Part shown: positions 1 to 64,000 of the stretch, one piece after another
Layout of the letters: the number at the start of each line of letters is the position of its first letter
How positions within the stretch are numbered: position 1 is the first letter of the stretch
Source: a virus
DNA: 64,000 nucleotides
Virus record (IMG/VR): IMGVR_UViG_3300044981_000350
Span: 1-64,000 of that record
Strand: one strand, 5' to 3'
Program-made: the position numbers and the translations under genes
Notes under the pieces: generated by a model
The model's input: only the letters and a program-made list of their open reading frames with translations
Database searches by the model: none
What the model was told of the DNA's origin: nothing

Positions 1-4
1 TCCC

Positions 5-2191
5 GTGGGGGCCCAAGGGGCTACGGGCGCGAGCGGCACGCCGGGAACCAACGGGGCAACCGGAGCCACCGGAGCTGCGGGCAATACCGGCCCTACCGGA
101 GCCAAGGGCGCGACCGGCACTGCGGGGCAAAACGCGTTCGGCGTCACGACGGCCGATTTCGTTCAACCGGCGGTCGGCACCACGGTCACAATCCAAGTGG
201 ATTCCACCGCTTGGATGGGGATGGGGCAACCCCTCTTCATCGAAACCGGCGGGGATTACATCATCGACGGGATCGCATCGGGCACGATCCTCACCGTCAC
301 CAACGTCGGGGATAGCGTCAACGCATCCCCAGGGACGACCATCCCGAGCGGATCGACCGTAAGCCCGGGGGGTTTGCAAGGGGCTACGGGACCGACCGGG
401 CCTCAGGGCATCACCGGGCCCCTGGGTGCAACCGGCGCCACCGGCGCAACGGGCGGGATCGGAGCTACCGGAAGCACGGGGCCGACGGGAATCACCGGTG
501 CGACCGGTGCCGGGGTCACCGGGGCTACAGGTGCAGTCGGTTCTACCGGGCCCACGGGGCCGGTAGGGATCACGGGCGCTACCGGGCCGCAGGGGAATCA
601 AGGAACGACAGGGCCGACCGGACCCACGGGTGGTCAAGGCGCCACCGGGGCTACTGGGGCCACCGGAACTACGGGGGGCGCCGGGAGCACGGGCGCCACC
701 GGCACGCAAGGGACGACCGGACCGACGGGCGCGCAAGGAACGACTGGGGCCACCGGGGCGACCGGGGGTCAAGGCGCGACGGGGGCGACGGGATCAACGG
801 GGGGCCAAGGGGCCACCGGCGCGACTGGAGCTCAGGGAACCACCGGACCGACGGGCGCCAACGGAGCCAATGGTGCTACGGGCGCAACTGGGGCCACGGG
901 GGCCCAGGGGGTCACCGGCGCCACCGGGGTGGGGTCGCTCAACCCGCCGGTCACAACGACGGTCCACACCAATAGCAGCAATGCGATCTATACCATCGAC
1001 TCTACGGGGGGCGGGGCCGATAGTATCATCTGGCACAACAAGACGGGCAATACCTCTTACGTTTTGCCGGCGCCGACCGCGGGGCGACTCCTTCAGCTCC
1101 AAGATCGCCGGGGCTCGATCCAAACCCCCAGCAATTGGGTGTCGATCGTGCCCAACGCGGGGGAGTCGATCAATAGCTCTGCCGGCTTCGCGATGACGGG
1201 CACCGTCACGACGAACGGTACAACGGCAATCGTTGGTTCGAGCACCCTCTTTACTCAAGAGACCTACGTTGGGGCCTCGATCATCATCTCGAATCAAGGC
1301 GGGGTCGACTACATCATCGCATCGATCACCGACGACACCCATCTTACTCTCACGACCGCCTTTACGGGGGCCTCCGCAAGTGGGCTTACGAGCCTTCGCA
1401 CAAGCCTCCTCTTCGCCGCAAACTACGGGCGGCTCTACATCGAATCCGATGGTACCAACTGGTCGATCAACGGCGACGGCACACCGACGCGCATCCAATT
1501 TACGGCGGCAACCTCGTTCATACCCCCCGCTGGGGTAGCTGCCGGGGTGGCCGTAGGCGCAGGCGGCGGAGGTGGTGGAGGCGGCGGCGGCACAACGTCC
1601 AGTCAGAGCGCGGGTGGTGGCGGGGGCTCGCTCGAGGGCCGAAAGGATGTTGCCTTTACACCGAACACCTCATATGCAGTTACGATCGGGGCGGGGGGTG
1701 CGGGGGGTAACGCGGGCGCCAATATCGGCACCCACGGGGGGAGTACAGCGCTCGGGTCGCTCGTAACTTTCCCGGGAGCATCGGGCGGTCAATCGAACAC
1801 CGGCGGAGGGGCGGGAGGGATCGCCGTCACATCCACCGGGGCCACAAACGTTTACCAAAATAACAACGGCATCGGCGGGTCCGTCGCCGGGGGTGGGGAC
1901 GGGGGTAATTCCAGCGGCCCACCCGCAGGTGGCGGCGACAATCCGTCCGGAGGTCTGGGTGCAGCCGCAGGAACGTCTTCGGGCATATGGTATGGAGGGG
2001 CCGGTGGAGGCGGCGGCCCGCGCGGTAACGGCGGCGCCGGGGGTACCGGTAGCAACGGCGGTACCGCGGGCAATGGTGTCGCACCGAGCGCGAACACCGG
2101 CGCGGGTGGCGGTGGCGGCGGTACCGGTGCCGCAGGCGGGAACGGCGCTACTGGTGGCTCAGGTTATCTCGATGTCATCTACACTCTCTAA
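5..2191 (+). CDS. Collagen-like fibre/spike protein with Gly-rich C-terminal domain (5' end probably truncated by the window)
   Basis: Long G-X-T triplet runs (GAT/GPT), an internal beta-type domain ([13 protein letters not shown]...), and a Gly-rich C-terminus ending [12 protein letters not shown]. Confidence 0.8.
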
Positions 2192-2218
2192 AAAAACAAA
2201 AGCGGAAAGCGGAAACCA

Positions 2219-3754
2219 ATGAGTGCCCAAAACATTCCCGGATCGAGTCAAGTCGACGCGTTACGAAACCTTCAATACATCCGCTCTGGCGGCGGGGGCG
2301 GAGGCGGCGCTACGGGCCCGACCGGTCCTAGTGGAGCTACCGGCGCAACTGGCGCTACCGGGGCTACAGGCGTTGGGGCTACCGGGCCGACAGGCCCCCA
2401 GGGGGCGACCGGGGCTACTGGGCCGGCCATGTTCCAACCTTTCAGCGGCACGCGCTATATCGACCCGTCGAACGTCACCGGCGGCGCTAGCGACTCCAAC
2501 ACCGGGGTCAACCCCACCAACAGCCCGCCGGGCACGGGGCCGATCCTCACGACGGTGCACCTCAACGCGCTGCTCTACGCACGAAGCCTCACTGGGAACA
2601 CGACCATCACCTACCTGAGTAATGACGTGAGCGGGGTCGGGCTTCTAACCGATACGGTCAACCGAGGGCTCTTCACATTGAACTTCGTCGGAACCCCTCA
2701 GGTGGTTCACACGGGGGGCGCAATCAACGCAGGCACTACCGCGATCAGCCCGAGCACCAATCAACGACAGACGGTTCATACGAGCGATCTGACGACCTTC
2801 GCGCCCTACGTACTCACCGCGTTGGGGGGCTCTGCAACCCTACCGACCCGCCTCGTTGATACGACAACCAACAGCAGCGCATGGATCGTCTCCGCGACGA
2901 CCCCGGCGACGCCGAGTATGAGCCGACCCGTGAGCCAAGCGAGCTTCGCGGCCGGGGCCCTCACGATCGGGGACCCCTATGAGATCGTCACCGGCTCAGT
3001 GTTGACGCTAGCCGCGAGCGGTGAAGCTCCCAACAACGAACTTGGAAGCACCTCGTTTACTAACTTCGCCTTTACGGCCGCGAGCGGGGAGGGGCCTCTC
3101 TCAGTATTCACTCGATGTTCCTTCGACGGTTCGATAGCCACCGGGGGCTCACTTGAAGATTGCTTCGCCACCAATGGATGCGTGGCGATCGGGGTCTCGC
3201 TCAACATGGACGCTGGGGTGCTCTACGCACAACCGCTCGTCGATGAGGTCATCGGACCCTTCAATATAAGCAGCGACATCTATATCACGGGGGATTCGTT
3301 CGTGGTGGCGTTGGATCAGTATGCGAACATCTTTCTATCGCCAGGAATCGGGGCTGGCATCCAGTTGCAAGATACGACCGGATCCGGAGCGATGCGGGTG
3401 CAAGTGCCTACGCAATTGGGGCCGGGCCCAGGGCTCATCTGGGGCACGGGCAACGCCGAAGTTGGGATCTTGATCGATGGAGCTAACGTCGGTTTGTCGG
3501 TTCCAAACACGGCGGGGTCGATCCCGACCGTGACCGGTACCGCGGGCGATTTCGGATTCATTGGGCAAGGAAACCTCGGCCTCATCACCGTAGCGCGCGC
3601 CTGGGATGACACGGCTGGGGCTTACACTGAAGTAGGGGGGGTAGCTACGCGAACCACCACGTGGGCTCATCTCGTAGCTACCATCGGGGCGGGGGGCTTC
3701 AACAACAACGCACATAATGTCGCCACCAATGCATCTGTCACGACGGTCTCGTAA
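2219..3754 (+). CDS. Putative fibre/spike protein with short collagen stalk
   Basis: Leader [14 protein letters not shown] shared with next gene; short GXT run; large T/G/S-rich C-terminal region. Confidence 0.7.
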   Translation: MSAQNIPGSSQVDALRNLQYIRSGGGGGGGATGPTGPSGATGATGATGATGVGATGPTGPQGATGATGPAMFQPFSGTRYIDPSNVTGGASDSNTGVNPTNSPPGTGPILTTVHLNALLYARSLTGNTTITYLSNDVSGVGLLTDTVNRGLFTLNFVGTPQVVHTGGAINAGTTAISPSTNQRQTVHTSDLTTFAPYVLTALGGSATLPTRLVDTTTNSSAWIVSATTPATPSMSRPVSQASFAAGALTIGDPYEIVTGSVLTLAASGEAPNNELGSTSFTNFAFTAASGEGPLSVFTRCSFDGSIATGGSLEDCFATNGCVAIGVSLNMDAGVLYAQPLVDEVIGPFNISSDIYITGDSFVVALDQYANIFLSPGIGAGIQLQDTTGSGAMRVQVPTQLGPGPGLIWGTGNAEVGILIDGANVGLSVPNTAGSIPTVTGTAGDFGFIGQGNLGLITVARAWDDTAGAYTEVGGVATRTTTWAHLVATIGAGGFNNNAHNVATNASVTTVS

Positions 3755-3773
3755 ACCGTACGAATGAAATAAA

Positions 3774-5609
3774 ATGGGCCAAAATATCCCGGGGTCATCC
3801 CAAGTCGACGCACTTCGCAACCAGGCTGCCCTCAAAGGCGCTACCGGCGGAGCCTCTGGGGCTACTGGGCCCGAGGGCCCCACCGGCGCCACGGGTCCGG
3901 CCGGAACTCCGGGGGGAGCCACTGGGGCGACAGGCCCGATCGGCCCTGGCGGCGGCGCGTCTGGGCCCACCGGCCCTTCCGGCCCCACGGGTTCCCCTGG
4001 CGCTACGGGTGCAACAGGGAGTGGAGCCACCGGCGCGACGGGGGCGAGCGGTACCGCCGGAACCGTCGGGGCAACTGGGGCGACGGGCGCGGGCGTGACC
4101 GGAGCTACTGGGAGCCAGGGGGCGACGGGCGCTACAGGGGCCTCAGGTACAGTCGGGGCCACGGGCGCAACCGGAACGAAGGGGGCCACCGGAGCTAGCG
4201 GCGCCAACGCCTTCGGGGTGACCACCGCAAGCTTTGTGCAACCCACCGTCGGGAGTGACGTCAGCGTCAACGTCGACACCACCGATTGGATGGGGCTCGG
4301 CCAACCCGTGTTCGTAGAGACCGGGGGTGACTACACCGTGGCGGGCATCGCCAGCGGCACGATCGTGAACCTGACCAACGTAGGGGATAGCGTCAATGTG
4401 AGCCCCGGCACGACGGTCAACGCCGGTTCAAGTATTAGCCCCGGGGGCTTGCAGGGCGCCTCTGGACCGACGGGCCCCACCGGAACCCAAGGAGCGACTG
4501 GCGCCACGGGGGCGCAGGGGATTCAAGGCCCCTCCGGACCCACGGGGGCTACGGGACCGGTTGCGGCGACGGGGCCCACCGGCCCGGCGGGGGTTACCGG
4601 GGCGACAGGGCCGCTCGGCGCTACGGGCGCCACGGGCGCAGTAGGAATCACCGGAGCTACGGGGCCGAACGGAAACACTGGCGCAACGGGCGCTACGGGG
4701 CCGGGGGGAACGCAGGGCGCCACCGGGGCCACCGGCAGTGGTGGGGCCCAGGGCGCGACGGGCGCCACCGGGGCAAACGGAACGAACGGCGCTACCGGCA
4801 ATACCGGACCAATCGGTGTGACTGGCGCAACAGGGCCGGCTGGGAGCGCGAATGTTTCTATCGGTACCTTCGCGAGCCGACCGGCCGCGGGCACCGCCGG
4901 GCGCATCTATATTGCAACGGATAGCGCAGTAGGCTTCGCGGTAGATAACGGGAGCGCATGGCTTCCAATGCTGGGAGGGATGGTGCCGGGGGTGCAACCG
5001 CCGTTGGCGGCTACGTTCACGGCGGTCAATCAAGGGACATCGACGTTGACGGACGCGAACGGAACACTCATCTATACAGGGGTCATCGACACCGGGACAA
5101 CCTTCCGCGGTTATGTGCAGTCGTGGCCCAGCGGAACCACGAATACTAATACGATCGAAGGGTCAATAACTCAAATTGGTAACGCGGCGAGTTCGGGGGC
5201 CACAAACGGTTTTCCGTCTTTCGCTATTGTTATGCGCGAGTCTGCTACGGGCAAGATGCTCCAGATTGAGCTCATCTTCCAAACCGATGCCGGTGGATCA
5301 GGCGGTTTCCCTGGCGCATGGTTTACGACAGTTTCTACATGGACCGCCGCTAGCGGTTCGGGGAATAGATCCGCCACTAACTACACGTTCCCCGATCACG
5401 GAACGGGGTCGGCGGTATTTATGCGACTCCGGCGTGCTACCGCAAACATTTTCGTAGAGATGAGCCGCGACCGCCAAAACTGGGTCCAGATTGGTAATAG
5501 CCTCGCGGTGACAGCTGTTTTTACAACGGCGCCGGACCAGTATGGGATCGGCGGTTTCGGCCAGATCGTTTTGACCACCGGGCAATGCATGCACCTCGTT
5601 GCCTCATGA
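3774..5609 (+). CDS. Collagen-like fibre protein with C-terminal putative receptor-binding domain
   Basis: Same leader as the 2219 gene; two GXT runs flanking a domain homologous to that in the 5..2191 gene; globular C-terminus. Confidence 0.8.
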
Positions 5610-5646
5610 CCGTTGGATGGTTAGGCTCTCAGTAAGGAGACGCATT

Positions 5647-5946
5647 ATGAAACTCAACTACCAGCTATATGCAGCCCCCGGTTCTGTTATTGTTGTAGGC
5701 GCCGACACTAACGGCGTACCGGATCTCGTAGGAATAAGCGGGCTTACCGCACCAGTCTTCGTAGGCGTACCTACGTTAGAGTCAGGGTCGACGATCTTCG
5801 TCACCGATACTGACGGATCCTGTAACGCTACGAATTACATCCAAATCAACTACTTCGTTGGCGCCCCTATCGTTCTATCGACCCCGTATGCCTCAGTCGA
5901 GATCATGACGCTACCTACCGGCATGGTCGCTATTACGCAAAAGTAG
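5647..5946 (+). CDS. Small beta-rich protein, possibly fibre-associated
   Basis: AAGGAGA RBS before ATG at 5647; last gene of the fibre operon. Confidence 0.6.
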   Translation: MKLNYQLYAAPGSVIVVGADTNGVPDLVGISGLTAPVFVGVPTLESGSTIFVTDTDGSCNATNYIQINYFVGAPIVLSTPYASVEIMTLPTGMVAITQK

Positions 5947-5949
5947 CGT

Positions 5950-6204
5950 TCACTTATCGACGCATCGCCCAATCAACGCCACGCCGCGGTCCTTCACAAA
6001 AGCCCCCGCGGCGCCGCACCATCCAACCTCGAGCCGCCGGACCGTCTCTGGCGTCATGCAGTAGGCACCGTAGCCCTCTGACACCTGGGTCAACCCCGGG
6101 AGGCAGTCACGCGGAGTCAGCGCCGAACCGAGTTGTGCTCCAAGCGCGAGAGCTAGAGCACAACCGACGCCGTAGGCCGCCGCGAGAAGCCCGAAGGTCT
6201 TCAC
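5950..6204 (-). CDS. Small secreted/membrane protein
   Basis: GTGA overlap with upstream gene; hydrophobic N-terminus; several Cys. Confidence 0.5.
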   Translation of the reverse strand: MKTFGLLAAAYGVGCALALALGAQLGSALTPRDCLPGLTQVSEGYGAYCMTPETVRRLEVGWCGAAGAFVKDRGVALIGRCVDK

Positions 6205-7451
6205 CGGCTCTTCACCGCGCGGAGCTCGAGTTGGGCCTTCTCCGCGAGGGCCCCGCAAGAGCGTAGCGAATCCAGCATCGCGTTCCCCTTATCCGGGCCC
6301 AACGCCGCGAGCACGCTCGACTTGGAAAGGCGTTCGACCATCTTCTCGACCAGCTCCACGGTGCTCCCGTCGGGGCATTCCCCGGGGCCATTGGCGGCCA
6401 CCCAAGCGCGGATCTCTTCGCCGAGGCGATCGGACATCCGATTGAACTCACGACGGGCCTGGTGAATGGCGCCCACACGTTGAGCCGTAAGGGGGCCGCC
6501 GGCCCGTTGCAATACCGTCAGCGACGTGGTGTTGGTCGGACACGCACTCCAGGCGGGGCAGTACGAACACCAATCGCCGGGATGGAGCCACCCGTTACCG
6601 AGCCGCTTCCAAACTTTGGTCAACTCCGTGCGGTGCTGGCACAAGTCAGAAACCGTCAACTCGTCGGCCATCACTTGAGGGAGGCCCTCGAGCGGTGCAT
6701 GGAAGAACGCCACGATCACCAAGTCGGGGGCATACAGATCAGCGAAGGCTGTTGCCAAGGAACGGAGCTGGCCATTCTCGGCTGGGGTCCGGGGCTGCCA
6801 GTCGGCGGCGACGTTCCACCCCGACTTGTGGTCCAGCACGAGCAAAACCTTCGCTCCCTTCGGTTGGAGGTGCATCGATCCGCCGGCGCCTAACGAAACT
6901 AAGTCTGCGGTGCCTGGAAACTCCTCCTCCAACGCTTCGGGGTAGTCATGCGCATTCCCCGGCCCACCCGGAAGTAAACGCGTGGGTCCCCCCGCCATAT
7001 TCAGCGCGGCGGTCACCTCGGTGGAAACCTTGCCACGAGTGAAGTCGAGACCCCACATATTCGACCCGCGAAGCCACTTGAGCAGCACCGGCAGCGCGGA
7101 ACCCACCCGATCGCGCAGCTCATCGACGTCGACATCCCACTTCTTTGCGGAGGCCTTTGCGTTGAAGCGCTTCCCCCGCAATATCGCCTCGGCCCCCTCA
7201 TGGAAGGCGCTTCCGAATCGGGTGCGTTCACCGACGGTCTCGGCGTGGACCGACTTGAACCATGGGTAACTACATTGAAAGAGCAGATCCGTTTTGCTCA
7301 TCGTGGGCCGCACGAGCCGAACCAACTCCGCCGGCGGGTCCGTCGAATCTGTCGCGAGGGATTCCGCAAGTTCACCCGACAGCGATGCGACCCGCGCGGG
7401 AATCTTGCGAGGGCCCGATCCGTTGACGACCCGGAGCCTTACTTTTGCCAC
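6201..7451 (-). CDS. Cas4/AddB-like PD-(D/E)XK exonuclease
   Basis: QC..W, FGSAFH, GTADLV, VLDHKSG, QL and C-terminal CSYCP...CP (four Fe-S-type Cys); start placed at GTG 7451. Confidence 0.8.
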   Translation of the reverse strand: MAKVRLRVVNGSGPRKIPARVASLSGELAESLATDSTDPPAELVRLVRPTMSKTDLLFQCSYPWFKSVHAETVGERTRFGSAFHEGAEAILRGKRFNAKASAKKWDVDVDELRDRVGSALPVLLKWLRGSNMWGLDFTRGKVSTEVTAALNMAGGPTRLLPGGPGNAHDYPEALEEEFPGTADLVSLGAGGSMHLQPKGAKVLLVLDHKSGWNVAADWQPRTPAENGQLRSLATAFADLYAPDLVIVAFFHAPLEGLPQVMADELTVSDLCQHRTELTKVWKRLGNGWLHPGDWCSYCPAWSACPTNTTSLTVLQRAGGPLTAQRVGAIHQARREFNRMSDRLGEEIRAWVAANGPGECPDGSTVELVEKMVERLSKSSVLAALGPDKGNAMLDSLRSCGALAEKAQLELRAVKSR

Positions 7452-7654
7452 GGTTGACGCACTCCGACGGCCAATTCGCGGAGCCACCAGACTAGGGCAG
7501 CCAACGCAATGAGGGGCCAGACCGTAGCGATCCCCACATCTAAACCGTCGACCGGGGGATCGCCCTCTTGTCGATCGCCAGCCATGGCGCGTAGGTAAGT
7601 CCCACCGCCGAGGATCCAAAGTAGGCCCGCTAAAACCCAACCCATCATGTTCAT
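7439..7654 (-). CDS. Small membrane protein
   Basis: Two hydrophobic segments; overlaps neighbouring genes. Confidence 0.55.
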   Translation of the reverse strand: MNMMGWVLAGLLWILGGGTYLRAMAGDRQEGDPPVDGLDVGIATVWPLIALAALVWWLRELAVGVRQPWQK

Positions 7655-7779
7655 GGCCTCAACAAGAGAATGCCGCACAACAGGGCGCTCATCCCCAGGA
7701 TCGACTGCAACACCGAAAGTGGCTCGACCCAGGTAATGATCGCGAGCGTCACGACGAAAGCCGCCAGCCCATACTTCAT
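7651..7779 (-). CDS. 42-aa hydrophobic protein (below the ORF track cutoff)
   Basis: Hand-translated MKYGLAAFVVTLAIITWVEP...; ATGA overlaps on both sides. Confidence 0.5.
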   Translation of the reverse strand: MKYGLAAFVVTLAIITWVEPLSVLQSILGMSALLCGILLLRP

Positions 7780-8024
7780 GAGAGCGCGCGACGAAGAGCG
7801 ATACGACCGGCGGCGCTGATGGAGATCACCGCATCCTCGTGGCCCGGCACCAGCACAATCAACCGCGGGCGCATCTTGAACAGATCGTCGAGCTGGTCTT
7901 CTACGGCGTCGAAAAAGCTGGCTTTGCAGGCGCCGAATTCCTCGAGCGTTTGGAGAATGTTGATCTGCTCGTGGGTGAGGGGCGCAACATCCGGCGATTC
8001 GAATTCAACCAGTTTGAGGGTCAT
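7776..8024 (-). CDS. Hypothetical protein, possibly winged-helix-like
   Basis: LTHEQINILQTL...ISAAGRIAL pattern; fits operon. Confidence 0.55.
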   Translation of the reverse strand: MTLKLVEFESPDVAPLTHEQINILQTLEEFGACKASFFDAVEDQLDDLFKMRPRLIVLVPGHEDAVISISAAGRIALRRALS

Positions 8025-8256
8025 CGGGGGTTCAACCGAGCGGCGTGGGGGAGGGGGTAGGAATGTTCCAGGAATGATGGTCCAGTTTGGCCCGGCGACG
8101 CCCGTTCGTAAAGGGGGTTTTTGCCCAAAAGCATGCGGATGCCGTCGATGAGATCGCGCTCTTCGGGGGATGCACGGCGGGGGGTGTAACTATGGGGCAT
8201 CGAGAGCTTCGTGGTGGTGGGATACGCGGGTTAGTGACGGAGAGTTCCGCCGGGCC

Positions 8257-8514
8257 TCACCTCGATCGCTGCCGCGAACCTGCCTTGATAACGACAGCGA
8301 CGAACGTGCCGCCACCAAAGCCTATCGCGTAAGCCGCGATAAATATCGGCCGGTGAATTGCCTCGCCGAGCCCTATGCAAGTCACAAGGGCGTTGAACAT
8401 AGACCACAACGAGGCTCGCGCCGGCTGTCCTTGCTCGGAGTGATGCACCCAAAACACGCAGCCAGCCTCGTATGCAGCGCCGCAAAGAGACGTGAGCAAC
8501 AATGACCAGATCAT
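8257..8514 (-). CDS. Small multi-pass membrane protein
   Basis: Three hydrophobic segments ending GFGGGTFVAV. Confidence 0.55.
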   Translation of the reverse strand: MIWSLLLTSLCGAAYEAGCVFWVHHSEQGQPARASLWSMFNALVTCIGLGEAIHRPIFIAAYAIGFGGGTFVAVVIKAGSRQRSR

Positions 8515-8643
8515 CTCGACATCCTGGTCATCGCGGCGCGCGCCGAATCTTGCGATACAACCATCGCGCCGCAGGGAAGTGCCGTCGTCCGCTCAGCAGA
8601 AAGGCGCCGACAGCGAGGTAGATGATGATGTCGCGCAGCATGG

Positions 8644-9120
8644 TCATCGCGGCGCGCAGTCTCTACGTCGTCGTCCGGTCATCAGGTCTCTGGCGTGAGA
8701 CACCGTAATTCCGTAGCGGTCGGCCAACGTTCTGGATGTTGCTCCAGCCGCCGCCAACGACCGAAGCTCGACGAGTTGCTGAACATCAATAATGCCGTTT
8801 GGGTTCGACCGACCGAAGAGTCGCCCAGTGCGTATGCGGCCCTTCGCGATCATGTCGGCAGTATTGTCGAAAGGTAGCCCAAGGAACAAGTGATCCGGAT
8901 TCACGCATGCCGGCGTGTCGCAACGATGACACACGAACATACCGGCAGGCACAGGCCCAACGAACAGTTCGTAGGCAACTCGATGCGCACCGCGCCATCC
9001 ACCTGGAACGCCCAGCCGACCATATCCGGCGTCGTTCAGCGCCGCCGTCCAAAGCCAACACCCGGTGTTGGGTTCTGCCGTGTACTTACCTTCAAAGCGC
9101 TGGCGGACAGTGGGTTTCAT
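8644..9120 (-). CDS. HNH homing endonuclease
   Basis: GCWLW, AHRVAYE, VCHRCDTPACVNPDHL...N motifs and a C-terminal HTH-like tail. Confidence 0.9.
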   Translation of the reverse strand: MKPTVRQRFEGKYTAEPNTGCWLWTAALNDAGYGRLGVPGGWRGAHRVAYELFVGPVPAGMFVCHRCDTPACVNPDHLFLGLPFDNTADMIAKGRIRTGRLFGRSNPNGIIDVQQLVELRSLAAAGATSRTLADRYGITVSHARDLMTGRRRRDCAPR

Positions 9121-9124
9121 GATA

Positions 9125-9700
9125 TTAGGTCGCGCATTCCTGGCACGGTTTATTCACCACGTATCCGAGCGCGCCGGTAGCGTCTTCCTCCGTCTCGCCC
9201 GATCCGCCGCACGTTCCGCACACCGCCTTGCGCGCGGGCTCGGGGGCGGACGTCAGTCGACCGCCAAACGTATCGCCAGTGTCGAGCTTGGCGAACGCGC
9301 TCATCGTCTCGGCCATCGCTCGGTTTTGTGCCTTGCACTCCGCAAGCTCCGAGTCGCGTGCGGCGAGCTTTCTCTCCAGGTCAACGCGAATGCCCTCGGC
9401 CGCGTTGAGAGCGTTTGTAGCTGCCCGCAATCCCATGTCGTTACGACGCTCGTTTGCCTTCGCCTCCGCCAACTCCCCCGCAAGCCGCTGGAGCAAGCGG
9501 GCGGCGCGCTCGCGCAGTAGGCCACCAGGCTCGCAGCTCTCGCCCAGATCCTGTATCGCCTCCGCCACTTCCTCTGGCAGGACGGGCGAAGATAGCTGCT
9601 CGAGGGCGACGATGGCTTGCCCGATCAGCGCATCGTAATCGTCACATCTCACGTCGCGACGCTTGGCTCGTAGCGCGGCGATTATGTTTTCGGGCGTCAT
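9125..9700 (-). CDS. Coiled-coil protein with C-terminal Zn finger
   Basis: Heptad-rich middle; CGTCGGSG...CQEC. Confidence 0.65.
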   Translation of the reverse strand: MTPENIIAALRAKRRDVRCDDYDALIGQAIVALEQLSSPVLPEEVAEAIQDLGESCEPGGLLRERAARLLQRLAGELAEAKANERRNDMGLRAATNALNAAEGIRVDLERKLAARDSELAECKAQNRAMAETMSAFAKLDTGDTFGGRLTSAPEPARKAVCGTCGGSGETEEDATGALGYVVNKPCQECAT

Positions 9701-10002
9701 TCGCTCTTCTCCTCTTTCGTCGAGGAGATGGCGGCGTTTGCGGTCAGCGTCAACTCGTGCCGGATCGCCTCGACGGTTCGCAGTGCGTCATCCGCGGCGA
9801 CGGTGCCGAGCCATCCGATGGCACTCTCTAGCGAGTCGAGAGCTTGCTCGAGTAGCGACCTTAGCGCCCGCTCGCGTTTCTCAACGGCGGCTTCGTGGAT
9901 GTAGACGTGCGGATCCGTCCGATGCGGACAGTCGGCGTGAAGCGCGCCTGTCGCATGCTTGTACATCGTGATCCGCTCCGGCGGCGGCTTCGGCGCGGTC
10001 AT
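9697..10002 (-). CDS. Hypothetical protein
   Basis: ATG at 10002 (MTAPKPP); overlaps next gene. Confidence 0.5.
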   Translation of the reverse strand: MTAPKPPPERITMYKHATGALHADCPHRTDPHVYIHEAAVEKRERALRSLLEQALDSLESAIGWLGTVAADDALRTVEAIRHELTLTANAAISSTKEEKSE

Positions 10003-10111
10003 CGGCGCCTCAGAAGGTACCAGGCGCGATACACGATCGCGCCGAACAGAATGACGAACAACAGGCCTACCCAGGCCACGTCCGCTGCGCTCCAATCGAG
10101 GCACTGCGCCA

Positions 10112-10720
10112 TCACGCACCACCCTTCCCAAGCCCCATCTCGCGCGCGACGGCGCGGATTAGATCAGGCCAGCTCGCAGCAGTGGACCATCGACGGGAGC
10201 ACTTGTCGATCAGCGCCTCCACATCGAACGCGGGCGCGGCGGCGAAGCGCGCTCTGAGAACGCGCTCGAATGCGTCGATGCCATCGCCGATCGATGCCCA
10301 AAGCTTGAGCATCGTTTCCGTCCACCACGCCTCGTCCCGCACCACGGCCGGCGCGGGCGCGGCGAATCGGTGTGCGTTCGCGCGGAGCACGTCGACGCAA
10401 GCGACCACGAACGACGCTTTGCCATTGTCGGCTGGTCCGTGCGCCCAACGCTTGCGCCAGATCTCCTCCGCCATCGCCGCGAAGTCGGGCTCGGGCGCAA
10501 CGCCCCTTTCCCGCCGGCACTTCTTCTCCCAAGCCTCGTTCCACGCGCGCTCCTCGTGCGCCGGATAGTTGGGACCGACCGGCTTCTCCACCTCCGCCGG
10601 CACTTCCGTGCCCGCTTCGCAGGGCAAAGCGTTGACCAGCTGGACAAGGGTCTCCTTGTAGCGAACCATCGGGTCTTCGAGCATCGCCAGTATCGCGTCT
10701 CGGTCGGCCTTCTTGATCAT
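10112..10720 (-). CDS. Hypothetical protein
   Basis: ATGA overlap with upstream gene; helical composition. Confidence 0.55.
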   Translation of the reverse strand: MIKKADRDAILAMLEDPMVRYKETLVQLVNALPCEAGTEVPAEVEKPVGPNYPAHEERAWNEAWEKKCRRERGVAPEPDFAAMAEEIWRKRWAHGPADNGKASFVVACVDVLRANAHRFAAPAPAVVRDEAWWTETMLKLWASIGDGIDAFERVLRARFAAAPAFDVEALIDKCSRRWSTAASWPDLIRAVAREMGLGKGGA

Positions 10721-11079
10721 GCGCCTTTTCCTCCCTTGATCACTTTCAACTCTGGTAGCCCCTTGAGCCGCCTCTTCATCTGACGCACATCCCACGGCTC
10801 GGATTCATTCTTCCGCGCCGGTTTCTTCAACGGCGCCCCATCACTCCGGCGCCGAATCTCCGGCATCGGCGGCGCCGCGAGCGGGTTACCCGCCCGGGAT
10901 TCGACTACGATCTGAGCCCGCGCCAAGGTCGCCAGCCGAATGAAGTCGGCCGGTGTGATGCCCTGGATTTTGGCCGCCTTGATCACGAACTCCACCTCGA
11001 CGTTAGTAAGCCCGAGGCCGTTGAAGCAAGGGGGCTGAAGTCTCATCCGCGTCTCATCTGGGGTTGCCTTGGGTTTCAT
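10717..11079 (-). CDS. Putative ribbon-helix-helix transcriptional regulator
   Basis: LTNVEVEFVIKAAKIQGITPADFIRLATLARA resembles DUF1778/RHH; first gene of leftward operon, divergent from the VapE-type gene. Confidence 0.55.
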   Translation of the reverse strand: MKPKATPDETRMRLQPPCFNGLGLTNVEVEFVIKAAKIQGITPADFIRLATLARAQIVVESRAGNPLAAPPMPEIRRRSDGAPLKKPARKNESEPWDVRQMKRRLKGLPELKVIKGGKGA

Positions 11080-11221
11080 CCGGGCGGCGCCGCAACCCGT
11101 GGAATCTTGGGGAAAAGCCTTGCGCACAGCGGGTGTGCTCGGTAGCTTTACTTGCTCGGGCGGGCCCGTCAATGGGCCGCGGGCAACTTTTCTCTGAAAG
11201 GCGGCGAGACGATGGTGGTAC

Positions 11222-12640
11222 GTGGCTAAGGCCCCGCCGAAGGCGCAGAAACCCACCGGCCCCAAAGCTTCGAGCTTTGTGGATTGGCAGGATCTTCTCA
11301 TCCGAACCAAGCGAGGGGAGCCCGTCTCGTGCTCGTTGAACGTTCAGATCGCACTCGAGAACGACCCCCAGTGGGCGGGCCTCTTCGCATACAACACCTT
11401 CGTCGGTGAGATCGAGGCACTACGGGAACCGCCGTGGCCCCGCAGCCTTCAGCCGGGCGAGGCGCCTACCAAAACCGAGGTCCGGCGGTACTGGACCGAG
11501 GAAGACAACATCCGGCTCGCGATGTGGCTCACCGAGCGGTTGCGGATCCCGATCGGCAAGAACGAGGTACGTGATGCCCTCATCATCCTCGCGCGGCAAC
11601 GGCCCTTCCACCCGGTCCATGAGTGGCTCGAGGGACTCAAGTGGGATGGGAAGGAACGGCTCGGGGGCTTCCTGATACGCCACGCCGGGGTGGTCGATGA
11701 GCACGTGATCCGATCCGTCACCGCGAAGTGGATGATCGGCCTCGTGAAGCGGATCTACGAGCCCGGGTGCATCTTCCGCATGGTGTTGATCTTGGAGGGT
11801 GAACAGGACACACGGAAGTCATCCGCGCTCGAAGCCTTGGTGCCGAACCGCGAGTGGTTCATGGCCTTCACCGCCAACATGGCCGACAAGGATGCCTACC
11901 AGGTTTTGCGGGGGGCTTGGCTCGTCGAGTTGGCCGAGCTCGACTCCCTCAACAAAACCGGCACCAGCGCGATCAAAGGGTTCATCTCCAACCCCACCGA
12001 CAAGTACCGACCGAGCTACGGCAAAGGGCCGATCCTATTCCCCCGCCAGTGCGGCTTCGGGGGCACCACGAACGAGCACGACTACCTGAAGGATATGACG
12101 GGGAACACGCGCTTCTACCCCGTCACGATCACCCGGGCGGTGAACGTGGAGGCGATCGTGAAAGAGCGAGATCAGCTCTGGGCCGAGGCCGTGGCTCGCT
12201 ACAAAAAGGGGGAGCCCTGTTACATCACCGACGCTGGGGTGAAGAAGAAGCTCGCTGACCGCGTCGAGGAGCGACGGCAGATCCACCCCTGGGAGGAGGA
12301 GGTAGCGAAGTGGCTCGCGAAGCTACCACCCCCGCGGCGGAAGGGAGGCATCACCGTCAACGACATCTTGAAGGGGGCCCTCCAGAAGCACACCGCCGAC
12401 TTCAAACAGGGGGATACCCAGACGATCGCGGCGATTCTACGGACCCTCGGGTGGACGAAGGATGGCCGAAAAGAGAGCCTCCGCCCCGACGGAAAGCGCG
12501 ACTACCTGTACTTCGCACCGCCAGCGGCCGCGGGTTCGGGGTTGCGGGTCGTAACCCCGTTGGGGCGTTTAGCCGAGAAAAATCTAGACACCCAAGACAG
12601 CCCTAGACGAACGAATGGTCGAAATCCGGCCGAAAACTGA
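11222..12640 (+). CDS. VapE/VirE-family replicative P-loop ATPase/helicase
   Basis: FHPVHEWLEGLKWDG, LEGEQDTRKSS (Walker A variant), WLVELAELD, DKYRPSYG...FPRQC..GTTN...YLKDMTGNTRFYP. Confidence 0.9.
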   Translation: MAKAPPKAQKPTGPKASSFVDWQDLLIRTKRGEPVSCSLNVQIALENDPQWAGLFAYNTFVGEIEALREPPWPRSLQPGEAPTKTEVRRYWTEEDNIRLAMWLTERLRIPIGKNEVRDALIILARQRPFHPVHEWLEGLKWDGKERLGGFLIRHAGVVDEHVIRSVTAKWMIGLVKRIYEPGCIFRMVLILEGEQDTRKSSALEALVPNREWFMAFTANMADKDAYQVLRGAWLVELAELDSLNKTGTSAIKGFISNPTDKYRPSYGKGPILFPRQCGFGGTTNEHDYLKDMTGNTRFYPVTITRAVNVEAIVKERDQLWAEAVARYKKGEPCYITDAGVKKKLADRVEERRQIHPWEEEVAKWLAKLPPPRRKGGITVNDILKGALQKHTADFKQGDTQTIAAILRTLGWTKDGRKESLRPDGKRDYLYFAPPAAAGSGLRVVTPLGRLAEKNLDTQDSPRRTNGRNPAEN

Positions 12641-12833
12641 TGCTCTGTCTAGAGTCTAGGGTGTCTAAGGTGTTTATAGAAACTATTCCAAGAGACATAG
12701 GTGGTGGGGGTGGTGGTGTGTTCTGGGGAGCTCCAGCCCGAAATCGCCTAGACAGCTAGACAAGTTAGACTCGTGAATCATCTCGCGTAGTTACAACGAA
12801 AATGGGGTTAGACACCCCCAAGACACCCTAGAC
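12584..12833. repeat. Iteron-like repeats, putative replication origin
   Basis: Four triplets of YWAGAC (one triplet inverted) at the 3' end of and downstream of the VapE-type gene. Confidence 0.65.
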
Positions 12834-12853
12834 CAACGGTAGAGGAATAAAAC

Positions 12854-13207
12854 ATGGGGATCATTGAAGAAATCGAAAAATGGCTCGAAGGCCGGGGGCA
12901 GTGGTGGTCCCCCGAAGGGAAGAACCTGTTGATCCGAGCGGTGGCGCGCCTCCGCGAGCTCGAAGGAGCCGCCCACAAACCGGAGGGGCCGAGCGCATCG
13001 AGCGTCTTTTTGGACCTCACCAAAGTGGTGGTCGATCTACGGAAGCGGATCGAAGCGCTTGAGGCCCGCGAGGAAGCGCGGGGCGGGGCGCGGGCCGCCG
13101 AGGAGGTGCGTAGGCCCATGCCGAAGGCGCAACCGACATGCCCCGGGGCCCGCGAATTCCGGTCGGACCTCGACGATGACATGCGCTATGAAAGCGTCGC
13201 CGAATGA
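12854..13207 (+). CDS. Hypothetical coiled-coil protein
   Basis: GAGGA RBS; fits operon. Confidence 0.65.
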   Translation: MGIIEEIEKWLEGRGQWWSPEGKNLLIRAVARLRELEGAAHKPEGPSASSVFLDLTKVVVDLRKRIEALEAREEARGGARAAEEVRRPMPKAQPTCPGAREFRSDLDDDMRYESVAE

Positions 13208-13395
13208 CTACGCCCCTCGACCTCCACACCGCTTACTTGAACTACCGGGCCCTCCTCGCTCGTGAGCAATGTCGGATCTGCGGTCGTACGCAAGATGTCG
13301 ACGTGCACTTCCCGCCGAGCGACTTAGGGGCTCCGGCGGAGCTCCGAGTGCGGTGCCCGGAGCACGTCAACAGCCCGATGCCGAAGGCGCCTTGA
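13204..13395 (+). CDS. Small Zn-finger protein
   Basis: CRIC...CPEH; ATGA overlap. Confidence 0.55.
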   Translation: MTTPLDLHTAYLNYRALLAREQCRICGRTQDVDVHFPPSDLGAPAELRVRCPEHVNSPMPKAP

Positions 13396-13420
13396 CGCCC
13401 CGCCCGTCTCAAAGTAGTCT
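13392..13420 (+). promoter_or_regulatory. Sigma70-like promoter
   Basis: TTGACG-17 nt-TAGTCT. Confidence 0.5.
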
Positions 13421-13629
13421 CAATTCCAGACGCTCGACGTTCCTTTCCCCGGGAGACTTCGGCGGCTCGCTCGACACCCCCCACGCCTCGCCGCCTGGGG
13501 GGTGTTGCCTTTTGAGCCCTATTGAGGCGCTTCCCGCTTGCGCAGCCATAACCGGGCGGTACCATAAACCCCGATGCATCGTTGGGGTTGGGTTCTCATC
13601 GTGGCCCGTTGGTTCGGTTGGCGCCCCTG

Positions 13630-13863
13630 ATGCGCGGGTTGACCGCCCTCGAAGCCGAGGTGTTGGCCCTCGCAGCATCGCCCCCGACGATTCGGGTCAT
13701 CGCCGACCGCGACCAACGGGTTGCCGCGGAGGCCCTCGTAGCCGCCGGACGTGCCTACTTCGTGCCGGCCCCCGAATATGGGGCGAACGCCCGGCGGTTA
13801 TTTCCGACCGCCGAGGGGCGGGTGGCGCTCATGATCCATCGGTTCCTTCGGGTCGAGGCCTAG
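13630..13863 (+). CDS. Hypothetical protein
   Basis: LTALEAEVL...TAEGRVAL, similar in pattern to the 7776 gene. Confidence 0.45.
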   Translation: MRGLTALEAEVLALAASPPTIRVIADRDQRVAAEALVAAGRAYFVPAPEYGANARRLFPTAEGRVALMIHRFLRVEA

Positions 13864-13960
13864 GTGGTTGAACACCCCGGGGCCCTATTCGTGCTGATCC
13901 TGACGATTGCCGTTTGGGTCGCCGTCATGGCGATCCCCACCGAGAAAGATTGAGGGCCCC

Positions 13961-14236
13961 ATGGGTGATACCGACCAGACGAAGAAAAAGCCCGAGCCGG
14001 TCATCCCGATCGGCCCCATCACCGCCTGCATCGCGGCAGCGCAGCATCGGCTTTCGGTGAGTAAGTGCGGTCGGTCGGTCGAGAAGGAATTTATCTTCAC
14101 CGACGCCGACTACGCGGTGGGGGCTTACGACCGGGCGGTGCGGAACATCCCCCCGACGGCGTTGGCCGCATGCCCTGACTGCATCAAGGTGCGGCGTCGT
14201 GAGGTTGAAGAGGATTCGACCAGCCGTGCAAAATAG
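13961..14236 (+). CDS. Hypothetical Zn-binding protein
   Basis: GAGGG RBS; CG...CPDC. Confidence 0.5.
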   Translation: MGDTDQTKKKPEPVIPIGPITACIAAAQHRLSVSKCGRSVEKEFIFTDADYAVGAYDRAVRNIPPTALAACPDCIKVRRREVEEDSTSRAK

Positions 14237-14720
14237 TTGGTGGCTCGCCGGCCTGGGGCTGTTGATGGTAGGGTGCATGCCCGCAGCCCCGGCCACCGCC
14301 TACCGGGTTTGCTTCTCCTCGAATTTTACCCCCGCCGAAATCGAAGCCGGGCTTGGTGCCGTCGACGATTGGGTTTGGAACATCCCAGAATTGAAAATGC
14401 AAGCGGTAACCGGTGGTGAATGCCCCCTCGAGAACGCCGGGGGCCCGGTCATCGACGTAGCCCCCGGCGCTCTCAACGAAGGCACCGGCGGCCTGACCTA
14501 CTACTACCGGAACTACGACCGTGAATTTGCTACCGTGACGATCGATACGTGGCTCGAGGGGCAACCCGGGTTCACGTTGCAACAGGTGTTCGCTCACGAG
14601 TTCGGGCATGGCATGGGGTTGGCGCACACCGGGCCCGGCACGATCATGTGCTGGTCGACCGCATGCCAATCGCCGGGGGTTACCATTGGGGATGTCGCGC
14701 AGTGGCGGTCGATTCGTTGA
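14226..14720 (+). CDS. Metzincin (matrixin-like) metalloprotease lipoprotein
   Basis: HEFGHGMGLAH with Met-turn TIM; lipobox-like LLMVGC. Confidence 0.85.
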   Translation: MQNSWWLAGLGLLMVGCMPAAPATAYRVCFSSNFTPAEIEAGLGAVDDWVWNIPELKMQAVTGGECPLENAGGPVIDVAPGALNEGTGGLTYYYRNYDREFATVTIDTWLEGQPGFTLQQVFAHEFGHGMGLAHTGPGTIMCWSTACQSPGVTIGDVAQWRSIR

Positions 14721-14738
14721 GGCGTTGCGTTTTTCTAC

Positions 14739-14767
14739 TTGCGCCCGCTAGGGTGATGGTTTAGCTT
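14739..14767 (+). promoter_or_regulatory. Sigma70-like promoter for the recombination operon
   Basis: TTGCGC-17 nt-TAGCTT in intergenic DNA. Confidence 0.45.
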
Positions 14768-14867
14768 CACATCTCACCGGCGGGGATGGAACCCCGCACG
14801 AAGGCCGCCAAACACGCCGCCTTGGTTTCTTTGAGCGAGCCACCGAAAAGTCACCGGAGGAATCGAG

Positions 14868-15020
14868 ATGCCGAAGGATAAGGCGAAGTTCGTTCAGATC
14901 ATGGCCGACGACGGGAGCTTGTTCGCTCTCGATTCAGATGGCCGAGTGTGGGAACTCGACGGCGAGGAGGATTGTTGGTGCCCGCTCACCGACAAGCGCG
15001 AAACCGACGGGGATAACTGA
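14868..15020 (+). CDS. 50-aa hypothetical protein (below the ORF track cutoff)
   Basis: GGAGG RBS; MPKDKAKFVQIMADDGSLFALDSDGRVWEL...; TGATG overlap with next gene. Confidence 0.6.
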   Translation: MPKDKAKFVQIMADDGSLFALDSDGRVWELDGEEDCWCPLTDKRETDGDN

Positions 15021-15829
15021 TGCCCGTCTCCGCCACCGCCCTCGAGTTCGACACGCATCTTCGGATGCTGCTGATGTCCCCTCCGAAGGTCGGCAAATCG
15101 ACCCACGTCATCTCCACGAGCCCGGGCCCCGTGCGGGTTCTGCTCTGCGAATCCGACACCGCCCTCCGCGGGGCCCAACGGGAGTCGAAAAACTTCGACT
15201 TCGAGCGCATCACCGGGTGGGATTCGATGATGAAAGCCGTCGTCGAGGCCAAACGGGATGCGAAGGCCGGCGCCATCAAAACCGTGGTGGTTGACCCCAT
15301 CACCACCTTCGCCGATCGGCTCCTCGCCGAGTGCGTGCATGCGACCCTCACCAAGGAGGGGAACGAAGATGGGCGTAAGGCCCATCCCGAGTTCACCAAG
15401 CGGATCGTGCATCTCGTCGACCTCCTCATGACGATCCCGGCCCACCTCGTCGTGATCGCCCACCACATGGAGACCGGCGGTGACGACGATGGGAAGAAGC
15501 TCGGCATGGGGTTGGTACCGCTCATGCCCAACACCGCCTCCCGTACGAAGCTCGGTGCCATGTTTTACGACGTCGTATGGATGGACATCGCCAAGGCGGG
15601 GCAACCCGAGTACCGCGGCCGCACGTTCGTGACGGGGCCTGATGGCTGTTGGGGCCCCGGATGCAGAAGCTTGGCGGTCAACGACAAGCTGCCGGCCCAT
15701 ATCGGGGAATTCATCAAGGCGATGAAGGCGGGGGAGACCGGGGCTGCGAAGAAGATAAACGGGGCCGCGTCGACGACGGGGAAACCATTCACGGCGTCAT
15801 CCAAGCCGCAAGCGCAGGTGCGCCGATGA
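15020..15829 (+). CDS. Sak4-like AAA_24 ATPase (phage recombinase)
   Basis: SPPKVGKS Walker A, VVVDPIT Walker B, VIAH; SSB-like gene nearby. Confidence 0.8.
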   Translation: MPVSATALEFDTHLRMLLMSPPKVGKSTHVISTSPGPVRVLLCESDTALRGAQRESKNFDFERITGWDSMMKAVVEAKRDAKAGAIKTVVVDPITTFADRLLAECVHATLTKEGNEDGRKAHPEFTKRIVHLVDLLMTIPAHLVVIAHHMETGGDDDGKKLGMGLVPLMPNTASRTKLGAMFYDVVWMDIAKAGQPEYRGRTFVTGPDGCWGPGCRSLAVNDKLPAHIGEFIKAMKAGETGAAKKINGAASTTGKPFTASSKPQAQVRR

Positions 15830-16020
15830 AGATCATCATCGAAGGCAAGCAGGGTGAAGGCAAGAGCCGCCTCGCTTCTCACGTCGCGGCGGCGCTCATG
15901 ACGATGGGCTTCACCGTTCACCTCTACGACCGTGAGTCGGAAGGAAATGGAGACCCCGTGAGATCAGGGCCGGCCATCAACAAGAAGTTCGCCCGAATCT
16001 TCGTAAGGCAAACACCATGA
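15826..16020 (+). CDS. 64-aa P-loop-containing peptide
   Basis: IIIEGKQGEGKS; ATGA overlaps both sides. Confidence 0.55.
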   Translation: MKIIIEGKQGEGKSRLASHVAAALMTMGFTVHLYDRESEGNGDPVRSGPAINKKFARIFVRQTP

Positions 16021-16364
16021 ACCGCTGGCAACACTTCTACGATCTCGCCGCCGCTCAACTCGCGGTCACCTACGCCCAAACCCGCAACTTCGACGTCGCC
16101 GAGAAAATCGCGGCGGCGAAACGGATGGCGGCCGATGCGAAGGCGTTTGCGGATGCTTTCAAACAGGTCGAGGAGGCAGCCTTCGATCCGGAAGCTACTG
16201 AGGAGCAAGCAACTGAGCGGCTTCGGCGTCAGTTGGGGTTACCTCCGAGCCTCGTGCCGGTGACGAGTTCACTCCACGGCCCTAAACTCGCGGGTGTCAT
16301 TCCCGTCGATGAGCCTCTCGGTGAGGCATCTCGCACCGCCACCCTTATCGCCGGCGACGACTAA
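16017..16364 (+). CDS. Hypothetical protein
   Basis: Operon fit. Confidence 0.55.
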   Translation: MNRWQHFYDLAAAQLAVTYAQTRNFDVAEKIAAAKRMAADAKAFADAFKQVEEAAFDPEATEEQATERLRRQLGLPPSLVPVTSSLHGPKLAGVIPVDEPLGEASRTATLIAGDD

Positions 16365-16447
16365 AAACTTTGGCGAGATGCTTCGGCCATCGCCAGAGCC
16401 ACTGCAACGAAAACGCATCCATCATCAGGAACACACACCAAACACCA

Positions 16448-17050
16448 ATGACCCAGACTCAGAACCACCAGAACAGCGGCGGCACCTACGCGGGCGCCAA
16501 CTTCGAGCCCATGTCCTACGACGTCGAGGAGATCCAACCGGACGCCTACGACGGCGAGTACGAGGCGACGATCGAGAAGGTCGCCTTCAAGGGTACGAAG
16601 AGTAAGAACCAGCCGATGATCGAGCTCACGTGGAAACTCACCGGAACCGAAGACGATTCCGAGAACTGCCAGAAGAGCATCGGCGCCCAGGTCCGCGACT
16701 GGATCGTTCTCGCGAACGACCGGTCGGGGAACCGCGGCAAGGTCAAGCTCCGCGTCCTCCGGGACACACTCGGGTTGGATCCCGACGTGCTCCCGACCCA
16801 GATCAGCTCATTCGATGACCTCGCGGAGCTCGGCAACGCGCTCAAGGGCCAGTCGATGAAGGTCTGGATCTCGACCAACATGGACCCCGACGGCAACGTC
16901 CGGACGAACATCAACTACGCGGCCCCGCGCGGCGCGTCGACGATGGCTCCGATGGGCGACGAAGAGGCCGAAGTCGAGGAGAAGCCGGCCCCCAAGGCGG
17001 CCAAGGCGAAGCCCGGGCTCCCGAAGGCCGCCAAGGGCGCTCGCCGCTAA
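16448..17050 (+). CDS. DUF669-like single-stranded DNA-binding protein
   Basis: DGEYEATIEKV...KSKNQPMIELTWKL OB-fold pattern; acidic then basic tail; near Sak4-like gene. Confidence 0.7.
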   Translation: MTQTQNHQNSGGTYAGANFEPMSYDVEEIQPDAYDGEYEATIEKVAFKGTKSKNQPMIELTWKLTGTEDDSENCQKSIGAQVRDWIVLANDRSGNRGKVKLRVLRDTLGLDPDVLPTQISSFDDLAELGNALKGQSMKVWISTNMDPDGNVRTNINYAAPRGASTMAPMGDEEAEVEEKPAPKAAKAKPGLPKAAKGARR

Positions 17051-17170
17051 GAATTCGGGGGCCTGTTATTGTGCGCTGCGCGCTTCCGCAAACCCCGCAG
17101 CCAACCAATCGGGCCAACGATGCCTGCTCCTCCCTCCAGGCGCGAATGAGGGGGGCCCCTTCGGGGGTTT

Positions 17171-17223
17171 GGGATCTGGGTTTGAAGGCCCGGCGCCGCG
17201 TTCGACTCCGGCAGATCCCTCCG
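17171..17223 (+). ncRNA. Possible tRNA-like mini-structure
   Basis: GGGATCTG/CAGATCCC stem enclosing a small hairpin and a G-TTCGACT-C T-loop-like arm. Confidence 0.25.
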
Positions 17224-17252
17224 ACGATTGCGCTTTCAACCAAGGAATTTCC

Positions 17253-17585
17253 ATGCCCAAAGGATTCGGTTCGCTCACCCCCGAACGTCGCCGCGAGATT
17301 TCATCCGCCGGCGGTAAAGCCGCCCACGCCGCGGGTACGGCCCATCGCTTCTCGAGCCAAGAGGCGAAGGCCGCCGGGCGGATCGGTGGGTTGAAGGCAC
17401 GGAAGCGCCAGTTAGCGCTTGATGCCTTGGCGACGCCGCCGGTCACCTACGCGGATTGTCCGGCGACCGAGCCGCCGCCTCCAGCCGCTCCGACGGAGCC
17501 CGCGCCAGCCCCGGCCGATCCGCAAGCGGCGCTCGATGCCGCCGAGATCCAACACGTTTACGATGAGGCGACGGCCCGATCATGA
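17253..17585 (+). CDS. KGG-motif stress-protein family member (YciG/GsiB-like)
   Basis: GFGSLTPERRREISSAGGKAAH...EAKAAGRIGG; AAGGA RBS. Confidence 0.8.
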   Translation: MPKGFGSLTPERRREISSAGGKAAHAAGTAHRFSSQEAKAAGRIGGLKARKRQLALDALATPPVTYADCPATEPPPPAAPTEPAPAPADPQAALDAAEIQHVYDEATARS

Positions 17586-18190
17586 GGACGGATACCCTCG
17601 TGGGGATTCAAGATGATCGGCCGACACCGCCGGTGCCCTACCCGGCCGCGCGGGGCCAATCTCGGCGCGGCGACCGCATCGTCACGGCCTCCGGGGTTGC
17701 CTTCTGGCCGCTCGATCCACTGCCCGCCGAGATTCGGTTGAGTGATATCGCATCGGCCCTCTCGAAGTTGTGCCGCTTCGGGGGCCACATCGAAGGTGAT
17801 GTTGCCTACTCCGTCGCGCAGCACTCGGTGTTGGTGGCTCTCTCGTTGCCGCAACACCTTCGAGCGCAGGGGCTTCTCCACGATGCTGCCGAAGCCTATC
17901 TTGTCGATGTACCGAGGCCCATCAAGAAGTACCTCGTGAACTACGAGGTGATCGAGGCACGGCTCGCGGCGGCCATCGGGGATCGCTTCGGGTTGGAGCT
18001 CTGCGAGCTTCCACCTGAGGTCAAGCTGGCGGATGAACGAGCGCTCATGACCGAGAAACGCGACTTGCTCGTGCCGCCGCCGTTCAAGTGGGGCAACGCC
18101 GAGCCGTGGAAAGCCCGGATCCAACCGTGGTCACCGGCGGAGGCGCGCAAGGCGTTTTTGGGGCTCGCCGGAAAGTTAGGGTTGCGGTGA
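17582..18190 (+). CDS. HD-domain 5'-deoxynucleotidase (YfbR-like)
   Basis: RFGGH, YSVAQHS, LLHDAAEAY..D, KLAD. Confidence 0.85.
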   Translation: MRTDTLVGIQDDRPTPPVPYPAARGQSRRGDRIVTASGVAFWPLDPLPAEIRLSDIASALSKLCRFGGHIEGDVAYSVAQHSVLVALSLPQHLRAQGLLHDAAEAYLVDVPRPIKKYLVNYEVIEARLAAAIGDRFGLELCELPPEVKLADERALMTEKRDLLVPPPFKWGNAEPWKARIQPWSPAEARKAFLGLAGKLGLR

Positions 18191-18295
18191 GCAACCGGAT
18201 TTTCTACATCTGGCTTACGGTCGGGTGGATCCTCGCTTTCGGAGCGGTCGCTTTCGGTCAGACGAAGCCGGCGTCGGCCCCCTGCCCGTTCCCGC

Positions 18296-20902
18296 GTGAC
18301 GCCGGAACCATCGAGTAGGCGCTTGGCCGTTTACGATCCGGTTGCGTACGGCGCCGAGTGTCACCGCTGCGTTTTGAAGGACGCAACGCCGGTGCCACCC
18401 ACGCCCGCGGCGAACGGCAAGCCACGCCTCATCATCGTGGGCGAAGGTCCCGGCAGCGTTGAAGTAAACCGCGGTGAGTGCTTCATCGGCCCAAGTGGCA
18501 GGATGCTCAACGGGGTCTTGCGCCAGGTCGGGTTCGATCGAAGTGAAGCGCACATCACCAACGCGACCCTTTGCAAACCGGAACGTGACTCGGATGTGAA
18601 AGAGGCGATCCCCTGCTGCGCGCCCCGGCTCGCGCGGGAGTTATCCCAATTGGATCCCGCGGTGCCGATCCTGGCCCTCGGAGCCCCGGCTACGCGGGTG
18701 ACGTTGGGCAAAGCCGGGATCATGAAGGCCCGCGGGTTCGTTTGGCACTCACCCGAGATCCGGGAGACCGCGTTGAGGGCCGTCGACCGCCGGATCGAAA
18801 AGGCAAAGGCTGTGTTGGAGACAGCCACGAAGAAGACCAAGGCCAAGCTCGAGGTCAGTTTGGGCAAGGCCCTCGACTCGGCCGCCTTACTCCACGCCCG
18901 CGCTCTGTTGGCCGGACGCGTGGTTATTCCAAGCATCCACCCGGCGTTTGTTCTCCGCGGTGCGGACGGCCACTTGCCGCTGTTGCGTATCGACATCGAC
19001 CGTGCGGTGCGTTGGGCGCGCAAGCCGTTCCCGCTGGTCGACAAGGGGCCCTACCAAGTCGTCACGACGGTGAAGGCAGCCAAGGCTGCGCTGGCGTCGT
19101 TCAGTAAAACCGTCGTGGTCGACATCGAAACCGATGGGGTCGACCCGACCACGGCGGAGATGACCTGCGTAGGCATCTGCGACGTCGGCAACGTAAAAAA
19201 AGCGTTGCTTCTCGACCCGTGGAAGAAGGCTTTCGTTCCGGTCGTGCGTGACTTCTTGAAGAGCCGTACCGTCGTGACGCAGAACGGCCCCCAGTTCGAT
19301 ACCATCGTGCTCCGCCGCTACGGGATCCACTTCGGCCAAAACGAAGACACGCTCGTAGCCCACCACGCCTTCGCTTCCCACCTCCCCAAGTCCCTCGCGC
19401 ACATGGGAAGCGTCTATACCGACTGCGGCCCATGGAAACAGAAGTTCAAAGACGGGGCTGAGAAGGGGATCGCTGGGTTCGGGGTCAAGAAGGAAGACCT
19501 CGCGGAGTATTGCGCCGCCGACGTTCGGATCACCGCGCTCGTGTGGAAACGTATGGCCCCCGACTTGGCCCCGGAGCGGCGGGTGTATGAGCTCGACATG
19601 AAGATGGCGGAGATGTACCGCCGCATGACCGAGCGGGGGATCCGCATCGACGAGGGTCGCCGACGCGAGCTCTCCCGAAAGATGAAGTTCCGCGCGGCCG
19701 CGTTGCTTGGTGAGATGCGGTCCCTCCTCAACCAACGCGAGTTTCATCCCCGGCGAGTCGCAGACATAAGGTATGCACTCTTTCAACAATTGAAGGCACC
19801 TACCTACCTTGCGCCGCCGACCCCTACGGGCCTCCCGGCGGCCAACGCGGCTGTTTTGGAGAAGCTCAAGGCCGGCACCAACGACGCGGCCACGCTGGCC
19901 GACTACATCATCCGGTGGCGTAGCGCGAACGACGTCCGGGCGGAGTACCTCGACAACGTCGTGGCCGGGGCCGACGGGCGCGTACACGCTGGGTGGGGTT
20001 TGGGGCCGGTCACTGGAAGGCCGCGCTGTAGGGGCCCGAATCTGCTGAACACTCCACGCATGGAGTACTGCCCCGGGTGCGGCTCGATGCTCGTCGACGG
20101 GATGACCCACAAAGAGACCTGCAAGCCAAAGAAACGGAGGGACCCGCAACCGGAGGCGCAGATCCGTGATGTGTACATCCCGGCCGAGGGCTGCGTGTTT
20201 GTTTACTTCGACCTCTCCCAAGCCGAGATGCGGTTCGCCGCGAACATCAGCGGCGATGCGGCCTTCATCGAATCGTGCAAAGGTGATGTGCACGCCGGCA
20301 ACGCGAAGATCATCTTCGGGGGTATCCCCGCGGCCGTCGAGGCCTTGGAGAAAGACCCGAAGGGTGCTGGCAAGAAGTTCCGCGACGTGGCGAAAAATTG
20401 CGGGTTCGCGATCAGCTACCTGGCCGAGGCCGAGAAGCTTTTCATGCACCTCATCGAACACGGCTTCGATGTCGACATGGCGGTGTGCTCGGACATCATC
20501 AGCCGCATACACTCGGCGTACTGGCGCTACTACGAGTTCGTGGAGGAAAATGTTCGCCTTTGCAAGAAGCAGGGCTTCCTCCGAACGCCGTTCTTGGGGC
20601 GTAAGAGGTGGTTGGGTTATTATCCTAAACCTACAGAATGCGCCAACGCGCCTATCCAATCAGGTGTTGCGGATATCATGGGGTGGCGTCTCCTCGACAT
20701 CGAGTCGCGGCTGCCCCCAAGCTGCCACCAGTTGATTTATGCGTACGATGCTGCGATTTACGAGGTGCCATCGGCGCGCATCAAGGAGGTAGAGGATTTG
20801 CTCGAGGAGGTTTGGGCCGAACCCGTCAAGTTGCCGGACGGCCGAACGTTCATGCAACCGATCGACCGAAAGGTTGGCGATCGGTGGAGCTACTTTGGCT
20901 AG
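18296..20902 (+). CDS. Family-4 uracil-DNA glycosylase fused to family A DNA polymerase
   Basis: CHRC, VGEGPG, FIGPSG, TNATLC, IHPAF (UDG); DIETDG, NGPQFD, YCAAD (3'-5' exonuclease); DLSQAEMR, RDVAKNCGFAISY, AYD (pol motifs A, B, C). Confidence 0.92.
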   Translation: MTPEPSSRRLAVYDPVAYGAECHRCVLKDATPVPPTPAANGKPRLIIVGEGPGSVEVNRGECFIGPSGRMLNGVLRQVGFDRSEAHITNATLCKPERDSDVKEAIPCCAPRLARELSQLDPAVPILALGAPATRVTLGKAGIMKARGFVWHSPEIRETALRAVDRRIEKAKAVLETATKKTKAKLEVSLGKALDSAALLHARALLAGRVVIPSIHPAFVLRGADGHLPLLRIDIDRAVRWARKPFPLVDKGPYQVVTTVKAAKAALASFSKTVVVDIETDGVDPTTAEMTCVGICDVGNVKKALLLDPWKKAFVPVVRDFLKSRTVVTQNGPQFDTIVLRRYGIHFGQNEDTLVAHHAFASHLPKSLAHMGSVYTDCGPWKQKFKDGAEKGIAGFGVKKEDLAEYCAADVRITALVWKRMAPDLAPERRVYELDMKMAEMYRRMTERGIRIDEGRRRELSRKMKFRAAALLGEMRSLLNQREFHPRRVADIRYALFQQLKAPTYLAPPTPTGLPAANAAVLEKLKAGTNDAATLADYIIRWRSANDVRAEYLDNVVAGADGRVHAGWGLGPVTGRPRCRGPNLLNTPRMEYCPGCGSMLVDGMTHKETCKPKKRRDPQPEAQIRDVYIPAEGCVFVYFDLSQAEMRFAANISGDAAFIESCKGDVHAGNAKIIFGGIPAAVEALEKDPKGAGKKFRDVAKNCGFAISYLAEAEKLFMHLIEHGFDVDMAVCSDIISRIHSAYWRYYEFVEENVRLCKKQGFLRTPFLGRKRWLGYYPKPTECANAPIQSGVADIMGWRLLDIESRLPPSCHQLIYAYDAAIYEVPSARIKEVEDLLEEVWAEPVKLPDGRTFMQPIDRKVGDRWSYFG

Positions 20903-20915
20903 GAGGACAAAATCG

Positions 20916-21440
20916 ATGATTATTACACTCTGTGGCAGTGCGCGTTTCGAGCCTTGGTTTCACGCTTGGAACGAGGCGCTTTCACTCTCGGGGCACGTCG
21001 TGTTCGGCCTCGCGTCGTACCCGTCACTTCATAGCGGCGAAAAGAATTGGTATACCCACGAGGAGAAACAGATCCTCGACGAGGTGCACCGCGGCAAGAT
21101 CGACGCTTCGCACGCGGTGCTTTTCCTCAACGTGATGGCCTACATGGGCGAGTCGACGTTGAACGAGTTCGGGTACGCCAAGGCGCAGAAGAAGCAGATC
21201 CTCTTTCTTGAGTCGTGGGGTGAAGGCTACGGCATCGGCGGAAACCATTACCAGCACATTCAGGATGCTTTCGTGCGCTTCGGGCTGAAGGGCGGATCTC
21301 CGATCGACACGAGCATCTACCCGGCGATGGGTCTTTGGGATCTGCTCCCGCCCGGCGGCGCACTGCGTAGTGGGATCGTTCATCGGATCGAAACGCGAGT
21401 GAATTTGGCGCTCGGGAGGCCGGCAAATGACATGCGATAA
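20916..21440 (+). CDS. Nucleoside 2-deoxyribosyltransferase-like protein
   Basis: IITLCGSARF...KIDASHAVLFLN...YMGESTLNEFGYAKAQKKQI; AGGAGG RBS. Confidence 0.6.
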   Translation: MIITLCGSARFEPWFHAWNEALSLSGHVVFGLASYPSLHSGEKNWYTHEEKQILDEVHRGKIDASHAVLFLNVMAYMGESTLNEFGYAKAQKKQILFLESWGEGYGIGGNHYQHIQDAFVRFGLKGGSPIDTSIYPAMGLWDLLPPGGALRSGIVHRIETRVNLALGRPANDMR

Positions 21441-21699
21441 GGTTCGAGAGATCATCACCGCCTATGCCGTGGAGCTTCGCAAGTGGCCCGGCGGCCCCGA
21501 GCGGATCATCGACAAACCACTCACCGAGGCTAACTGCCGAAACCATCTCCTCTACATGTGCGATGAGCTCCTTACCTGGGGCGACGAACGCAAGGAGAAG
21601 ATGATGCGGTGGCTCGGGTTCATCCAAGGGGTGCTCGCGATGGTTGAACGGACACCGGTCGAGGTTCTGAAGGAGACCAACAAGCCGATTGGCGCTTGA
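21427..21699 (+). CDS. Hypothetical phage protein
   Basis: HLLYMC...KMMRWLGFIQGVL. Confidence 0.6.
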   Translation: MTCDKVREIITAYAVELRKWPGGPERIIDKPLTEANCRNHLLYMCDELLTWGDERKEKMMRWLGFIQGVLAMVERTPVEVLKETNKPIGA

Positions 21700-21734
21700 C
21701 GAATCGACCGGGCTGGTCAATATAGGAGGCGACG

Positions 21735-22022
21735 ATGGCGAACGGCGGACGCAAACCCGACTTCAACCTCTCGGCGAAACCGCGCGATGGCCGGCCGGGC
21801 AACAAGGTCGGTGCGGGCTGGATCAACGATGATGGATCGATCTCGATCGCGCTCAACGTCGGCGTGACCCTCTCGTGGAACGACGATCTGTTCCTGGGGC
21901 TCTTCCCCGTCGAGGGTCGGGCAAATCGGCGTACGCCGGGGCCGGCGGTGACCCGAACTCAGGTCGCGGATGAAGGTGGGTTCGAGCCGGACATGGATCC
22001 GCCGTTCGGGGTGACCCGATGA
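21735..22022 (+). CDS. Hypothetical protein, possibly DUF736-like nucleic-acid binder
   Basis: KPDF...KVGAGW...SISIAL and acidic DPPF tail; AGGAGG RBS. Confidence 0.55.
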   Translation: MANGGRKPDFNLSAKPRDGRPGNKVGAGWINDDGSISIALNVGVTLSWNDDLFLGLFPVEGRANRRTPGPAVTRTQVADEGGFEPDMDPPFGVTR

Positions 22023-22258
22023 TGATCTTGATCTGTTACCTCGGTGGGTTCTTGGCGTCGTGGGCCGCTCTCTTCGCGTGCGATTGGTCGCAGCGCGAGG
22101 TCGGAGAGCGGATGCCGTGGAGCGATTTGGTTTTGAACACTCTCGCTACGGCGCTATGGCCGCTGTTGGCCCCTGGGGTGTTGATTGTCATCGCCGGGTA
22201 CGAAGCGGTATTGTGGTGGAGCCGCATGCGGCTACGTCGAGGAGCCGACCGTGGTTGA
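22019..22258 (+). CDS. Small membrane protein
   Basis: Two hydrophobic segments; ALWPLL. Confidence 0.55.
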   Translation: MMILICYLGGFLASWAALFACDWSQREVGERMPWSDLVLNTLATALWPLLAPGVLIVIAGYEAVLWWSRMRLRRGADRG

Positions 22259-23582
22259 CAAAAAGCTCACGGTCGACGATCTCTCGCCGGACCAGCGTGA
22301 GGTCTACGATGCGATGATCGGGTGGGCCGAGGGTAAAGGCAGCGTCGGTGTGCTCCTTCGCCGATGTCAAGAGGGCGGCGGGCTGTTTACAGTTGGAGGT
22401 TTGGCGGGAACGGGGAAGACAACCCTCCTCGGCGTGTTCGCCGCCACCACCGACCTCCTTTGTGCGTATGTAACCCTGACCGGCCGGGCCTCATCTATTT
22501 TGCGCCGCAAGCTTCGCGCGGCCGGTGCGGCCACCACCGATTGCATGCGGCCGGCCGAAAACTCCCGCGGTGGCGGCCCCGGGGTTGACCCCCATTTGCC
22601 TTACTCGAGCGGCCCCGCGTTCGTCGGAACCATCCACCGGCTTTGCTACCGCCCCATTCTCTCGCCCGAGGAGGAGGTGCTCGGCTGGACCAAACGGACA
22701 GCCCTGGATCGTAAGTATGATCTGATCATCATCGACGAAGCCTCGATGGTGGGCGGCGAGATGCTTCGCGACCTGCAAGCCTACGGTGTTCCGATCCTAG
22801 CGGTCGGCGACCACGGGCAGCTCCCGCCGGTGATGGATTCGGGCGAGTTGATGAAAAACCCCGAACTCCGGCTGGAGAAGATCCATCGGCAGGCGGAGGG
22901 CAATTTGATCATCAAACTCGCCCACGAAGTGCGTACCACGGGGCGGTTCTCGATGCCGCGGGTTGCGCCAGCCCCCCGCGATGTTCGGTTCGTGCAAAAA
23001 CGTGATGTGGTAGGGGTAGTGGCCGACGCCTTCACGGGAGGTTTCGATGGCGATGCGCCAAGCCCTCTGAATGTCGGTGTTCTTTGTTGGACTAATCGAA
23101 GTAGGGTCTCCCTCAATGCTATGGCGCGGAAGTCGCTCGGCATCTCCGGCCCGCCGCGTAAGGGTGAGCCGCTGATCTGCCTCAAAAACAAAAGCCCGGT
23201 GTTCAACGGGATGCGCGGCTTGCTCACCGAGGATTCCGCCGAGGGCTCGCCGCCGTGGATCTTGAACGCCACCCTTGAGTTTCCCGACGAAGGGTTGCCG
23301 CCGACGGCCTATCAGATGTGCGCACCGCAGTTCTGCCGCGAGACCGTCTTCAAGAGCGTCGAGGAGATGCGCGACCGCGGGATCAAAACGAACACGCTCA
23401 CTGGCGCGGGGATGTTCATGGATTTTGGCTGGGCGATGACGGTCCACAAAAGCCAAGGCTCGAGTTGGCCTCACGTAATCTTCTACGTGGATCGTCCGGT
23501 GAAACCCGATAGCGACGACTGGCGTAGGTTCGCCTACACTGCGATCACCCGCAGTGCGGAGCGGCTTACGATCGTCCTATGA
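22251..23582 (+). CDS. RecD/Dda-like SF1B helicase
   Basis: GLAGTGKTT, TIH, IIDEASM, GDHGQLPPV, IHRQ, AMTVHKSQGS, YTAITR. Confidence 0.92.
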   Translation: MVDKKLTVDDLSPDQREVYDAMIGWAEGKGSVGVLLRRCQEGGGLFTVGGLAGTGKTTLLGVFAATTDLLCAYVTLTGRASSILRRKLRAAGAATTDCMRPAENSRGGGPGVDPHLPYSSGPAFVGTIHRLCYRPILSPEEEVLGWTKRTALDRKYDLIIIDEASMVGGEMLRDLQAYGVPILAVGDHGQLPPVMDSGELMKNPELRLEKIHRQAEGNLIIKLAHEVRTTGRFSMPRVAPAPRDVRFVQKRDVVGVVADAFTGGFDGDAPSPLNVGVLCWTNRSRVSLNAMARKSLGISGPPRKGEPLICLKNKSPVFNGMRGLLTEDSAEGSPPWILNATLEFPDEGLPPTAYQMCAPQFCRETVFKSVEEMRDRGIKTNTLTGAGMFMDFGWAMTVHKSQGSSWPHVIFYVDRPVKPDSDDWRRFAYTAITRSAERLTIVL

Positions 23583-24091
23583 GGTGGTTACCGATTCGAG
23601 ACTATGAAGATCTCTACGAGATCGCCGAGAACGGTCGGGTACGGCGAGCTTCCGATAGTGCACGGGCGCCTACGGGGTTTGAGCAGCAACAAGCGCTGAA
23701 TAAGAAGGGTTACCCTACCGTCGGTCTGTCACGAGATGGGTTTTGCCGTTCGTTTACTACTCATCGGCTTGTAGCGATGATGTTCATCGGGCCAAAACCG
23801 AAGGGCACACAAGTCAACCACATCGACGGCGTCAAAACGAACAACCACTGGCGTAACCTAGAGTACGTGACGTGTAAGCAGAATATCCGTCATGCGGTAG
23901 ACAACGGGTTGCGGGGTAACTTCAAAGGAACAGCAAACGGGTGCGCGAAGATCACGGAGGAGGACATCCCGGTGATTCGGGCGGCCTGCGCTTCGGGTGA
24001 GTCTCAATCTTCGGTGGGTCGACGCTACGGGTTGACCCAGGCGAACGTAAGTATGATCGTCCTTCGACGGACGTGGAGCCATGTATTATGA
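23579..24091 (+). CDS. NUMOD4-HNH homing endonuclease
   Basis: WLPIRDYEDLYEI, HRLVA..F, VNHIDGVKTNN...NLEY....N. Confidence 0.9.
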   Translation: MRWLPIRDYEDLYEIAENGRVRRASDSARAPTGFEQQQALNKKGYPTVGLSRDGFCRSFTTHRLVAMMFIGPKPKGTQVNHIDGVKTNNHWRNLEYVTCKQNIRHAVDNGLRGNFKGTANGCAKITEEDIPVIRAACASGESQSSVGRRYGLTQANVSMIVLRRTWSHVL

Positions 24092-24579
24092 GCGCGATGC
24101 CAAAGCAGAGACCCGGCCTCTCGAAGCAGGACTACGCTACGCCGCCCGAGTTCATCGCCGCAGTGAAGAAGCGGTTCGGGATTCGCGAATTCGCGTACGA
24201 CTTGGCGGCCTCGAAGGAAAACACCAAGGCACGTCATTTCTTTTGCAAAGAGCAGGACACGCTCAAGCAAGACTGGACAAAGCTGAAGGGCGATCTTTGG
24301 CTCAACCCCGAGTACGCGCACATCGCGCCCTACGCGGAGAAGTGCGCGGCGTCGGCACCGCCTGGCGTAGGTCACATACGGCGGATCTTTTTTCTAGTGC
24401 CCGCCGGCGTCGGTGCGAACTGGTTCGCGCAGCACGTCGACGGCAAGGCGCTGGTGCTTCTCCTCAACGGGCGGATCTCGTTCGACGGTAAGGCACCTTA
24501 TCCAAAGGATTGTATCCTGGCCGTGTTTGGCCCAAAGCCCGGCTACGAAGTGTGGTCGTGGGCGAAAGGATCAAAATGA
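24088..24579 (+). CDS. Phage DNA N6-adenine methyltransferase (Dam-like family)
   Basis: DYATPP, YDLAAS..N, QDW, WLNPEY (NPPY variant), LVPA, GRISF. Confidence 0.8.
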   Translation: MSAMPKQRPGLSKQDYATPPEFIAAVKKRFGIREFAYDLAASKENTKARHFFCKEQDTLKQDWTKLKGDLWLNPEYAHIAPYAEKCAASAPPGVGHIRRIFFLVPAGVGANWFAQHVDGKALVLLLNGRISFDGKAPYPKDCILAVFGPKPGYEVWSWAKGSK

Positions 24580-24803
24580 ACCCGTTCGGAAACATGGGCT
24601 GCCTCGACGCCGCACCGGCACCCTTTCACTCGCGGCTCAATTTCCGGTGCTGCTACTGCGGCGCCACCGGTTCTCGCAATGAGAGCTACCATGCGCAACC
24701 CGGGTGCGTTCCGGGCTTTTTCGACAAGTGCCCGACGTGCCATTCGATCGACGTTGAAGTGGTCGATCCGGCGATTTATGGCGGTGCGGAGGAACCCTCG
24801 TGA
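24576..24803 (+). CDS. Small Zn-ribbon protein
   Basis: CCYCG...CPTCHS. Confidence 0.55.
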   Translation: MNPFGNMGCLDAAPAPFHSRLNFRCCYCGATGSRNESYHAQPGCVPGFFDKCPTCHSIDVEVVDPAIYGGAEEPS

Positions 24804-25435
24804 ACGATCCGTTCCCTTGCGAAACGAAGGTCGAAGGCGTTCAATGCGCCGGTCATGCGACCCACGTCTACCGCTCGGCCAGTGCGACGCGGCTCATCTG
24901 CGATGAGTGCGCGACGGCCTACCGCCTAGCGGCAAAGGGACCCCGCAAGCTCGCGGTGGTCGAATTCAGCTTGCTGGAGTTGATCCCGGCCCGGGAATAT
25001 CTTCTGGGCCAGGTCGAGACCATGCGGATGGCGCGGGATTCGGCGGAAGATGTAGCTCGGAAGGCGAAGCAAACCGCAAGCGATGCGACCGCACTGGCGC
25101 GAGGATTCGAATCAGGAAGGGAAAAAGCCATGACCGAAGCCCAAGAAGCGTGGGCCAACATCGACAAGATGCATCAGAGCCTCGCTCGCGCCGTGGCCCT
25201 CTCGAGGGTTCATCGAAACGCCGAGGACATGACGAACCGATGGGTGCTTTGGGGCGATGCCATGACGATCGCGCTCGCGGTCACGGCGCAGATCATCTGG
25301 GGTGGGTACGTCGGCCCTCTCGTGTTCGGCGGCGGCGCCTTTCTGGTCTACGGGGTGGTTCGGTTTGTAGTCATCCGGGCGTACACGCGGCCGGCGCTCG
25401 CGAAGTTGAACGCGAGCGCGGAGGATTTGCAATGA
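24800..25435 (+). CDS. Zn-finger, coiled-coil and two-TM protein
   Basis: N-terminal Cys motifs; C-terminal hydrophobic helices. Confidence 0.6.
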   Translation: MNDPFPCETKVEGVQCAGHATHVYRSASATRLICDECATAYRLAAKGPRKLAVVEFSLLELIPAREYLLGQVETMRMARDSAEDVARKAKQTASDATALARGFESGREKAMTEAQEAWANIDKMHQSLARAVALSRVHRNAEDMTNRWVLWGDAMTIALAVTAQIIWGGYVGPLVFGGGAFLVYGVVRFVVIRAYTRPALAKLNASAEDLQ

Positions 25436-25842
25436 GTTCGATTTGGGTTTGTGATTGGCCCGACGGCGGCAAGCAATGCGGCGAGCGTGCCGAATGGTTT
25501 CTCGATCAGGGGTCAACCCACCGACCGGTTTGCGGGCGGTGTCTCAATTTGGTGCCGCAGCCGTGCGACCACCGCGCCATCATTGCGATCGACCCGACGA
25601 AGGTGCCGGGGCCGACGTTCGTGGCGCCGCCGGATCCGTGGGCGGGCCCGCAGACGGTTCATACCTCGGGCGCGGCGTTCATTTCGGATCGGCCCGCAAA
25701 CCCGCCTGGGCCGCCGCCGGGATTCGGGGCGATGCCGCCGGCGCAACCGAGTCGACCGCCGTTGAAGGACGCCTTCGCGGATTTGGCGTCGGCGCTTTTT
25801 TCGTTGGGCCTTGAGAAGGTGAAGGAGTGGAAGAGTCGATGA
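25432..25842 (+). CDS. Zn-finger Pro-rich hypothetical protein
   Basis: VCDW..QC...CGRC; ATGA overlaps. Confidence 0.55.
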   Translation: MSSIWVCDWPDGGKQCGERAEWFLDQGSTHRPVCGRCLNLVPQPCDHRAIIAIDPTKVPGPTFVAPPDPWAGPQTVHTSGAAFISDRPANPPGPPPGFGAMPPAQPSRPPLKDAFADLASALFSLGLEKVKEWKSR

Positions 25843-26162
25843 AGAGCCTCAACGAGTTACGCGATGAGGCCTTCCGCATCGCGACGGAGCATGGCTTCAC
25901 GGAGAATACAGTCGGCGAAGACATCGCCCTGATGCACTCTGAGCTCTCAGAGGCGCTCGAGGATTACCGCGCCGGCCGTCCCTTCGATAGGATGTGGCTC
26001 GACAACGGCAAGCCGTGCGGGATTCCCTCCGAGCTCGCCGATGTGGTCATCCGCGTTCTTCACTTCTGCGGGCGTCACGAAATCAACATCGAAGCGGCCG
26101 TCATCACGAAGATGGCCTACAACGAAACTCGGCCCTTCAAGCACGGGGGAAAGAAGATATGA
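25839..26162 (+). CDS. MazG-like nucleotide pyrophosphohydrolase
   Basis: LMHSELSEALE...ELADVVIR...KMAYNETR..KHGGK. Confidence 0.85.
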   Translation: MKSLNELRDEAFRIATEHGFTENTVGEDIALMHSELSEALEDYRAGRPFDRMWLDNGKPCGIPSELADVVIRVLHFCGRHEINIEAAVITKMAYNETRPFKHGGKKI

Positions 26163-26776
26163 ACATCATCGGCCTCTCGGGTTTGGCGGGCAGCGGCAAG
26201 GGCGAAGCCGCAGCGGTTCTCGTAGCTCGCTTTGGGTTCGTGAAGGTTTCTCTCGCTGATGAGATCAAGCGGATCTGCGCCCGCGTCTACGGGTGGGGCC
26301 CCGGCCGCCTCTGGGGCCCGTCTGAACAACGCAACCTCCCCGACCCTGACCTCGGCGGATTGACCGCCCGTCGCGCCCTCCAACAGCTCGGCACCGAGTG
26401 GGGCCGCGCGATGTACGAAAACACGTGGGTCAACCTTGCCCTCCGCGATGCGCGGCAGGTGCTCGCCGGGCTTGATTACCACCCCCAAGAGGGGGTGACA
26501 GGCATAAATTCAACAGTTGAAACCAAGGGGGTCGTGATTGATGACTGCCGCTTCGGAAATGAAGTAGTGCAGATCCATGCCATCGGCGGTCGCGTGTGGC
26601 GTATCGATCGCCCCGGCGCCGGCCTTACCGGCAGCGCCGGAGCCCACGCGAGTGAAACCGGTATCGCCGACCTCCACGTCGACGGTATCATCCGCAACGA
26701 CCGGTCGTTGGAGGATTTTCAAGAGACCGTCGAGCAGTTCGCCGAGATCGCCGGCTTCAAGATGGTGCCTCGATGA
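26159..26776 (+). CDS. Deoxynucleoside monophosphate kinase
   Basis: IIGLSGLAGSGK, LADEIK, RRALQQLGTEWGR, VIDDCRFGNE, HASE. Confidence 0.9.
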   Translation: MNIIGLSGLAGSGKGEAAAVLVARFGFVKVSLADEIKRICARVYGWGPGRLWGPSEQRNLPDPDLGGLTARRALQQLGTEWGRAMYENTWVNLALRDARQVLAGLDYHPQEGVTGINSTVETKGVVIDDCRFGNEVVQIHAIGGRVWRIDRPGAGLTGSAGAHASETGIADLHVDGIIRNDRSLEDFQETVEQFAEIAGFKMVPR

Positions 26777-26994
26777 GTACAAAGATCGGGGTGGTGGGGG
26801 CCGAAGGTCGGTTCGAAGTAGAAATTTGGGCGTCACGGGGTGGCGTCGAGATGCACGAGGGCCGGGCTGCTCCCTTAGTTTTAGGGGCCCTCATTGGACG
26901 CCGTTGTTGGGATCTTGCTGAAGCGAGGGCCTTTGCAGCGATGATTATCGCGGCTACCGAAGAGGTCGAACGGATGCGAAAGGCAGATCGATGA
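26773..26994 (+). CDS. Hypothetical protein
   Basis: ATGA-coupled ORF. Confidence 0.5.
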   Translation: MSTKIGVVGAEGRFEVEIWASRGGVEMHEGRAAPLVLGALIGRRCWDLAEARAFAAMIIAATEEVERMRKADR

Positions 26995-27263
26995 GGCATC
27001 CCCTCCTCAAAGCCGCCGAGGCCGCGCTTCGCAAAGATCCCGGCGAGGCCAACGGCCGCATGGCCGGCGCCCACGACGAGAAGGCTGCGGTGCTTCGTTT
27101 CATCCGTTCCTCATCCGCCCACTGGAACCGTGAGGCCAACAAGTTCCGCGGCGCGCGCGTTCACGCTCTCGCCATTGACGCCGAGGCTCGGGCCGCCATC
27201 CTTGACCAGGTAGCGGTCGATATCGAGTACGGGCAACATCGGCGCACGAGTGAGGGCTCATGA
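26991..27263 (+). CDS. Hypothetical protein
   Basis: ATGA-coupled ORF. Confidence 0.5.
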   Translation: MRHPLLKAAEAALRKDPGEANGRMAGAHDEKAAVLRFIRSSSAHWNREANKFRGARVHALAIDAEARAAILDQVAVDIEYGQHRRTSEGS

Positions 27264-27448
27264 GCTCCGCACGCAAGGAGGCCCGCATGGAAGTGCTCGA
27301 GGCGGTTCGGCCGTTGATCGATCGGATCAGCGCCTGCCTCGTCGGGCACAACGTCGGCGTTGCGGCCTACGCCCTCATCAATTTGGCGGTCACGTGCTGG
27401 CGCAAGACGGGCCTCCCCGGACGAGGGCCTTCATGGGGTGGTGGATGA
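27260..27448 (+). CDS. Hypothetical protein
   Basis: ATGA-coupled ORF. Confidence 0.45.
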   Translation: MSSARKEARMEVLEAVRPLIDRISACLVGHNVGVAAYALINLAVTCWRKTGLPGRGPSWGGG

Positions 27449-27518
27449 AGTCCTACAAGCCGCCAATGCGGTAGCTGCTGAGAACGCCGGGCGGAAGAAC
27501 TGAGGGTATACTGAGGCC

Positions 27519-28991
27519 ATGGCCGAATCGAACGACCGCGGCGATCGCGAAACCCCGACCGTGGTGATCGCCCCCGACTCCAACCGTGCGAACCGCGAGT
27601 ATGAGGGGGTGGTGCGTGCAACCCTGCTTCGTTTTGGCTCCCCCGACCCCGACGGGGACCTCATCAAGACGAAGGATTATTGGAAGCACTGCCAAAGCGT
27701 GCGGATCGCCCCCGAGGTTTGCGGTGCGCTGATCTACGAGACGGTGCGGCATCGGCATGACCAGACGGTGATGCTTCGTGAAAACGTCGGCCTGATGGAA
27801 CCGACCTCGGAGAAAATCTACAAGGGCCAACTGGTCGTTGTGGGCGGTGAGCCGCATGTGGTGCGCAAGATCGACGGGGACCTCATCACGGTCCGGAACT
27901 TCAACACGGGCGAAACATATGCCGTGACGCGAGACGCTGTCACGCCGGCGACTTCGGCCTCGGAACCATCGGCGGCCGCGCCGACGGATCGGGGCCAAGA
28001 GTGGGAAGTGCGTGTGCATCGCCACCGCGGTTACTCCCTTGCCAAGATGAAAGATGTCGCGGGCCGCAAGCCCGACGAGATCACGGACCGCAACATCATC
28101 TGGGGCGAGTTCTATGACGACGAACGCGCCAAGGAGTTCGCGCGGAAGCTCGCCCAGGGCGGCTTCATCGCCGTGTATGGGCCCCGCAACGAGCTCTATC
28201 GGAGCGGCGCCAACGAGAAAGCCGAGGATCGCGTCGGTTTCAAGTGGGTCGACGTCTCCTTCGCCAAGACGGAAGATGCCGAGAAGTTCTGCAAGCTAAT
28301 CGAGAAGCAGGCTTCGAACATTGGCGCTTTCATGGGCGGCACCTCACACGGTGCGATCGTGACTACCAACGCGAACGACGCGACGATCCGGAAGGTGCTG
28401 AAGAAACACCGGTGGCAGGGCGCTTACTCGGTGCCGGCGGAGTTGAGCAGTGCCGCCGACGCCGGAGAATGTGCCGGTGACCCCTCCGCGATGGAAACCA
28501 TCGAGGCGGTGGCGGAACCCATCGATTCCAACGCGGTGCCGTGGGTGAAGGTGACGCGTGATGTGGATCGCTACTCCGCTGCGGTGAAGACGGCCGACAA
28601 GATCGGGCCGATCAAAGATACGTGCAAGGTCTACGACCTCTTGGGTGACGCCCTCAATAAGGAGGACCAAGAGGTATTTTGTGTCGTGCTACTCGACCTC
28701 CGCGGGAACCTCCGGGGAGTCTGCGAAGTCGCCCGAGGGCAACGCTCACGTGTGACGGTCGGTGTCGCTGACGTGCTGCGGCCGGTCATCGCGAGTGGCG
28801 CCGAGGGCTACCTAGTCGTTCATCAGCACCCGAGCGGAAAGGCGATGCCGAGTAAAGCCGATCGCGATCTTACGCGCCTCATCGCGGAGGCCACGAAGCC
28901 CTACGGCAAAGACGTGTGCTTCATCGATCACGTGGTCATCGGCATCGGGCAGGCCTATTCGATCTGTGAGTCGAAGCTCTACAAGTGCTGA
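27519..28991 (+). CDS. Multidomain protein with C-terminal RadC-like JAB domain
   Basis: DQEVF..LLD, VHQHPSGKAMPSKAD..LT, IDHVVIG; about 340 aa of unassigned N-terminal sequence. Confidence 0.85.
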   Translation: MAESNDRGDRETPTVVIAPDSNRANREYEGVVRATLLRFGSPDPDGDLIKTKDYWKHCQSVRIAPEVCGALIYETVRHRHDQTVMLRENVGLMEPTSEKIYKGQLVVVGGEPHVVRKIDGDLITVRNFNTGETYAVTRDAVTPATSASEPSAAAPTDRGQEWEVRVHRHRGYSLAKMKDVAGRKPDEITDRNIIWGEFYDDERAKEFARKLAQGGFIAVYGPRNELYRSGANEKAEDRVGFKWVDVSFAKTEDAEKFCKLIEKQASNIGAFMGGTSHGAIVTTNANDATIRKVLKKHRWQGAYSVPAELSSAADAGECAGDPSAMETIEAVAEPIDSNAVPWVKVTRDVDRYSAAVKTADKIGPIKDTCKVYDLLGDALNKEDQEVFCVVLLDLRGNLRGVCEVARGQRSRVTVGVADVLRPVIASGAEGYLVVHQHPSGKAMPSKADRDLTRLIAEATKPYGKDVCFIDHVVIGIGQAYSICESKLYKC

Positions 28992-29076
28992 TGGCTTGCG
29001 TTTTTCGGTAGCGGCCCCAACATAGGCCTGCTAAGAAACCTCCCTCACCTTCTCATCCCCGGGGAACTACCACCAG

Positions 29077-29691
29077 ATGCCGATCACGGACGTCAAAGAG
29101 TTCGGGCAGTACATCCAGGACAGCGCCGCATCCGACATCGATGAGCTGCCGAAGTGCGGCACCGTTGGATGGTTCGGGCCCAACCAAGGCTTCATGTACT
29201 TCGAGGTGTTCAAGCCGAACCCCCTCGACGTTTACTCGACCATCTTCGCGATCTTCCAAAGCGACGATACGATCCGCATCTATCAGCTTCCGGGCGCCAA
29301 ACCCCCCAACACGCCCGACGACAAGTGGCGCATCCGCCCCCCTTCGCGTTGGACCCTAACCCGGGTGGCGCCCACCTACGTCTCTGAGGCTTTCCCGAGC
29401 ATGGATGCCATCGCCGATGCTATCGTCGCGGAGTTCGACGAGCTTGGTGAAGCCTCCGCCAGCGCCGACGTGGAACTGACGCGGGTGATCGAGTTCCTCG
29501 AAGCCGCGAGCCCCCTCACACCCGTGCGTGAGCTCGTCGAGCAGTTGGGCGATCTTCAACACCGCGAGATCGATGACGACGATGACGAGGAGCCGGAAAC
29601 GGATCCCGCCGGTGCGGCCCCCACGGTTTCATCCCCACCAACCCCCGTGCCTCTTGCCCCCGTGCCCCCCTCCACAACGGAACCCCGATAA
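29077..29691 (+). CDS. Hypothetical acidic protein
   Basis: Long ORF with coding-like composition. Confidence 0.65.
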   Translation: MPITDVKEFGQYIQDSAASDIDELPKCGTVGWFGPNQGFMYFEVFKPNPLDVYSTIFAIFQSDDTIRIYQLPGAKPPNTPDDKWRIRPPSRWTLTRVAPTYVSEAFPSMDAIADAIVAEFDELGEASASADVELTRVIEFLEAASPLTPVRELVEQLGDLQHREIDDDDDEEPETDPAGAAPTVSSPPTPVPLAPVPPSTTEPR

Positions 29692-30543
29692 ATGACGTCG
29701 ACGGCCACCCTTACGTACACCGCCTTCCTCGGTGGTGCGACGGACACCGAGCTCGCGGCCCTCATAAGCGCGGTGCCGGTGCCCCCTTCGGTGTTGAACG
29801 CGCTCGGCCTGCGGGTCATCTCCGACAACACGCCGGTGGCTAACCCGGTCGTCCGGACGATTGTGCTCGCATTGAATCCCGCTAGCACCGCGACGGCCAC
29901 CGCGGCCCTCGCGACCCAGAATTCCGGGAGCGCAGTTGGGGCCATCACGGTCACGAGCCCGGGTTCGGGGTATGTCCTGCCCCCCATCGTTTCCTTCACT
30001 GGAGGCCGCCCCGCCAACGTGGTGGTCGCAGGTTTCCCAACGCTTTCCACCGATGTCAATCAGCTGGCGGTGTCGGCTAATAGCCCCGCAGCCGCCCAGG
30101 CCTATTTGAAGGTGGTAAGCACCAACATCGCGGCGGGCGGCTCGGGCTATTCCGCCGGCACCACGTTGAGCGTCGTGGGTGCGCAAGAGCAAGGCGCAAC
30201 CCCAGCGGTACTCACCCCCACGATTGTGGGCGGCGTCATCACCGCCGTGGCTATCACGAACGCAGGCGATGGCTACACCGGGATCCCGCAGGTGTTCGCG
30301 GTCGATCCGATGGGGACCGGCTCGGGCGCGGTCATCACGGCCGGCATGGGCGTTGGGAACATCGCGCTCTATCGTGGCGGCACCGGATACATTTCGGCAC
30401 CGACGGTGGTGCTCACGCCGGCCTTTCAGGCCCTCTTCCCCCCCACGGGCGATCAGGCCTATCCCCTTCAGCAACTCATGACGTCGGCACTCGAGGTCGC
30501 GACCATGGGGCCGGTGTTTGCAAGCCCGGTGATGATCGCGTGA
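29692..30543 (+). CDS. Putative virion protein with GxGY repeats
   Basis: Four repeats: SPGSGYVLPPIV, AGGSGYSAG, NAGDGYTGIPQV, RGGTGYISAPTV. Confidence 0.65.
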   Translation: MTSTATLTYTAFLGGATDTELAALISAVPVPPSVLNALGLRVISDNTPVANPVVRTIVLALNPASTATATAALATQNSGSAVGAITVTSPGSGYVLPPIVSFTGGRPANVVVAGFPTLSTDVNQLAVSANSPAAAQAYLKVVSTNIAAGGSGYSAGTTLSVVGAQEQGATPAVLTPTIVGGVITAVAITNAGDGYTGIPQVFAVDPMGTGSGAVITAGMGVGNIALYRGGTGYISAPTVVLTPAFQALFPPTGDQAYPLQQLMTSALEVATMGPVFASPVMIA

Positions 30544-30703
30544 AGCCGGCCGACAATCACCCGTTCAAAACCCGCCGCCGCGCCATCGCGGGCCCGAACG
30601 TCGACGACGCGCCCGCGAAACACCCACGCCCCGATTGGATGTCGAACAAGGATTTGCTCCCCAAGAAGCCGCCCGTGGGTCCGTCGACCCCGAAGGACTA
30701 CCG

Positions 30704-32212
30704 ATGAGTGACGATTTGGATCTCGAAGACACGTCGGAAGAGGAGCCCGAGGAGACCCCCAAGCCCGCACCGCGCAAGTCGATGCGGCCAAAACGCGGGG
30801 TTGGAAACGCAGGTGCATTACCGGCGGCCGTCGGCGTAGCCCCCGGGGCCCCCGCGCCATTCCGCCGCCAAGCTTCCGAGGCCGATGCGGTGTGGAATGA
30901 GCTCGTCGCGTGGCTTCCTTCTGCGGGATTGACCCCGCGTGACATCGCGATCCAAGTGCGTCGCGTCGCGCCCCCCGCGCCCTCCGGTGAACCCCTCCCG
31001 ATCGGTCGCGCGTTCGGCGGCGAGATGGTGAGCGGGAACAACACCGAGCCCCCCGGCTCTGCGCTTGTGCAGTTCGTCATGCGCTACATGCACATGCCCC
31101 TCACCCAGACACCGGCCAGCTACGATCTCATGTTCATGCGCAAGGCCACCGGCGCGCAACTCGCGACGGGCCGCTTGGCATTGCCTTCGGCTCAAGATTG
31201 CCAGGCGATGTTGCAGGCCGGCGAGCAAGCCGGTTTGGGGGCCCCGGGCGCACCGCCACAACAGATGTGGCAACCGCCGCCGATGTATCCGCAGGGCCCG
31301 GGGTTACCGCAGGGGTACCCTTGGCCTTCACAAGGGACCGGCTATCCCCAGACCTACCCCTCGGCGCAATTCGGGCCGCCCCCACAACCCACTGCGCCGC
31401 AAGGATTCGCGGCCCCCGGAATGGATCCCGGGGTGATGAGCGAACTCGCCTCACTCCGCGGTGCGCTCGGTGAAGCACTCGCAGCGGCGCGCGAAGGCCG
31501 TCAACCGAATATCCCCGGCATGACGCCCCCCGCAACCCCTACGGGCACCGGCGGCCTTACCGATCTCGATGTCGATCGCATTGCCGCACGCGTCGCGACG
31601 ATGATGGGCGCGGTTGCAAAAACAGTGGGGGCCCCGCCGGCACCTCCTCCGCCCGTCCCGACGGTTGCGGCGCCTCCCCCGGATTCGAGCCTCGAAGGGA
31701 TGATGCGCACCGCGGTCGCCGGCATGACCAAGCGCATCTTCGACACCGCCCTCGGGAGTGTCGAAAAGAGCGTGACGCGATCCATCGGCATCGGCGGTCT
31801 GCCGGGTGGTTCAGAAGACGATGGGGATGAAGAGCGGCCGGCGCCCGCGGAGATCATTCCGCCGGAGAAGCCCGAAGACATGGTGCCGTGGAAGGTCGGC
31901 GACGTCGGGGCCAACTGGAGTAACGGAAGCCCCGTCAAGATCGCGATGAACAAGGAGACGGGGAAATTGGATCCCATGGGCCTCGCCTTTGCGAACCCCG
32001 CGGTGGCCGAAAAGCTCATCGACGTCGCCAACGGTCTCGGGATGGCACTTCAGGATGCGATCAAAAACTTCGGGGCGAAACCCGGAGTCGGCGCACCGCC
32101 GCAGCCGAGCCCCCACGTGGTGCATTCGATCCCCGCCGGCGCCGTCGACGCTACGGTCGGGGCCTCAGATGATACGCCGCAAGCAATTCCCGACGGTTGG
32201 CAAGCGCCGTGA
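30704..32212 (+). CDS. Pro-rich putative virion/scaffold protein
   Basis: AAGGA RBS; P/Q-rich linker; several G(L/V)GAP motifs. Confidence 0.65.
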   Translation: MSDDLDLEDTSEEEPEETPKPAPRKSMRPKRGVGNAGALPAAVGVAPGAPAPFRRQASEADAVWNELVAWLPSAGLTPRDIAIQVRRVAPPAPSGEPLPIGRAFGGEMVSGNNTEPPGSALVQFVMRYMHMPLTQTPASYDLMFMRKATGAQLATGRLALPSAQDCQAMLQAGEQAGLGAPGAPPQQMWQPPPMYPQGPGLPQGYPWPSQGTGYPQTYPSAQFGPPPQPTAPQGFAAPGMDPGVMSELASLRGALGEALAAAREGRQPNIPGMTPPATPTGTGGLTDLDVDRIAARVATMMGAVAKTVGAPPAPPPPVPTVAAPPPDSSLEGMMRTAVAGMTKRIFDTALGSVEKSVTRSIGIGGLPGGSEDDGDEERPAPAEIIPPEKPEDMVPWKVGDVGANWSNGSPVKIAMNKETGKLDPMGLAFANPAVAEKLIDVANGLGMALQDAIKNFGAKPGVGAPPQPSPHVVHSIPAGAVDATVGASDDTPQAIPDGWQAP

Positions 32213-32328
32213 CTTGGTGCGATCTCGCCGAAATCGCCCTTTCGTTCGCGTCGGCGCCGGTTACGATGATGGCCCTCGCCTGCCTGGAGTGGTGGATCGA
32301 ACGCAGCCGACCCGTGTGATAGGCTTCG

Positions 32329-33639
32329 GTGGTGGTGACGCCCCATTGGCCGTCGTATCAAGGCACGGCCCGACGGGGCCTCGGGCTCGACGTGGGATCG
32401 CTCACGACGGTCGCCAGCAGCGCGGGCGCTGCGGCCAACGCCGGAGACGTCTTCAACCCGGATGATCCAACGCAGGATCTACCGGGGCAGGCTACGGCTC
32501 AGTTCAACTCGTTGGTGAATTCGGCCCAGCCCGCGGTAGCTCTACAGCAACAGCTTCAAAGCGCGATCGGCTCCGCCACCGGCCAAGCCCAAGCGGCTTT
32601 CCAAGGGTATGCGGGCGAGATCCAGGCCATCGAGAGCTACCCCGGGGCGGCGGAGGCGGCCGAAGGGATGATCACGGCCGCCGGTGGTGGTGTGCCGACG
32701 GACGCTCAGCTCCAAGGGGCCTTCACCGTCGCGGCAACCGCCGGTGCCGTGGCCCTCGGTGCGACCGCGACGGCCGCGGCGACTATCGTGGCGCCCCTCT
32801 GCGCGGTCGTATGGGGAGCCGGGTACGCGATTGGGGCCCTCGTCCAAAACATCCTCGGGATCACGAGCGGTAGCCCTGCACCATGCTCCGGCGGCGACAC
32901 CGCGGTGTACGGAACATCTCCCGGAGATCCGAACTGGCAAACGTACATGGGGTTATCGGGCCCAGAGCTCGGCGCACCGTGGGGCCCCTACGCACCCCAG
33001 CAAGCAGCGAACATCCAAACGTTGAAGAGCCTCGCCGGTAACCCGACGTACGGCGCCCCTGCGAACTGGCCCTATTGGACCCCGTACACGCGAGGGGCCT
33101 TCGAGAACTGGGCCGGCGGGATCATCATCCACGCCGAAGAGCTTTGGATGAATTGCAAGAAGGTGCCGCCGGACAACACGGCGACCACGCTCTTGAAGGG
33201 TCTCGTAGGGGCGTGGAACGCGCAGTACCCCAATGCGCCGAAGCGTCAGATCAACATCGCCGGCCTGGGGCCGACACCATTGGATGGCCAGATCAAGACG
33301 CTGAGCAACACGTCGTTTCCAACAAGTTTTCGGCCCCCGCTCTATTGGCAATGGATGGCATGGCAGGGCGATCCCATTCAGTACCTCTTGACCCAGGTCT
33401 CGAATGAGCAAGGGGGGAATATCGCGATCACCGTCGCCGACCCACCCCTGACGCCCCCCGCGGCCTCGGCCCCTACTACTTCCGCGGGTACCGCCGTCGC
33501 CAACGTCGCGGCCGGTACCGCCGTCGTCGGCGGGGCGGCACTCACCGGGACCGCAGTGTATGCTTTTGCCAAGGGTCAAGCCGTCAGCACCGTCCTCAAG
33601 TCGGGCTTGCTCGCGATCAAGGGATGGTTCATTCGATGA
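32329..33639 (+). CDS. Putative virion membrane protein (GLG leader, C-terminal hydrophobic anchor)
   Basis: RRGLG at aa 15-19; internal and C-terminal hydrophobic helices. Confidence 0.65.
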   Translation: MVVTPHWPSYQGTARRGLGLDVGSLTTVASSAGAAANAGDVFNPDDPTQDLPGQATAQFNSLVNSAQPAVALQQQLQSAIGSATGQAQAAFQGYAGEIQAIESYPGAAEAAEGMITAAGGGVPTDAQLQGAFTVAATAGAVALGATATAAATIVAPLCAVVWGAGYAIGALVQNILGITSGSPAPCSGGDTAVYGTSPGDPNWQTYMGLSGPELGAPWGPYAPQQAANIQTLKSLAGNPTYGAPANWPYWTPYTRGAFENWAGGIIIHAEELWMNCKKVPPDNTATTLLKGLVGAWNAQYPNAPKRQINIAGLGPTPLDGQIKTLSNTSFPTSFRPPLYWQWMAWQGDPIQYLLTQVSNEQGGNIAITVADPPLTPPAASAPTTSAGTAVANVAAGTAVVGGAALTGTAVYAFAKGQAVSTVLKSGLLAIKGWFIR

Positions 33640-34079
33640 AACGCCGCCGCAGAGCTCGCGCGAACCCGACGGGGGCCCAATGGCTCCTCATCTCGGGTGC
33701 AATCGGCGCCGTCGGTGTGCTGGGCTACCTCGTCTACAAGGCGAACGCCCCCGCTGCATCGCTCCCCTCCGGTGCCGGCTCGACCTACAACGTTCAGCTC
33801 TCTTCGGGTTCTCTCCCGACCATCACGATGTCGCTCTCGAAGGGCGACCAGATGAGCCTCACGCCCCCCGCGGGCGGTACCCTCCCCACCGTGACCTTCA
33901 GCCCCACGAACATCGTCGGCCCCAACCCCAACGGGGCCTACCTTGCCTACTCACCGATCGCGGTCGGTAGTACGACGTGCACGGTCAACTACACCGACAC
34001 GACCGATACAACCAGCACGACGAGCACCGCCACCGGCAACACCGAAACCGCAACCTTCACCGTGAACGTGACAGCTTGA
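33636..34079 (+). CDS. NP-leader membrane protein with small beta ectodomain
   Basis: MKRRRRARANP then TM (WLLISGAIGAVGVLGYLVY). Confidence 0.75.
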   Translation: MKRRRRARANPTGAQWLLISGAIGAVGVLGYLVYKANAPAASLPSGAGSTYNVQLSSGSLPTITMSLSKGDQMSLTPPAGGTLPTVTFSPTNIVGPNPNGAYLAYSPIAVGSTTCTVNYTDTTDTTSTTSTATGNTETATFTVNVTA

Positions 34080-34279
34080 TGGCTCGGCGTCGCGCGCGGG
34101 CGAACCCCGGAGTGGATGTGTGGCTCGCGCTTGGCGCAGGCGTCGCCTTGCTCGGTGCCGGCATCTACTTCTTCACCAGACCGGCAGCCACCACAAGCAC
34201 TACCGGCACCGGCGCACTTCCCCCAAGCACCCACCGCGCGGCCATCCCGATGGTCTACACCGCCCGCCTCACTTCCTGA
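34079..34279 (+). CDS. NP-leader membrane protein
   Basis: MARRRARANP then TM; TGATG overlap. Confidence 0.7.
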   Translation: MARRRARANPGVDVWLALGAGVALLGAGIYFFTRPAATTSTTGTGALPPSTHRAAIPMVYTARLTS

Positions 34280-34291
34280 TCGGAAACCCCC

Positions 34292-34738
34292 ATGGCCCGT
34301 CGACGCAAGCGCACCCGTAAGACTGAAGTTCGAGAGAACGGCCCCGAGCTCCTCTGGATTCTCGCTGGGTTGGGCGTTCTCGGCGCTGGCACCGTGGTCT
34401 ACCTCGCAACGCGGCCCCCGGCGACGACGACTCCCTCGTCGGCCGCGGTGCAGGCGGCGACGCAAGCGCGCCTCAACGCGATCGAGTCGAACATCGCTGA
34501 TCTGGCCAATGAAGGAATCCCGGCGCCGGTGAGTGATACGATCCCGAACAACGTCGCCACGGCTCTTTCGAACGGTGGCGGTAGTACGGGCCCCGTGAAC
34601 ACCGGGAACGCCGACGTCGACAACGCTGCGAACAGCGCGATCAATAACGCTACGGGCCAAGCTACCGACGCGGTGAATAACGCGACGAGCAGCGCCGGCA
34701 ACGCGGTGAACAGCGCGGCCTCTCAGCTCGGATTCTGA
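34292..34738 (+). CDS. NP-variant leader membrane protein
   Basis: MARRRKRTRKTEVRENGP then TM; N/A/T-rich tail. Confidence 0.7.
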   Translation: MARRRKRTRKTEVRENGPELLWILAGLGVLGAGTVVYLATRPPATTTPSSAAVQAATQARLNAIESNIADLANEGIPAPVSDTIPNNVATALSNGGGSTGPVNTGNADVDNAANSAINNATGQATDAVNNATSSAGNAVNSAASQLGF

Positions 34739-34747
34739 TCTTTTCCG

Positions 34748-35359
34748 ATGGCGCGCGCTCGTGAAAACCCCATTGAGCTGGCCGTGTGGCTCATCGCTGC
34801 CCTCGCGGCCGCAGCGACAGGTACGGTTGTCTACGTAGCTGCGAAGAAGAGCGCATCGAACGCCGCGGCCACTGCGGCGACAACGGCCGCGAACAATGCG
34901 GTGCTCATCGGCCCCGCCATCACGAACCCCGAGGCCGGCGGCGCGGGAAACTCTGTCGCCGAAGCGGCCAACGCCGCCTTTGTGGCCGATCAGCAAGCCG
35001 CCGCCGCGGCCGCCGCCGCCAACGCCGCCCACCTCGCGACGTTGACCGACACGACCTACCAGCTTTCATTGAGCGGGCAGGCCCCCTCAGCGACCGCCAG
35101 CTTTCTCCTCAAGGTCGGCGACACGATCCAGATCACGCCGAGTATGGCCGGGGACCCGCCCGTGGCTCGGGTGTGGACCTACAGCCCCGTGAGCTCTAGC
35201 AGCATCATCCAAGAGTTGGGCTCGGCCGATGGGGTGAGCGCCACCTTCAAAGCGACCGCCCCGGGCTCGGGGGTTCTCCTCGTGCAGAACGTCATGGCTG
35301 GCAACCAGAATGTCGTCTACATGACCTACACCGTCAACGTCGAGGTCATCGCAACGTAG
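34748..35359 (+). CDS. NP-leader membrane protein with Ig-like C-terminal domain
   Basis: MARARENP then TM; LKVGDTI...FKATAPGSG...YTVNVEV. Confidence 0.75.
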   Translation: MARARENPIELAVWLIAALAAAATGTVVYVAAKKSASNAAATAATTAANNAVLIGPAITNPEAGGAGNSVAEAANAAFVADQQAAAAAAAANAAHLATLTDTTYQLSLSGQAPSATASFLLKVGDTIQITPSMAGDPPVARVWTYSPVSSSSIIQELGSADGVSATFKATAPGSGVLLVQNVMAGNQNVVYMTYTVNVEVIAT

Positions 35360-35435
35360 GGGCGAACATAGGGTATTGGAGGCATGGGCGGGGGCAGCCT
35401 TAGCCAATTCTGCCCCGCCGCAGTAAACTCCCTCT

Positions 35436-35705
35436 ATGGACGTCAAGTCGGGCGCTCTGGTCGGTTTCGTGACGGCCCTCGGGGGTGTCGCCGGCCTCGT
35501 GTTCGGATACACGGCTGCGTCGCTGGTCGACGCCAAGAAGCCCGGTGAGGTCGCGGTAGGGTTCGGGGTGATCGGCGGCCTGGTGGCCTCCTTCGCGGCC
35601 GGCACCATCATCGCACCGGACGCAACTACGACGACCAGCACGACCACAACGACCCCCACCCCGGCGGTGGGCTCTTCCGGGATTCCGGCGCAACTCAGCC
35701 GATAA
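35436..35705 (+). CDS. Small two-TM protein with Thr-rich tail
   Basis: Two Gly-rich hydrophobic helices. Confidence 0.6.
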   Translation: MDVKSGALVGFVTALGGVAGLVFGYTAASLVDAKKPGEVAVGFGVIGGLVASFAAGTIIAPDATTTTSTTTTTPTPAVGSSGIPAQLSR

Positions 35706-35716
35706 AGGGCCCGGCC

Positions 35717-36931
35717 GTGGCCGACTTCAACCCCGCACTTCCCGCGACGGCGACCCGGCGGCCCTACCCCGATGGGGCCCCGGGCATTCGCATGTCCCTT
35801 GAGGCCATGGCGCAGAAGATGCGCGAGGGTCGGTTGGACCCCGGCGTGCGGGGATGGGCGATTCAGGCGTTGAAGGATGCGGGGATCGACGGGCGTGGAA
35901 ACACGACGGTGCGCGCGCAGGCTTCGGCGCTCTTGGATGCATTGCGGGCGGTCACGACATACGCACCAGATCCCTACGGGGCCGAGTATATCCCTAGCGC
36001 CGCCGCCACGTTGTGCCTCAAGCCAAACCTCTGCGTCAACGGCGAAGACTGCGACGGGTTGAGCGTTGCACTCGGAAGCCTGATGCTGTCGATTGGGATC
36101 CCGACCCAGATCGTCAAGCAGACCTTCGGGGGCGGCGCCCAAGAGCACGTCCTCATCGCGATCTACGACGGGACCGATTGGCTTTACGCTGATCCGTCGA
36201 CGCGGTTGCCGCTCGGGGGCGCCGTGAGTGCAGCGCGCGAAGATTGGATCGATCCGATGGGTGCGGTGGGCCCTCTGCCGGAGGCGCAACCCGAGATCAT
36301 CACCCTCGGAAAACCGCGCGGCCTCGGGAGCGTTCTCGGGTACCCGACGACTTCCGACGCGCACCAACTCCTCGACACGGCGATCTACAACGCCGGCCAG
36401 CTGAAGACCGCGTGGGATAACTGCAACAGCTGCACAGGCGCTTCGTCGACCACGTGCGGATGGCCTGACCCGGGTACGACTAACATTTCCGCAACCGGCC
36501 CCGGCGCCGATGCGTGGGCTGCGTGGCAAGCCGACTGCGGCAGTATGATCAACGACCTCAATACGCTCGTCGCGCAATGGAACGCGCAGAGCGCGACGGC
36601 TGCGCACTGGATGGATTCGTGGAGCTACGACCCGCTTTTTTGGGATCAGATCCGCGGTATCATCGAGCGTCAGATCGATCTCGATCAGCGCTTCCGAAAC
36701 AGCGGCACTAACTGCGCGCTCCCGACTTACCCGAATGAGCCGCAGCCGATCGCTACGAACGACCCCGACCAGTGGGTTTACCAGGATGCGAACAGCGCGA
36801 TCAAAGGGGTCGAGAGCGTTGCGGCCAATGCGGTGAAGCCGGTGTCGATCGCGATCGGCGGCATCGCAGTCGGCTTGATGCTCGCCGCCGGCGGTTACTT
36901 CCTTCTTGATCGACTCATCCCCCGGCGATGA
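35717..36931 (+). CDS. Transglutaminase-like cysteine enzyme (candidate maturation protease), C-terminal TM
   Basis: EDCDG...SLMLSIGIP (Cys), EHVL (His), WLYADPS (Asp); RGLG after the catalytic domain. Confidence 0.8.
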   Translation: MADFNPALPATATRRPYPDGAPGIRMSLEAMAQKMREGRLDPGVRGWAIQALKDAGIDGRGNTTVRAQASALLDALRAVTTYAPDPYGAEYIPSAAATLCLKPNLCVNGEDCDGLSVALGSLMLSIGIPTQIVKQTFGGGAQEHVLIAIYDGTDWLYADPSTRLPLGGAVSAAREDWIDPMGAVGPLPEAQPEIITLGKPRGLGSVLGYPTTSDAHQLLDTAIYNAGQLKTAWDNCNSCTGASSTTCGWPDPGTTNISATGPGADAWAAWQADCGSMINDLNTLVAQWNAQSATAAHWMDSWSYDPLFWDQIRGIIERQIDLDQRFRNSGTNCALPTYPNEPQPIATNDPDQWVYQDANSAIKGVESVAANAVKPVSIAIGGIAVGLMLAAGGYFLLDRLIPRR

Positions 36932-37581
36932 CCATGGGCTTGGTCGCTCCCGGTTCCTCCACGGCGTCGACCATCGCCCAATATTTTTTCTGGGGCGTCG
37001 TCGCCGCGGGGCTCGGCACCATCGGCTACTACATCTTCGCGCCGATCCCTCACGAGCGGGATAACCCTCGGCTCGGATCCGGCGGCCCGCGCGGTGGCTC
37101 GAAGAAACGCAAGCTGCCGATCGTGAAGGGCCGGAGCTGTCGGTTTGAAATGAAGGAAGGCCCCGATGTCACGTGCGCGGGGGCGATGCTCCACGACCCA
37201 ACGGGCAAGGCATGGCCGGCGCGTTCCGTTTTGTGCGGGCCCATTCGGCGCAAACTTCGGAAGGCATCCGATGCGGAGCTCGAGGGGGCGGGCCGCCACT
37301 ACTTCGGCGGGAGTTATCCCGCGCGCGTCGTTGAAATCGATGCGCCCAACCGCAGCATGGAAGGTTGGCGGTACCTCGGCGAGGTTGAGCGGATCTACTA
37401 CACGCGCGTGGGTCGAAAAAACGGCAATGTGCGGTTCCAACATCCCTTCAACAAACCGAGCGCGCTCGCGACGGTGATGAAGGGCCGGGGCAGGGTGCGG
37501 CTATACCGTAAGGGCCGCTTCGTTCGGTTGGAGCTCCCGCGGGGTAGCATTCTTGACAGTAGAGGCTATGTTTGGCCCTGA
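36928..37581 (+). CDS. Putative virion protein: N-terminal TM, DNP motif, basic domain
   Basis: FFWGVVAAGLGTIGYYIF, HERDNP, LGEVERIYY...FQHPF. Confidence 0.65.
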   Translation: MTMGLVAPGSSTASTIAQYFFWGVVAAGLGTIGYYIFAPIPHERDNPRLGSGGPRGGSKKRKLPIVKGRSCRFEMKEGPDVTCAGAMLHDPTGKAWPARSVLCGPIRRKLRKASDAELEGAGRHYFGGSYPARVVEIDAPNRSMEGWRYLGEVERIYYTRVGRKNGNVRFQHPFNKPSALATVMKGRGRVRLYRKGRFVRLELPRGSILDSRGYVWP

Positions 37582-37814
37582 TGACAAATAATCGGTCTCT
37601 CATCGTGGAATACAAAGGCGGCCTTGATGTGAGCATCGACCGGGCGGTGGAGAAGGGCGCCCGAAAAGAACGGGACGGCTCGGGGTTTTCGTTCCTCGAT
37701 GGAACTCGGGATCTCTCGTTCTCATTCACGCAGGGCCGTTTCGCCGAGGCTGCGAAGGCTCGAATCAAAGCCATGCTTGGGCGAAAGGTCACCACCCGCA
37801 TTGTCTCTCACTGA
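37581..37814 (+). CDS. Small hypothetical protein
   Basis: TGATG overlap; GSGFSFLDGTRDLSF. Confidence 0.5.
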   Translation: MTNNRSLIVEYKGGLDVSIDRAVEKGARKERDGSGFSFLDGTRDLSFSFTQGRFAEAAKARIKAMLGRKVTTRIVSH

Positions 37815-37858
37815 AGCTGCCGAGCGCGCCCTTGCCAAATTTGATAGGCTGATGGAGC

Positions 37859-39361
37859 GTGGGCGATTACCTCGACAAGCTTGGCGCAAATCGGGCCGAC
37901 GGACTAGAGCACGCCGCAACCGCCAAGTCGCACCGTAAGCTGCGCCGCAAGGGTACCTCCTTGACGACCACCCCGAAGCGCGCGAAACTCAGAGTCAAGC
38001 GAGTCGCTACGAAACCACCCGGGAAGGAAACGAGGGGCACCACCAAAAAGACTCCGTCGGAGAAAGCGAAGATGGCCAAGAAGAGCAAGCGCTCGAAGAA
38101 GCGTCGTTCGGCAGCGCAGCAAGCCGCGACGCGGAAGATGCTTCGCGCCGCCAAGGCAAAGCGAGCCGGGAAAAGCCGCCGCGGCTCTTCGAAGCGAAAG
38201 GCCCGTAAGAGCGGCAAGCGCAAGAGCGCGAAGCGAGTCGCCGCGGGCAAAAAGGCCGCGCGGACCCGCAAGCGCCGCGCGTCCGTTGGAGCCTCCGAGC
38301 CGACGCGCAGCAAGCGGAAGAGCGGCAAACGTAGGGCCCGAAAGGTTCGTGCGGCTCACTCGATCAAGCTTCCCCGCGGCAAGCGCGGTGCAAAAAAGCG
38401 CGTCGGCGTCCACGTAAAAGTGGGCAAGAAACGCCGCTCGCGTGGATTCTCAGTTCCGCGGAAGACGAAGCGCGTCTACGTGATCGCAGCCGAGAAGAGC
38501 CGCCGACGTCGGAAGCGCAAGGCAAAGGCCAACCCGGCCAAGCGCCGCCGTCACTCGAGCGGTCGACGCAAGGGCGCGATGGAAAACCCGATGGACGGGG
38601 TGGAGCTCTTCATCGGAGCCATCACCGGCCTCGCGGGCTTCCTGACCGCCGACGTGCTCGACCGTTTCCTCGCGACTCACCCCCTAACGGTCTCTACGGC
38701 CGCCTCCGGGTCGACCGCAGCGACGTATACCGATACGCCCCCGACGTCGGGCGACTACCAAGGCCTCTTCAATGCGACCGCGATCTGCGCCCCGATGGAC
38801 GCAACGCGGTGGCTCGCCGGCCTCGGTGTCGCAACCGTTCCGCTCGTCATCGCGCACTTCATCTCGGCCCCCAAGGGCCGAGCGGCGCTCCAGTTCTTCG
38901 GCTACGCGGCCGGGATCCGGGTCGTCGGCAAGGGCGTGATCGACATGATCGCGCAGCTCACGCAGCCGACGCAGCTCGGCCAGCAGCTGTACGACGGTGA
39001 GATGCGCGCCGCGGCCCTCAAGGCCGGCAACGGCACGATCGCCTCTGGCGTGAACCTCCCGAGCTCCGGCTTGGGTCGTGCCCGCCTCGGCACGGGCAAG
39101 CCCTGCGCCCCTTGCGCCACGAAGAAGATGGGCGCCGGTTACCCCAGCGCTCCCCGCGAAGTGACCGCGGTGACGAACAACAGCACCCCGACCACGCAGA
39201 ACCAGCCCACGTCGACCCCGACGAATACGGCCCCCACGGCCTCGGCCCCGGCGGCCACCCCGCCGGCGCCTCCCGCGGCCGCGAACACCCTCACGGGCGC
39301 GCGCTTCATCAACGGGCTTCCTCGACGAAACCCGAATTGGGGTTATCAAGGAGACGAGTAA
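37859..39361 (+). CDS. Protamine/histone-H1-like basic protein fused to a membrane domain (candidate core protein)
   Basis: About 240 aa dominated by K/R/S/A, then KANP...AMENP, hydrophobic helices and SSGLG; start uncertain. Confidence 0.75.
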   Translation: MGDYLDKLGANRADGLEHAATAKSHRKLRRKGTSLTTTPKRAKLRVKRVATKPPGKETRGTTKKTPSEKAKMAKKSKRSKKRRSAAQQAATRKMLRAAKAKRAGKSRRGSSKRKARKSGKRKSAKRVAAGKKAARTRKRRASVGASEPTRSKRKSGKRRARKVRAAHSIKLPRGKRGAKKRVGVHVKVGKKRRSRGFSVPRKTKRVYVIAAEKSRRRRKRKAKANPAKRRRHSSGRRKGAMENPMDGVELFIGAITGLAGFLTADVLDRFLATHPLTVSTAASGSTAATYTDTPPTSGDYQGLFNATAICAPMDATRWLAGLGVATVPLVIAHFISAPKGRAALQFFGYAAGIRVVGKGVIDMIAQLTQPTQLGQQLYDGEMRAAALKAGNGTIASGVNLPSSGLGRARLGTGKPCAPCATKKMGAGYPSAPREVTAVTNNSTPTTQNQPTSTPTNTAPTASAPAATPPAPPAAANTLTGARFINGLPRRNPNWGYQGDE

Positions 39362-39466
39362 CAGACGACGAGTGGCGGCGTTTTCCCGGGGAACGGAAAA
39401 CAGAGTGTCTTTGACCGTTGGGTGGCGCCTTTGGGGCACCCGACAACACCAGGTTGGAGACAGATC

Positions 39467-40798
39467 ATGGCCTATCAATCGCGAATCGTGAATCAGCCGA
39501 AGAGCAAGACGCTCGTTCGGCCCCGTCCCGCAGACCGCTACGTCGTGGGCGCCTCCGGCGTTCCCAATGAGGCGAAGATCAAGGCAGGCCTCGGCTCGGC
39601 CGGTCTCGGCTCGATCCTCGACATCATGAAGGCGTCTAGCGAGACGCCGGTGTGGAGCATGGACGTCATCGAGCAGGTCCGCTGGACGATGACCGGCCCG
39701 CAGACCGACGCGTCGGTTCAAGCGAACTTCGGCGCGGAGATCGACCTCTTCGGCTCCGGCAAGTCGCCGCAAGGCATTGACTTCGTCGAGACGACGATGG
39801 CGCAGACGGGCCAGACGCAGACGCACTTCGTCGCCTGCTACATCGGCTTCCACATGGAGCCGGAACCCCTCTGCTTTACGGCGCGCGGCAACGCGTCGAC
39901 GCACCCCACGAGCGCGGTGGCTCAGCCCCCGTCCCCGGACGTCTTCACGCAGAACGACCGCGCCAACGGCGCCCTCGGCACGGCCGTCGCGGCCGGCACC
40001 CAGACGTTCCTCCCGGCGGTCTACCGCCACGGCTGGTGGGCGAACTACGTTTGCTGGCACATGGCCCGCGCGTACAACCTCCGGTGGAAAATCGGCCAGC
40101 ACGTCAACATCATGGACGAGCAGTTGCGCCACACGGCGTACATGCCGCCCAGCGCGCAAGAGGGCTCGGCCTCCAACTCGCAGGTCGATGTGACCACGTT
40201 CGTCGCGAACCTCAACCAGCGCTACGACTCGCTCGGGTCCGCGCTCGACTTCATCCCGTCGAACTTCATCCGCATCGGTAGCGACGCGGTCGGCGGCGTG
40301 AACGTCGGTTTCTTCATGCCCTCGCGTGACTTCGAGATCGTCGATGCCACCTACGGCGGCATGGACCTCCGGAGCATGCTCAAGGGCAACAGCGAGATGC
40401 GGAAGCTCTGCGTCCCGTACGTCATCGCCCCGGGCGTGCCCATCGGCCTCTTCCTCCAGGAGTGCGACACAGTTCAGGGCGACACGATGCGCCAGTTCCT
40501 CTCCATCACGCAAGGCCTCGGCGGCGCAATCCCGCCCTCTCTGACGCCGGACGAGAACTACATCGCGGAGCCGACCGCCACGGGCACCAACGTCATGTTG
40601 GAGCGCACGCTGAGCGGCACGAACGTCGCGCAGCAAGTCGACGCCGAGCGCGTCGTCTTCCAGGGCGGCGATCTGAAGCTCACGCTTCCGATCCGCGGCT
40701 TCGAAGTGAGCGCCGACTGGTACAACCAGCTCTCTTCGTCCGCCGACATCCGCGCCGCGGTCTTCGACTGCGTCGGGATGCGCTTCGCGGCTCAGTGA
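39467..40798 (+). CDS. Candidate major capsid protein (fold unknown)
   Basis: GGAGA RBS; strongly C/G-ending codons; soluble 443 aa; central in the virion module; AGLGSAGLG leader. Confidence 0.55.
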   Translation: MAYQSRIVNQPKSKTLVRPRPADRYVVGASGVPNEAKIKAGLGSAGLGSILDIMKASSETPVWSMDVIEQVRWTMTGPQTDASVQANFGAEIDLFGSGKSPQGIDFVETTMAQTGQTQTHFVACYIGFHMEPEPLCFTARGNASTHPTSAVAQPPSPDVFTQNDRANGALGTAVAAGTQTFLPAVYRHGWWANYVCWHMARAYNLRWKIGQHVNIMDEQLRHTAYMPPSAQEGSASNSQVDVTTFVANLNQRYDSLGSALDFIPSNFIRIGSDAVGGVNVGFFMPSRDFEIVDATYGGMDLRSMLKGNSEMRKLCVPYVIAPGVPIGLFLQECDTVQGDTMRQFLSITQGLGGAIPPSLTPDENYIAEPTATGTNVMLERTLSGTNVAQQVDAERVVFQGGDLKLTLPIRGFEVSADWYNQLSSSADIRAAVFDCVGMRFAAQ

Positions 40799-40832
40799 CA
40801 ACGGGGGTAGCTCCCCATAAGGAGACCCTCCG

Positions 40833-41588
40833 ATGAGCAATATCGTCGCATTCAGCGAGGAGCAGTTCAAAGCGCTCATCGCTCAGATCCGAACCCCCCA
40901 TAGCAGCGGGTTGGGCGCGCCTCCGGGCAAGCCCTCTCGAGCCTTGGGGTTCGGATGCGGCGACAGCGACTTCGGCCCGCTCGCCACCGGCATCTACTCG
41001 ATGCTGGCGGCGGGCTCGCCGCGTCTCGCTCTCGCCAAGGCGCGCGGCGTTCCGCTCGCCCCCTACATCATCAACGTGCGGGCGATCTTCCCGGACACGT
41101 CCACCACGTTGGTCCCCGACGTCGGCAGCGACGTGAAAATTACGCAGGATACGCTCATCGACTCGCTCATCATCCGGATCCAAAACGAGTCGGACACGGC
41201 GAACCAGAACCAGTTTCAGTCGCTCTCTGACTTCTTCTACGGGTACCAGAGTGCGATCGAAGCGACCCTCGATGTGCAGGGCGCGCCTCGCTATACGGTC
41301 ACCGGCGATAAGTTCGTTCCCCTCAGCGTGCTGGGCGATCCGAACAACGGCGTCGGGCACTGGCCCGGCGGGTGGGTGCTCACGTATCAGCAACAGCTCT
41401 TCATGAGCTTCCAGGCGAAGGTGCTCCTTCCCTACGCGCCGATCGAAGTGATCTGCTCGTTCCGCGGTTGGGTGCCGGTCACCCAAGCTTTCGTCAGCAT
41501 GACGAACCGCGAGGCGATCACGCTCCTTCAATCGGAGTTCGGCATTCAACTGGACGATTCGTACATCAATCGAGTCGTTGCCCTCTGA
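40833..41588 (+). CDS. Candidate second capsid/penton protein
   Basis: TAAGGAG RBS; beta-rich; SSGLG at aa 24-28. Confidence 0.5.
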   Translation: MSNIVAFSEEQFKALIAQIRTPHSSGLGAPPGKPSRALGFGCGDSDFGPLATGIYSMLAAGSPRLALAKARGVPLAPYIINVRAIFPDTSTTLVPDVGSDVKITQDTLIDSLIIRIQNESDTANQNQFQSLSDFFYGYQSAIEATLDVQGAPRYTVTGDKFVPLSVLGDPNNGVGHWPGGWVLTYQQQLFMSFQAKVLLPYAPIEVICSFRGWVPVTQAFVSMTNREAITLLQSEFGIQLDDSYINRVVAL

Positions 41589-41600
41589 CCCTAAGCCCCG

Positions 41601-42410
41601 ATGGGTCGCATCGTCGAAATTGCTTCGAGTGGGCTCGATGAATACCTCCAAGGCGTCGGCGGCGACCCTTGGGGGGGTTCATCTGCGCTCGGCTTGCGCG
41701 TTCCCTTTCTTGCGACGCCCGACAAGAACAACCGCTACCTCTTTCTCCTCGCGAGCTTCACGATCGGCGAGGGCGCGTCGGTAGTTATCAAGGGCTACCG
41801 ACAATACGCATCCCTCGGGATCGCGCTCAGCGCAACGCGGTTCATCGAGCAAGAAATCACGAGCCCTGCGTTTCGACTCCCCGACGGGAACATCAGCTGG
41901 GCGATCCGAGGGTTGGGCCCGCCGAACGCCGGCGGCTACCCAAAGCAGGGCCCTACCCCCGACGATCTGCGTTCGTTCAAGAAGAACTGGGCCGACGGCA
42001 GCTGCCTTCTCTATAACGACTACACGATCGCGGCGGGCAACCAGATTTACACGCAGCTCGAGTCCTACGTGGCGCCGAACCTCGGTCGACCGTGGGGCAC
42101 CGCGCTCCCCGCCGGGCAGCAAGGCAACTTCACCGACCTACGCACGCCGTGGAAATCGAGCCGCGCGTGGGCGAGCCTCGATGTTCACGTCGATGGACCC
42201 ACCACCATCGCGTTTTTCGCCAGCGTGCGGCAAAGCGCCGGCACCTACGCGGCGGCCGCCCCATCGGCGAGCTTCTCCGGGATGAACACCCCCGAGGAAG
42301 CTTTCATGGCGAACTTCACGACGGGCGGCGATGCGCCCACGAAGCCAATCTACTGGCGCGTCGGGGGAAGTCTCATCGTGGAAGTGCAGAAAGGATTCAC
42401 GGGTCCATGA
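41601..42410 (+). CDS. Putative virion structural protein
   Basis: Soluble beta-rich ORF following the capsid candidates. Confidence 0.55.
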   Translation: MGRIVEIASSGLDEYLQGVGGDPWGGSSALGLRVPFLATPDKNNRYLFLLASFTIGEGASVVIKGYRQYASLGIALSATRFIEQEITSPAFRLPDGNISWAIRGLGPPNAGGYPKQGPTPDDLRSFKKNWADGSCLLYNDYTIAAGNQIYTQLESYVAPNLGRPWGTALPAGQQGNFTDLRTPWKSSRAWASLDVHVDGPTTIAFFASVRQSAGTYAAAAPSASFSGMNTPEEAFMANFTTGGDAPTKPIYWRVGGSLIVEVQKGFTGP

Positions 42411-42784
42411 AACGCCGCAAACGTCGTTCCTCAGAGACGATCGTCGTCTACCAGAAGAACCCGAAAATCTCCCCGTGGGTGTGGGTCCTCGGCGGGGCGG
42501 CTCTTCTCGGCGGCGGGTACCTCACCTACTGCTATTTCAAGACGCACTTCACGGTCGCGGCGAGCATGGCCTACGGGGTGCCGGCCGGCGCAGCGATTAC
42601 CCTCACTGCCCCCGCGGGCGCCACATGGACCGGGCTCACGGCCAGCGATGGGAGTCAAGTGCAAGTCGCGGTCGGGCAGACGACCCCCCTCACGTTTACC
42701 GCGAGCGCCACGACGGGCGTGACGTATACCGTCGCGTGGACCCTCAACAACGTGCCGGCGACGGCCACCATCACCACGCAGTAA
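42407..42784 (+). CDS. NP-leader membrane protein with small beta domain
   Basis: MKRRKRRSSETIVVYQKNP then TM; LTAPAGATWTGLT. Confidence 0.75.
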   Translation: MKRRKRRSSETIVVYQKNPKISPWVWVLGGAALLGGGYLTYCYFKTHFTVAASMAYGVPAGAAITLTAPAGATWTGLTASDGSQVQVAVGQTTPLTFTASATTGVTYTVAWTLNNVPATATITTQ

Positions 42785-42788
42785 ACCC

Positions 42789-43190
42789 ATGGCTCGTCGA
42801 AACCCAGACCTGTCCACCCTCTGGTGGGCCCTCAGCGCCGCATCCCTCGCAGGCACCGTCGGCTACTACGTCGGCAAGGGCGTCAACCCGCTCAACCCGG
42901 CGTCGAACGTCACAACGAATATCGCCCTGACGAATGGCGGTTCCCTCACGGCGCCGGCCGGCGGTACCTGGATCCTGACCCTCCCGAGCGGCGCGACGTG
43001 GACGAACCTGACGGACACGAACAACGACATCACCTCGCCGCCCACGGGTACCGGCCCCGCTACGATTACCACCCCGGTTTCGGGTGTGACCTACACTGCA
43101 ACGTGGAGCACGACCCCCACGACAGTGACCACCGGTCGAAACAATCGAAACAACCAGAATACGCAGACCGCCACGATCACGGCGCAATAA
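42789..43190 (+). CDS. NP-leader membrane protein, paralogue of its neighbours
   Basis: MARRNP then TM; LTLPSGATWTNLT. Confidence 0.75.
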   Translation: MARRNPDLSTLWWALSAASLAGTVGYYVGKGVNPLNPASNVTTNIALTNGGSLTAPAGGTWILTLPSGATWTNLTDTNNDITSPPTGTGPATITTPVSGVTYTATWSTTPTTVTTGRNNRNNQNTQTATITAQ

Positions 43191-43199
43191 GGGAATCCC

Positions 43200-43592
43200 A
43201 TGGCTCGACGAAAATCCCTTGCCCGCCGATCCCGATCGAGGGAAAACCCCGGCATCCCCCTCTGGATCTGGCTCGCCGGCGGGGCCCTCGCGGCGGGCGG
43301 CGTCGGCTACCTCATCTACACGAACACCGTGAACAGCCCGGCGCCGGCCCCGGGAGCTACGGCGGCCCCCGGGACGTCGAACATCACATTGGGTACGACC
43401 CCCGTCACCGTCCCCGGAGGCTTCGTTACCGTGAGTCTACCCGTCAACGCCACGTGGGTTTCCCTCACCGGCGGCGGGGCCACGGCGGGATCTTCTGACC
43501 AGGTGACTATCAACCTCCCCAGCGGAAGCACCGCGACGGCCGTTTGGAACAACGGAACGGCCCAACAGACCACCACCATTACCGCTTCGTAG
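43200..43592 (+). CDS. NP-leader membrane protein, paralogue of its neighbours
   Basis: MARRKSLARRSRSRENP then TM; VSLPVNATWVSLT. Confidence 0.75.
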   Translation: MARRKSLARRSRSRENPGIPLWIWLAGGALAAGGVGYLIYTNTVNSPAPAPGATAAPGTSNITLGTTPVTVPGGFVTVSLPVNATWVSLTGGGATAGSSDQVTINLPSGSTATAVWNNGTAQQTTTITAS

Positions 43593-43629
43593 CCCCGCGT
43601 AGTATCATAGTCCTAGGAGATCAACCCCC

Positions 43630-43842
43630 ATGCGCCGTCGTGCTCGTCGAAACCCCACCCTTCCCACCTGGGCCCTCGTCCTCGGGGGAGCCGCCGTCGT
43701 CGGCGCCGTGGGTTACGCCATCTACACCAAGCAGCAAGCCACGACGCAGATCGCTGGCGCTGCCAACGCACTCGCCCCCGCGTCCACCACGACCACGTCG
43801 TCTACGACCACGACGACGCCGGCCGCCACTTCGTCGTCGTAA
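43630..43842 (+). CDS. NP-leader membrane protein with Thr-rich tail
   Basis: AGGAGA RBS; MRRRARRNP then TM. Confidence 0.75.
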   Translation: MRRRARRNPTLPTWALVLGGAAVVGAVGYAIYTKQQATTQIAGAANALAPASTTTTSSTTTTTPAATSSS

Positions 43843-43851
43843 ACCCCGCCG

Positions 43852-44394
43852 ATGGGAATGTGGGATCAGGCGAGCGATTGCGAGACCTGCGGCGGCGGCC
43901 TCCGCGCCTGGGGCCATCTCGCGCCGCCCAATCCTACTGTTTCCCTAGATGAGGTGAGTCCGATGGATGTTGGAAATCGATGGGGCATTTTGACGGGTGC
44001 CGGGGCCGCACCGGATCGGCTCCGGCGCGTGCCGCGGGTCTTCGCGGGGCTCGGTGACGACAGCTCCGACGATAACCCGCCCGTCGACACCGACACTACG
44101 AGCGGGAGCATCGACAGCAGCGACAACTCCGACGCTGCGGTCAACCCGACGATTTCACCGGTCACCGCCAACCCCGGCGAGACCATCTCCGCCAGCCCGA
44201 CGCCGACTGCGGTTTCAAACGCGAATGGCGGCGGCTCGACATCAAGCGGCGGTGGCGGTTCCCCGAGTGTCTCCTCAAGTACCCCCGCGAGCACGAACTA
44301 CACCCCGTGGATCATCGGGGGCGCGGTCGTCGGCGGGGCCGGCCTCCTCGGGTTCGCGCTCTGGCGGCGGCACCACAAGCTGCATCGGCGATGA
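43852..44394 (+). CDS. GLG-leader protein, S/T/D-rich, C-terminal TM and basic tail
   Basis: FAGLGDD; [29 protein letters not shown]. Confidence 0.7.
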   Translation: MGMWDQASDCETCGGGLRAWGHLAPPNPTVSLDEVSPMDVGNRWGILTGAGAAPDRLRRVPRVFAGLGDDSSDDNPPVDTDTTSGSIDSSDNSDAAVNPTISPVTANPGETISASPTPTAVSNANGGGSTSSGGGGSPSVSSSTPASTNYTPWIIGGAVVGGAGLLGFALWRRHHKLHRR

Positions 44395-44819
44395 AGCTCC
44401 TCGGCGCCGGTAATCGTGGCGCCGGGCTTGGGGATGCCTCGATCCTTCCGGCGGATCCACTCACCCAAGCGACTGCGGATCTTGTGGCGTGGCTCGTGGC
44501 GAGTCCGTGCACGCAAAACGCCGTCACGCAGGTAAGCGATTTCCAAACGGCGTGGAACACTTCGACGCTCGGCGGAACGCTCACCGTCGACGGTAAATAC
44601 GGGCCCCAAACACGCGGCGCGCTCCAAGCGGCGATGAACGCGGCGGGGACGGGGAGCGCCCCCGCAGATTGCTTCACGTCCGCGAGTGCGGTGTGCCCTC
44701 AGGCTGCGGCCGCTGCGTCATTCGCACCCTGGATCATCGGCACCGCCGTGGTCGCTGGCGCTGGTGTTATTGCGTACACTTATTGGCAGCTCCACCACGC
44801 TCGCGGCGGCCGCCGCTGA
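44391..44819 (+). CDS. GLG-leader peptidoglycan-binding-domain protein with C-terminal TM
   Basis: GAGLGD; VSDFQTAWN...[15 protein letters not shown] (PG_binding_1 pattern); [13 protein letters not shown]. Confidence 0.75.
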
Positions 44820-44829
44820 GGATCCCCCG

Positions 44830-45507
44830 ATGCCCATTCCCTACACCCAACCGGGTTACTCGTACAGCCCCGTCGCAGCCGTTTCGCTCGGCCAAGTGGG
44901 GGCTACGGGATCGCACGGGGCGAGCGGGCCGACAGGCCCCGCGGGGGCCACTGGAGCCACCGGACCGACGGGCACTACCGGCGGAGCGGGAGCGACGGGA
45001 GCTACCGGGAGCGGAGCTACGGGAGCCACTGGAGCCGCCGGCGCGACAGGCCCCGGTGGTGGAGCCACGGGAGCTACCGGCGCAGGTGGTGCGGCCGGCG
45101 CTACGGGCGCCACCGGAGCGGCCAATACCGGCCATCATGCCTACAGCCAAAACGCGTCGGCGGTGAGTGCCTCTACGACGCCGACGTTCACGAGCGGGTC
45201 CTACACCTCGACTTCGGGGACGATCCTCATCATCGCTACCATGACGGCTACGGGGCTTGGCGCGACGTTGGCGGCAAACGACGCCGTTGTCTTCAACCTC
45301 CTCCAAGACGGATCGATCATCGGAACTTCCCCGAGCATGAGCGTTGGCGCTGCGGGCCCCGGCCCGGTCGACGCGTCGGGCGCCCTCTCGATGATCCTCG
45401 CCGCCTCCGGAGCCCACACCTACGCGATCCAAGCGACGGTTTTGACCGGGAGCCACACCGCCACCGTTCAAATCGGCCAGGCCGCCATTTCCATCACCGA
45501 CCTCTGA
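44830..45507 (+). CDS. Short collagen-like fibre protein
   Basis: MPIPYTQPG leader, GXT run, beta-rich C-terminal domain. Confidence 0.75.
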
Positions 45508-45531
45508 TTTTTTCCCTCCGAGAGAACCGCC

Positions 45532-46137
45532 ATGCCCATTCCCTACACTCAGCCCGGTATTGATTACAGCGTCGCCGCGGTGGTCGCCGTAGGCGGCGGT
45601 GGAATGACCCGCGGTGCCACGGGCGCCACGGGGCCTTCCGGCACCATCGGGGCCACGGGCGCCACCGGAGCCGGAATCATCGGTGCGACAGGCGCCACCG
45701 GACCTACCGGCGTCGGCGCTACCGGCGCTACGGGAGCCAACGGCTCCGGCATCGTTTCGACCACCACCACCGCTTCGGATGTCGTTCTAACGACGAGCCC
45801 CGCGGCTATCGTCACGAGCTCCGCGGTGTCGGTCACGAGCGGCCAAAAGGTGTTGGTCCTATTCTCGGCCAACGTCGCCAACACCGGCGAGGTGGTCACG
45901 AGCGGGGAAACACTCGTGAGTTTCGCGGCGCAGTTCGATACCACGACCGTTGACTCTTTCCAACAGTTGTTGGTGAACGCCACCGACAACGGAAATGCGA
46001 CCGTGAGCTGGTCCTACGAGGTCACGGGCCTTTCGACGGGAAGCCACACGTTCCGGGCGCTCGGGTCGGTCGACGCCACTACGTGCACGCCCGAGGTCAT
46101 CGCGGCTCGCATCACCACTGTTCTTCTTCCGGGCTAA
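45532..46137 (+). CDS. Short collagen-like fibre protein
   Basis: Same MPIPYTQPG leader, GXT run, beta-rich C-terminal domain. Confidence 0.75.
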   Translation: MPIPYTQPGIDYSVAAVVAVGGGGMTRGATGATGPSGTIGATGATGAGIIGATGATGPTGVGATGATGANGSGIVSTTTTASDVVLTTSPAAIVTSSAVSVTSGQKVLVLFSANVANTGEVVTSGETLVSFAAQFDTTTVDSFQQLLVNATDNGNATVSWSYEVTGLSTGSHTFRALGSVDATTCTPEVIAARITTVLLPG

Positions 46138-46140
46138 CCT

Positions 46141-46785
46141 ATGAGCGTCGGCCAGATCCTCAACCGCGGCTCACGGGTTGCCGTTCAACCGGGGATCCCC
46201 GCTGGCGCTACAGGCCCGAGCGGAGCCACGGGGCCGACCGGCGCCACGGGAAGCACGGGGCCCACTGGCTCCCCCGGAGCTACGGGTGCTACCGGGGCCA
46301 CGGGTGTCGGAGCCACGGGCGCTACGGGGCCGGGTGGCGCGGGCACCGCCGGGGCTACCGGGGCTACCGGGGCCACGGGAGCTACGGGAACGGGAACAGC
46401 CGGCGCGACTGGCGCCACCGGACCGACCAGCGCCGGGGGGCCGGCCGTAGTCACCGCCTCTACACCAGAGGACACCAACCCCCACACGTTGACGACGCGC
46501 GCCATCACCTCCAATACGGAGCTCGTGGTCGAGGTTGTTTTTCTCGCGCGTGACCCCACCGACGGCAATGACGAGGGCGGCCGTATCGCCGGTACCTTCA
46601 AGAATACGGCGGGGACCGCAGTGCAAGAGGGGACGACGACGAAGGTGTGGCAGCAGGCGAACGCCGGGGGCGTCGTTTGCACCTTCGGCGTGACCGGCGG
46701 GAGCTACGAGATCATCGGGACCGGCAACGGTGATGGCACCACCGACTGGACTCTCTACATCTACGAGTACCCAAGCGAACTCTAA
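46141..46785 (+). CDS. Short collagen-like fibre protein
   Basis: GXT run followed by a beta-rich domain. Confidence 0.75.
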
Positions 46786-47372
46786 ACGATCCCGCCGTGG
46801 GAGACGGGGCCGGCCACCTCGTCGACGACATACCCCATCTCGTGAAGCCGCTCGAAGAACGCGTGGTCTTCCTTGAGCATGATCCGCTTGCCCGCCCATG
46901 GCAGGATCATGTGGTGGAAGAGCGCCACGCGGGAGCTTTCATCTTGGTAGTAGGTGAGGTCCGCGTAACGCCGGCACATGGCCTCGAGAACTCCCCTCGT
47001 GATCAAGGCGCACCCCAAGCCGGCGTGGGTGATCCGGCCGATTGAATCCCGCGTGACGGCCCACGGGTGGGGCGGCGTACGGGTCTTGTAGGGAATGACG
47101 ACCACCGGCCGATCGGCGGCGAGCATCCGCGCGAACATGTCGGGGGTCAGATCGATATCGTCATCTCGGAAGAACAGCGCGTCACACGGACCCTTGAGGA
47201 AATCCGCTACGAGGTCGGCGCGGGCGCAGTCGATCCAGGGGCTGTCCTTGATGAGGCCCACCACTGAACCTTCGAGGCCAAGCCGTTGGGCGATACCCCG
47301 GGTTGTTCGATGGAGGTGCTCTTCACGTTCCTTCGACATGCGGTGGGCCGGGGTCGCGAAGTAGACCTTCAT
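46782..47372 (-). CDS. GT-A fold glycosyltransferase
   Basis: [23 protein letters not shown] (DxD), [14 protein letters not shown]. Confidence 0.8.
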
Positions 47373-47560
47373 TGGCTCTTGCCCTGGAGGCTCCAACGAA
47401 TCAGGTCGCGGCCTTGTTTGACCTTCTCCGGATCCGGGGCCCTGGGCGCGAGGCGCGCCTTCAGTTCGTTGATCTCGCGCCGCTGGTCGCGGATGATCTC
47501 GAGGAGCTTTACGACCTGGGCCTCGGCGATGGCCCACCAGACATTCTGCGGATCTCTCAT
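47369..47560 (-). CDS. Small coiled-coil protein
   Basis: ATGA overlap; RBS-like GGAGA. Confidence 0.5.
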   Translation of the reverse strand: MRDPQNVWWAIAEAQVVKLLEIIRDQRREINELKARLAPRAPDPEKVKQGRDLIRWSLQGKSQ

Positions 47561-47562
47561 TG

Positions 47563-47790
47563 TCACTTCTCCGGCGGTTTTGTCCGATATGCAACCTCGG
47601 CGATGAGCACTGAACAAAACCATAATGAGAAGAGCGGCCCCCATACAACTGCAACGAGGACCGTTTTCCAAACGGGTTCGGCAGAGTAGCTCGCCGGCTT
47701 GCCGTCGCGTGGGGCGTCTGCGTAGTTAGACATCGTTTGAGTAAGGAACGTCGCGACGATGCCGGTTAGATAGCACCATAGGAAAGTCAT
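47563..47790 (-). CDS. Small membrane protein
   Basis: Two hydrophobic segments. Confidence 0.5.
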   Translation of the reverse strand: MTFLWCYLTGIVATFLTQTMSNYADAPRDGKPASYSAEPVWKTVLVAVVWGPLFSLWFCSVLIAEVAYRTKPPEK

Positions 47791-48974
47791 GGGCGGTTAC
47801 GGACCTCTTCGGGATCGACCGGGGTCTGCTGATAGTAGCCCCCGGACCATCGATCCATATAACGCTGGAATACCCTTTCGTACAAGGGCCCGACCGCCTC
47901 GAGTGAATAAAGGCTCTTCGCTCGATCTCGAATCATGAGTCGATCTACCTGACTCAAACTCAGCGCCCGCTCAGCGGCGGTACAGAGCTCGCGGTGGGAA
48001 GCGCATCGCCATTCTGCGGGGGTCGTCTCGCAAAAAGCTCCGTGGTCGGTGGTAATTGCCGGGGTGCCGCTCAACTGGGCTTCGACGGCGGTACCGCCGA
48101 ACGGCTCGCGGAACCGGGTGGGGTTGATGGCCGCGATCGCGTTCGCCATGAGGCTTGCTCGTTCCGCTACGTTGGCGGAACCGAAGGGGATCACGAAGTC
48201 AGGGATTTCACCCAAGTTGGCGCAACCCTGGCCGGCGATGACGAGCCGCGCATCGGTGACGCCGCTCTTCCTCAACGATTCGACCACGCCGATGGCCTCG
48301 GGAAAACCCTTGTCGGGAATCACGCGCCCGATAAATAAATAGAACGGGCCGGCGTTGATGATGTCGGCGGTTTTTTGAGTCGAAGGTGGATTGAGTGGAA
48401 ACTCGTCCATGTCAAAAAAGTTGGGAACCACCGCACTGCTGTTGTCTTCGACCTTATGGTCGGCGCGGCCCATGACCCACTCCCGGTGCGAGTGACTCTC
48501 GAAGATGCGATAAACGCTTTGGGTTCCGTAGTACCCAATTCCCGGCTCTACCATCATCGCGCTCTGCGCAGTGCCCCCGTAAGATCCCGGGAAGGCATCG
48601 CCGATCGGAGCCACTTGGCAGTTACCGCTCAACGTGAGAATGAAATCTCCGCGCTTCACCCGCGGGAGGAGGCGCTCGACGCACCGCTTATTGTATTCCT
48701 GCCAGTAAGGAAGGCTCGGATCCCACACGATGTGATAAAGCTTCTGCGGATCGTGGGGCCCGAAGTGTGCCGCGCGCTCTTCCTCGGTGAAGATGTCGAC
48801 ATGCTCGACATCGACCGGGACCTCGGCGCCTTCGTTCGAGTAGTCAATGCAGGTGTGGCCCCGGCGGCTCATCATCTTGAGGAACTTGAGGGCTTTCATC
48901 GTGTACGCGCAATGGCTGTAGCTCGGGTGCGTAGTCGTGTGGGGCATACCGAGAAAGTGAAATCGAAAACCCAT
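47787..48974 (-). CDS. GT-B (GT4-like) glycosyltransferase
   Basis: VVPNFFD, LFIGRVIPDKG, LVIAGQG, EPFGGTAVEAQLSGTPAITTDHGAFCE; GGAGG RBS. Confidence 0.9.
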   Translation of the reverse strand: MGFRFHFLGMPHTTTHPSYSHCAYTMKALKFLKMMSRRGHTCIDYSNEGAEVPVDVEHVDIFTEEERAAHFGPHDPQKLYHIVWDPSLPYWQEYNKRCVERLLPRVKRGDFILTLSGNCQVAPIGDAFPGSYGGTAQSAMMVEPGIGYYGTQSVYRIFESHSHREWVMGRADHKVEDNSSAVVPNFFDMDEFPLNPPSTQKTADIINAGPFYLFIGRVIPDKGFPEAIGVVESLRKSGVTDARLVIAGQGCANLGEIPDFVIPFGSANVAERASLMANAIAAINPTRFREPFGGTAVEAQLSGTPAITTDHGAFCETTPAEWRCASHRELCTAAERALSLSQVDRLMIRDRAKSLYSLEAVGPLYERVFQRYMDRWSGGYYQQTPVDPEEVRNRP

Positions 48975-48976
48975 AA

Positions 48977-49573
48977 TCAACCTCCTCCGAGAATCCACGC
49001 CCGCCCAAAGCACCCATTGACCCCGTCGAACTGTTTTACGGCGCCCTTCCGGCCGGCCCACTCCTCGAGTTTCTCCGCGCTCAACTCGTGCGGATGCCCT
49101 TCGTGGGCCGGGATTCCGATCCACTCAAAGATGCGCAACTCACGGGCAAGGGCCCGCGCGTTCGCGATCACCTTCGCCGGATCCTCAGTGTGCTGGAGGC
49201 AGTTGTACACGAGGGCCACGTCGAATATGAACGGCTGCCCGTTGAACTTCACTTTCGCGTAGGCCTCCCCTGGCTCCTGCTCGACCTCGATCAACGCATT
49301 GCCATAGCGTGCTCTAACCCACGCTGGGTATTGCCCCGGGTCGATCACCATCGACGGCCCGCGGTTCTCGAACTTGAGTAGCACACTCACCGGCCCGCCC
49401 CCGATGTCGACGAAGCTCCGGCCTCCGCCATCGTACGCGATGCCGCCCGCGTGCCACACTTTCTTATATTGGAAACCCATCTCGTCGAGGTAGACGTACT
49501 GTTTGGTCTCTTCCCCGGAAGTATTGGCGCAGTTGCCCCAAAAACGAGACTCGAGATCGTCGTGGTCGCTCAT
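48977..49573 (-). CDS. Class I SAM-dependent methyltransferase
   Basis: FVDIGGGP, VIDP, FDVALVYNCLQHTEDP. Confidence 0.8.
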   Translation of the reverse strand: MSDHDDLESRFWGNCANTSGEETKQYVYLDEMGFQYKKVWHAGGIAYDGGGRSFVDIGGGPVSVLLKFENRGPSMVIDPGQYPAWVRARYGNALIEVEQEPGEAYAKVKFNGQPFIFDVALVYNCLQHTEDPAKVIANARALARELRIFEWIGIPAHEGHPHELSAEKLEEWAGRKGAVKQFDGVNGCFGRAWILGGG

Positions 49574-49893
49574 CGAATCAACCTTGCTGACTTGAGGGCC
49601 GCGATAAACGCGGGCGTGAGGGTGTGGAGCAGATCCTCTTCGCGCTTTACGAAGCGGCCCGCCCCGCTTCCGTAGAGAACCGCGTGGAGAATTTCATGCA
49701 CAAACGAGTCGAGCTCGATCGCGGGGTTCTTCGGCACCGACCGAATCCAGATGCGCGCAATGGGATCGGTCTCGAAGTAGCCGCACGTGGTCTCGCCCCA
49801 ATCCTTCGGGAGGATGCTCGCAGGCGTGCGCGCCGTCACGCGGATCACTTCGTAGTCGTAGCCGCAGACGACGACGTGTTTCGGGAGCCGCAT
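49570..49893 (-). CDS. Small HExxH metallopeptidase-like protein
   Basis: SFVHEILHAV followed by downstream EE. Confidence 0.65.
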   Translation of the reverse strand: MRLPKHVVVCGYDYEVIRVTARTPASILPKDWGETTCGYFETDPIARIWIRSVPKNPAIELDSFVHEILHAVLYGSGAGRFVKREEDLLHTLTPAFIAALKSARLIR

Positions 49894-49992
49894 GTCGTTC
49901 CCGAGCATGACCTCAGCGAGCCCTACCGTCAAGCACCACCAAACACCATTCGGGGCTTGCACCACCATTCCCGATGGGCTAGCTTGGGCCCC

Positions 49993-50238
49993 GTGAGCAA
50001 GAAGAGAGGTTTCGCCGCCATGGATCCCGGGCGGCAAAAAGAGATCGCGAGCGCTGGCGGCAAGGCCGCGCACGCGAAAGGTTCCGCCCACGAGTTCACG
50101 GGCGATGAGGCGCGCGAGGCAGGCCGCAAGGGCGGCCAAGCCGTGAGCCGCGATAAAACCCACATGGCGGAGATCGGGCGCAAAGGTGGCCTCGCCAACG
50201 GGAGCCGGAAGAGCAAGACGAAGGAGGTCATCGCATGA
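49993..50238 (+). CDS. KGG-motif stress-protein family member
   Basis: RGFAAMDPGRQKEIASAGG, EAREAGRKGG, MAEIGRKGG. Confidence 0.85.
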   Translation: MSKKRGFAAMDPGRQKEIASAGGKAAHAKGSAHEFTGDEAREAGRKGGQAVSRDKTHMAEIGRKGGLANGSRKSKTKEVIA

Positions 50239-50480
50239 GATTCGACGCAGGCCACGGGTGGGAGTTCGAAGCCGAGCGAGTCGTAAAAGACATCGCGGGC
50301 GTGCGTGTTTCGGTCGACTTGGAGCCGAGCGAATTCGGCGAGTTCCATTGGACCGTTTGTCGCATCGAAGGGGGTGCGGCTACGTTCGACGGCCACGGTA
50401 CGGGGCGTTCGCTTTTGGCTGCTAAGGCTGACGCGGAGCGCATCGGCTTACTCATCGCCGTCAACCGCGAGGCGCTTTGA
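50235..50480 (+). CDS. Hypothetical protein
   Basis: AAGGAGG RBS; ATGA overlap. Confidence 0.55.
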   Translation: MRFDAGHGWEFEAERVVKDIAGVRVSVDLEPSEFGEFHWTVCRIEGGAATFDGHGTGRSLLAAKADAERIGLLIAVNREAL

Positions 50481-50782
50481 TGGACATCGAACGTTTTCAC
50501 CCCCTCGGTGCGCGCATCTTCCTTCGCCCCGACTCCCCCGAGGAAAAGATCGGCCGCATCCTCATCCCGAGCAACGCCCGCAAGCCCACCAACACCGGCG
50601 TCGTCATGGCGTTCGGACCCGGGATGCTCTGCAAAGACGGAACGCGATGGCCGATGCCCGACATCGCCTGCGGCGACCGGGTGCTCTACGACGCACGCAA
50701 TCCGTTTCAAACAGTGCGCATCGACGGGCAGGATCTTATCAGCCTGCGGGATGACGACATCTTCGCGGTGATCGAAGAATGA
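50477..50782 (+). CDS. groES: GroES-like co-chaperonin
   Basis: PLGARIFLR, ILIP, GVVMAFGPG, GDRVLY, LRDDDIFAVIE. Confidence 0.85.
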   Translation: MMDIERFHPLGARIFLRPDSPEEKIGRILIPSNARKPTNTGVVMAFGPGMLCKDGTRWPMPDIACGDRVLYDARNPFQTVRIDGQDLISLRDDDIFAVIEE

Positions 50783-50997
50783 GCGTCGGCGGCCTCCGTT
50801 GGACGCGCCGGTTGAAGCGGCGCGGCGGGCTCCAAGCCATCGAGGCTCGCCGCGCCATCGAGTTCGCGCTCGTCATGAACCACAAGCCCCGGACCAACTC
50901 CGAACGAGAGATGCTACCTGGCGTTTTGGAGTGGCTCCAAGAGAATCCGCTCCGCACCCTCCCCATTCTCACCAAAGAATACTTCGGCTGGGTCTAG
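50779..50997 (+). CDS. Hypothetical protein
   Basis: ATGA overlap. Confidence 0.45.
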   Translation: MSVGGLRWTRRLKRRGGLQAIEARRAIEFALVMNHKPRTNSEREMLPGVLEWLQENPLRTLPILTKEYFGWV

Positions 50998-51033
50998 CCC
51001 CGCCGTTCAACATCAAACCGGAAGGACCCCAAC

Positions 51034-51672
51034 GTGCACTTCGATCTGAATCTCGCTCATCTCTCCGTCGATCCCGCGAGCGTCGTGACCGCGTGGGTTT
51101 CGCTCTGCGCCGCCGTTTCGCTCGTCAACAAGTACGTCGTGACGCCGTACTTCCCGATGGCCGCGCGGATCATCAGCCTGCCCCTCAACATCCTCCCGGC
51201 CCACGTCGGGCAGCTCATCACCGACATCGAAGCGATCATCGCCGACATCAAAAACCCGCCGCCCGCCACACCGACGGCAATCGCCCCGATGACTCCGACG
51301 GTTCCCCCCGCGACTCCGCCCTCGACGAGTCGCATGGGCCTTGCCGCCGGAGCCTTCGCGCTCATCTTCGGGATCCAGACCGTGGCCTTTGGTGCGGCGG
51401 TGACCGGCTGCACCCCGGCGCAACAGGCGGAGGCCGATACGATTGAGCAGTTGGTGCTCCACGATCTCGCGGCGGGCAAATCCGACCAGCAGATCGAGGC
51501 CGACATCGCCTCGTCATTGGCGGGCCAAGTAGGCACCGACGCAGTCGTGATCCTCAACGACGTGTTGACGTTCTTGCTCGACGCGAAGGCCATCCCGGCC
51601 GATTTGATGAGCGCCGCGCTCGCGATGAAGTCGAGTGCGGCCCCCGTGGCCGCGGCCCACCGTATCAAGTAA
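51034..51672 (+). CDS. Membrane protein with an internal lipobox-like segment (possible lysis component)
   Basis: N-terminal hydrophobic helix; later hydrophobic helix ending VTGC; AAGGA RBS. Confidence 0.6.
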   Translation: MHFDLNLAHLSVDPASVVTAWVSLCAAVSLVNKYVVTPYFPMAARIISLPLNILPAHVGQLITDIEAIIADIKNPPPATPTAIAPMTPTVPPATPPSTSRMGLAAGAFALIFGIQTVAFGAAVTGCTPAQQAEADTIEQLVLHDLAAGKSDQQIEADIASSLAGQVGTDAVVILNDVLTFLLDAKAIPADLMSAALAMKSSAAPVAAAHRIK

Positions 51673-51682
51673 GCCCCCGTCG

Positions 51683-52609
51683 ATGATCTATCGAACCGCC
51701 GCCCACGAGGCGATTGCCAACACCTTCAAGGGGCGCTTCCACGGGTACATCCCCGACGATGCCTCGGGCCGATACCAGAAGCCCGCTTCGCTCCTTTTGA
51801 AGGCGTCGGGGGCGGTCGCGCAAGCGAGCCTCGTCGGCTGCGAAGCCCAGATCCTCAATCAGGGGCAGACCGGTTCTTGCGGGGGTCATGGCACCGCCCA
51901 AGCGGTCTACACCGCGCTCAACGCCGCCGGGTTCTCCCTCCTCACGGTGCCGTCGCCGCGGATCCTTTACGCGCTCGCCCGCATCATGCAGCGCACGAAC
52001 GCAAGCCAGGGCCTCGCCGACAGTGGCGTGATGCCGTCGGACCTCCTCACGGTGCTTCGGCAGTACGGCATCAAACCGATGGCCCCGACGGTGACGCCCG
52101 ACGGTCGGTACTCGGACGTGTGGGGCCCGGGGGATCTCACTGGGCTGCCCCTTGCGCAACCCAACGTCAACACCGAGCCGGATTTGCTCGACCTCGAGAC
52201 GAGCGGCCTCAAACTGCTCACTGGTGAATACCGCATCGATGAAACGGATCCTACGCTGCCCCAACAGATCCTCGCGTCGGTCAATGCGAAGGCCCCGGGT
52301 GGGGTCGGCATCTTCGTCGACTCGGCATTCATGCAGTGGGATCCATCGACAGGCCCGATCAAAAGCATCAACCTCGCCGACCCCCAAGGCGGCGGCCATT
52401 GGCTCGCTCTGACCTACGGCTATACGACCCCGGCGGGTACTATCGTGCTGGGGGGCCCCAATTCGTGGGGGGCCGAATGGCCGGTCACGGCCGGATCAGG
52501 CGTTCCGGGTTCGCCCTATTGGAAGCCGGGCCATTGGGAGGTCGAAGCGCCAGGGCTTCAGAAAGCCCTATCCGATTGTCTCCTCTTCCCCGTCAAGGTG
52601 CTCTCATGA
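51683..52609 (+). CDS. Papain-like (C1) cysteine protease
   Basis: NQGQTGSCGGH, GGGHWLAL, PNSWG. Confidence 0.85.
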   Translation: MIYRTAAHEAIANTFKGRFHGYIPDDASGRYQKPASLLLKASGAVAQASLVGCEAQILNQGQTGSCGGHGTAQAVYTALNAAGFSLLTVPSPRILYALARIMQRTNASQGLADSGVMPSDLLTVLRQYGIKPMAPTVTPDGRYSDVWGPGDLTGLPLAQPNVNTEPDLLDLETSGLKLLTGEYRIDETDPTLPQQILASVNAKAPGGVGIFVDSAFMQWDPSTGPIKSINLADPQGGGHWLALTYGYTTPAGTIVLGGPNSWGAEWPVTAGSGVPGSPYWKPGHWEVEAPGLQKALSDCLLFPVKVLS

Positions 52610-52971
52610 AAGTAAACCCCTATTTTACTTTCGTGCTGGCCCTCTTCGCGGCCGCGTGCCATTCGACGCCCCCCGTCGTTGTGGCCCCCGCAGTCGACGC
52701 CGCCTCGGTTCTCCCTCCGCCCGAAGCCCTCGGCGACACCGGGGCCCCGACGGCATTAGCCGATTGCGAAGCGGCCTGCCTTGAGATCGATAAGGTCGGT
52801 TGCATCACCGAGACCGACTGCGCCGCGGTGCTCTGCGCGGCGAACAACGACCCGCGGTTCACCCACTACGACGTCAGTTGCCTCATTCACGCGATGCTTC
52901 CGAGCGACATCGCAGTCTGCGGCGTCGACTGCACTTTGAAGACTCCGAGCTCGTTGGCGCATCCGCTATGA
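52606..52971 (+). CDS. Cys-rich lipoprotein
   Basis: LALFAAAC lipobox; eight further Cys. Confidence 0.7.
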   Translation: MKVNPYFTFVLALFAAACHSTPPVVVAPAVDAASVLPPPEALGDTGAPTALADCEAACLEIDKVGCITETDCAAVLCAANNDPRFTHYDVSCLIHAMLPSDIAVCGVDCTLKTPSSLAHPL

Positions 52972-52996
52972 TCTGGCTCTTCGGGAGGGCGGCCTC

Positions 52997-53317
52997 ATGA
53001 ATCAAGCTACGCAACGCAAAATAGATTCGTACAAAGAGGCACTCGACACATATCGATCTGGGTCACGCAATCGACGTGCGAGCGTTTTGGCGCTTTTGCA
53101 AGAATGCCGTCGCGAAGAGGCTTTGGATCTAAAGGAGCTCACTAGAGCGGGTAACGCCGTGCAGAGGGCATTGTTCGGTAATGTGGAAGATAGCGATCTA
53201 GTCCCCGGTCGTGCTTATGATGACATTAGGCTAGACGATGATCTACCGAATGGTGATGTCTCAGACCAAATCGACGCGCTCAAAACACTAATCAAAGAAG
53301 CCGAAGAGGGCGAATGA
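52997..53317 (+). CDS. Hypothetical protein of lower GC (likely recent insertion)
   Basis: Many A/T-ending codons; flanked by a 13-bp direct repeat. Confidence 0.6.
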   Translation: MNQATQRKIDSYKEALDTYRSGSRNRRASVLALLQECRREEALDLKELTRAGNAVQRALFGNVEDSDLVPGRAYDDIRLDDDLPNGDVSDQIDALKTLIKEAEEGE

Positions 53318-53342
53318 TTACGAGCTCGGCGGAGCATCCGCA

Positions 53343-53555
53343 ATGATCTGGCTCTGCGGAGGAATCTACCTCGTAGGGGTTGCCGTGTGCATCCCGCTTT
53401 TCTTCGACAAGGATGATCCTTGGGGGATCGCCTTCGCCCTCTTGTGGCCCCTCCTTTTGCTCGGCGCCGTCGGTGTTCTTATCATCGGCGTCGCCCAACA
53501 CGCGCACATGTTTTTCTTCGGCCCCACCCTTCCCCCCGAGGATTCCGATGGCTGA
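53343..53555 (+). CDS. Small membrane protein
   Basis: Two TM segments; ALLWPLL. Confidence 0.6.
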   Translation: MIWLCGGIYLVGVAVCIPLFFDKDDPWGIAFALLWPLLLLGAVGVLIIGVAQHAHMFFFGPTLPPEDSDG

Positions 53556-53784
53556 TATCCCCCCCGAGGTCCGCGCCGCGATGCGCGCGACCGTAAACAC
53601 GCTCGGCCGCATCGGCTACCGCGCGATCAGCGCCGCCATCAGCACCGCATTGAAGGGCGTCGGCGAGATCACCGAGGAAGTCGACCGGCGGGTGAAGCGC
53701 GGCGCCGGTGCGGCCGAGAAGATGGCCCGCGGGGAGCCATACCAGAATCCCGACGACTCCGACGACGAGGAACCGAACGAATGA
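53548..53784 (+). CDS. Hypothetical protein
   Basis: GAGGA RBS; operon fit. Confidence 0.55.
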   Translation: MADIPPEVRAAMRATVNTLGRIGYRAISAAISTALKGVGEITEEVDRRVKRGAGAAEKMARGEPYQNPDDSDDEEPNE

Positions 53785-54101
53785 AAGCGCGTGAATTCGC
53801 AAAGCGAGCGATGATCTACGGGCTCGGGCTCACACTCTACGTCTATGAGCTGTTCGTGGCGACGGTGGAGGGGCTCGGCCTCAACACGCGGGGGTTTTGG
53901 GGCGAGCCCACCCGGCCCGACGAGTCGAATCCCAACGTGGCCCCGGCGGTTGGCGATCCCATCGCGCAAGCACGCGCCGAGATGCTCGAATGTGCCTCAC
54001 GTGACTTCGAGGCGTGGCAGACGATGACCCCGGCCGAGCGCGCCGCCAGCATCCAAGCCCGCTCCAACCCTCCCCCCTCCCAGAAAGAGAAGCTGTCATG
54101 A
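53781..54101 (+). CDS. Hypothetical protein
   Basis: ATGA overlap. Confidence 0.55.
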   Translation: MKAREFAKRAMIYGLGLTLYVYELFVATVEGLGLNTRGFWGEPTRPDESNPNVAPAVGDPIAQARAEMLECASRDFEAWQTMTPAERAASIQARSNPPPSQKEKLS

Positions 54102-54283
54102 CCGTCGGAGCTCATCGTCGTCGTCTCAACGTCCGCCCGCCCCCGCCGCGCTGCATCCAGTGCGACAAGGAAGATCAGATCCCCGGTCGGTCGGACAAGC
54201 TCGGAATCAACTGCGCGACCTACAAGGATCGAAGCGCCGCGAAGATCGCCAAAGCGGGCAAGCCGCGCCCCGGTGACGGCTGA
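54098..54283 (+). CDS. Small Cys-motif protein
   Basis: CIQC...NC; ATGA overlap. Confidence 0.45.
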   Translation: MTVGAHRRRLNVRPPPPRCIQCDKEDQIPGRSDKLGINCATYKDRSAAKIAKAGKPRPGDG

Positions 54284-54465
54284 TGATGGATCCGACGCCC
54301 CGCAACCTCCCGGAGGAGGAGCGCCATTACTGGGAGCGGCTCTACGAAGGAGCGCTCATCGAATTCTTGAAGCGCGGTCAAACCCCCGGTGATGCCGCAC
54401 GGAACGCCGCTTACGCGGCCGATAAATCGATAGAGATTCACGCCGAGCGCTTCGCGAAAAAGTGA
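54283..54465 (+). CDS. Hypothetical protein
   Basis: TGATG overlap. Confidence 0.5.
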   Translation: MMDPTPRNLPEEERHYWERLYEGALIEFLKRGQTPGDAARNAAYAADKSIEIHAERFAKK

Positions 54466-54642
54466 AGTGGCCCGGCCCGGCAAGTTTTACGCGAGCGTGA
54501 TCGGCTACGCGCCGCGCGCGATCGTGTGCTTGCCGTGCATGAGCGCCCTCGAGATTGAGCTCGGGCGATACTCCGGCATTCGTCCGTGCGAGCGGTGCGG
54601 CGGTACGGCCTCGGTTATTGCCCAGGCACCGGCGGAGAAGAA

Positions 54643-54879
54643 ATGATCCTCCGCGGCTTCCTCGTGTTCGCCGCGACGCTGGCCGCGGATATCTGCTGGG
54701 CCCACTACGTACGGCATGCGGCGCGCGGCTCGCGATGGTGGGCGGCGCTTTGGGGTGTCGGCCCGGTCCTCGCGGGTGCGTTCAGCGTGCTCCAGTACAC
54801 CGCCGACCATTGGATGGTGGTGCCCGCGGTGCTCGGCGCGTTCGTGGGAACGGCGGTGGGGGTCAAACCGAAGGTTTAG
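54643..54879 (+). CDS. Small three-TM protein, similar in layout to the 8257 gene
   Basis: DICWAHY...AALW...LGAFVGTAV. Confidence 0.55.
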   Translation: MILRGFLVFAATLAADICWAHYVRHAARGSRWWAALWGVGPVLAGAFSVLQYTADHWMVVPAVLGAFVGTAVGVKPKV

Positions 54880-55921
54880 TAGGCCAGATCCGCAGCTTCG
54901 CCCGCGCGGCCGCATCCTTCTTGTGCCCCCGTCGGTCATAGCGCACCGTCGTATCTGGGCTCGCGTGGCTCATGAGGCTCTGCACTGTCGCGAGGTCGGT
55001 GCCGGCGTCGAGGGCCCGCGTCGCGAACGTGCGGCGACAATCGTGGGGGGTGAACCGTTTGATCCCGATCTCTTCGGAGATCGTTTCGCAGAGGTACTCC
55101 AACGCACGGAAGTTGAGGGCCGCGCTCTTTGCCCGTACGCTACCGTCCGGCTGCACCCTCACGAGCAAAGCAGCCGTCGGCGCGTCGAGCTCCGCGCGTA
55201 CGGGGAGCCACGCATCGAGGCTCGGTTTCACGTCGGGGCCCACGGCAAGGATCGTCTCCCGGTTCCCCTTCCGCAGTAGCCGAAGCTCACTCGCCGATGG
55301 GTCGTACCCCTTCAACGTGAGTCGGCTCGCCTCCGTCGCGCGAAGGCCGGCGCCGATGAGAAGCGCAAAGGTTGCCTCGAGGAACGCCCCGTAAGCGCTT
55401 GCCGGCCAATCAATCGCCGAAGGCCCGTGCGCTTCGCAGTAGGCGAAGAGTTTCCCGATCTCCTCGTCGGAGAGGTCACGACCCGCCGGGAGGCGCGTAC
55501 CGTGAATCGGCTCAAGGTTGAGGGCGTTCCCGAGGTCGTTCCCCGACATGAGGCCGAGGCGGTTTGCTTGCCTAAGCACCCCACGGAGCGCGCAGAGGGT
55601 TACCCGCACCGTGTCGAGGCTGTAGTTCGCCCTCAGAAGGGCCGCGCGGATGGCGCTCGTCTCGGCGTACGTCATCCGATGCCACGGCACGGCGGGGGCG
55701 TCGCGCCCTAATAGGCGCCCGATGCGCGCCAAACCCTCCCGCATCGTCTGCGCAGCGCGCTCGGAGTCGCGAGAGGCAAGGTAGCTTTCGTACGCGCCGA
55801 CGCGCGCAAGCTTACTGTTGACCGTCGTAACGGCCGTTTGGGGGCCTAATGTACGGTCGGGCGCATCGAGGGCGGCGCCGACGAGGGCCAACGGCGCCGC
55901 GGGGGGCTCGGAGGCGCTCAT
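54863..55921 (-). CDS. int: Tyrosine recombinase/integrase
   Basis: GAGLRATE (R), RKGN (K), HDCRRT (HxxR), LMSH, TTVRY (Y). Confidence 0.92.
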   Translation of the reverse strand: MSASEPPAAPLALVGAALDAPDRTLGPQTAVTTVNSKLARVGAYESYLASRDSERAAQTMREGLARIGRLLGRDAPAVPWHRMTYAETSAIRAALLRANYSLDTVRVTLCALRGVLRQANRLGLMSGNDLGNALNLEPIHGTRLPAGRDLSDEEIGKLFAYCEAHGPSAIDWPASAYGAFLEATFALLIGAGLRATEASRLTLKGYDPSASELRLLRKGNRETILAVGPDVKPSLDAWLPVRAELDAPTAALLVRVQPDGSVRAKSAALNFRALEYLCETISEEIGIKRFTPHDCRRTFATRALDAGTDLATVQSLMSHASPDTTVRYDRRGHKKDAAARAKLRIWPTKPSV

Positions 55922-56159
55922 CGGTACCCCATGCGCCGCCACCACCCTTCGCGCCAACCGGTCCAACCCCGCGGGCGCCAACCGTCATCGCCATCTTGGC
56001 GCACGGGCATTTCATAGGTGCCGGCCGGGGCATGCCACGGCGGACCGACGGGCGTAGGCGCTTCCACGTTGAGGTGGATCGGGAAGTGCCCCGCGACCGG
56101 GGTACCATCGGTCATCCACATTCGGCCGTTGCCAGCGACCTGCAAGCGCTTGTAGCCGC

Positions 56160-56402
56160 TCACTTTGCAGCCCTCCGTGCGCACGTCGGGCACGTTGGGG
56201 GCCCGCTTTCAGCGAGGTCGCAGAGGCTTTCCAGCGGGATGCGCCCGCAAAGCACCCCGATCTCGTTGCCCCCGCAGTCGACGGCGACGGCGTGGGAGAG
56301 CATCGGGGCCCCGTCGAGGCGTCCACGCCCGCGGTAGGCCCCCGCCAGGACGTTGCGAACACCGACAGACGAAACGAGACCTATCCCCTTGATATTATTC
56401 AT
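56160..56402 (-). CDS. Small Zn-binding protein
   Basis: SH...LCG...TCPTC. Confidence 0.55.
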   Translation of the reverse strand: MNNIKGIGLVSSVGVRNVLAGAYRGRGRLDGAPMLSHAVAVDCGGNEIGVLCGRIPLESLCDLAESGPPTCPTCARRAAK

Positions 56403-56566
56403 GTTTTCGCCTATTCCGCTACCACTAGATGACGCTAATATCTCTTAGCCCGACTTAGCTTGTGGCCCGCGGGTGGCCTTGGCAAGGCCCGGCGGGCCAC
56501 CGGGAGGCCCCCCTAGAACGGCCCGGGGAAGGCGTTTGACGATACGGGGCGGGCCTGGGCCGGGGG

Positions 56567-57007
56567 TCACGTTCCGGGGTGGGCCTTGGGCGCGAGCGGG
56601 CAGGGCCCTCGGTGCTTGATGAACTTGGCCTTGCCGAACCCCCCTCCGAGGGCCTTTAGGAGGCACCTTTCGCAGGCTTTTCGATCGCGGCACTCCACTA
56701 GGGCAGCCGTAAGGCGTTCTTGCTGCGCGCGAGACCGTTCCGCAGCGTAGTCTCGGCGGAATTCTTCAAGATCGGCACGCCGTTTCTCTTCGGCCTTGCG
56801 CTCTTGCTCCGCCTTGAGGCCCGCCTCGGCCCGATCACGCGGGTAATCGAGCTCACCCCGTTCGTTGACACGCGCAGTGCAAGCGGGGTTCGGGCATCCG
56901 AGCTTGCCCGCGATAACCGCGGCCCAACAGAAGGGGCAGTTGTAAGAACCGTCGGGGTAGGTCTTGTCGGGCTCGCGTTCGCGGCCGAGGCAATCGCGGA
57001 TGATCAT
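56567..57007 (-). CDS. Zn-finger coiled-coil protein
   Basis: CPFC...CPNPAC, CERC...H..PC. Confidence 0.6.
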   Translation of the reverse strand: MIIRDCLGREREPDKTYPDGSYNCPFCWAAVIAGKLGCPNPACTARVNERGELDYPRDRAEAGLKAEQERKAEEKRRADLEEFRRDYAAERSRAQQERLTAALVECRDRKACERCLLKALGGGFGKAKFIKHRGPCPLAPKAHPGT

Positions 57008-57258
57008 GATCGAGGCTCATGCCGCACGGCGCGGTGTTGGGCGAGGCTTTTATGCAAGCGCCTCAAGTTGAGGATCGAAAGGTGCTCGTCGTTCATGTAG
57101 AACCTTTCTTCAGCGTCTTCGAGATTGTAGGCCCACGTGCACCACGTTTCCTCACCAAACCCCGGATCGGATCGATCGGTGTACGTGCCCACGTAACGGT
57201 AAAGGGGGCCGTACTTACCAACCTTCGTAACGAATGCGCGTTGCTTACTCATCTTCAT
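57004..57258 (-). CDS. Hypothetical early-type protein
   Basis: AAGGGAGA RBS directly after the promoter-like repeat. Confidence 0.6.
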   Translation of the reverse strand: MKMSKQRAFVTKVGKYGPLYRYVGTYTDRSDPGFGEETWCTWAYNLEDAEERFYMNDEHLSILNLRRLHKSLAQHRAVRHEPRS

Positions 57259-57264
57259 CTCTCC

Positions 57265-57531
57265 CTTGTGTATATAAGACGGCCGAACCGGCCCTTTCAT
57301 TCAGCCCTAATTGCATCTCGAAAGCGTCTCATCGGATGGTACCCAAAAACCAAGCCTCGACCCCCTGGGTTGAAACCAACCCACCCGGCGCCGGCCCTGG
57401 GTCAAACAAGACCCATGCCAAGGGGCTCAGGCTGGCTCGGGCCGGCCGGGGCGTCTCATAAGGGTCTCGCAAAAAAAAGAGGGGAGGGGGCTGAATGTTT
57501 TGACCGGTCCGACCGTCTTACTAGGTACAAG
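57265..57531. promoter_or_regulatory. Pair of inverted ~44-bp elements, probable divergent promoters/operators
   Basis: 57265-57307 reverse complement GGGCTGAATGAAAGGGCCGGTTCGGCCGTCTTATATACACAAG vs 57488-57531 GGGCTGAATGTTTTGACCGGTCCGACCGTCTTACTAGGTACAAG. Confidence 0.7.
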
Positions 57532-57550
57532 GAACGAAGGAGAGACGACG

Positions 57551-57880
57551 ATGAGCACGATGCGTTACAGCGGCGAGATTCGGATCCGAATCACCTACAT
57601 CGACGCGCCCCAGGGCGGCACTTGCGGTTACTACCGCTGCTTTCTCCGTGCCGTCGGTTTTCACCAAGGCGAAGGCCGGACGATTCAAGTCGGGGCCCCC
57701 GCGCACCTGACGAACGCGGTCGATTCGCCCGGGGCATTCGACGATGCAGCCCGTGCGGCCATCGCCTTCGCACAAGATGAAAACCCGGGGTGGGATGACC
57801 TCGCGGCCCACAACGAAGACGGCTACCACGTCGCGCGGAGCGCCAACGCCTTCCGCGGTCTCACCGCAAAAACGGCTTGA
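57551..57880 (+). CDS. Hypothetical early-type protein
   Basis: AAGGAGA RBS; AVDSPGAFDDAARAAIAF. Confidence 0.65.
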   Translation: MSTMRYSGEIRIRITYIDAPQGGTCGYYRCFLRAVGFHQGEGRTIQVGAPAHLTNAVDSPGAFDDAARAAIAFAQDENPGWDDLAAHNEDGYHVARSANAFRGLTAKTA

Positions 57881-58136
57881 ATGAAACGGCCCGCTGGGCC
57901 ATCTGACAGAATCAACCCTACCCCACGGAGGCACCCACCATGAAACCCGGCCCGTCGTAATGGCGGGCCCTGCGACAACCCAAAAGATGCGGCGAGGTCC
58001 GGTTCAGCCGGGGGATACCTCGCCCGTCGCAGCCGGCTCCCGATAGGGTCCGGCGGCCTCTCCCCCTTCGTCAGGATCGATCGGGAGCCGACTGCGACGC
58101 AAGAGCAACGATTCACCGAGTAAAAAAGGAACGACC

Positions 58137-58457
58137 ATGACTCAACCGACCAGCATCAAGATTGACAACGTGGAATACATCCGGGCCGATTCGGTCCAAC
58201 AGAAACCGAGCGGTAACCGCGCCGTGGTCGTCGTCGACCGCGGGTGGGTTTTCGCAGGCGACATCGAACGGGCCGACGGTCGCATCACCCTCACCCGCGC
58301 CGTGTGGGTCTTTCGATGGGAATCCGTCGGTTTCGACGGCGTACTCCGAGACCCCAAGTCGACCAAGGTCCAGATCCGGAAGTTGGAGGCGCCGGTGGAC
58401 CTCCCGGAGGCGAGCGAGATTTTCTGCGTTCCGGTCGCTGCCGATTGGGGGCTCTGA
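58137..58457 (+). CDS. Hypothetical phage protein (Sm-like pattern)
   Basis: IDNVEYIRAD, VVVVDRGWVFAG; AAGGA RBS. Confidence 0.7.
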   Translation: MTQPTSIKIDNVEYIRADSVQQKPSGNRAVVVVDRGWVFAGDIERADGRITLTRAVWVFRWESVGFDGVLRDPKSTKVQIRKLEAPVDLPEASEIFCVPVAADWGL

Positions 58458-58738
58458 TGGCTTCGGTGGTACGGCCGGTCGGCTACGGCAACGGCTACGG
58501 CTACGGCTACGGCAACGGCTACGGCGACGGCAACGGCTACGGCGACGGCAACGGCAACGGCTACGGCGACGGCGACGGCAACGGCGACGGCAACGGCAAC
58601 GGCTACGGCAACGGCTACGGCAACGGCTACGGCAACGGCAACGGCTACGGCTACGGCAACGGCAACGGCTACGGCTACGGCAACGGCGATGGCAACGGTA
58701 CGGTACGATGTACCCGCCCCGATCGCCGGAGACCGTAA
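58457..58738 (+). CDS. Gly-(Tyr/Asn/Asp) dipeptide-repeat protein
   Basis: TGATG overlap; GYGNGYGDG repeats. Confidence 0.6.
   Translation: MASVVRPVGYGNGYGYGYGNGYGDGNGYGDGNGNGYGDGDGNGDGNGNGYGNGYGNGYGNGNGYGYGNGNGYGYGNGDGNGTVRCTRPDRRRP
58481..58699. repeat. Hexamer tandem repeat GGC(T/A/G)AC
   Basis: Directly visible, about 36 units. Confidence 0.95.
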
Positions 58739-58814
58739 GGGAAGGTTTCGATCCTTCGAACCGGGGGCCGCCTCGGTTCGAGCGAACGACTCGAAAAAAC
58801 AAGGGGAAACGACC

Positions 58815-59210
58815 GTGGATTCAATCAAGCGACAATTCGAAGTGACAATCGTCCACCACGGCGCGCCGGCGCCGATCAAGCTGCCCGTTCTCCGCGACGA
58901 GAGTGAAGTAGCAGCACTCAAAGCGAGCTACGAAAACGTCATCGCCCGCGCGGTGGAAGTGCCTGGCGTCGACGCGGCAGTTGCCCCGGCCGAGACGGTT
59001 CCCGCGGGTTTCCGTCAGGCGCTGCGCGCACTCATTGCGTGCTACCGCAAGGCCGAGTCCGAAGGCAACACGCTCTTGTCGGCCCGCGCGCAGAATGCGG
59101 TGGCGGCGCTCTTGGGGCATCAACCGCAGTTGCGGGGTGACAACGGCGAAGCGTTCGGGGAGCCACGGCGAATGGCGACGTTGGTAGGGATGCCCGGGGG
59201 CAAGCGATGA
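58815..59210 (+). CDS. Hypothetical protein
   Basis: AAGGGGA RBS before GTG. Confidence 0.55.
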   Translation: MDSIKRQFEVTIVHHGAPAPIKLPVLRDESEVAALKASYENVIARAVEVPGVDAAVAPAETVPAGFRQALRALIACYRKAESEGNTLLSARAQNAVAALLGHQPQLRGDNGEAFGEPRRMATLVGMPGGKR

Positions 59211-59404
59211 CCTTCCCCAAAGCGCCTCCGCGCATCGCACTCCCGCCCCTCCGCCCCCCGCCCTACTCGGGCGCCTTCCCCGATCGCATCACCATTCCGA
59301 CGCCGACCGCGGCTTTCGAGCTCACGGTTCTCGCCCTCGGCGACGAGGATATCATCGCGGTCGACGACTCCGACGAGCGCATTACGTTGGTGCCCGAACG
59401 ATGA
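59207..59404 (+). CDS. Hypothetical Pro-rich protein
   Basis: ATGA overlap. Confidence 0.45.
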   Translation: MTFPKAPPRIALPPLRPPPYSGAFPDRITIPTPTAAFELTVLALGDEDIIAVDDSDERITLVPER

Positions 59405-59652
59405 TCGCGCTCCGCCTCACCGATCTCGAGATCATGATCGCGCGCCGGCTTCTCCGATCCATCCGCCACCTGACTTCGATCCGGCCCTCGCGCGCGTGCA
59501 TCCCGCCGCCCCGCCCCCCGCCGGCTTACTACTCGGCCGTCGTGATTCCGGCGAACATCCCCATGCGCGACATCGGATCCGCGCGCCAGGTACTCTCCAA
59601 CGATGCTGCGAAGACCGCAGCGGACACTGTCAAGCCGGAGTCGGGCCGATGA
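59401..59652 (+). CDS. Hypothetical protein
   Basis: ATGA overlap. Confidence 0.45.
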   Translation: MIALRLTDLEIMIARRLLRSIRHLTSIRPSRACIPPPRPPPAYYSAVVIPANIPMRDIGSARQVLSNDAAKTAADTVKPESGR

Positions 59653-59879
59653 GCCCGCGGAAACCGAGCCGGCCCCCGCCGCCCCCCGGTGAATTCATGG
59701 TGCGCATCATCACCGGCCCTGTCGACTTCCCCGAGGTCGTCGAGCGGCTCTGCGCCAACGAGCAAGATGGGTGGGGCGCGTTTTACGAACACTGCCGGAG
59801 CCGCGCCGATGTTCGACTGCTCCGCAACGGTGCGGTGGTCGCCCGCCGGTTCGCGGTTGTTGATCGGGTGCCTTCATGA
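59649..59879 (+). CDS. Hypothetical protein
   Basis: ATGA overlap. Confidence 0.45.
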   Translation: MSPRKPSRPPPPPGEFMVRIITGPVDFPEVVERLCANEQDGWGAFYEHCRSRADVRLLRNGAVVARRFAVVDRVPS

Positions 59880-60292
59880 GCATCCCGATTCCCCCGGGCC
59901 CCTTCCCCAGTCGACCCAAGCGCACCTTCGAGATTCGCCTCGGTGATTCCGTCGGGGTAACACTCGGAAGCATCCAGGCCGACACCTACCTCCAAGCGGC
60001 GGGCTACGCCTCACGCCAACTCTTCGGAGGCTCCGGCAATGTGATGCGCGCTACGGGTTGGGGGGACGCCCCAGGGACCTTCCTTGACACGGAGGTGGGG
60101 CGGCCCCCGGTGCTGTTCTTCATCGCCGAGCCCGGAGTGACGGCGCAACACCCACTTGGTCACTTCCGAAACGCGGATGACGCTGGGCTCGGGCCTGCCC
60201 CTGCTCTCGTCGGCACCAACCCACATCACGTTACCGGCACGCTCAAACACATACCGCAACCGAAACCCCAACCGAAACGCAAGCGCCGATGA
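59876..60292 (+). CDS. Hypothetical protein sharing a domain with the 60962 gene
   Basis: TFEIR..DS.GV.L.S..AD...R.TGWG...GT. Confidence 0.6.
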   Translation: MSIPIPPGPFPSRPKRTFEIRLGDSVGVTLGSIQADTYLQAAGYASRQLFGGSGNVMRATGWGDAPGTFLDTEVGRPPVLFFIAEPGVTAQHPLGHFRNADDAGLGPAPALVGTNPHHVTGTLKHIPQPKPQPKRKRR

Positions 60293-60495
60293 GTCCTCCC
60301 CATTCCCTTCCCGATTCCACCAGGTTGCTCGCTGCGGCCCTCGACAGCCTCGAAAACACGACCAGCTATTGCTCCGCCGGCAAGAGCGCGCACGGCCCGA
60401 TCCTCGTCGAAGGCGCGGTGTGGTGCTACAAGTGCGGGGCGATTCGAATGCCGGGCGAGGAAACCTGGACCCAACCCAAGTCGGTGAAACGATGA
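60289..60495 (+). CDS. Small Zn-finger protein
   Basis: WCYKCGAIR. Confidence 0.55.
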   Translation: MSPPHSLPDSTRLLAAALDSLENTTSYCSAGKSAHGPILVEGAVWCYKCGAIRMPGEETWTQPKSVKR

Positions 60496-60965
60496 GCGCC
60501 TATAACGTCTACGCTGGCGAAGCCCAGCACGGCCCGCGCCGCTTCCGGCCTCGCGGCTCTCTGAAGTGCTACCACGAAGGGGCCCAAGAGAACCCTACGA
60601 CCCGCCTCGGCGGGGGCGGTTACTCAGCGCGGATCTTCGTTGGCCTGAACGTCGGCCAGCGCAAGGCTTACAGCGTCGATGACGTCGTGAAGATCGTGTG
60701 GGGGGTGCGCAAGCGCCAGGGCCGCTCCGGGGATGCATCCATATTAGCCCAACGCGGTATCTACGAAGACCGCGGGGGCAAGCGCGTCGTCGAGCAGTCA
60801 GTGCAGATCATCATCATCGACTTTTCTGGCGCGACCAAGAAGGGGTTTATCGCCGAGATGATCGAGCTCGCCGAGGCGCTCCAGAAGCGCATGAAGCAAG
60901 AGACGGTCATCTTGGAGATCCAGAATAAAGGGAGAGTCGTCGATGTCTTCAGTATCGCGGAGTGA
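60492..60965 (+). CDS. DUF3574/SAM-lyase-like small alpha/beta protein with an ENP leader
   Basis: IFVGLN...RGIY...EQSVQI...LAEALQKRMKQETVIL pattern; AQENP at about aa 31-35. Confidence 0.5.
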   Translation: MSAYNVYAGEAQHGPRRFRPRGSLKCYHEGAQENPTTRLGGGGYSARIFVGLNVGQRKAYSVDDVVKIVWGVRKRQGRSGDASILAQRGIYEDRGGKRVVEQSVQIIIIDFSGATKKGFIAEMIELAEALQKRMKQETVILEIQNKGRVVDVFSIAE

Positions 60966-61513
60966 ACATGCCTCGTAAGTATCATCCCACCGAGTACCGC
61001 GACTACTTCGGCCGCGAGATCAAGCCCTGCACAACATGTGGGGCCCCTTCGTCCTTCCACGGAGCGACGGAGTGCACCAACTGCCACGAGGTCGAGAGGC
61101 GCTTCGCGCAGTACATCGACGGGGGCCCGAGGGCGGTCAAATTCATCACGGATGCCCTCGCCGCGGCCGGGTGGGTCGGTAAAGCAAAGGCGGCACACCC
61201 CGCGACCGCGTGCGCGTTAGGCGCGGTGGATGTCGTCGAAGATGCCGCCCGAACGACGGCGGGGAAAAAAGTGAGCACCTTCGAGATCCGCGAGGTCGAT
61301 TCCCTCGGGGTCCTTCTCAAGAGCGTCGAGGCCGACAACGCCTTTCGCGCGATTGAGCTCGCGTTTCCCGGCAAGGAATTTCACCGGGAGACGGGGTGGG
61401 GCGGCGGAAGCGGTACGTGGAAAGTCAAAGGGAAAGCTGCGCATGTGTGGGTCGGCCCCGCGGTTGCGGCCCCGACGAAGCCGAAGGCCAAACCGAAAGC
61501 CAAGGTCAAGTGA
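60962..61513 (+). CDS. Two-domain hypothetical protein (Zn finger plus TGWG domain)
   Basis: CTTCG...CTNCHEVE; TFEIRE...RETGWG. Confidence 0.6.
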   Translation: MNMPRKYHPTEYRDYFGREIKPCTTCGAPSSFHGATECTNCHEVERRFAQYIDGGPRAVKFITDALAAAGWVGKAKAAHPATACALGAVDVVEDAARTTAGKKVSTFEIREVDSLGVLLKSVEADNAFRAIELAFPGKEFHRETGWGGGSGTWKVKGKAAHVWVGPAVAAPTKPKAKPKAKVK

Positions 61514-61764
61514 GGTGGGTCCAAACACCAGCCGGCGACAAGTGCCACGCGGTTCTCACCCGCCACAGCGGCAAGACGCTTTGCGGGTTGCCACTCGAGG
61601 GGGCCGTGATCGCGAAGGCTCCGGGGTTCGATAACCGGTGCGGTAACTGCGACGCTGAATGGCGCGAGCGCGGGCGGCACCAGAGAAAGAAGACGCGGCC
61701 GGTTTCACGAAAGGAAGAATACCGACCGCGGTTCACGTTCAAAGATTGGGAGAACCTGGCATGA
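61510..61764 (+). CDS. Small Zn-binding protein
   Basis: CH...TLCG...CGNC. Confidence 0.55.
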   Translation: MRWVQTPAGDKCHAVLTRHSGKTLCGLPLEGAVIAKAPGFDNRCGNCDAEWRERGRHQRKKTRPVSRKEEYRPRFTFKDWENLA

Positions 61765-61985
61765 AAAAAGCCATACTCAAAGTACCTCTCTCCGGACTCG
61801 ACTTCCCGGTCGGTTACAGCTTCGATATTATCGACGAAAAGACCGACCCGATAACGCTCCGGACGACGGTAGGGGATCTTACAACGTCGTTTAGGGCCCT
61901 CTCTTTTTGCTTCGACATCGTCGATGACCACCCGATGATTTGCCGCTGCGGTATCCACCGCGCTGATTGCGATTACCATCGATGA
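61761..61985 (+). CDS. Hypothetical protein
   Basis: CRCGIHRADCDYH; ATGA overlap. Confidence 0.5.
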   Translation: MKKAILKVPLSGLDFPVGYSFDIIDEKTDPITLRTTVGDLTTSFRALSFCFDIVDDHPMICRCGIHRADCDYHR

Positions 61986-62182
61986 CCGTCTTAGCGCTGA
62001 CCGTTTCGTGCGGCACCTGCGGCGAGCAGACGATGTCCGACACGAAAAAGTGCGACAACTGTCGCGAGGTCGAAACGCGGCTCGCGCAATACCTCTTCGA
62101 AGGCGGCGCAACCGCGCGCACGTTCGTGTGGGCAGAGCTCGTCAAAGCCGAAGAGAAGGCCGAGGAAAGGGCCAACCGATGA
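61982..62182 (+). CDS. Zn-finger protein paralogous to the N-terminus of the 60962 gene
   Basis: CGTCG...CDNCREVETRLAQY. Confidence 0.55.
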   Translation: MTVLALTVSCGTCGEQTMSDTKKCDNCREVETRLAQYLFEGGATARTFVWAELVKAEEKAEERANR

Positions 62183-63756
62183 TTGAGATCCGCCGTCTCG
62201 GCCCCAACGGTCTCTTGGGCATCCTCTCCACCAGCTTTTCGCCCGTGCTCCGCGACGAGTGCAAGCGCACACCGGGGATGGTGTGGAACCCCGAAACGGT
62301 GATCTGGGAGGGCTACACCGACGCCGTTGCGCTGGTGGCCGCCCGCGCGCGTGAGCGAGGTCTCATCATCAAAGATCCGGCGAAGTTCCCCCTCACCGCG
62401 ACGGTTCTTCCCGTCGCCACGAAGGACCTCCGTGAGTACCAGATCGAAGGGGTCAACTTCATCCTCAACAAGGCCCGCGAGGGGTGTCTCCTCGGTGACA
62501 CGGTCGGGCTAGGCAAAACGGCCCAAGCCATTCGTGCCGCGCGCGCCATCAAGCAAAACACCCTCATCGTCTGCCCCTCGTTCGTGCGGGGCGTATGGGT
62601 CGACGAGTTGAAGAAGTGGTGGCCCGACGCGGACGCGCCCAACCTTCCTTCCGGGGTGAAAGTACCGGAGGGAAGCCTCGGTAACACCGGATGCGTCACG
62701 GTCATCCACTACGACATCCTCTATGCGTGGGTGCCCGAGCTTCTCAAGTGGGGCGTGAAGTTCCTAGTGTTGGATGAGGCCCAATACTGCCAAGGGTCCG
62801 CCTCTCGACGCACCAAGGCTTGCGCCGCGGTTGCCGCCCAAGCTTCATGGAGGGTTGGCCTCACCGGCACCCCGATGGCGAACCGCCCAGCCGACTTGTG
62901 GGCCGTCGTCGAGACGCTCTCCCCCGGCCGCTTCGGGAAGTTCTTTTCGTTCGGGCTGAGACATTGCAACGGCCGCAAAGAGCAAGTGACGCCGGAGAAG
63001 GCGGTGTGGAAATTCGACGGGGCGAGCCGCTTGGAGGAGCTCAATACCCGGTTGAAAAGCTTCATGCTCCGCCGGACCCGCGCCGATGTTGCCTTGCAGC
63101 TCCCGAGTCGCCAGCGCCAGATTCTGTCTCTCGAGGTGCCCCGGGCGAAATACACGCCCCAGATGATCGGATCCCACACCGCCCTCCGCAAGGCGCTCGA
63201 GGGCGCCAGCGACGCCAAGATCCCCGCCGTGATCGATCTCGTCGTCGGCCATCTCGAGGCCGGCCACAAGGTGGTCGTCGGAAGCCACCGGAAGGCGCTC
63301 GCGCATATGATCCACGATGGGGTGCGGCAGAAGATGCCGGTTCGATCGGAAGTGGTGACGGGCGAGATCCCGACGGCGAAGCGGCATGCGATCATCAAGA
63401 GTCAGCCCGAATTGATCTGTTGCACCTTCGATGCCACGCAGGTCGGGATCGATTTGAGCTTCGCCAGCGTCGGGGTCGTGGCCGAATTCGACTACCGGCC
63501 GAGTGTGTTGGCGCAGTGGGAGGGCCGATTCGGGCGGTTCGCCGGGCGTAATATTTTGATCCAGTATTGCAACGCCCGAGGGACCATCGACGACTTGATC
63601 CGGAAGGCGGTCATCACCAAGTTGGACACGCTCGAGAACGCGGTGGGCAAGGCCGATGTCGCGATGAGGGCCGACCTCGAAGCCATCGACGGGGCGAGCG
63701 GGTTAGATCGGTTGAAGGCCCTCGCGGAGAGCCTCATGAGTGGGGACGACGAATGA
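62179..63756 (+). CDS. SNF2-family helicase/translocase
   Basis: LREYQIEG, DTVGLGKT, LDEAQ, LTGTP, MLRR, VGIDL, QWEGRFGR. Confidence 0.9.
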   Translation: MIEIRRLGPNGLLGILSTSFSPVLRDECKRTPGMVWNPETVIWEGYTDAVALVAARARERGLIIKDPAKFPLTATVLPVATKDLREYQIEGVNFILNKAREGCLLGDTVGLGKTAQAIRAARAIKQNTLIVCPSFVRGVWVDELKKWWPDADAPNLPSGVKVPEGSLGNTGCVTVIHYDILYAWVPELLKWGVKFLVLDEAQYCQGSASRRTKACAAVAAQASWRVGLTGTPMANRPADLWAVVETLSPGRFGKFFSFGLRHCNGRKEQVTPEKAVWKFDGASRLEELNTRLKSFMLRRTRADVALQLPSRQRQILSLEVPRAKYTPQMIGSHTALRKALEGASDAKIPAVIDLVVGHLEAGHKVVVGSHRKALAHMIHDGVRQKMPVRSEVVTGEIPTAKRHAIIKSQPELICCTFDATQVGIDLSFASVGVVAEFDYRPSVLAQWEGRFGRFAGRNILIQYCNARGTIDDLIRKAVITKLDTLENAVGKADVAMRADLEAIDGASGLDRLKALAESLMSGDDE

Positions 63757-64000
63757 AGGTGGTATGCGTCGACGCCGATGGGGAACCGGAACTCACCCTC
63801 GGGATGGTTTACCGCCTCGAGTCGTTCGTCGGCGACGGGAAGGCCCGGCTCGATCGCATCGACGCGCTGTTTGACCGCCGGCGGTTTCTCATCATCGATC
63901 TCGAACACGATGCGCGGTTCGTTTGCGGAATCGTCATCACACTCCAAGTAGCGCGCACCCTCGGGCAATGGCCCGGTCAGGTGCGGCAGAAGAAGTGCAA
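63753..64000 (+). CDS. Hypothetical protein, open at the window end
   Basis: ATGA overlap; MKVVCVDADGEPELTLGMVY; no stop before 64000. Confidence 0.45.
   Translation, partial: MKVVCVDADGEPELTLGMVYRLESFVGDGKARLDRIDALFDRRRFLIIDLEHDARFVCGIVITLQVARTLGQWPGQVRQKKC

Follow-up and report, generated by a model that had tools for sequence, protein, structure and literature searches.

Introduction

PRD1-type tectiviruses and sphaerolipoviruses encode many small single-pass membrane proteins around their jelly-roll capsid genes, and basic core-protein precursors of other viruses, namely adenovirus pVII and pX/Mu and the membrane-bound polyproteins of ASFV, are cut at maturation. A basic leader, a hydrophobic helix and a small β-rich domain also make up the type IV pilins, whose genes stand in tandem, and the h-regions of Tat signals are Gly-rich and of only moderate hydrophobicity. 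Under the positive-inside rule, positive charge holds a tail on the cytoplasmic side of the membrane. The pair Asn-Pro often opens a helix, as in the aquaporin NPA motif, and Ye et al. reportedly described, in 2000, an Asn-Pro sequence that triggers site-2 protease cleavage of SREBP; a Pro following the scissile bond stops most proteases. Asn-Pro is a self-cleaving bond in reovirus mu1 and aquareovirus VP5 (Asn42-Pro43), FlhB/YscU (N/PTH) and RsgI, with cleavage driven by a nearby Asp or Glu (PMC10328401, PMC3207474). The literature searched yielded no description of an Asn-Pro motif for PRD1-type tectiviruses or sphaerolipoviruses.

Genomic setting

The window, the whole stretch of DNA analysed here, covers 64 kb of the 73-kb record of an uncultured soil virus. 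Tailed-phage hallmark genes were not found in the virus record; portal, terminase and tail genes are absent, and a packaging ATPase is not recognisable in the ~73 kb. Its particle module holds 15 or more membrane proteins alongside a capsid candidate of the jelly-roll type. The features considered below, named by their start coordinates, are the following.

33636..34079, + strand: small anchor 1, 147 aa; N-terminus MKRRRRARANP, then TGAQ-W...Y helix and Ig-like β-sandwich ectodomain
34079..34279, + strand: small anchor 2, 66 aa; N-terminus MARRRARANP, then GVDV-W...Y and a short Thr-rich tail
34292..34738, + strand: small anchor 3, 148 aa; N-terminus MARRRKRTRKTEVRENGP, NGP variant with an Asn/Ala-rich tail
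34748..35359, + strand: small anchor 4, 203 aa; N-terminus MARARENP, then IELAV-W...Y, an Ala-rich linker and a β-sandwich
37859..39361, + strand: large basic protein, 500 aa; K/R-rich N-terminal ~240 aa, KANP, A-M-E-N-P joint, membrane domain, C-terminal RRNPNWG
39467..40798, + strand: capsid-protein candidate, jelly-roll model; separates the two anchor clusters
42407..42784, + strand: small anchor 5, 125 aa; N-terminus MKRRKRRSSETIVVYQKNP, laid out as MKRRKRRSSETIVVYQK-NP-KISP-W...Y, and a β-sandwich
42789..43190, + strand: small anchor 6, 133 aa; N-terminus MARRNP, then DLSTL-W...Y and a β-sandwich
43200..43592, + strand: small anchor 7, 130 aa; N-terminus MARRKSLARRSRSRENP, laid out as MARRKSLARRSRSRE-NP-GIPL-W...Y, and a β-sandwich
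43630..43842, + strand: small anchor 8, 70 aa; N-terminus MRRRARRNP, then TLPT-W...Y and a Thr/Ser-rich tail
70273-70719, - strand: tenth NP carrier, outside the window in the same record; ...KKRNRRRVRHNP followed by Gly-rich helices

Two further genes of the record combine NP with a lipobox-like Cys.

Among 8000 candidates scored, the capsid candidate 39467 has 215 homologues at E ≤ 0.001, all named 'hypothetical protein', and a search against 50,697 phage records returned 0 matches. Its AF2 model (mean pLDDT 75.6) gives VIA Z values of 4.8-6.1 against HHIV-2, HCIV-1, P23-77 VP17, PRD1 P3 and generic jelly rolls. Also located between the anchor clusters is 35717, the gene of a candidate membrane-anchored Cys enzyme of transglutaminase fold (Pfam E 0.0065, below the curated cut-off), whose catalytic-Cys stretch (CDG/CDD) is found again in at least 10 related records.

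Eight small anchors in a common register

The eight small reading frames picked out by the sequence-only reading are all present on the + strand with the starts it gave, and the layout it described, a basic run, NP and a Gly-rich helix starting near Trp and ending at Tyr, recurs in every one of them, with Asn-Gly-Pro in 34292. The register is in fact tighter than had been said: Asn and Trp are 6 residues apart in six anchors and 7 in two, Trp and Tyr 15 apart in six and 14 in two, and the NGP variant holds its Asn in register to Trp while the Pro is displaced. The leaders carry a net charge of +1 to +6 (8/8), and all eight proteins have an uncharged stretch, with Trp and Tyr 14-15 residues apart, that can supply a helix long enough to cross a bilayer.

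Known export signals in unusual form (Tat, lipoprotein, prepilin/class III or cleavable Sec) are suggested by a likeness to type IV pilins, which extends from the short basic leader and hydrophobic helix to the small β-rich domain and the tandem arrays, and by Gly-rich, moderately hydrophobic helices that resemble Tat h-regions. We consider this reading highly improbable. That the leaders fit none of the Tat, lipobox and prepilin consensus patterns was borne out, since S/T-R-R-x-F-L-K in strict or loosened form, the lipobox [LVI][ASTVI][GAS]C behind an h-region, and Gly at -1 with a hydrophobic residue at +1 and Glu at +5 (G/F...E5) each match 0/8. The residue ahead of a would-be prepilin cut is Pro or Asn instead of Gly, and the ORFs scanned include no prepilin peptidase. 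The hydrophobic stretch, 16-20 residues with a basic residue immediately behind it, also speaks against this reading, as does conservation, which is strongest in the N-terminal segment, the opposite of the usual pattern of a cleavable Sec signal peptide: across eight orthologues of 33636, NPTGAQWLLI is invariant, and 26 of the 37 positions of the N-terminal segment are invariant against 22 of 110 elsewhere. C-terminal tripartite sorting signals (LPXTG, PEP-CTERM, GlyGly-CTERM, MYXO-CTERM) were rejected as well, since the present proteins run, at their N-terminus, from basic cluster through motif to helix.

Paralogy of the anchors

The domains downstream had been thought to differ. This holds for 34292 but not for 33636, 34748, 42407, 42789 and 43200, which carry homologous β-sandwiches; the tails of 34079 and 43630 are short and of low complexity. 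With five of eight ectodomains homologous, the anchor family arose by duplication, and the eight anchors are tandem paralogues, largely one module, rather than unrelated proteins with a common tag. In the AF2 model of 33636, a helix (residues 11-37, pLDDT under 50) begins at Pro 11, right behind Asn 10, and leads to a β-sandwich with pLDDT 82-92 and an Ig-like/chagasin-like fold (best match Z 8.3, rmsd 4.1, 86 aligned residues). In PHROGs, 33636 and 34748 match no family, and 42407 matches a single weak one whose function is unknown.

Given this paralogy, the proteins could be ordinary positive-inside signal anchors whose NP is a roleless passenger from the ancestor of a recently duplicated family. 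The second cluster is a lineage-specific expansion (four genes here, one in L005 and L024, none in L003 and L004), and small Gly-rich N-terminal anchors of the same layout manage without NP in at least nine related records (L006, L010-L012, L024, L026, L029, L030 and L036), where the leaders are short and Lys-rich, for example MKKTTKR. We nevertheless hold a passenger to be improbable, given how the pair is retained and distributed.

Conservation and enrichment of Asn-Pro

The Asn-Pro mark before the membrane helix is real, conserved and undescribed. Its conservation in homologues, on which the sequence-only proposal hung, was found in 8/8 orthologues of 33636 and 7/7 of 34748, the latter with A-R-E-N-P invariant down to 48% identity; small-anchor orthologues at 48-52% identity thus retain NP despite changed flanks, contrary to what a passenger would lead one to expect. 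The NP joint of the large basic protein, described below, is kept by 95 of 98 representatives of 50%-identity clusters, even in lineages whose small anchors lack NP, which again argues against mere inheritance.

Among the 87 called genes, NP follows at least three K/R within 8 residues 9 times, compared with 1.9 ± 1.4 (maximum 8) in 1000 residue shuffles and a single occurrence of the reversed dipeptide PN. For N-terminal anchors drawn from 36 records of the virus family, NP becomes more frequent as leaders grow richer in Arg, from 6/116 (no Arg) and 4/107 (1-2) to 5/36 (3-4) and 10/15 (at least 5), a trend a passenger would not explain (10/15 versus 10/223); PN occurs 4, 2, 0 and 0 times in the same classes. 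Outside the family the motif is scarce. In 365 kb of a Polyangiaceae MAG, taken as a bacterial control, 1/86 Arg-rich leaders has NP, as opposed to 15/51 in the family, where the other leaders have it in 10/223 (Fisher p for family versus control about 1e-6, a value that overstates independence because the sequences are related).

Look-alikes of 34079 with NP occur in L003, L004 and L031, and one of 34292 in L020 has EENP in place of NGP. In L008 and L009, charged residues separate NP from the helix, so that NP there tracks the Arg run rather than the helix. Two functional proposals of the sequence-only reading find no support at this point. A membrane-recruiting tag is at odds with the NP-less anchors of at least nine related viruses, from which it follows that helix and positive charge are enough for insertion, and an essential DNA-binding Arg arm with the orthologues of 34748, which keep A-R-E-N-P with leaders as short as MARENP.

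A conserved joint in the large basic protein

The same layout had been claimed for 37859 and is indeed present, KANP (Asn 225) and AMENP (Asn 243, codon 38585-38587) being followed by a hydrophobic helix. These two elements are 18 residues apart, and an additional RRNP lies close to the C-terminus. The joint, found in 21 of 23 related records examined, sits exactly between the low-complexity basic arm and the membrane domain. Over the 98 diverse relatives it reads N-P in 95 and N-A in 3, and its Asn is invariant, with Ser, Thr or Asp in 0/98. Glu occupies -1 in 81/95 large-protein relatives and +6 in 85/95, and a DRxxATH motif follows 25 residues past the joint in 90/95, the conserved block continuing unbroken into the membrane domain. 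Upstream of the Asn, A, M and E are conserved within an otherwise hypervariable basic region, and the consensus across both sides is (Y/G)-A-M-E-N / P-(L/M)-(S/T/G)-G. The small-anchor module and the first helix of 37859 align in register by hhalign (probability 60%, P 8e-5, 23 columns; reversed control 1.1%), and L034 encodes a hybrid anchor in which KDNPLSGAE precedes a Gly-rich helix. A Pfam scan of the 37859 protein returned 0 families.

Joint or cut site

The reading that we prefer, at a probability of about 45%, is that of a shared N-in anchor module whose Asn-Pro remains uncut and serves as a joint or a point of docking. Its main rival holds that Asn-Pro is a scissile bond, cut by the protein itself or by a protease, with the Asn side chain, the 35717 Cys enzyme or a host intramembrane site-2 protease as the proposed agents; if so, the Arg-rich leaders and the protamine-like domain would be freed from their membrane anchors during particle maturation. 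We rate cleavage as possible, though rather unlikely. The joint itself has several traits of a cut site: its Asn never varies while Pro gives way to Ala in 3/98, its flanks are conserved like those of a P4-P4' site, Glu is frequent at -1, and it lies at the very boundary of arm and membrane domain. Furthermore, one or more additional NP pairs divide the basic arm of 14 of 76 relatives into short basic stretches, and a transglutaminase-like Cys enzyme candidate is encoded between the clusters. Precedent comes from site-2 cleavage of SREBP, to which Asn-Pro is reportedly tied, and from the self-cleaving bonds of reovirus mu1, aquareovirus VP5, FlhB/YscU and RsgI.

Set against this, leaders such as MARENP and MARRNP offer little to remove; the residue at -1 varies among the small anchors (A, A, E, E, K, R, E, R); at least nine related records have small anchors that lack the motif; known Asn-lyase sites lie in folded domains, whereas the region here is modelled at pLDDT under 50; a Pro behind the scissile bond would block most proteases; and Pfam assigned no asparagine lyase family to the large protein. 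In favour of the joint stand the fixed register, which the Asn of the NGP variant also keeps; the strong conservation of the anchor segment; the unbroken passage from joint to membrane domain in the large protein; the in-register profile alignment and the hybrid anchor of L034; the homologous ectodomains; the NP-less anchors of relatives; and the modelled helix start at Pro 11, albeit at pLDDT under 50. The helix-start habit of Asn-Pro and the positive-inside rule agree with it. The joint has difficulties of its own. In L008 and L009 the pair tracks the Arg run and not the helix. A plain helix cap usually tolerates Ser, Thr or Asp, and their complete absence counts against one; the extra Pro/Gly in the linkers of 42407, 43200 and 43630 (KISP, GIPL, TLPT) fits a simple helix start poorly; the extra NP pairs of the arm count against a joint, which needs none; and conservation of A, M and E in a hypervariable arm looks more like a recognised site.

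In the preferred reading of an uncut joint, the anchors would most likely be single-pass type II signal anchors with the N-terminus cytoplasmic and the C-terminus exported; this topology, the location in the virion and the uncut bond are what we infer. The module consists of a cationic tail of variable length, the joint A-x-(E/R/A)-N-P, ~5 linker residues and a Gly-rich helix with Trp at one end and Tyr at the other. In the large protamine-like/membrane protein, helix 1 opens with the same module as A-M-E-N-P-L-x-G-x-E. Helix and positive charge would set insertion and orientation, Asn-Pro being not an address but a fixed joint on the basic-tail face of the viral membrane that closes the flexible cationic arm and fixes the depth at which the anchored part begins; it would probably also offer a neighbouring protein, or lipid head groups, a shared point of contact. 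Arms and protamine-like domain would share one side of the membrane and could hold DNA or anionic lipid.

Comparison with known systems

In the asparagine peptide lyases, too, which are proteins of virions or membranes, an Asn that does not vary precedes Pro and a Glu is often close by, and their cut releases an N-terminal piece; no sequence or fold relation to them was found by Pfam (large protein) or PHROGs (33636, 34748 and 42407), and their sites lie in folded domains, whereas the motif here lies on the basic-tail side of the helix in a region modelled as disordered. SREBP resembles the predicted type II proteins described here in having basic residues ahead of the helix, an Asn-Pro close to or within the membrane segment, and a large N-terminal domain on the cytoplasmic side that a cut could free. 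Its Asn-Pro, however, reportedly lies inside the helix, whereas here it stands ~6 residues ahead of the hydrophobic core, and the analysis turned up neither a site-1 step nor a protease for the cut.

With the adenovirus and ASFV precursors the proteins share an Arg/Lys-rich, DNA-condensing character, synthesis as longer polypeptides attached to membrane or capsid and a virus-coded Cys protease (here a candidate), but cleavage sites in those viruses are Gly-based (M/I/L-X-G-X-G; G-G-X) and the mark of the putative cut here is Asn-Pro. Class III signals resemble the anchors in their basic leader of variable length, hydrophobic helix, β-rich domain and tandem paralogues, and differ in that the anchors lack Gly at -1 and Phe/Met at +1 and have a conserved Glu at +5 in 0/8. 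In LPXTG, PEP-CTERM, GlyGly-CTERM and MYXO-CTERM signals the order is motif, helix, basic cluster with the motif outside, as opposed to a motif on the basic-tail side. As in PRD1-type tectiviruses and sphaerolipoviruses, small membrane proteins flank a jelly-roll candidate without portal, terminase or tail genes; unlike in those viruses, the genome measures about 73 kb rather than 10-20 kb, a packaging ATPase is not recognisable, and one protein joins a protamine-like domain to a membrane domain.

Finally, generic type II (N-in) signal anchors have in common with the proteins described here a cationic tail, one uncleaved helix and an exported C-terminal domain (predicted in the present case), but they carry no motif, whereas A-x-E-N-P is conserved here with a constant spacing to the helix that follows, and conservation is higher in the anchor than in the ectodomain.

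Layout of the Asn-Pro carriers

The eight small genes for which the sequence-only reading had quoted basic N-termini, followed by a Gly-rich transmembrane helix, are all present as open reading frames on the plus strand, and the layout described for the large basic protein at 37859 is likewise borne out: about 240 K/R-rich residues with KANP and then AMENP lead into a hydrophobic helix, and RRNPNWG stands near the end. A tenth carrier of the Asn-Pro (NP) motif lies beyond the window. The genes discussed here are:

33636, 34079, 34292 and 34748, plus strand: small anchor genes, named by start
42407, 42789, 43200 and 43630, plus strand: second cluster of small anchor genes
37859: large basic protein of 500 residues, with its AMENP joint at Asn 243 between K/R-rich arm and membrane domain
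35717-36931: transglutaminase-like Cys-enzyme candidate
39467-40798: capsid-protein candidate between the anchor clusters
70273-70719 of the record (outside the window), minus strand: tenth NP carrier, basic-run Asn-Pro motif

The geometry of the small anchors is tightly constrained. The distance from the Asn to the first Trp is 6 residues in 6/8 and 7 in 2/8, and that from this Trp to the Tyr at the helix end is 15 in 6/8 and 14 in 2/8; in the NGP variant 34292 the Pro is displaced with the Asn-Trp distance unchanged. The net charge of the leaders ranges from +1 (MARARE) to +6. As had been proposed, these segments do not fit known signals, none of the eight matching the Tat (strict or looser version), lipobox or prepilin (G|F...E5) consensus, and the conservation of the N-terminal segment argues against a disposable Sec signal peptide. 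That the leaders are a known export signal in disguise thus fits the data poorly and is very improbable.

In the tenth carrier, an N-terminal domain of 45 residues matches phrog_2423 (E 1e-14) and precedes KKRNRRRVRHNP and several Gly-rich helices; tblastn against phage records gave two weak matches, both confined to the first 33-34 residues. The protein may act in lysis or entry, because a glucosaminidase-like gene adjoins it, and a small anchor in the related viral locus L003 has an N-terminal domain like its own. Two likely lipoproteins (window 52582-52650; record 64043-64140, outside the window) combine a short NP leader (MKVNP..., MKNPTDTLAR...) with a helix whose end is a lipobox-like Cys (AAAC, LTAC). 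Three further genes of the particle block (43852-44394, 44307-44819 and 32329-33639) show the reverse anchoring, in which the Gly-rich helix is C-terminal and a basic tail comes after it; the scan found no N-terminal helix or signal-like stretch in 43852 or 44307, the latter of which contains a stretch that we take to be typical of peptidoglycan-binding domains.

The motif exceeds chance and is conserved

Across the 87 called genes of the record, NP follows at least three K/R within eight residues nine times, as opposed to 1.9 ± 1.4 in residue shuffles (maximum 8 in 1000 shuffles), and the reversed control PN is seen once. A family set of 35 non-redundant related loci was drawn from IMG/VR and metagenomes (capsid-candidate identity about 40-77% where that gene is mostly present), in which N-terminal anchors were called by a codon-score filter and NP was scored within 15 residues before the helix. 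NP occurs there in 10/15 anchors with at least five Arg, 5/36 with 3-4, 4/107 with 1-2 and 6/116 with none, the corresponding numbers for PN being 0, 0, 2 and 4; the filter misses a few true anchors (the minus-strand ones of L003 and L004, and 42789 in some lists), and the near-duplicates L040 and L041 are both counted in the non-NP rows. The same pipeline applied to a 365-kb Polyangiaceae MAG yielded NP in 3/243 anchors overall and 1/86 with at least three Arg. The motif is therefore rarer in the bacterial control (15/51 vs 1/86, Fisher p about 1e-6, which like the other enrichment p-values overstates independence because the sequences are related), and by the record, family and bacterial-control tests alike it is more than chance. 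A family-independent scan of IMG/VR with degenerate DNA patterns found at least 120 stretches for Met-Arg4...Asn-Pro and at least 110 for ...Pro-Asn; among the in-frame matches listed, 14/49 and 11/29, respectively, remained open for 50 aa, and a helix followed in none of either.

The expectation that NP be kept in homologues was borne out in 8/8 orthologues of 33636, 7/7 of 34748 and 95/98 joints of the large protein. In the 33636 group (down to 52% identity), NPTGAQWLLI is unchanged and Arg runs of different lengths occur, with 26 invariant positions among the first 37 vs 22 among the remaining 110; in the 34748 group (identity to the query as low as 48%), A-R-E-N-P is found throughout, the shortest leaders being like MARENP. 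A search of 1.84 billion representatives with the large protein's membrane domain returned 229 relatives (E≤0.001). The landmark DRxxATH is present in 106 of the best 150 of these 229, and 98 have enough upstream sequence to read the joint, which is N-P in 95 and N-A, at the same position, in 3; NP lies 25 residues upstream of the landmark in 90/95. The consensus is (Y/G)-A-M-E-N-P-(L/M)-(S/T/G)-G-x-E-(L/I), and Ser, Thr or Asp never replaces the Asn. Within our own loci the joint was found in 21/23 records, the other two being L020 and L034. That NP is merely inherited and functionless is a poor fit to these data and looks improbable.

The basic arm itself (37859-38575) is variable in relatives, where it is Lys-rich or Arg/His-rich and the joint falls at residue about 110 to 430. 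A few relatives (P0193, P0248 and P0254) have a leader of just 17-24 residues and retain the NP joint, P0248 and P0254 with ARENP and AYENP in tandem. The C-terminus of 37859 (39310-39361) carries another conserved motif, [KR]-N-[PR]-[FY]-x-W-G, ahead of a short acidic tail; it reads RRNPNWGYQGDE here and KRNRFNWG or RNPYKWG in relatives, and it looks like a docking peptide. NP occurs within the last 30 residues in 49/150 relatives.

A proposed single anchor module rather than a targeting tag

The sequence-only reading had proposed a tag that recruits proteins to a viral membrane or marks a cleavage site, with downstream domains that differ. The recruiting role is not supported: nine related records (L006, L010, L011, L012, L024, L026, L029, L030 and L036) encode small anchors that share the N-terminal, Gly-rich layout and lack NP, often in tandem (six in L006) and with leaders that are either short and rich in Lys (MKKTTKR, MKQSTKDA) or Arg/Ser-rich, so that NP is not needed for membrane insertion of the small anchors. 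Since the large protein keeps NP in all nine, the loss is not genome-wide; a genome-wide loss is what one might expect had a single reader vanished, and is not the pattern seen.

That the downstream domains differ is only partly right. Blastp within the set shows homology among the ectodomains of 5/8 small anchors (E 2e-12 to 8e-6), and they model as an Ig-like sandwich whose best match is a chagasin-family inhibitor (Z 8.3); for 33636, the protein Atlas returned Ig-like structural look-alikes only (TM 0.42-0.51) and no usable feature match. An hhalign comparison of a profile of 17 NP anchors with one of 82 large-protein joints aligned them in register (probability 60%, P 8e-5; reversed control 1.1%), and in locus L034 a hybrid joins KDNPLSGAE to a small-anchor helix. 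Where this virus has four genes in the second cluster, L005 and L024 have one, and L003 and L004 have none. From the homologous ectodomains, the cluster expansion, the profile match and the hybrid, we therefore read the Gly-rich helix together with the NP and the cationic arm before it as one anchor module, duplicated and attached to different bodies.

Structural joint or cut site

According to the positive-inside rule, a positive tail keeps an N-terminus cytoplasmic. The N-termini of the anchors would accordingly lie on the cytoplasmic side with the Ig-like domain exported, and their arms would share that side of the membrane with the protamine-like domain of the large protein. Asn-Pro would be the point at which the flexible arm stops and the anchored segment begins at a fixed depth, and possibly a common contact point. 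We tentatively prefer this reading of Asn-Pro as an uncut joint, with a probability of about 0.45; it is suggested by the fixed register, by an Asn that stays put when the Pro shifts, by conservation running unbroken into the membrane domain and by a model in which the helix begins, at low confidence, at Pro 11.

The absolute invariance of the Asn suits the main rival, in which Asn-Pro is a cut site, as do the conservation of three residues upstream of it within a hypervariable region, the Glu at -1 in 81/95 joints, the additional NP pairs that 14/76 relatives have within the basic arm, the adjoining gene for a membrane-anchored Cys-enzyme candidate (35717) and the precedents for Asn-Pro self-cleavage in reovirus mu1/VP5, FlhB/YscU and RsgI (PMC10328401, PMC3207474). 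Against it, the leaders are very short, the context is disordered and the -1 residue differs among the small anchors, and we regard a cut here as rather unlikely. Slightly less probable still is a maturation seam, whose bond would be broken after assembly into the viral membrane, by the Asn side chain with help from the Glu beside it or by a protease bound to the membrane or acting within it, and which would free Arg-rich peptides and the ~240-residue protamine-like domain onto packaged DNA. Asn-Pro bonds would then be the basis of a core-maturation system.

The match of 35717-36931 to a transglutaminase-like enzyme is below the Pfam cut-off (E 0.0065); the protein has a C-terminal helix and a basic end, DRLIPRR, and its catalytic-Cys stretch (CDG/CDD, then a small-residue helix) recurs in at least 10 related records. 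The chagasin-family proteins that best match the modeled ectodomain of 33636 (Z 8.3) are inhibitors of papain-like proteases, and the coexistence of the two genes could be coincidence or reflect a regulator-enzyme pair.

Two further explanations were rejected. One is a nucleotide signal, either the AAC CCN codon pair or an AAACCC-like string that precedes several start codons: RAAACCC occurs 32 times vs 18.3 ± 4.3 expected, a mild excess that derives in part from the NP codons themselves, and the codons preceding AAC vary. The other is an internal start at the Met of A-M-E-N-P, where the gene calls of 14 relatives begin; it is not a general explanation, as the same DNA in L010 and L031 has a long fused open reading frame and 30/95 carry Leu, Arg, Ala, Tyr or His in place of the Met. 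Particle-block genes (29-47 kb) mostly have no Shine-Dalgarno string, and in many of them a C-rich AAACCC(CC)-like string stands 0-5 bases upstream of the ATG, often right after the TAA of the preceding gene; for the record's 87 gene starts, the counts are 21/87 for SD-like and 8/87 for AACCC-like strings. Besides other starts in 29-47 kb, AAACCC(CC)-like strings are found at:

34280-34291
42780-42788
43190-43199
43620-43629
43842-43851

The virus and its capsid candidate

The record, of which the window is the first 64 kb, is linear, 73,439 bases long and rated complete by CheckV, with a G+C content of 60-68% and no tRNA genes. Pfam and PHROGs identify a family A DNA polymerase fused to a uracil-DNA glycosylase, VapE-like and UvrD-like helicases, a SNF2 helicase, a Sak4-like ATPase, an exonuclease, Dam and HNH enzymes, a RadC-like protein, a tyrosine integrase, a glycosyltransferase and a number of collagen-like fibre proteins. 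The 50 ORFs scanned yielded no terminase, portal, HK97-type capsid, tail or A32-type packaging ATPase. The polymerase fusion is a single 868-residue ORF (18296-20902) that also includes a 3'-5' exonuclease. At least six collagen-like (Gly-X-Y) fibre genes (window 5-5609 and 44686-46785; record 71411-73439, outside the window) are divided between the two ends of the linear record and the stretch that follows the anchor clusters; circular permutation of the record is probable, so that the collagen-like genes would form one fibre block.

The 29-47 kb block has hardly any family matches and is dense in membrane proteins. For its central gene, 39467-40798, scoring of 8000 candidates gave 215 homologues at E≤0.001, on contigs of up to 82 kb and none with a name beyond 'hypothetical protein'; 50,697 deposited phage records contain no relative. 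Its model is a β-sandwich (mean pLDDT 75.6) whose nearest solved folds by VIA-align are jelly rolls, including the capsid proteins of HHIV-2, HCIV-1, P23-77 and PRD1, at Z 4.8-6.1, a tie with generic jelly rolls. Foldseek against PDB and BFVD gave no match at E≤0.001, the weak rows being mostly jelly-roll capsid proteins, and a capsid fold class is likely. Species genomes contributed only two matches, both on short MAG contigs (one labelled Polyangiaceae, one Chloroflexota). The carriers are members of a large uncultured soil virus family with genomes of about 60-82 kb.

Significance and comparison with known systems

In summary, the observation of the motif is confirmed and its initial interpretation partly supported. 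In the papers returned by full-text literature searches, there is no description of the motif or of this virus family, nor of a conserved Asn-Pro joint common to small anchors and a protamine-like membrane protein. The particle design of this family is likewise undescribed, and a five-residue motif with an invariant Asn stands at the meeting point of every cationic arm and the membrane; it therefore offers a handle on how these particles tie together DNA, membrane and shell. Were it a cut site, it would represent a new maturation chemistry for bacterial viruses and would let particle-interior proteins be picked out of metagenomes by a simple sequence rule; as a structural joint only, it would still mark an anchor module that is well defined and can be searched for when these viruses are annotated. 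In kind, the eight small anchors would be type II signal anchors, belonging to a membrane-rich tailless virus.

What the first reader, a model, noticed from the sequence alone, without database searches (positions are those of the whole stretch)
37859..39361. Protamine-like DNA-condensing region fused to a membrane domain, directly upstream of the capsid candidate
Seen: about 240 aa of K/R/S/A runs (KKSKRSKKRRS, RRRRKRKAK) with very few acidic residues, then two NP motifs, 2-3 hydrophobic helices, GLG, a CxxC, a T/P-rich tail and a final RRNP. It is the one protein where both tags flank the membrane domain. Known: adenovirus pVII and similar basic core proteins condense genomes and are proteolytically matured, whereas motor-packaged tailed phages generally lack them. 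Inference: the genome is condensed on a membrane and co-assembled, which could explain the missing packaging motor.
Basis: partly seen in the sequence, partly recalled or inferred. Interest (0 to 1): 0.72.

Follow-up and report, generated by a model that had tools for sequence, protein, structure and literature searches.

The report
Membrane-anchored polycation of a tailless phage
This gene encodes a conserved protein with a 240-residue, strongly positively charged arm joined to a small hydrophobic helical domain, and it most likely binds the DNA of an uncultured bacterial virus that has no recognisable DNA-packaging motor.

Summary
ORF 37859-39361 (+) encodes 500 aa. Residues 1-240 carry 98 K/R against 8 D/E, by far the most charged stretch in this complete 73.4-kb virus record. 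Next come a near-invariant A-M-E-N-P junction, two hydrophobic helices, an amphipathic helix, GLG, CxxC, a T/P-rich linker and a WG-acidic tail.

The basic arm is translated. Relatives start with the same M-x-D-Y motif, and the frame stays open in all six syntenic relatives. A profile of the C-domain finds 381 clusters. In 76 full-length members the arm keeps a net charge of +51 to +124 while K/R varies 18-fold, so charge rather than sequence is conserved.

The C-domain folds confidently (pLDDT >90) but matches no known fold. Its helices are only marginally hydrophobic.

No terminase, portal, FtsK or A32-type ATPase was detected here, and no terminase or FtsK in five complete relatives. The capsid candidate gives only weak jelly-roll matches.

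Best reading (about 0.5): a membrane-anchored, genome-neutralising core protein. DNA binding, virion location, cleavage and motor-free packaging are untested.

This scan has reported the same virus group on other DNA three times.

The parts
37859..39361 (+). Whole gene: 500-aa basic-arm/helical-domain protein (GTG start; stop at 39359-39361)
   Evidence: the ORF, GC3 0.81, and an in-frame TGA at 37850-37852 just upstream
37859..37927 (+). Conserved N-terminal motif, aa 1-23 (M-G-D-Y-L-D-K-L...E-H-A-A-T-A-K). It is the only acidic part of the arm and fixes the true start.
   Evidence: D3, Y4 and A20 are invariant in 7 syntenic proteins. 69 of 151 long public gene calls carry [DE][YF] in the first 30 residues, and others carry N-Y. 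AF2 predicts helix 4-13.
37928..38578 (+). Polycationic arm, aa 24-240 (aa 1-240 together: 98 K/R, 8 D/E)
   Evidence: AF2 pLDDT is mostly below 55, so the arm is predicted disordered.
38111..38170 (+). Confident helix in the arm, aa 85-104 (AAQQAATRKMLRAAKAKRAG). The same motif is repeated several times in distant relatives.
   Evidence: pLDDT 86-91. Repeats such as KQKAAALKNLKKARSA occur in P0080, P0087, P0089 and P0056. The strict motif occurs once or more in 42 of 212 family sequences.
38219..38278 (+). Conserved block RKSAKRVAAGKKAARTRKRR, aa 121-140
   Evidence: Nearly identical in the window, L003, L005, L006 and L007 despite 34-45% overall identity
38567..38596 (+). Junction R-K-G-A-M-E-N-P-M-D, aa 237-246: the conserved 'ENP tag'
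   Evidence: N243 and P244 are invariant in 7 proteins; N243 is at least 90% conserved in 92. In the 164 of 195 members with N[PA] 15-35 aa upstream of DRxxA[ST]: A 125, M 115, E 137, P 153.
38597..38674 (+). Helix 1, aa 247-272. Hydrophobic core 250-266 with a small-xxx-small G253/G257/G260 pattern and D268-R269 at its end.
   Evidence: AF2 pLDDT >90; Kyte-Doolittle 1.59; D268 and R269 invariant in 92 sequences
38675..38800 (+). Conserved loop with a beta-hairpin, aa 273-314
   Evidence: AF2 strands 277-280 and 289-291, pLDDT >90. T273, H274, D292, N305, T307, P312 and M313 are at least 90% conserved.
38801..38869 (+). Helix 2, aa 315-337, the most hydrophobic segment (R317 invariant, W318 at least 90% conserved, at its start)
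   Evidence: Kyte-Doolittle 1.89; recalled Hessa-type sum +3.5 kcal/mol; AF2 helix 315-332
38870..38959 (+). Amphipathic helix 3, aa 338-367, carrying conserved R341, R354, G357, K358 and D362
   Evidence: Recalled Hessa-type sum +8.3 kcal/mol, so it is unlikely to span a membrane on its own.
39068..39115 (+). GLG (aa 404-406) and CxxC (aa 416-419) motifs in a low-confidence stretch
   Evidence: G406 is invariant; G404, L405, C416 and C419 are at least 90% conserved. GLG is present in 86 of 92 and CxxC in 85 of 92.
39167..39286 (+). T/P/A-rich linker, aa 437-476
   Evidence: pLDDT 44-52
39314..39358 (+). C-terminal tail GLPRRNPNWGYQGDE, aa 486-500. The conserved element is W-G followed by acidic residues.
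   Evidence: W494 and G495 are at least 90% conserved. WG occurs in 76 of 92; NPx(1-3)W in only 22 of 92.
39422..40798 (+). Capsid candidate directly downstream (context, probable start M16 at 39467)
   Evidence: The highest GC3 among the genes compared, 0.90. AF2 pLDDT 80. Only weak jelly-roll matches: HCIV-1 Z 5.2, PR772 P3 Z 4.5, SPV1 Z 4.3-4.4. No HK97-fold entry is listed.
36928..37581 (+). Upstream conserved 217-aa protein: one TM helix, a basic stretch and a conserved C-end (context)
   Evidence: a homologous C-end is present upstream of the target in all 6 relatives
33624..35359 (+). Three small proteins with the same design: short Arg-rich N-tail, (E/A)N(P/G), then one TM helix (33624-34079, 34292-34738, 34748-35359)
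42789..43592 (+). Two more small proteins of that design (42789-43190 begins MARRNP...; 43200-43592 begins MARRKSLARRSRSRENP...)
   Evidence: The same design occurs in L003 and L004.

Best explanation
The gene encodes a structural core protein of an uncultured virus with a genome of about 73 kb. This virus group shows only jelly-roll-type capsid matches and no recognisable packaging motor.

**Proposed mechanism.**
1. A helical hairpin (helices 247-272 and 315-337) anchors the protein in a virus membrane.
2. The 240-residue arm (net +90) and the C-terminal part lie on the same face of that membrane.
3. The arm binds the viral dsDNA electrostatically, without sequence specificity. It neutralises and compacts the DNA against that membrane face.
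4. The short Arg-rich N-tails of at least five small membrane proteins of the same module assist.
5. A few hundred to about 1,600 copies would neutralise a quarter to all of the 146,878 phosphates.
6. The near-invariant A-M-E-N-P junction is either a processing site that frees the polycation or a recognition or sorting signal shared with the small proteins.

**Shown:** the gene, its translation frame and start, its conservation, the conserved charge, the confident fold of the C-domain, and the lack of detectable motor genes.

**Inferred:** membrane insertion, DNA binding, virion location, copy number, cleavage, and any role in motor-free packaging.
For: **Real, translated gene.**
- GC3 is 0.81.
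- A syntenic orthologue of 507-559 aa lies directly upstream of the capsid candidate in 6 of 6 related viral contigs.
- The N-terminal M-x-D-Y...AAT motif is conserved.

**Large family.** 92 clusters were found by the word-based search. A C-domain profile found 381 clusters at E<=1e-3, of which 127 are at <=1e-30.

**The fusion is the rule.** Of the 150 best hits, 107 have an N-extension of at least 40 aa. Of those, 103 have K+R of at least 25% (median 38%). One 'MENP-start' entry is an exact truncation of a full basic ORF.

**Charge, not sequence, is conserved.**
- Net charge is +90 to +105 in 7 syntenic proteins at 34-45% identity.
- Across 76 full-length members the median is +85 and the range +51 to +124, while K/R runs from 0.29 to 5.27.

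**Unique polycation of the genome.** Its best 100-aa window is +46, against +18 for the next ORF.

**C-domain.** pLDDT is above 90 over residues 245-400. Charges around the two hydrophobic helices follow the positive-inside pattern. Its structural neighbours are transmembrane helices of transporters (best Z 6.9, rmsd 1.8 over 72 residues). That is weak and generic.

**Context.**
- At least five small proteins with an Arg-tail, NP and a TM helix sit in the same operon.
- No terminase, portal, FtsK or A32 was found by ORF scans or six-frame searches.
- A strict Walker A motif in a real ORF occurs only in the Dda helicase.
- No Terminase_6N or FtsK is found in five complete relatives.

**Precedents.**
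- SPV1 has a shell, a membrane and a VP1-DNA core (PMC8459092, whole text). It lacks a packaging ATPase (PMC8812541, passages).
- Adenovirus core proteins make up about 50% of core mass (PMC10081844, passages).
Against: - There is no experimental or proteomic evidence that the protein is in virions or binds DNA.
- The two helices are only marginally hydrophobic. On a scale recalled from memory they score +5.4 and +3.5 kcal/mol, against -0.15 to +2.1 for eight of the nine other hydrophobic helices scored in the module (the ninth, 42789-43190, scores +4.25). They also carry conserved charges (E249, D265, D268, R269). The domain could therefore be a soluble or peripheral bundle.
- Fold searches gave nothing significant: Foldseek PDB 0 at E<=1e-3, BFVD 0, VIA best Z 6.9, below the stated noise level for helical models.
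- Under the positive-inside rule the arm faces the cytoplasm. In a PRD1-like assembly (recalled) that side faces the capsid, not the DNA.
- The capsid candidate's jelly-roll matches are weak (Z<=5.2). An internal membrane is inferred only from the many TM proteins.
- Condensing proteins do not make a motor dispensable in adenovirus. A divergent motor could have escaped the profiles used.
- Full neutralisation would need about 1,630 copies, or 87 MDa of protein for 48 MDa of DNA (arithmetic). Neutralisation would probably be partial.
Confidence: 0.5

Rival explanations
1. Genome-delivery (pilot or ejection) protein. The helical domain inserts into or remodels the host membrane at entry. The polycationic arm stays on the DNA and escorts it into the cell. 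Condensation would be a by-product.
For: The hairpin is marginally hydrophobic and carries conserved charges, which is typical of proteins that switch between soluble and membrane states. The gene sits in the structural operon. One weak structural neighbour is a cyanophage pre-ejectosome chain (9k2v_E, Z 4.5), which is not significant.
Against: An escort needs few copies and no fixed amount of charge. The arm's large net charge, retained across the family while K/R varies 18-fold, fits bulk neutralisation better. No ejection-protein family matched in Pfam or PHROGs.
Confidence: 0.15
2. Soluble nucleoprotein with no membrane involved. The confident helical domain is an oligomerisation core from which the basic arms radiate, forming beads on the DNA as adenovirus pVII or SPV1 VP1 do.
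For: Hydrophobicity is marginal and conserved charged residues lie within the helices. No significant match to any membrane-protein fold was found.
Against: The basic-tail/NP/hydrophobic-helix design is identical to at least five clear single-pass membrane proteins of the same operon. A GxxxGxxG pattern, an R-W interfacial pair and a positive-inside charge distribution are present. The top structural neighbours are all transmembrane helices.
Confidence: 0.15
3. Non-virion role during infection. The protein would tether replicating viral DNA to the host membrane for replication or partition, or compact the host nucleoid for takeover.
For: A membrane anchor plus a non-specific DNA-binding arm would also suit tethering. 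No evidence places the protein in virions.
Against: The gene always lies inside the structural operon immediately upstream of the capsid candidate (6 of 6 relatives). It is co-oriented with that operon, and no promoter-like site was found in 29000-47000. The replication genes lie elsewhere.
Confidence: 0.1
4. Internal or scaffold protein of an ordinary tailed phage whose HK97 capsid, portal and terminase are too divergent to detect.
For: Collagen-repeat proteins hit PHROG 'tail fibre' families. The gene just upstream of a major capsid gene is often the scaffold (general knowledge). Several large structural-module proteins remain unassigned.
Against: The capsid candidate model (pLDDT 80, pTM 0.78) gives only beta-sandwich and jelly-roll neighbours. 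No HK97-fold entry appears in three searches. There are no terminase or portal hits at E<=1 in six frames, and no Terminase_6N in five complete relatives. The unassigned module proteins carry no P-loop.
Confidence: 0.05
5. The basic region is not translated, and the true start is at M241 (MENP) or later.
For: The window's own public gene call starts at M72 (P0001). Many public calls start at MENP (43 of the 150 listed have a short extension or none). M at position -2 of the junction is common (115 of 164).
Against: The N-terminal motif is conserved at the protein level, and the frame stays open through in-frame indels in 7 of 7 loci. GC3 is 0.66-0.84 along the arm. P0218, which starts at MENP, is an exact truncation of the 559-aa L005 ORF. 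No consistent ribosome-binding motif lies upstream of the internal ATG in 4 relatives.
Confidence: 0.03

Closest known systems
Portogloboviridae (Sulfolobus polyhedral virus 1): VP1-DNA nucleoprotein core inside a membrane inside a jelly-roll shell
   Same: The virus lacks a packaging ATPase (PMC8812541, passages). It has a protein shell, a membrane with many membrane proteins, and DNA bound by a basic protein (PMC8459092, whole text). The capsid candidate here gives weak matches to SPV1 chains (Z 4.3-4.4).
   Different: SPV1 VP1 is a small five-helix protein with about 22% R+K+N that wraps A-form DNA (PMC12273771, passages). Here the arm is 240 aa, 41% K+R, predicted mostly disordered, and covalently joined to a hydrophobic helical domain. 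No sequence or fold relation was found. The SPV1 genome is 20 kb and archaeal; this one is 73 kb with bacterial-type phage replication genes.
Adenovirus core proteins pVII, V and mu
   Same: These are abundant, positively charged virion proteins that condense dsDNA and make up about half of the core mass. VII and mu are cleaved at maturation (PMC10081844, passages). The K/R/A-rich composition is similar (recalled).
   Different: There is no Pfam match at E<=1 and no adenain-type site at the junction (consensus recalled). Adenovirus proteins have no membrane anchor. Adenovirus has a packaging machinery, and VII is not required for packaging.
Protamine-like proteins of Baculoviridae (P6.9) and Asfarviridae
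   Same: They are proposed to condense DNA through a polycationic sequence (PMC3281028, passages).
   Different: Those proteins are small and arginine-dominated (says 'small arginine rich'). Here K is about equal to R, the region is 240 aa, and it is one domain of a 500-aa protein.
Basic DNA-binding virion proteins of chloroviruses (PBCV-1)
   Same: PBCV-1 is an icosahedral virus with an internal membrane whose DNA is thought to be neutralised by packaged basic proteins (PMC3281028, passages).
   Different: These are eukaryotic giant-virus proteins, unrelated in sequence and not membrane-anchored polycations.
Arginine-rich inner arms of capsid proteins (hepatitis B core C-terminal domain; ssRNA virus N-terminal arms)
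   Same: In both, a disordered polycationic arm is tethered to the container wall and its net charge is the conserved quantity (concept recalled, not from a call). Here net charge is retained while K/R varies 18-fold.
   Different: Those arms are 10-40 residues long, sit on the capsid protein itself, and bind single-stranded nucleic acid.

Membership tests
Protamine / P6.9-type protamine-like proteins | Small protein dominated by arginine | tested here: not met
   The arm is 240 aa within a 500-aa protein. R is 19.6% and K 20.4%. K/R runs from 0.29 to 5.27 across 76 relatives.
Protamine / P6.9-type protamine-like proteins | Match to a curated family profile | tested here: not met
   No Pfam family at E<=1 for residues 1-244 or for six relatives. 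No Pfam or PHROG family at E<=0.01 for the whole protein.
Adenovirus core protein pVII | Sequence-profile match | tested here: not met
   No Pfam match at E<=1. No PDB sequence match at E<=1.
Adenovirus core protein pVII | Cleavage by the viral protease at (M/I/L)xGG-x or (M/I/L)xGx-G (consensus recalled) | tested here: not met
   No type-1 site was found. The only type-2 match (LAGLG at 319) lies inside helix 2, not at the junction. Whether another protease cuts at A-M-E-N-P cannot be tested here.
Adenovirus core protein pVII | Abundant DNA-bound component of the virion core | not testable with these tools
   This needs virion proteomics or cryo-ET.
Portogloboviridae VP1-type nucleocapsid protein | Small five-helix protein that wraps DNA (PMC12273771, passages) | tested here: not met
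   AF2 predicts only two helices (4-13 and 85-104) in the 240-aa arm. The rest has pLDDT below 55.
Portogloboviridae-like virion plan | No genome-packaging ATPase | tested here: met
   No match at E<=1 for FtsK, Terminase_6N, TerL_ATPase, Phage_portal or Pox_A32 in six frames. No Terminase_6N or FtsK in 5 complete relatives. A strict Walker A motif in a real ORF occurs only in the Dda helicase. Profile-level absence only.
Portogloboviridae-like virion plan | Single jelly-roll capsid proteins related to VP4/VP10 | tested here: inconclusive
   Capsid-candidate model against 6oj0: Z 4.4 (rmsd 5.0, 148 aligned) and Z 4.3. Both are below the stated noise level. The neighbouring 251-aa and 269-aa proteins were not folded.
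Integral membrane helical-hairpin protein | Two helices hydrophobic enough to span a bilayer | tested here: inconclusive
   Kyte-Doolittle scores are 1.59 and 1.89. Recalled Hessa-type sums are +5.4 and +3.5 kcal/mol, against -0.15 to +2.1 for eight of the nine other hydrophobic helices scored in the module. No dedicated topology predictor was available.
Integral membrane helical-hairpin protein | Positive-inside charge distribution | tested here: met
   About +90 lies before helix 1. The loop 267-316 carries more D than K/R. K339 and R341 follow helix 2.

The most novel reading that the evidence does not exclude
A widespread group of 70-80-kb bacterial viruses packages dsDNA without any ATP-driven motor. 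The genome is neutralised and collapsed onto a membrane by a dedicated membrane-anchored polycation (net about +85 to +105 per copy) plus the Arg-rich tails of small membrane proteins. A jelly-roll shell then closes around this nucleoprotein-lipid core. That would be a chromatin-like, co-assembly mode of encapsidation so far known only from much smaller archaeal viruses.
Probability: 0.35. Interest if true: 0.85.

Novelty: new variant of a known kind. Interest (0 to 1): 0.66.

Why it matters
The textbook view is that phage DNA is neutralised by cations and polyamines, with no evidence that basic proteins contribute much (PMC3281028, passage). The same view holds that large dsDNA phage genomes are pumped in by a motor.

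This protein challenges both points. It belongs to at least 381 sequence clusters, it sits beside the capsid gene, and its conserved property is about +85 net charge on a tethered arm. The complete 70-78-kb genomes examined show no recognisable motor.

It therefore gives a concrete, testable handle on whether protein-mediated genome condensation and co-assembly exist in bacterial viruses. The basic arm and the C-domain can each be expressed and assayed on their own.

Five literature searches found no description of this protein family or virus group. Those searches cover only the held open-access library.

Tried and rejected
**Searches that found nothing.**
- tblastn of the target and of the capsid candidate against 50,697 phage records gave no match.
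- Pfam and PHROGs gave no family for the target, its halves or six distant relatives.
- PDB sequence searches with the C-domain profile, the basic arm and the capsid profile gave nothing better than E 0.5.
- Fold searches of the target model: Foldseek PDB 0 at E<=1e-3, BFVD 0. VIA wide gave a best Z of 6.9 to transporter TM helices, below the stated noise level for helical models.
- ESM Atlas returned only unnamed clusters at 0.85-0.86 for the capsid candidate and for the C-domain.
- The genome-contig scan with the capsid alignment returned two short MAG contigs (4.4 and 2.3 kb) and no host inference.
- The promoter/terminator scan of 29000-47000 and the tandem-repeat scan of the gene found nothing notable.

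**Steps that could not be run.**
Source names and accessions of NCBI-held relatives were therefore not seen.
- The two primary SPV1 papers (PMC5469268, PMC6842630) are not held. SPV1 facts come from the ICTV profile and from passages in other papers.
- Complex prediction (two copies of the C-domain) was never accepted because the queue was full. No result exists.
- No supplements were consulted.

**Ideas rejected.**
- An adenain-type cleavage site at the junction: none is present.
- A conserved ribosome-binding site before M241: none is consistent across relatives.
- The apparent 178-aa basic extension on an L003 small protein is a spurious upstream ORF, because GC3 is 0.50-0.60 before the true start.
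- The arm as a capsid-size ruler: its length varies from 175 to 375 aa among relatives.
- Net charge against genome size: only six complete genomes were available (+90 to +105 for 69.6-78.4 kb). That is too few to test.
Full report
**1. What is in the sequence**

The window is bases 1-64000 of a 73,439-bp virus record that CheckV rates 100% complete.

ORF 37859-39361 (+) encodes 500 aa. It starts with GTG directly after an in-frame TGA at 37850-37852. GC at the three codon positions is 0.61/0.60/0.81. GC3 stays at 0.66-0.96 in every 150-nt window of the ORF, matching neighbouring genes at 0.73-0.90.

Residues 1-240 contain 98 K/R and 8 D/E, a net +90, and the whole protein has pI 11.9. Among the 62 retained ORFs of at least 100 aa, the best 100-aa window of this protein has net charge +46. 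The next best ORF reaches +18.

After the arm come these features:
- the junction R-K-G-A-M-E-N-P
- helix 247-272
- a loop with a small beta-hairpin
- helix 315-332
- an amphipathic helix, 338-367
- short helices up to residue 389
- GLG at 404-406
- CAPC at 416-419
- a T/P/A-rich linker
- the tail RRNPNWGYQGDE

**2. Is the arm translated?**

A scan of viral contigs with the downstream capsid candidate returned 6 loci. In all 6, a 507-559-aa ORF with 23-26% K+R lies immediately upstream of the capsid homologue.

The seven proteins align at 34-45% identity. D3, Y4 and A20 are invariant, and the relatives start M-x-(x)-D-Y with ATG. The GTG at 37859 is thus the orthologous start.

The window's own public gene call (P0001, 429 aa) starts at M72, and many public calls start at 'MENP'. 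One such entry, P0218, is letter for letter the C-terminal 284 aa of the 559-aa L005 ORF. At least that case is a gene-caller truncation.

No consistent ribosome-binding motif precedes the internal ATG in four relatives. I conclude that the arm is translated.

**3. The family**

A word-based search with residues 238-440 found 92 clusters at E<=1e-3 among 7,999 candidates scored. None has a Pfam domain. All are named hypothetical by their source or left unnamed, except one 'colicin import membrane protein'. Contigs reach 95 kb.

A profile of nine C-domains, searched against 1.84 billion representatives, found 381 proteins at E<=1e-3 and 127 at <=1e-30. Only the best 150 are listed, and I analysed those:
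- 107 have an N-extension of at least 40 aa.
- 103 of those 107 have K+R of at least 25% (median 38%; extension length 40-374 aa, median 191).
- 43 have a short extension or none, and many of these begin exactly at MENP.

**4. What is conserved in the arm**

The sequence of the arm is poorly conserved and full of in-frame indels. Two elements stand out:
- a block, RKSAKRVAAG(K/R)KAARTRKRR
- an AAxxxxKxLxxA helix, which AF2 predicts with pLDDT 86-91 at residues 85-104 and which distant relatives repeat several times

Net charge is retained. It is +90, +95, +97, +104, +105, +99 and +99 in the seven syntenic proteins, while K/R ranges from about 1.0 to 0.4.

I then restricted the 214 family sequences held to the 76 that carry both the N-terminal motif and the junction. 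In these the arm is 175-375 aa (median 238). Its net charge is +51 to +124 (median +85, quartiles 70 and 97). K/R ranges from 0.29 to 5.27.

Conservation of charge with free exchange of K and R is what is expected of non-specific electrostatic binding to a polyanion.

**5. The junction and the 'tags'**

In 164 of 195 family sequences an N-[PA] lies 15-35 residues before the invariant D-R of helix 1. The other 31 lack it or begin there. The logo around it is R-R-G-A(125)-M(115)-E(137)-N(164)-P(153)-L/M-T/S-G, with counts out of 164.

The same design recurs in five small proteins of the operon: 33624, 34292, 34748, 42789 and 43200. It consists of a short Arg-rich N-tail, then (E/A/R)-N-(P/G), then one hydrophobic helix. 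Relatives L003 and L004 have it too. The target is thus the extreme member of a design class.

The C-terminal 'RRNP' is not a second copy of this tag. Among 92 aligned members, NPx(1-3)W occurs in 22 and WG in 76.

Whether ENP is a cleavage site, a sorting signal or a helix cap cannot be decided here. No adenain-type consensus (recalled) lies at the junction.

**6. The C-domain**

With a 92-sequence alignment, AF2 gives pLDDT above 90 for residues 245-400 and below 55 for most of the arm.

No fold search was significant:
- Foldseek against the PDB: 0 at E<=1e-3
- Foldseek against BFVD: 0 at E<=1e-3
- VIA-align: best Z 6.9 (rmsd 1.8, 72 aligned) to transmembrane helices of EfpA, followed by other transporters

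The tool's own note puts Z below about 13 within noise for helical models.

Kyte-Doolittle scores are 1.59 and 1.89. On a Hessa-type scale recalled from memory, the two helices sum to +5.4 and +3.5 kcal/mol. Eight of the nine other hydrophobic helices scored in the module give -0.15 to +2.1; the ninth (42789-43190) gives +4.25.

The charge pattern follows the positive-inside rule, and a GxxxGxxG pattern and an R-W pair are conserved. A two-helix membrane hairpin with both termini on the same side is the most likely reading. A soluble or switchable bundle is not excluded.

**7. Context**

Pfam and PHROG scans of 80 and 57 ORFs identify:
- replication genes (PolA fused to UDG, a VapE-type primase-helicase, Dda and SNF2 helicases, Sak4)
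- an integrase
- GroES
- a GH25 lysozyme
- collagen-repeat fibre proteins

They find no terminase, portal or HK97 capsid.

Six-frame searches of the genome for FtsK_SpoIIIE, Terminase_6N, TerL_ATPase, Phage_portal and Pox_A32 gave 0 matches at E<=1. Five relatives of 69.6-78.4 kb, all rated 100% complete and four with terminal repeats, also gave 0 of 5 for Terminase_6N and 0 of 5 for FtsK.

A strict Walker A motif in a credible ORF occurs only in the Dda helicase. The unassigned structural proteins have no P-loop.

The capsid candidate (model pLDDT 80, pTM 0.78) gives only weak matches, all of them beta-sandwiches:
- HPV L1 at E 1e-3 and STIV at E 1.6e-2
- HCIV-1 at Z 5.2, SPV1 at Z 4.4, P23-77 VP16 at Z 4.2 and PRD1 P3 at Z 4.0
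- PR772 P3 at Z 4.5 and SPV1 at Z 4.3

No HK97-fold entry is listed in any of the three outputs. This fits a jelly-roll shell but does not prove one.

Earlier notes of this scan (e1-6066267, e1-6066278, e1-5952130) reached the same reading for relatives on other DNA. They pointed me to Portogloboviridae, and I tested that lead only partly.

**8. Mechanism**

- *Shown:* a conserved, translated protein with a tethered arm of about +90 net charge, in the structural operon of genomes that lack detectable motors.
- *Inferred:* the hairpin sits in a virus membrane. The arm and the Arg-tails of the small proteins line one face and bind the genome. The genome is thereby neutralised and compacted as the particle forms.

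The genome carries 146,878 phosphates. Full neutralisation would need about 1,630 copies and half neutralisation about 820. In adenovirus, core proteins make up about half of the core mass, with 500-800 copies of VII (PMC10081844, passages). The same ratio here would be roughly 900 copies, or about 56% neutralisation (my arithmetic).

**9. Weak points**

- The cytoplasmic face of a host-derived membrane patch becomes the outer face in PRD1-type assembly (recalled). That would put the arm on the wrong side, unless the membrane wraps the nucleoprotein or forms as open sheets.
- Adenovirus VII is not required for packaging. Condensation alone therefore does not explain a missing motor.
- SPV1 shows that a motor-less plan of shell, membrane and nucleoprotein exists (PMC8459092, whole text; PMC8812541, passages). 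Its VP1 is a small five-helix protein unlike this arm (PMC12273771, passages).

**10. Verdict**

This is a new variant of the known kind 'viral genome-condensing core protein'. It is fused to a hydrophobic anchor and occurs in a large bacterial virus. No description was found in five literature searches of the held library.

Noticed in passing
window 35717-36931 (+): A 404-aa protein two genes upstream. It has a weak Transglut_core hit (E 0.0065, below the cut-off), C/H/D-like motifs and a C-terminal TM helix at 378-396. It is a candidate virion-associated cysteine protease or transglutaminase, and so a candidate for any processing at the ENP junction.
   Followed up: no
window 33624-35359 and 42789-43592 (+): Five small proteins share one design: a short Arg-rich N-tail, then (E/A/R)N(P/G), one TM helix, and an S/T-rich ectodomain that looks beta-rich from its sequence. 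The same design occurs in relatives (L003 near 11200; L004 minus strand near 16314).
   Followed up: partly
window 36928-37581 (+): A 217-aa protein with an N-terminal TM helix, a basic stretch and a C-end RLYxxGxxxRLELPxxxxxDxRGxVxP. That C-end is conserved upstream of the target in all six relatives. No family match was found.
   Followed up: no
window 37572-37814 (+); L003 5786-6307; L002 6012-6401: A variable slot lies between the 217-aa gene and the target. It holds an 80-aa ORF here, a 173-aa ORF that looks like an HNH/NUMOD-type homing endonuclease by eye in L003, and a 129-aa membrane ORF in L002.
   Followed up: no
window 30635-32212 and 32329-33639 (+): Two large unassigned structural-module proteins. 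One is acidic and P/Q-rich with low complexity (525 aa). The other is A/G-rich with hydrophobic segments (436 aa). Neither has a P-loop or a family match.
   Followed up: partly
window 14199-14720 (+): A 173-aa protein with weak zinc-metallopeptidase matches (Peptidase_M10 E 4.5e-5, Reprolysin-like), lying outside the structural module.
   Followed up: no
window 18296-20902 (+): A family-A DNA polymerase fused to an N-terminal uracil-DNA-glycosylase-superfamily domain and a 3'-5' exonuclease domain.
   Followed up: no
window 49624-50782 (+) and 54863-55981 (-): A KGG-repeat (stress-protein motif) protein, a GroES homologue and a tyrosine integrase. The virus is probably temperate and brings its own co-chaperonin.
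   Followed up: no
window 5-2191, 3774-5609, 44686-45507, 46141-46785 (+): Several collagen-repeat proteins hit PHROG 'tail fibre' families. In a tailless virus these would be vertex fibres.
   Followed up: no
L009, L010 (genome contigs): The only hits to the capsid candidate in 185,579 species genomes are two short contigs (4.4 and 2.3 kb). They are binned into a Chloroflexota MAG and a Polyangiaceae MAG. They are too short to show integration or to name a host.
   Followed up: no
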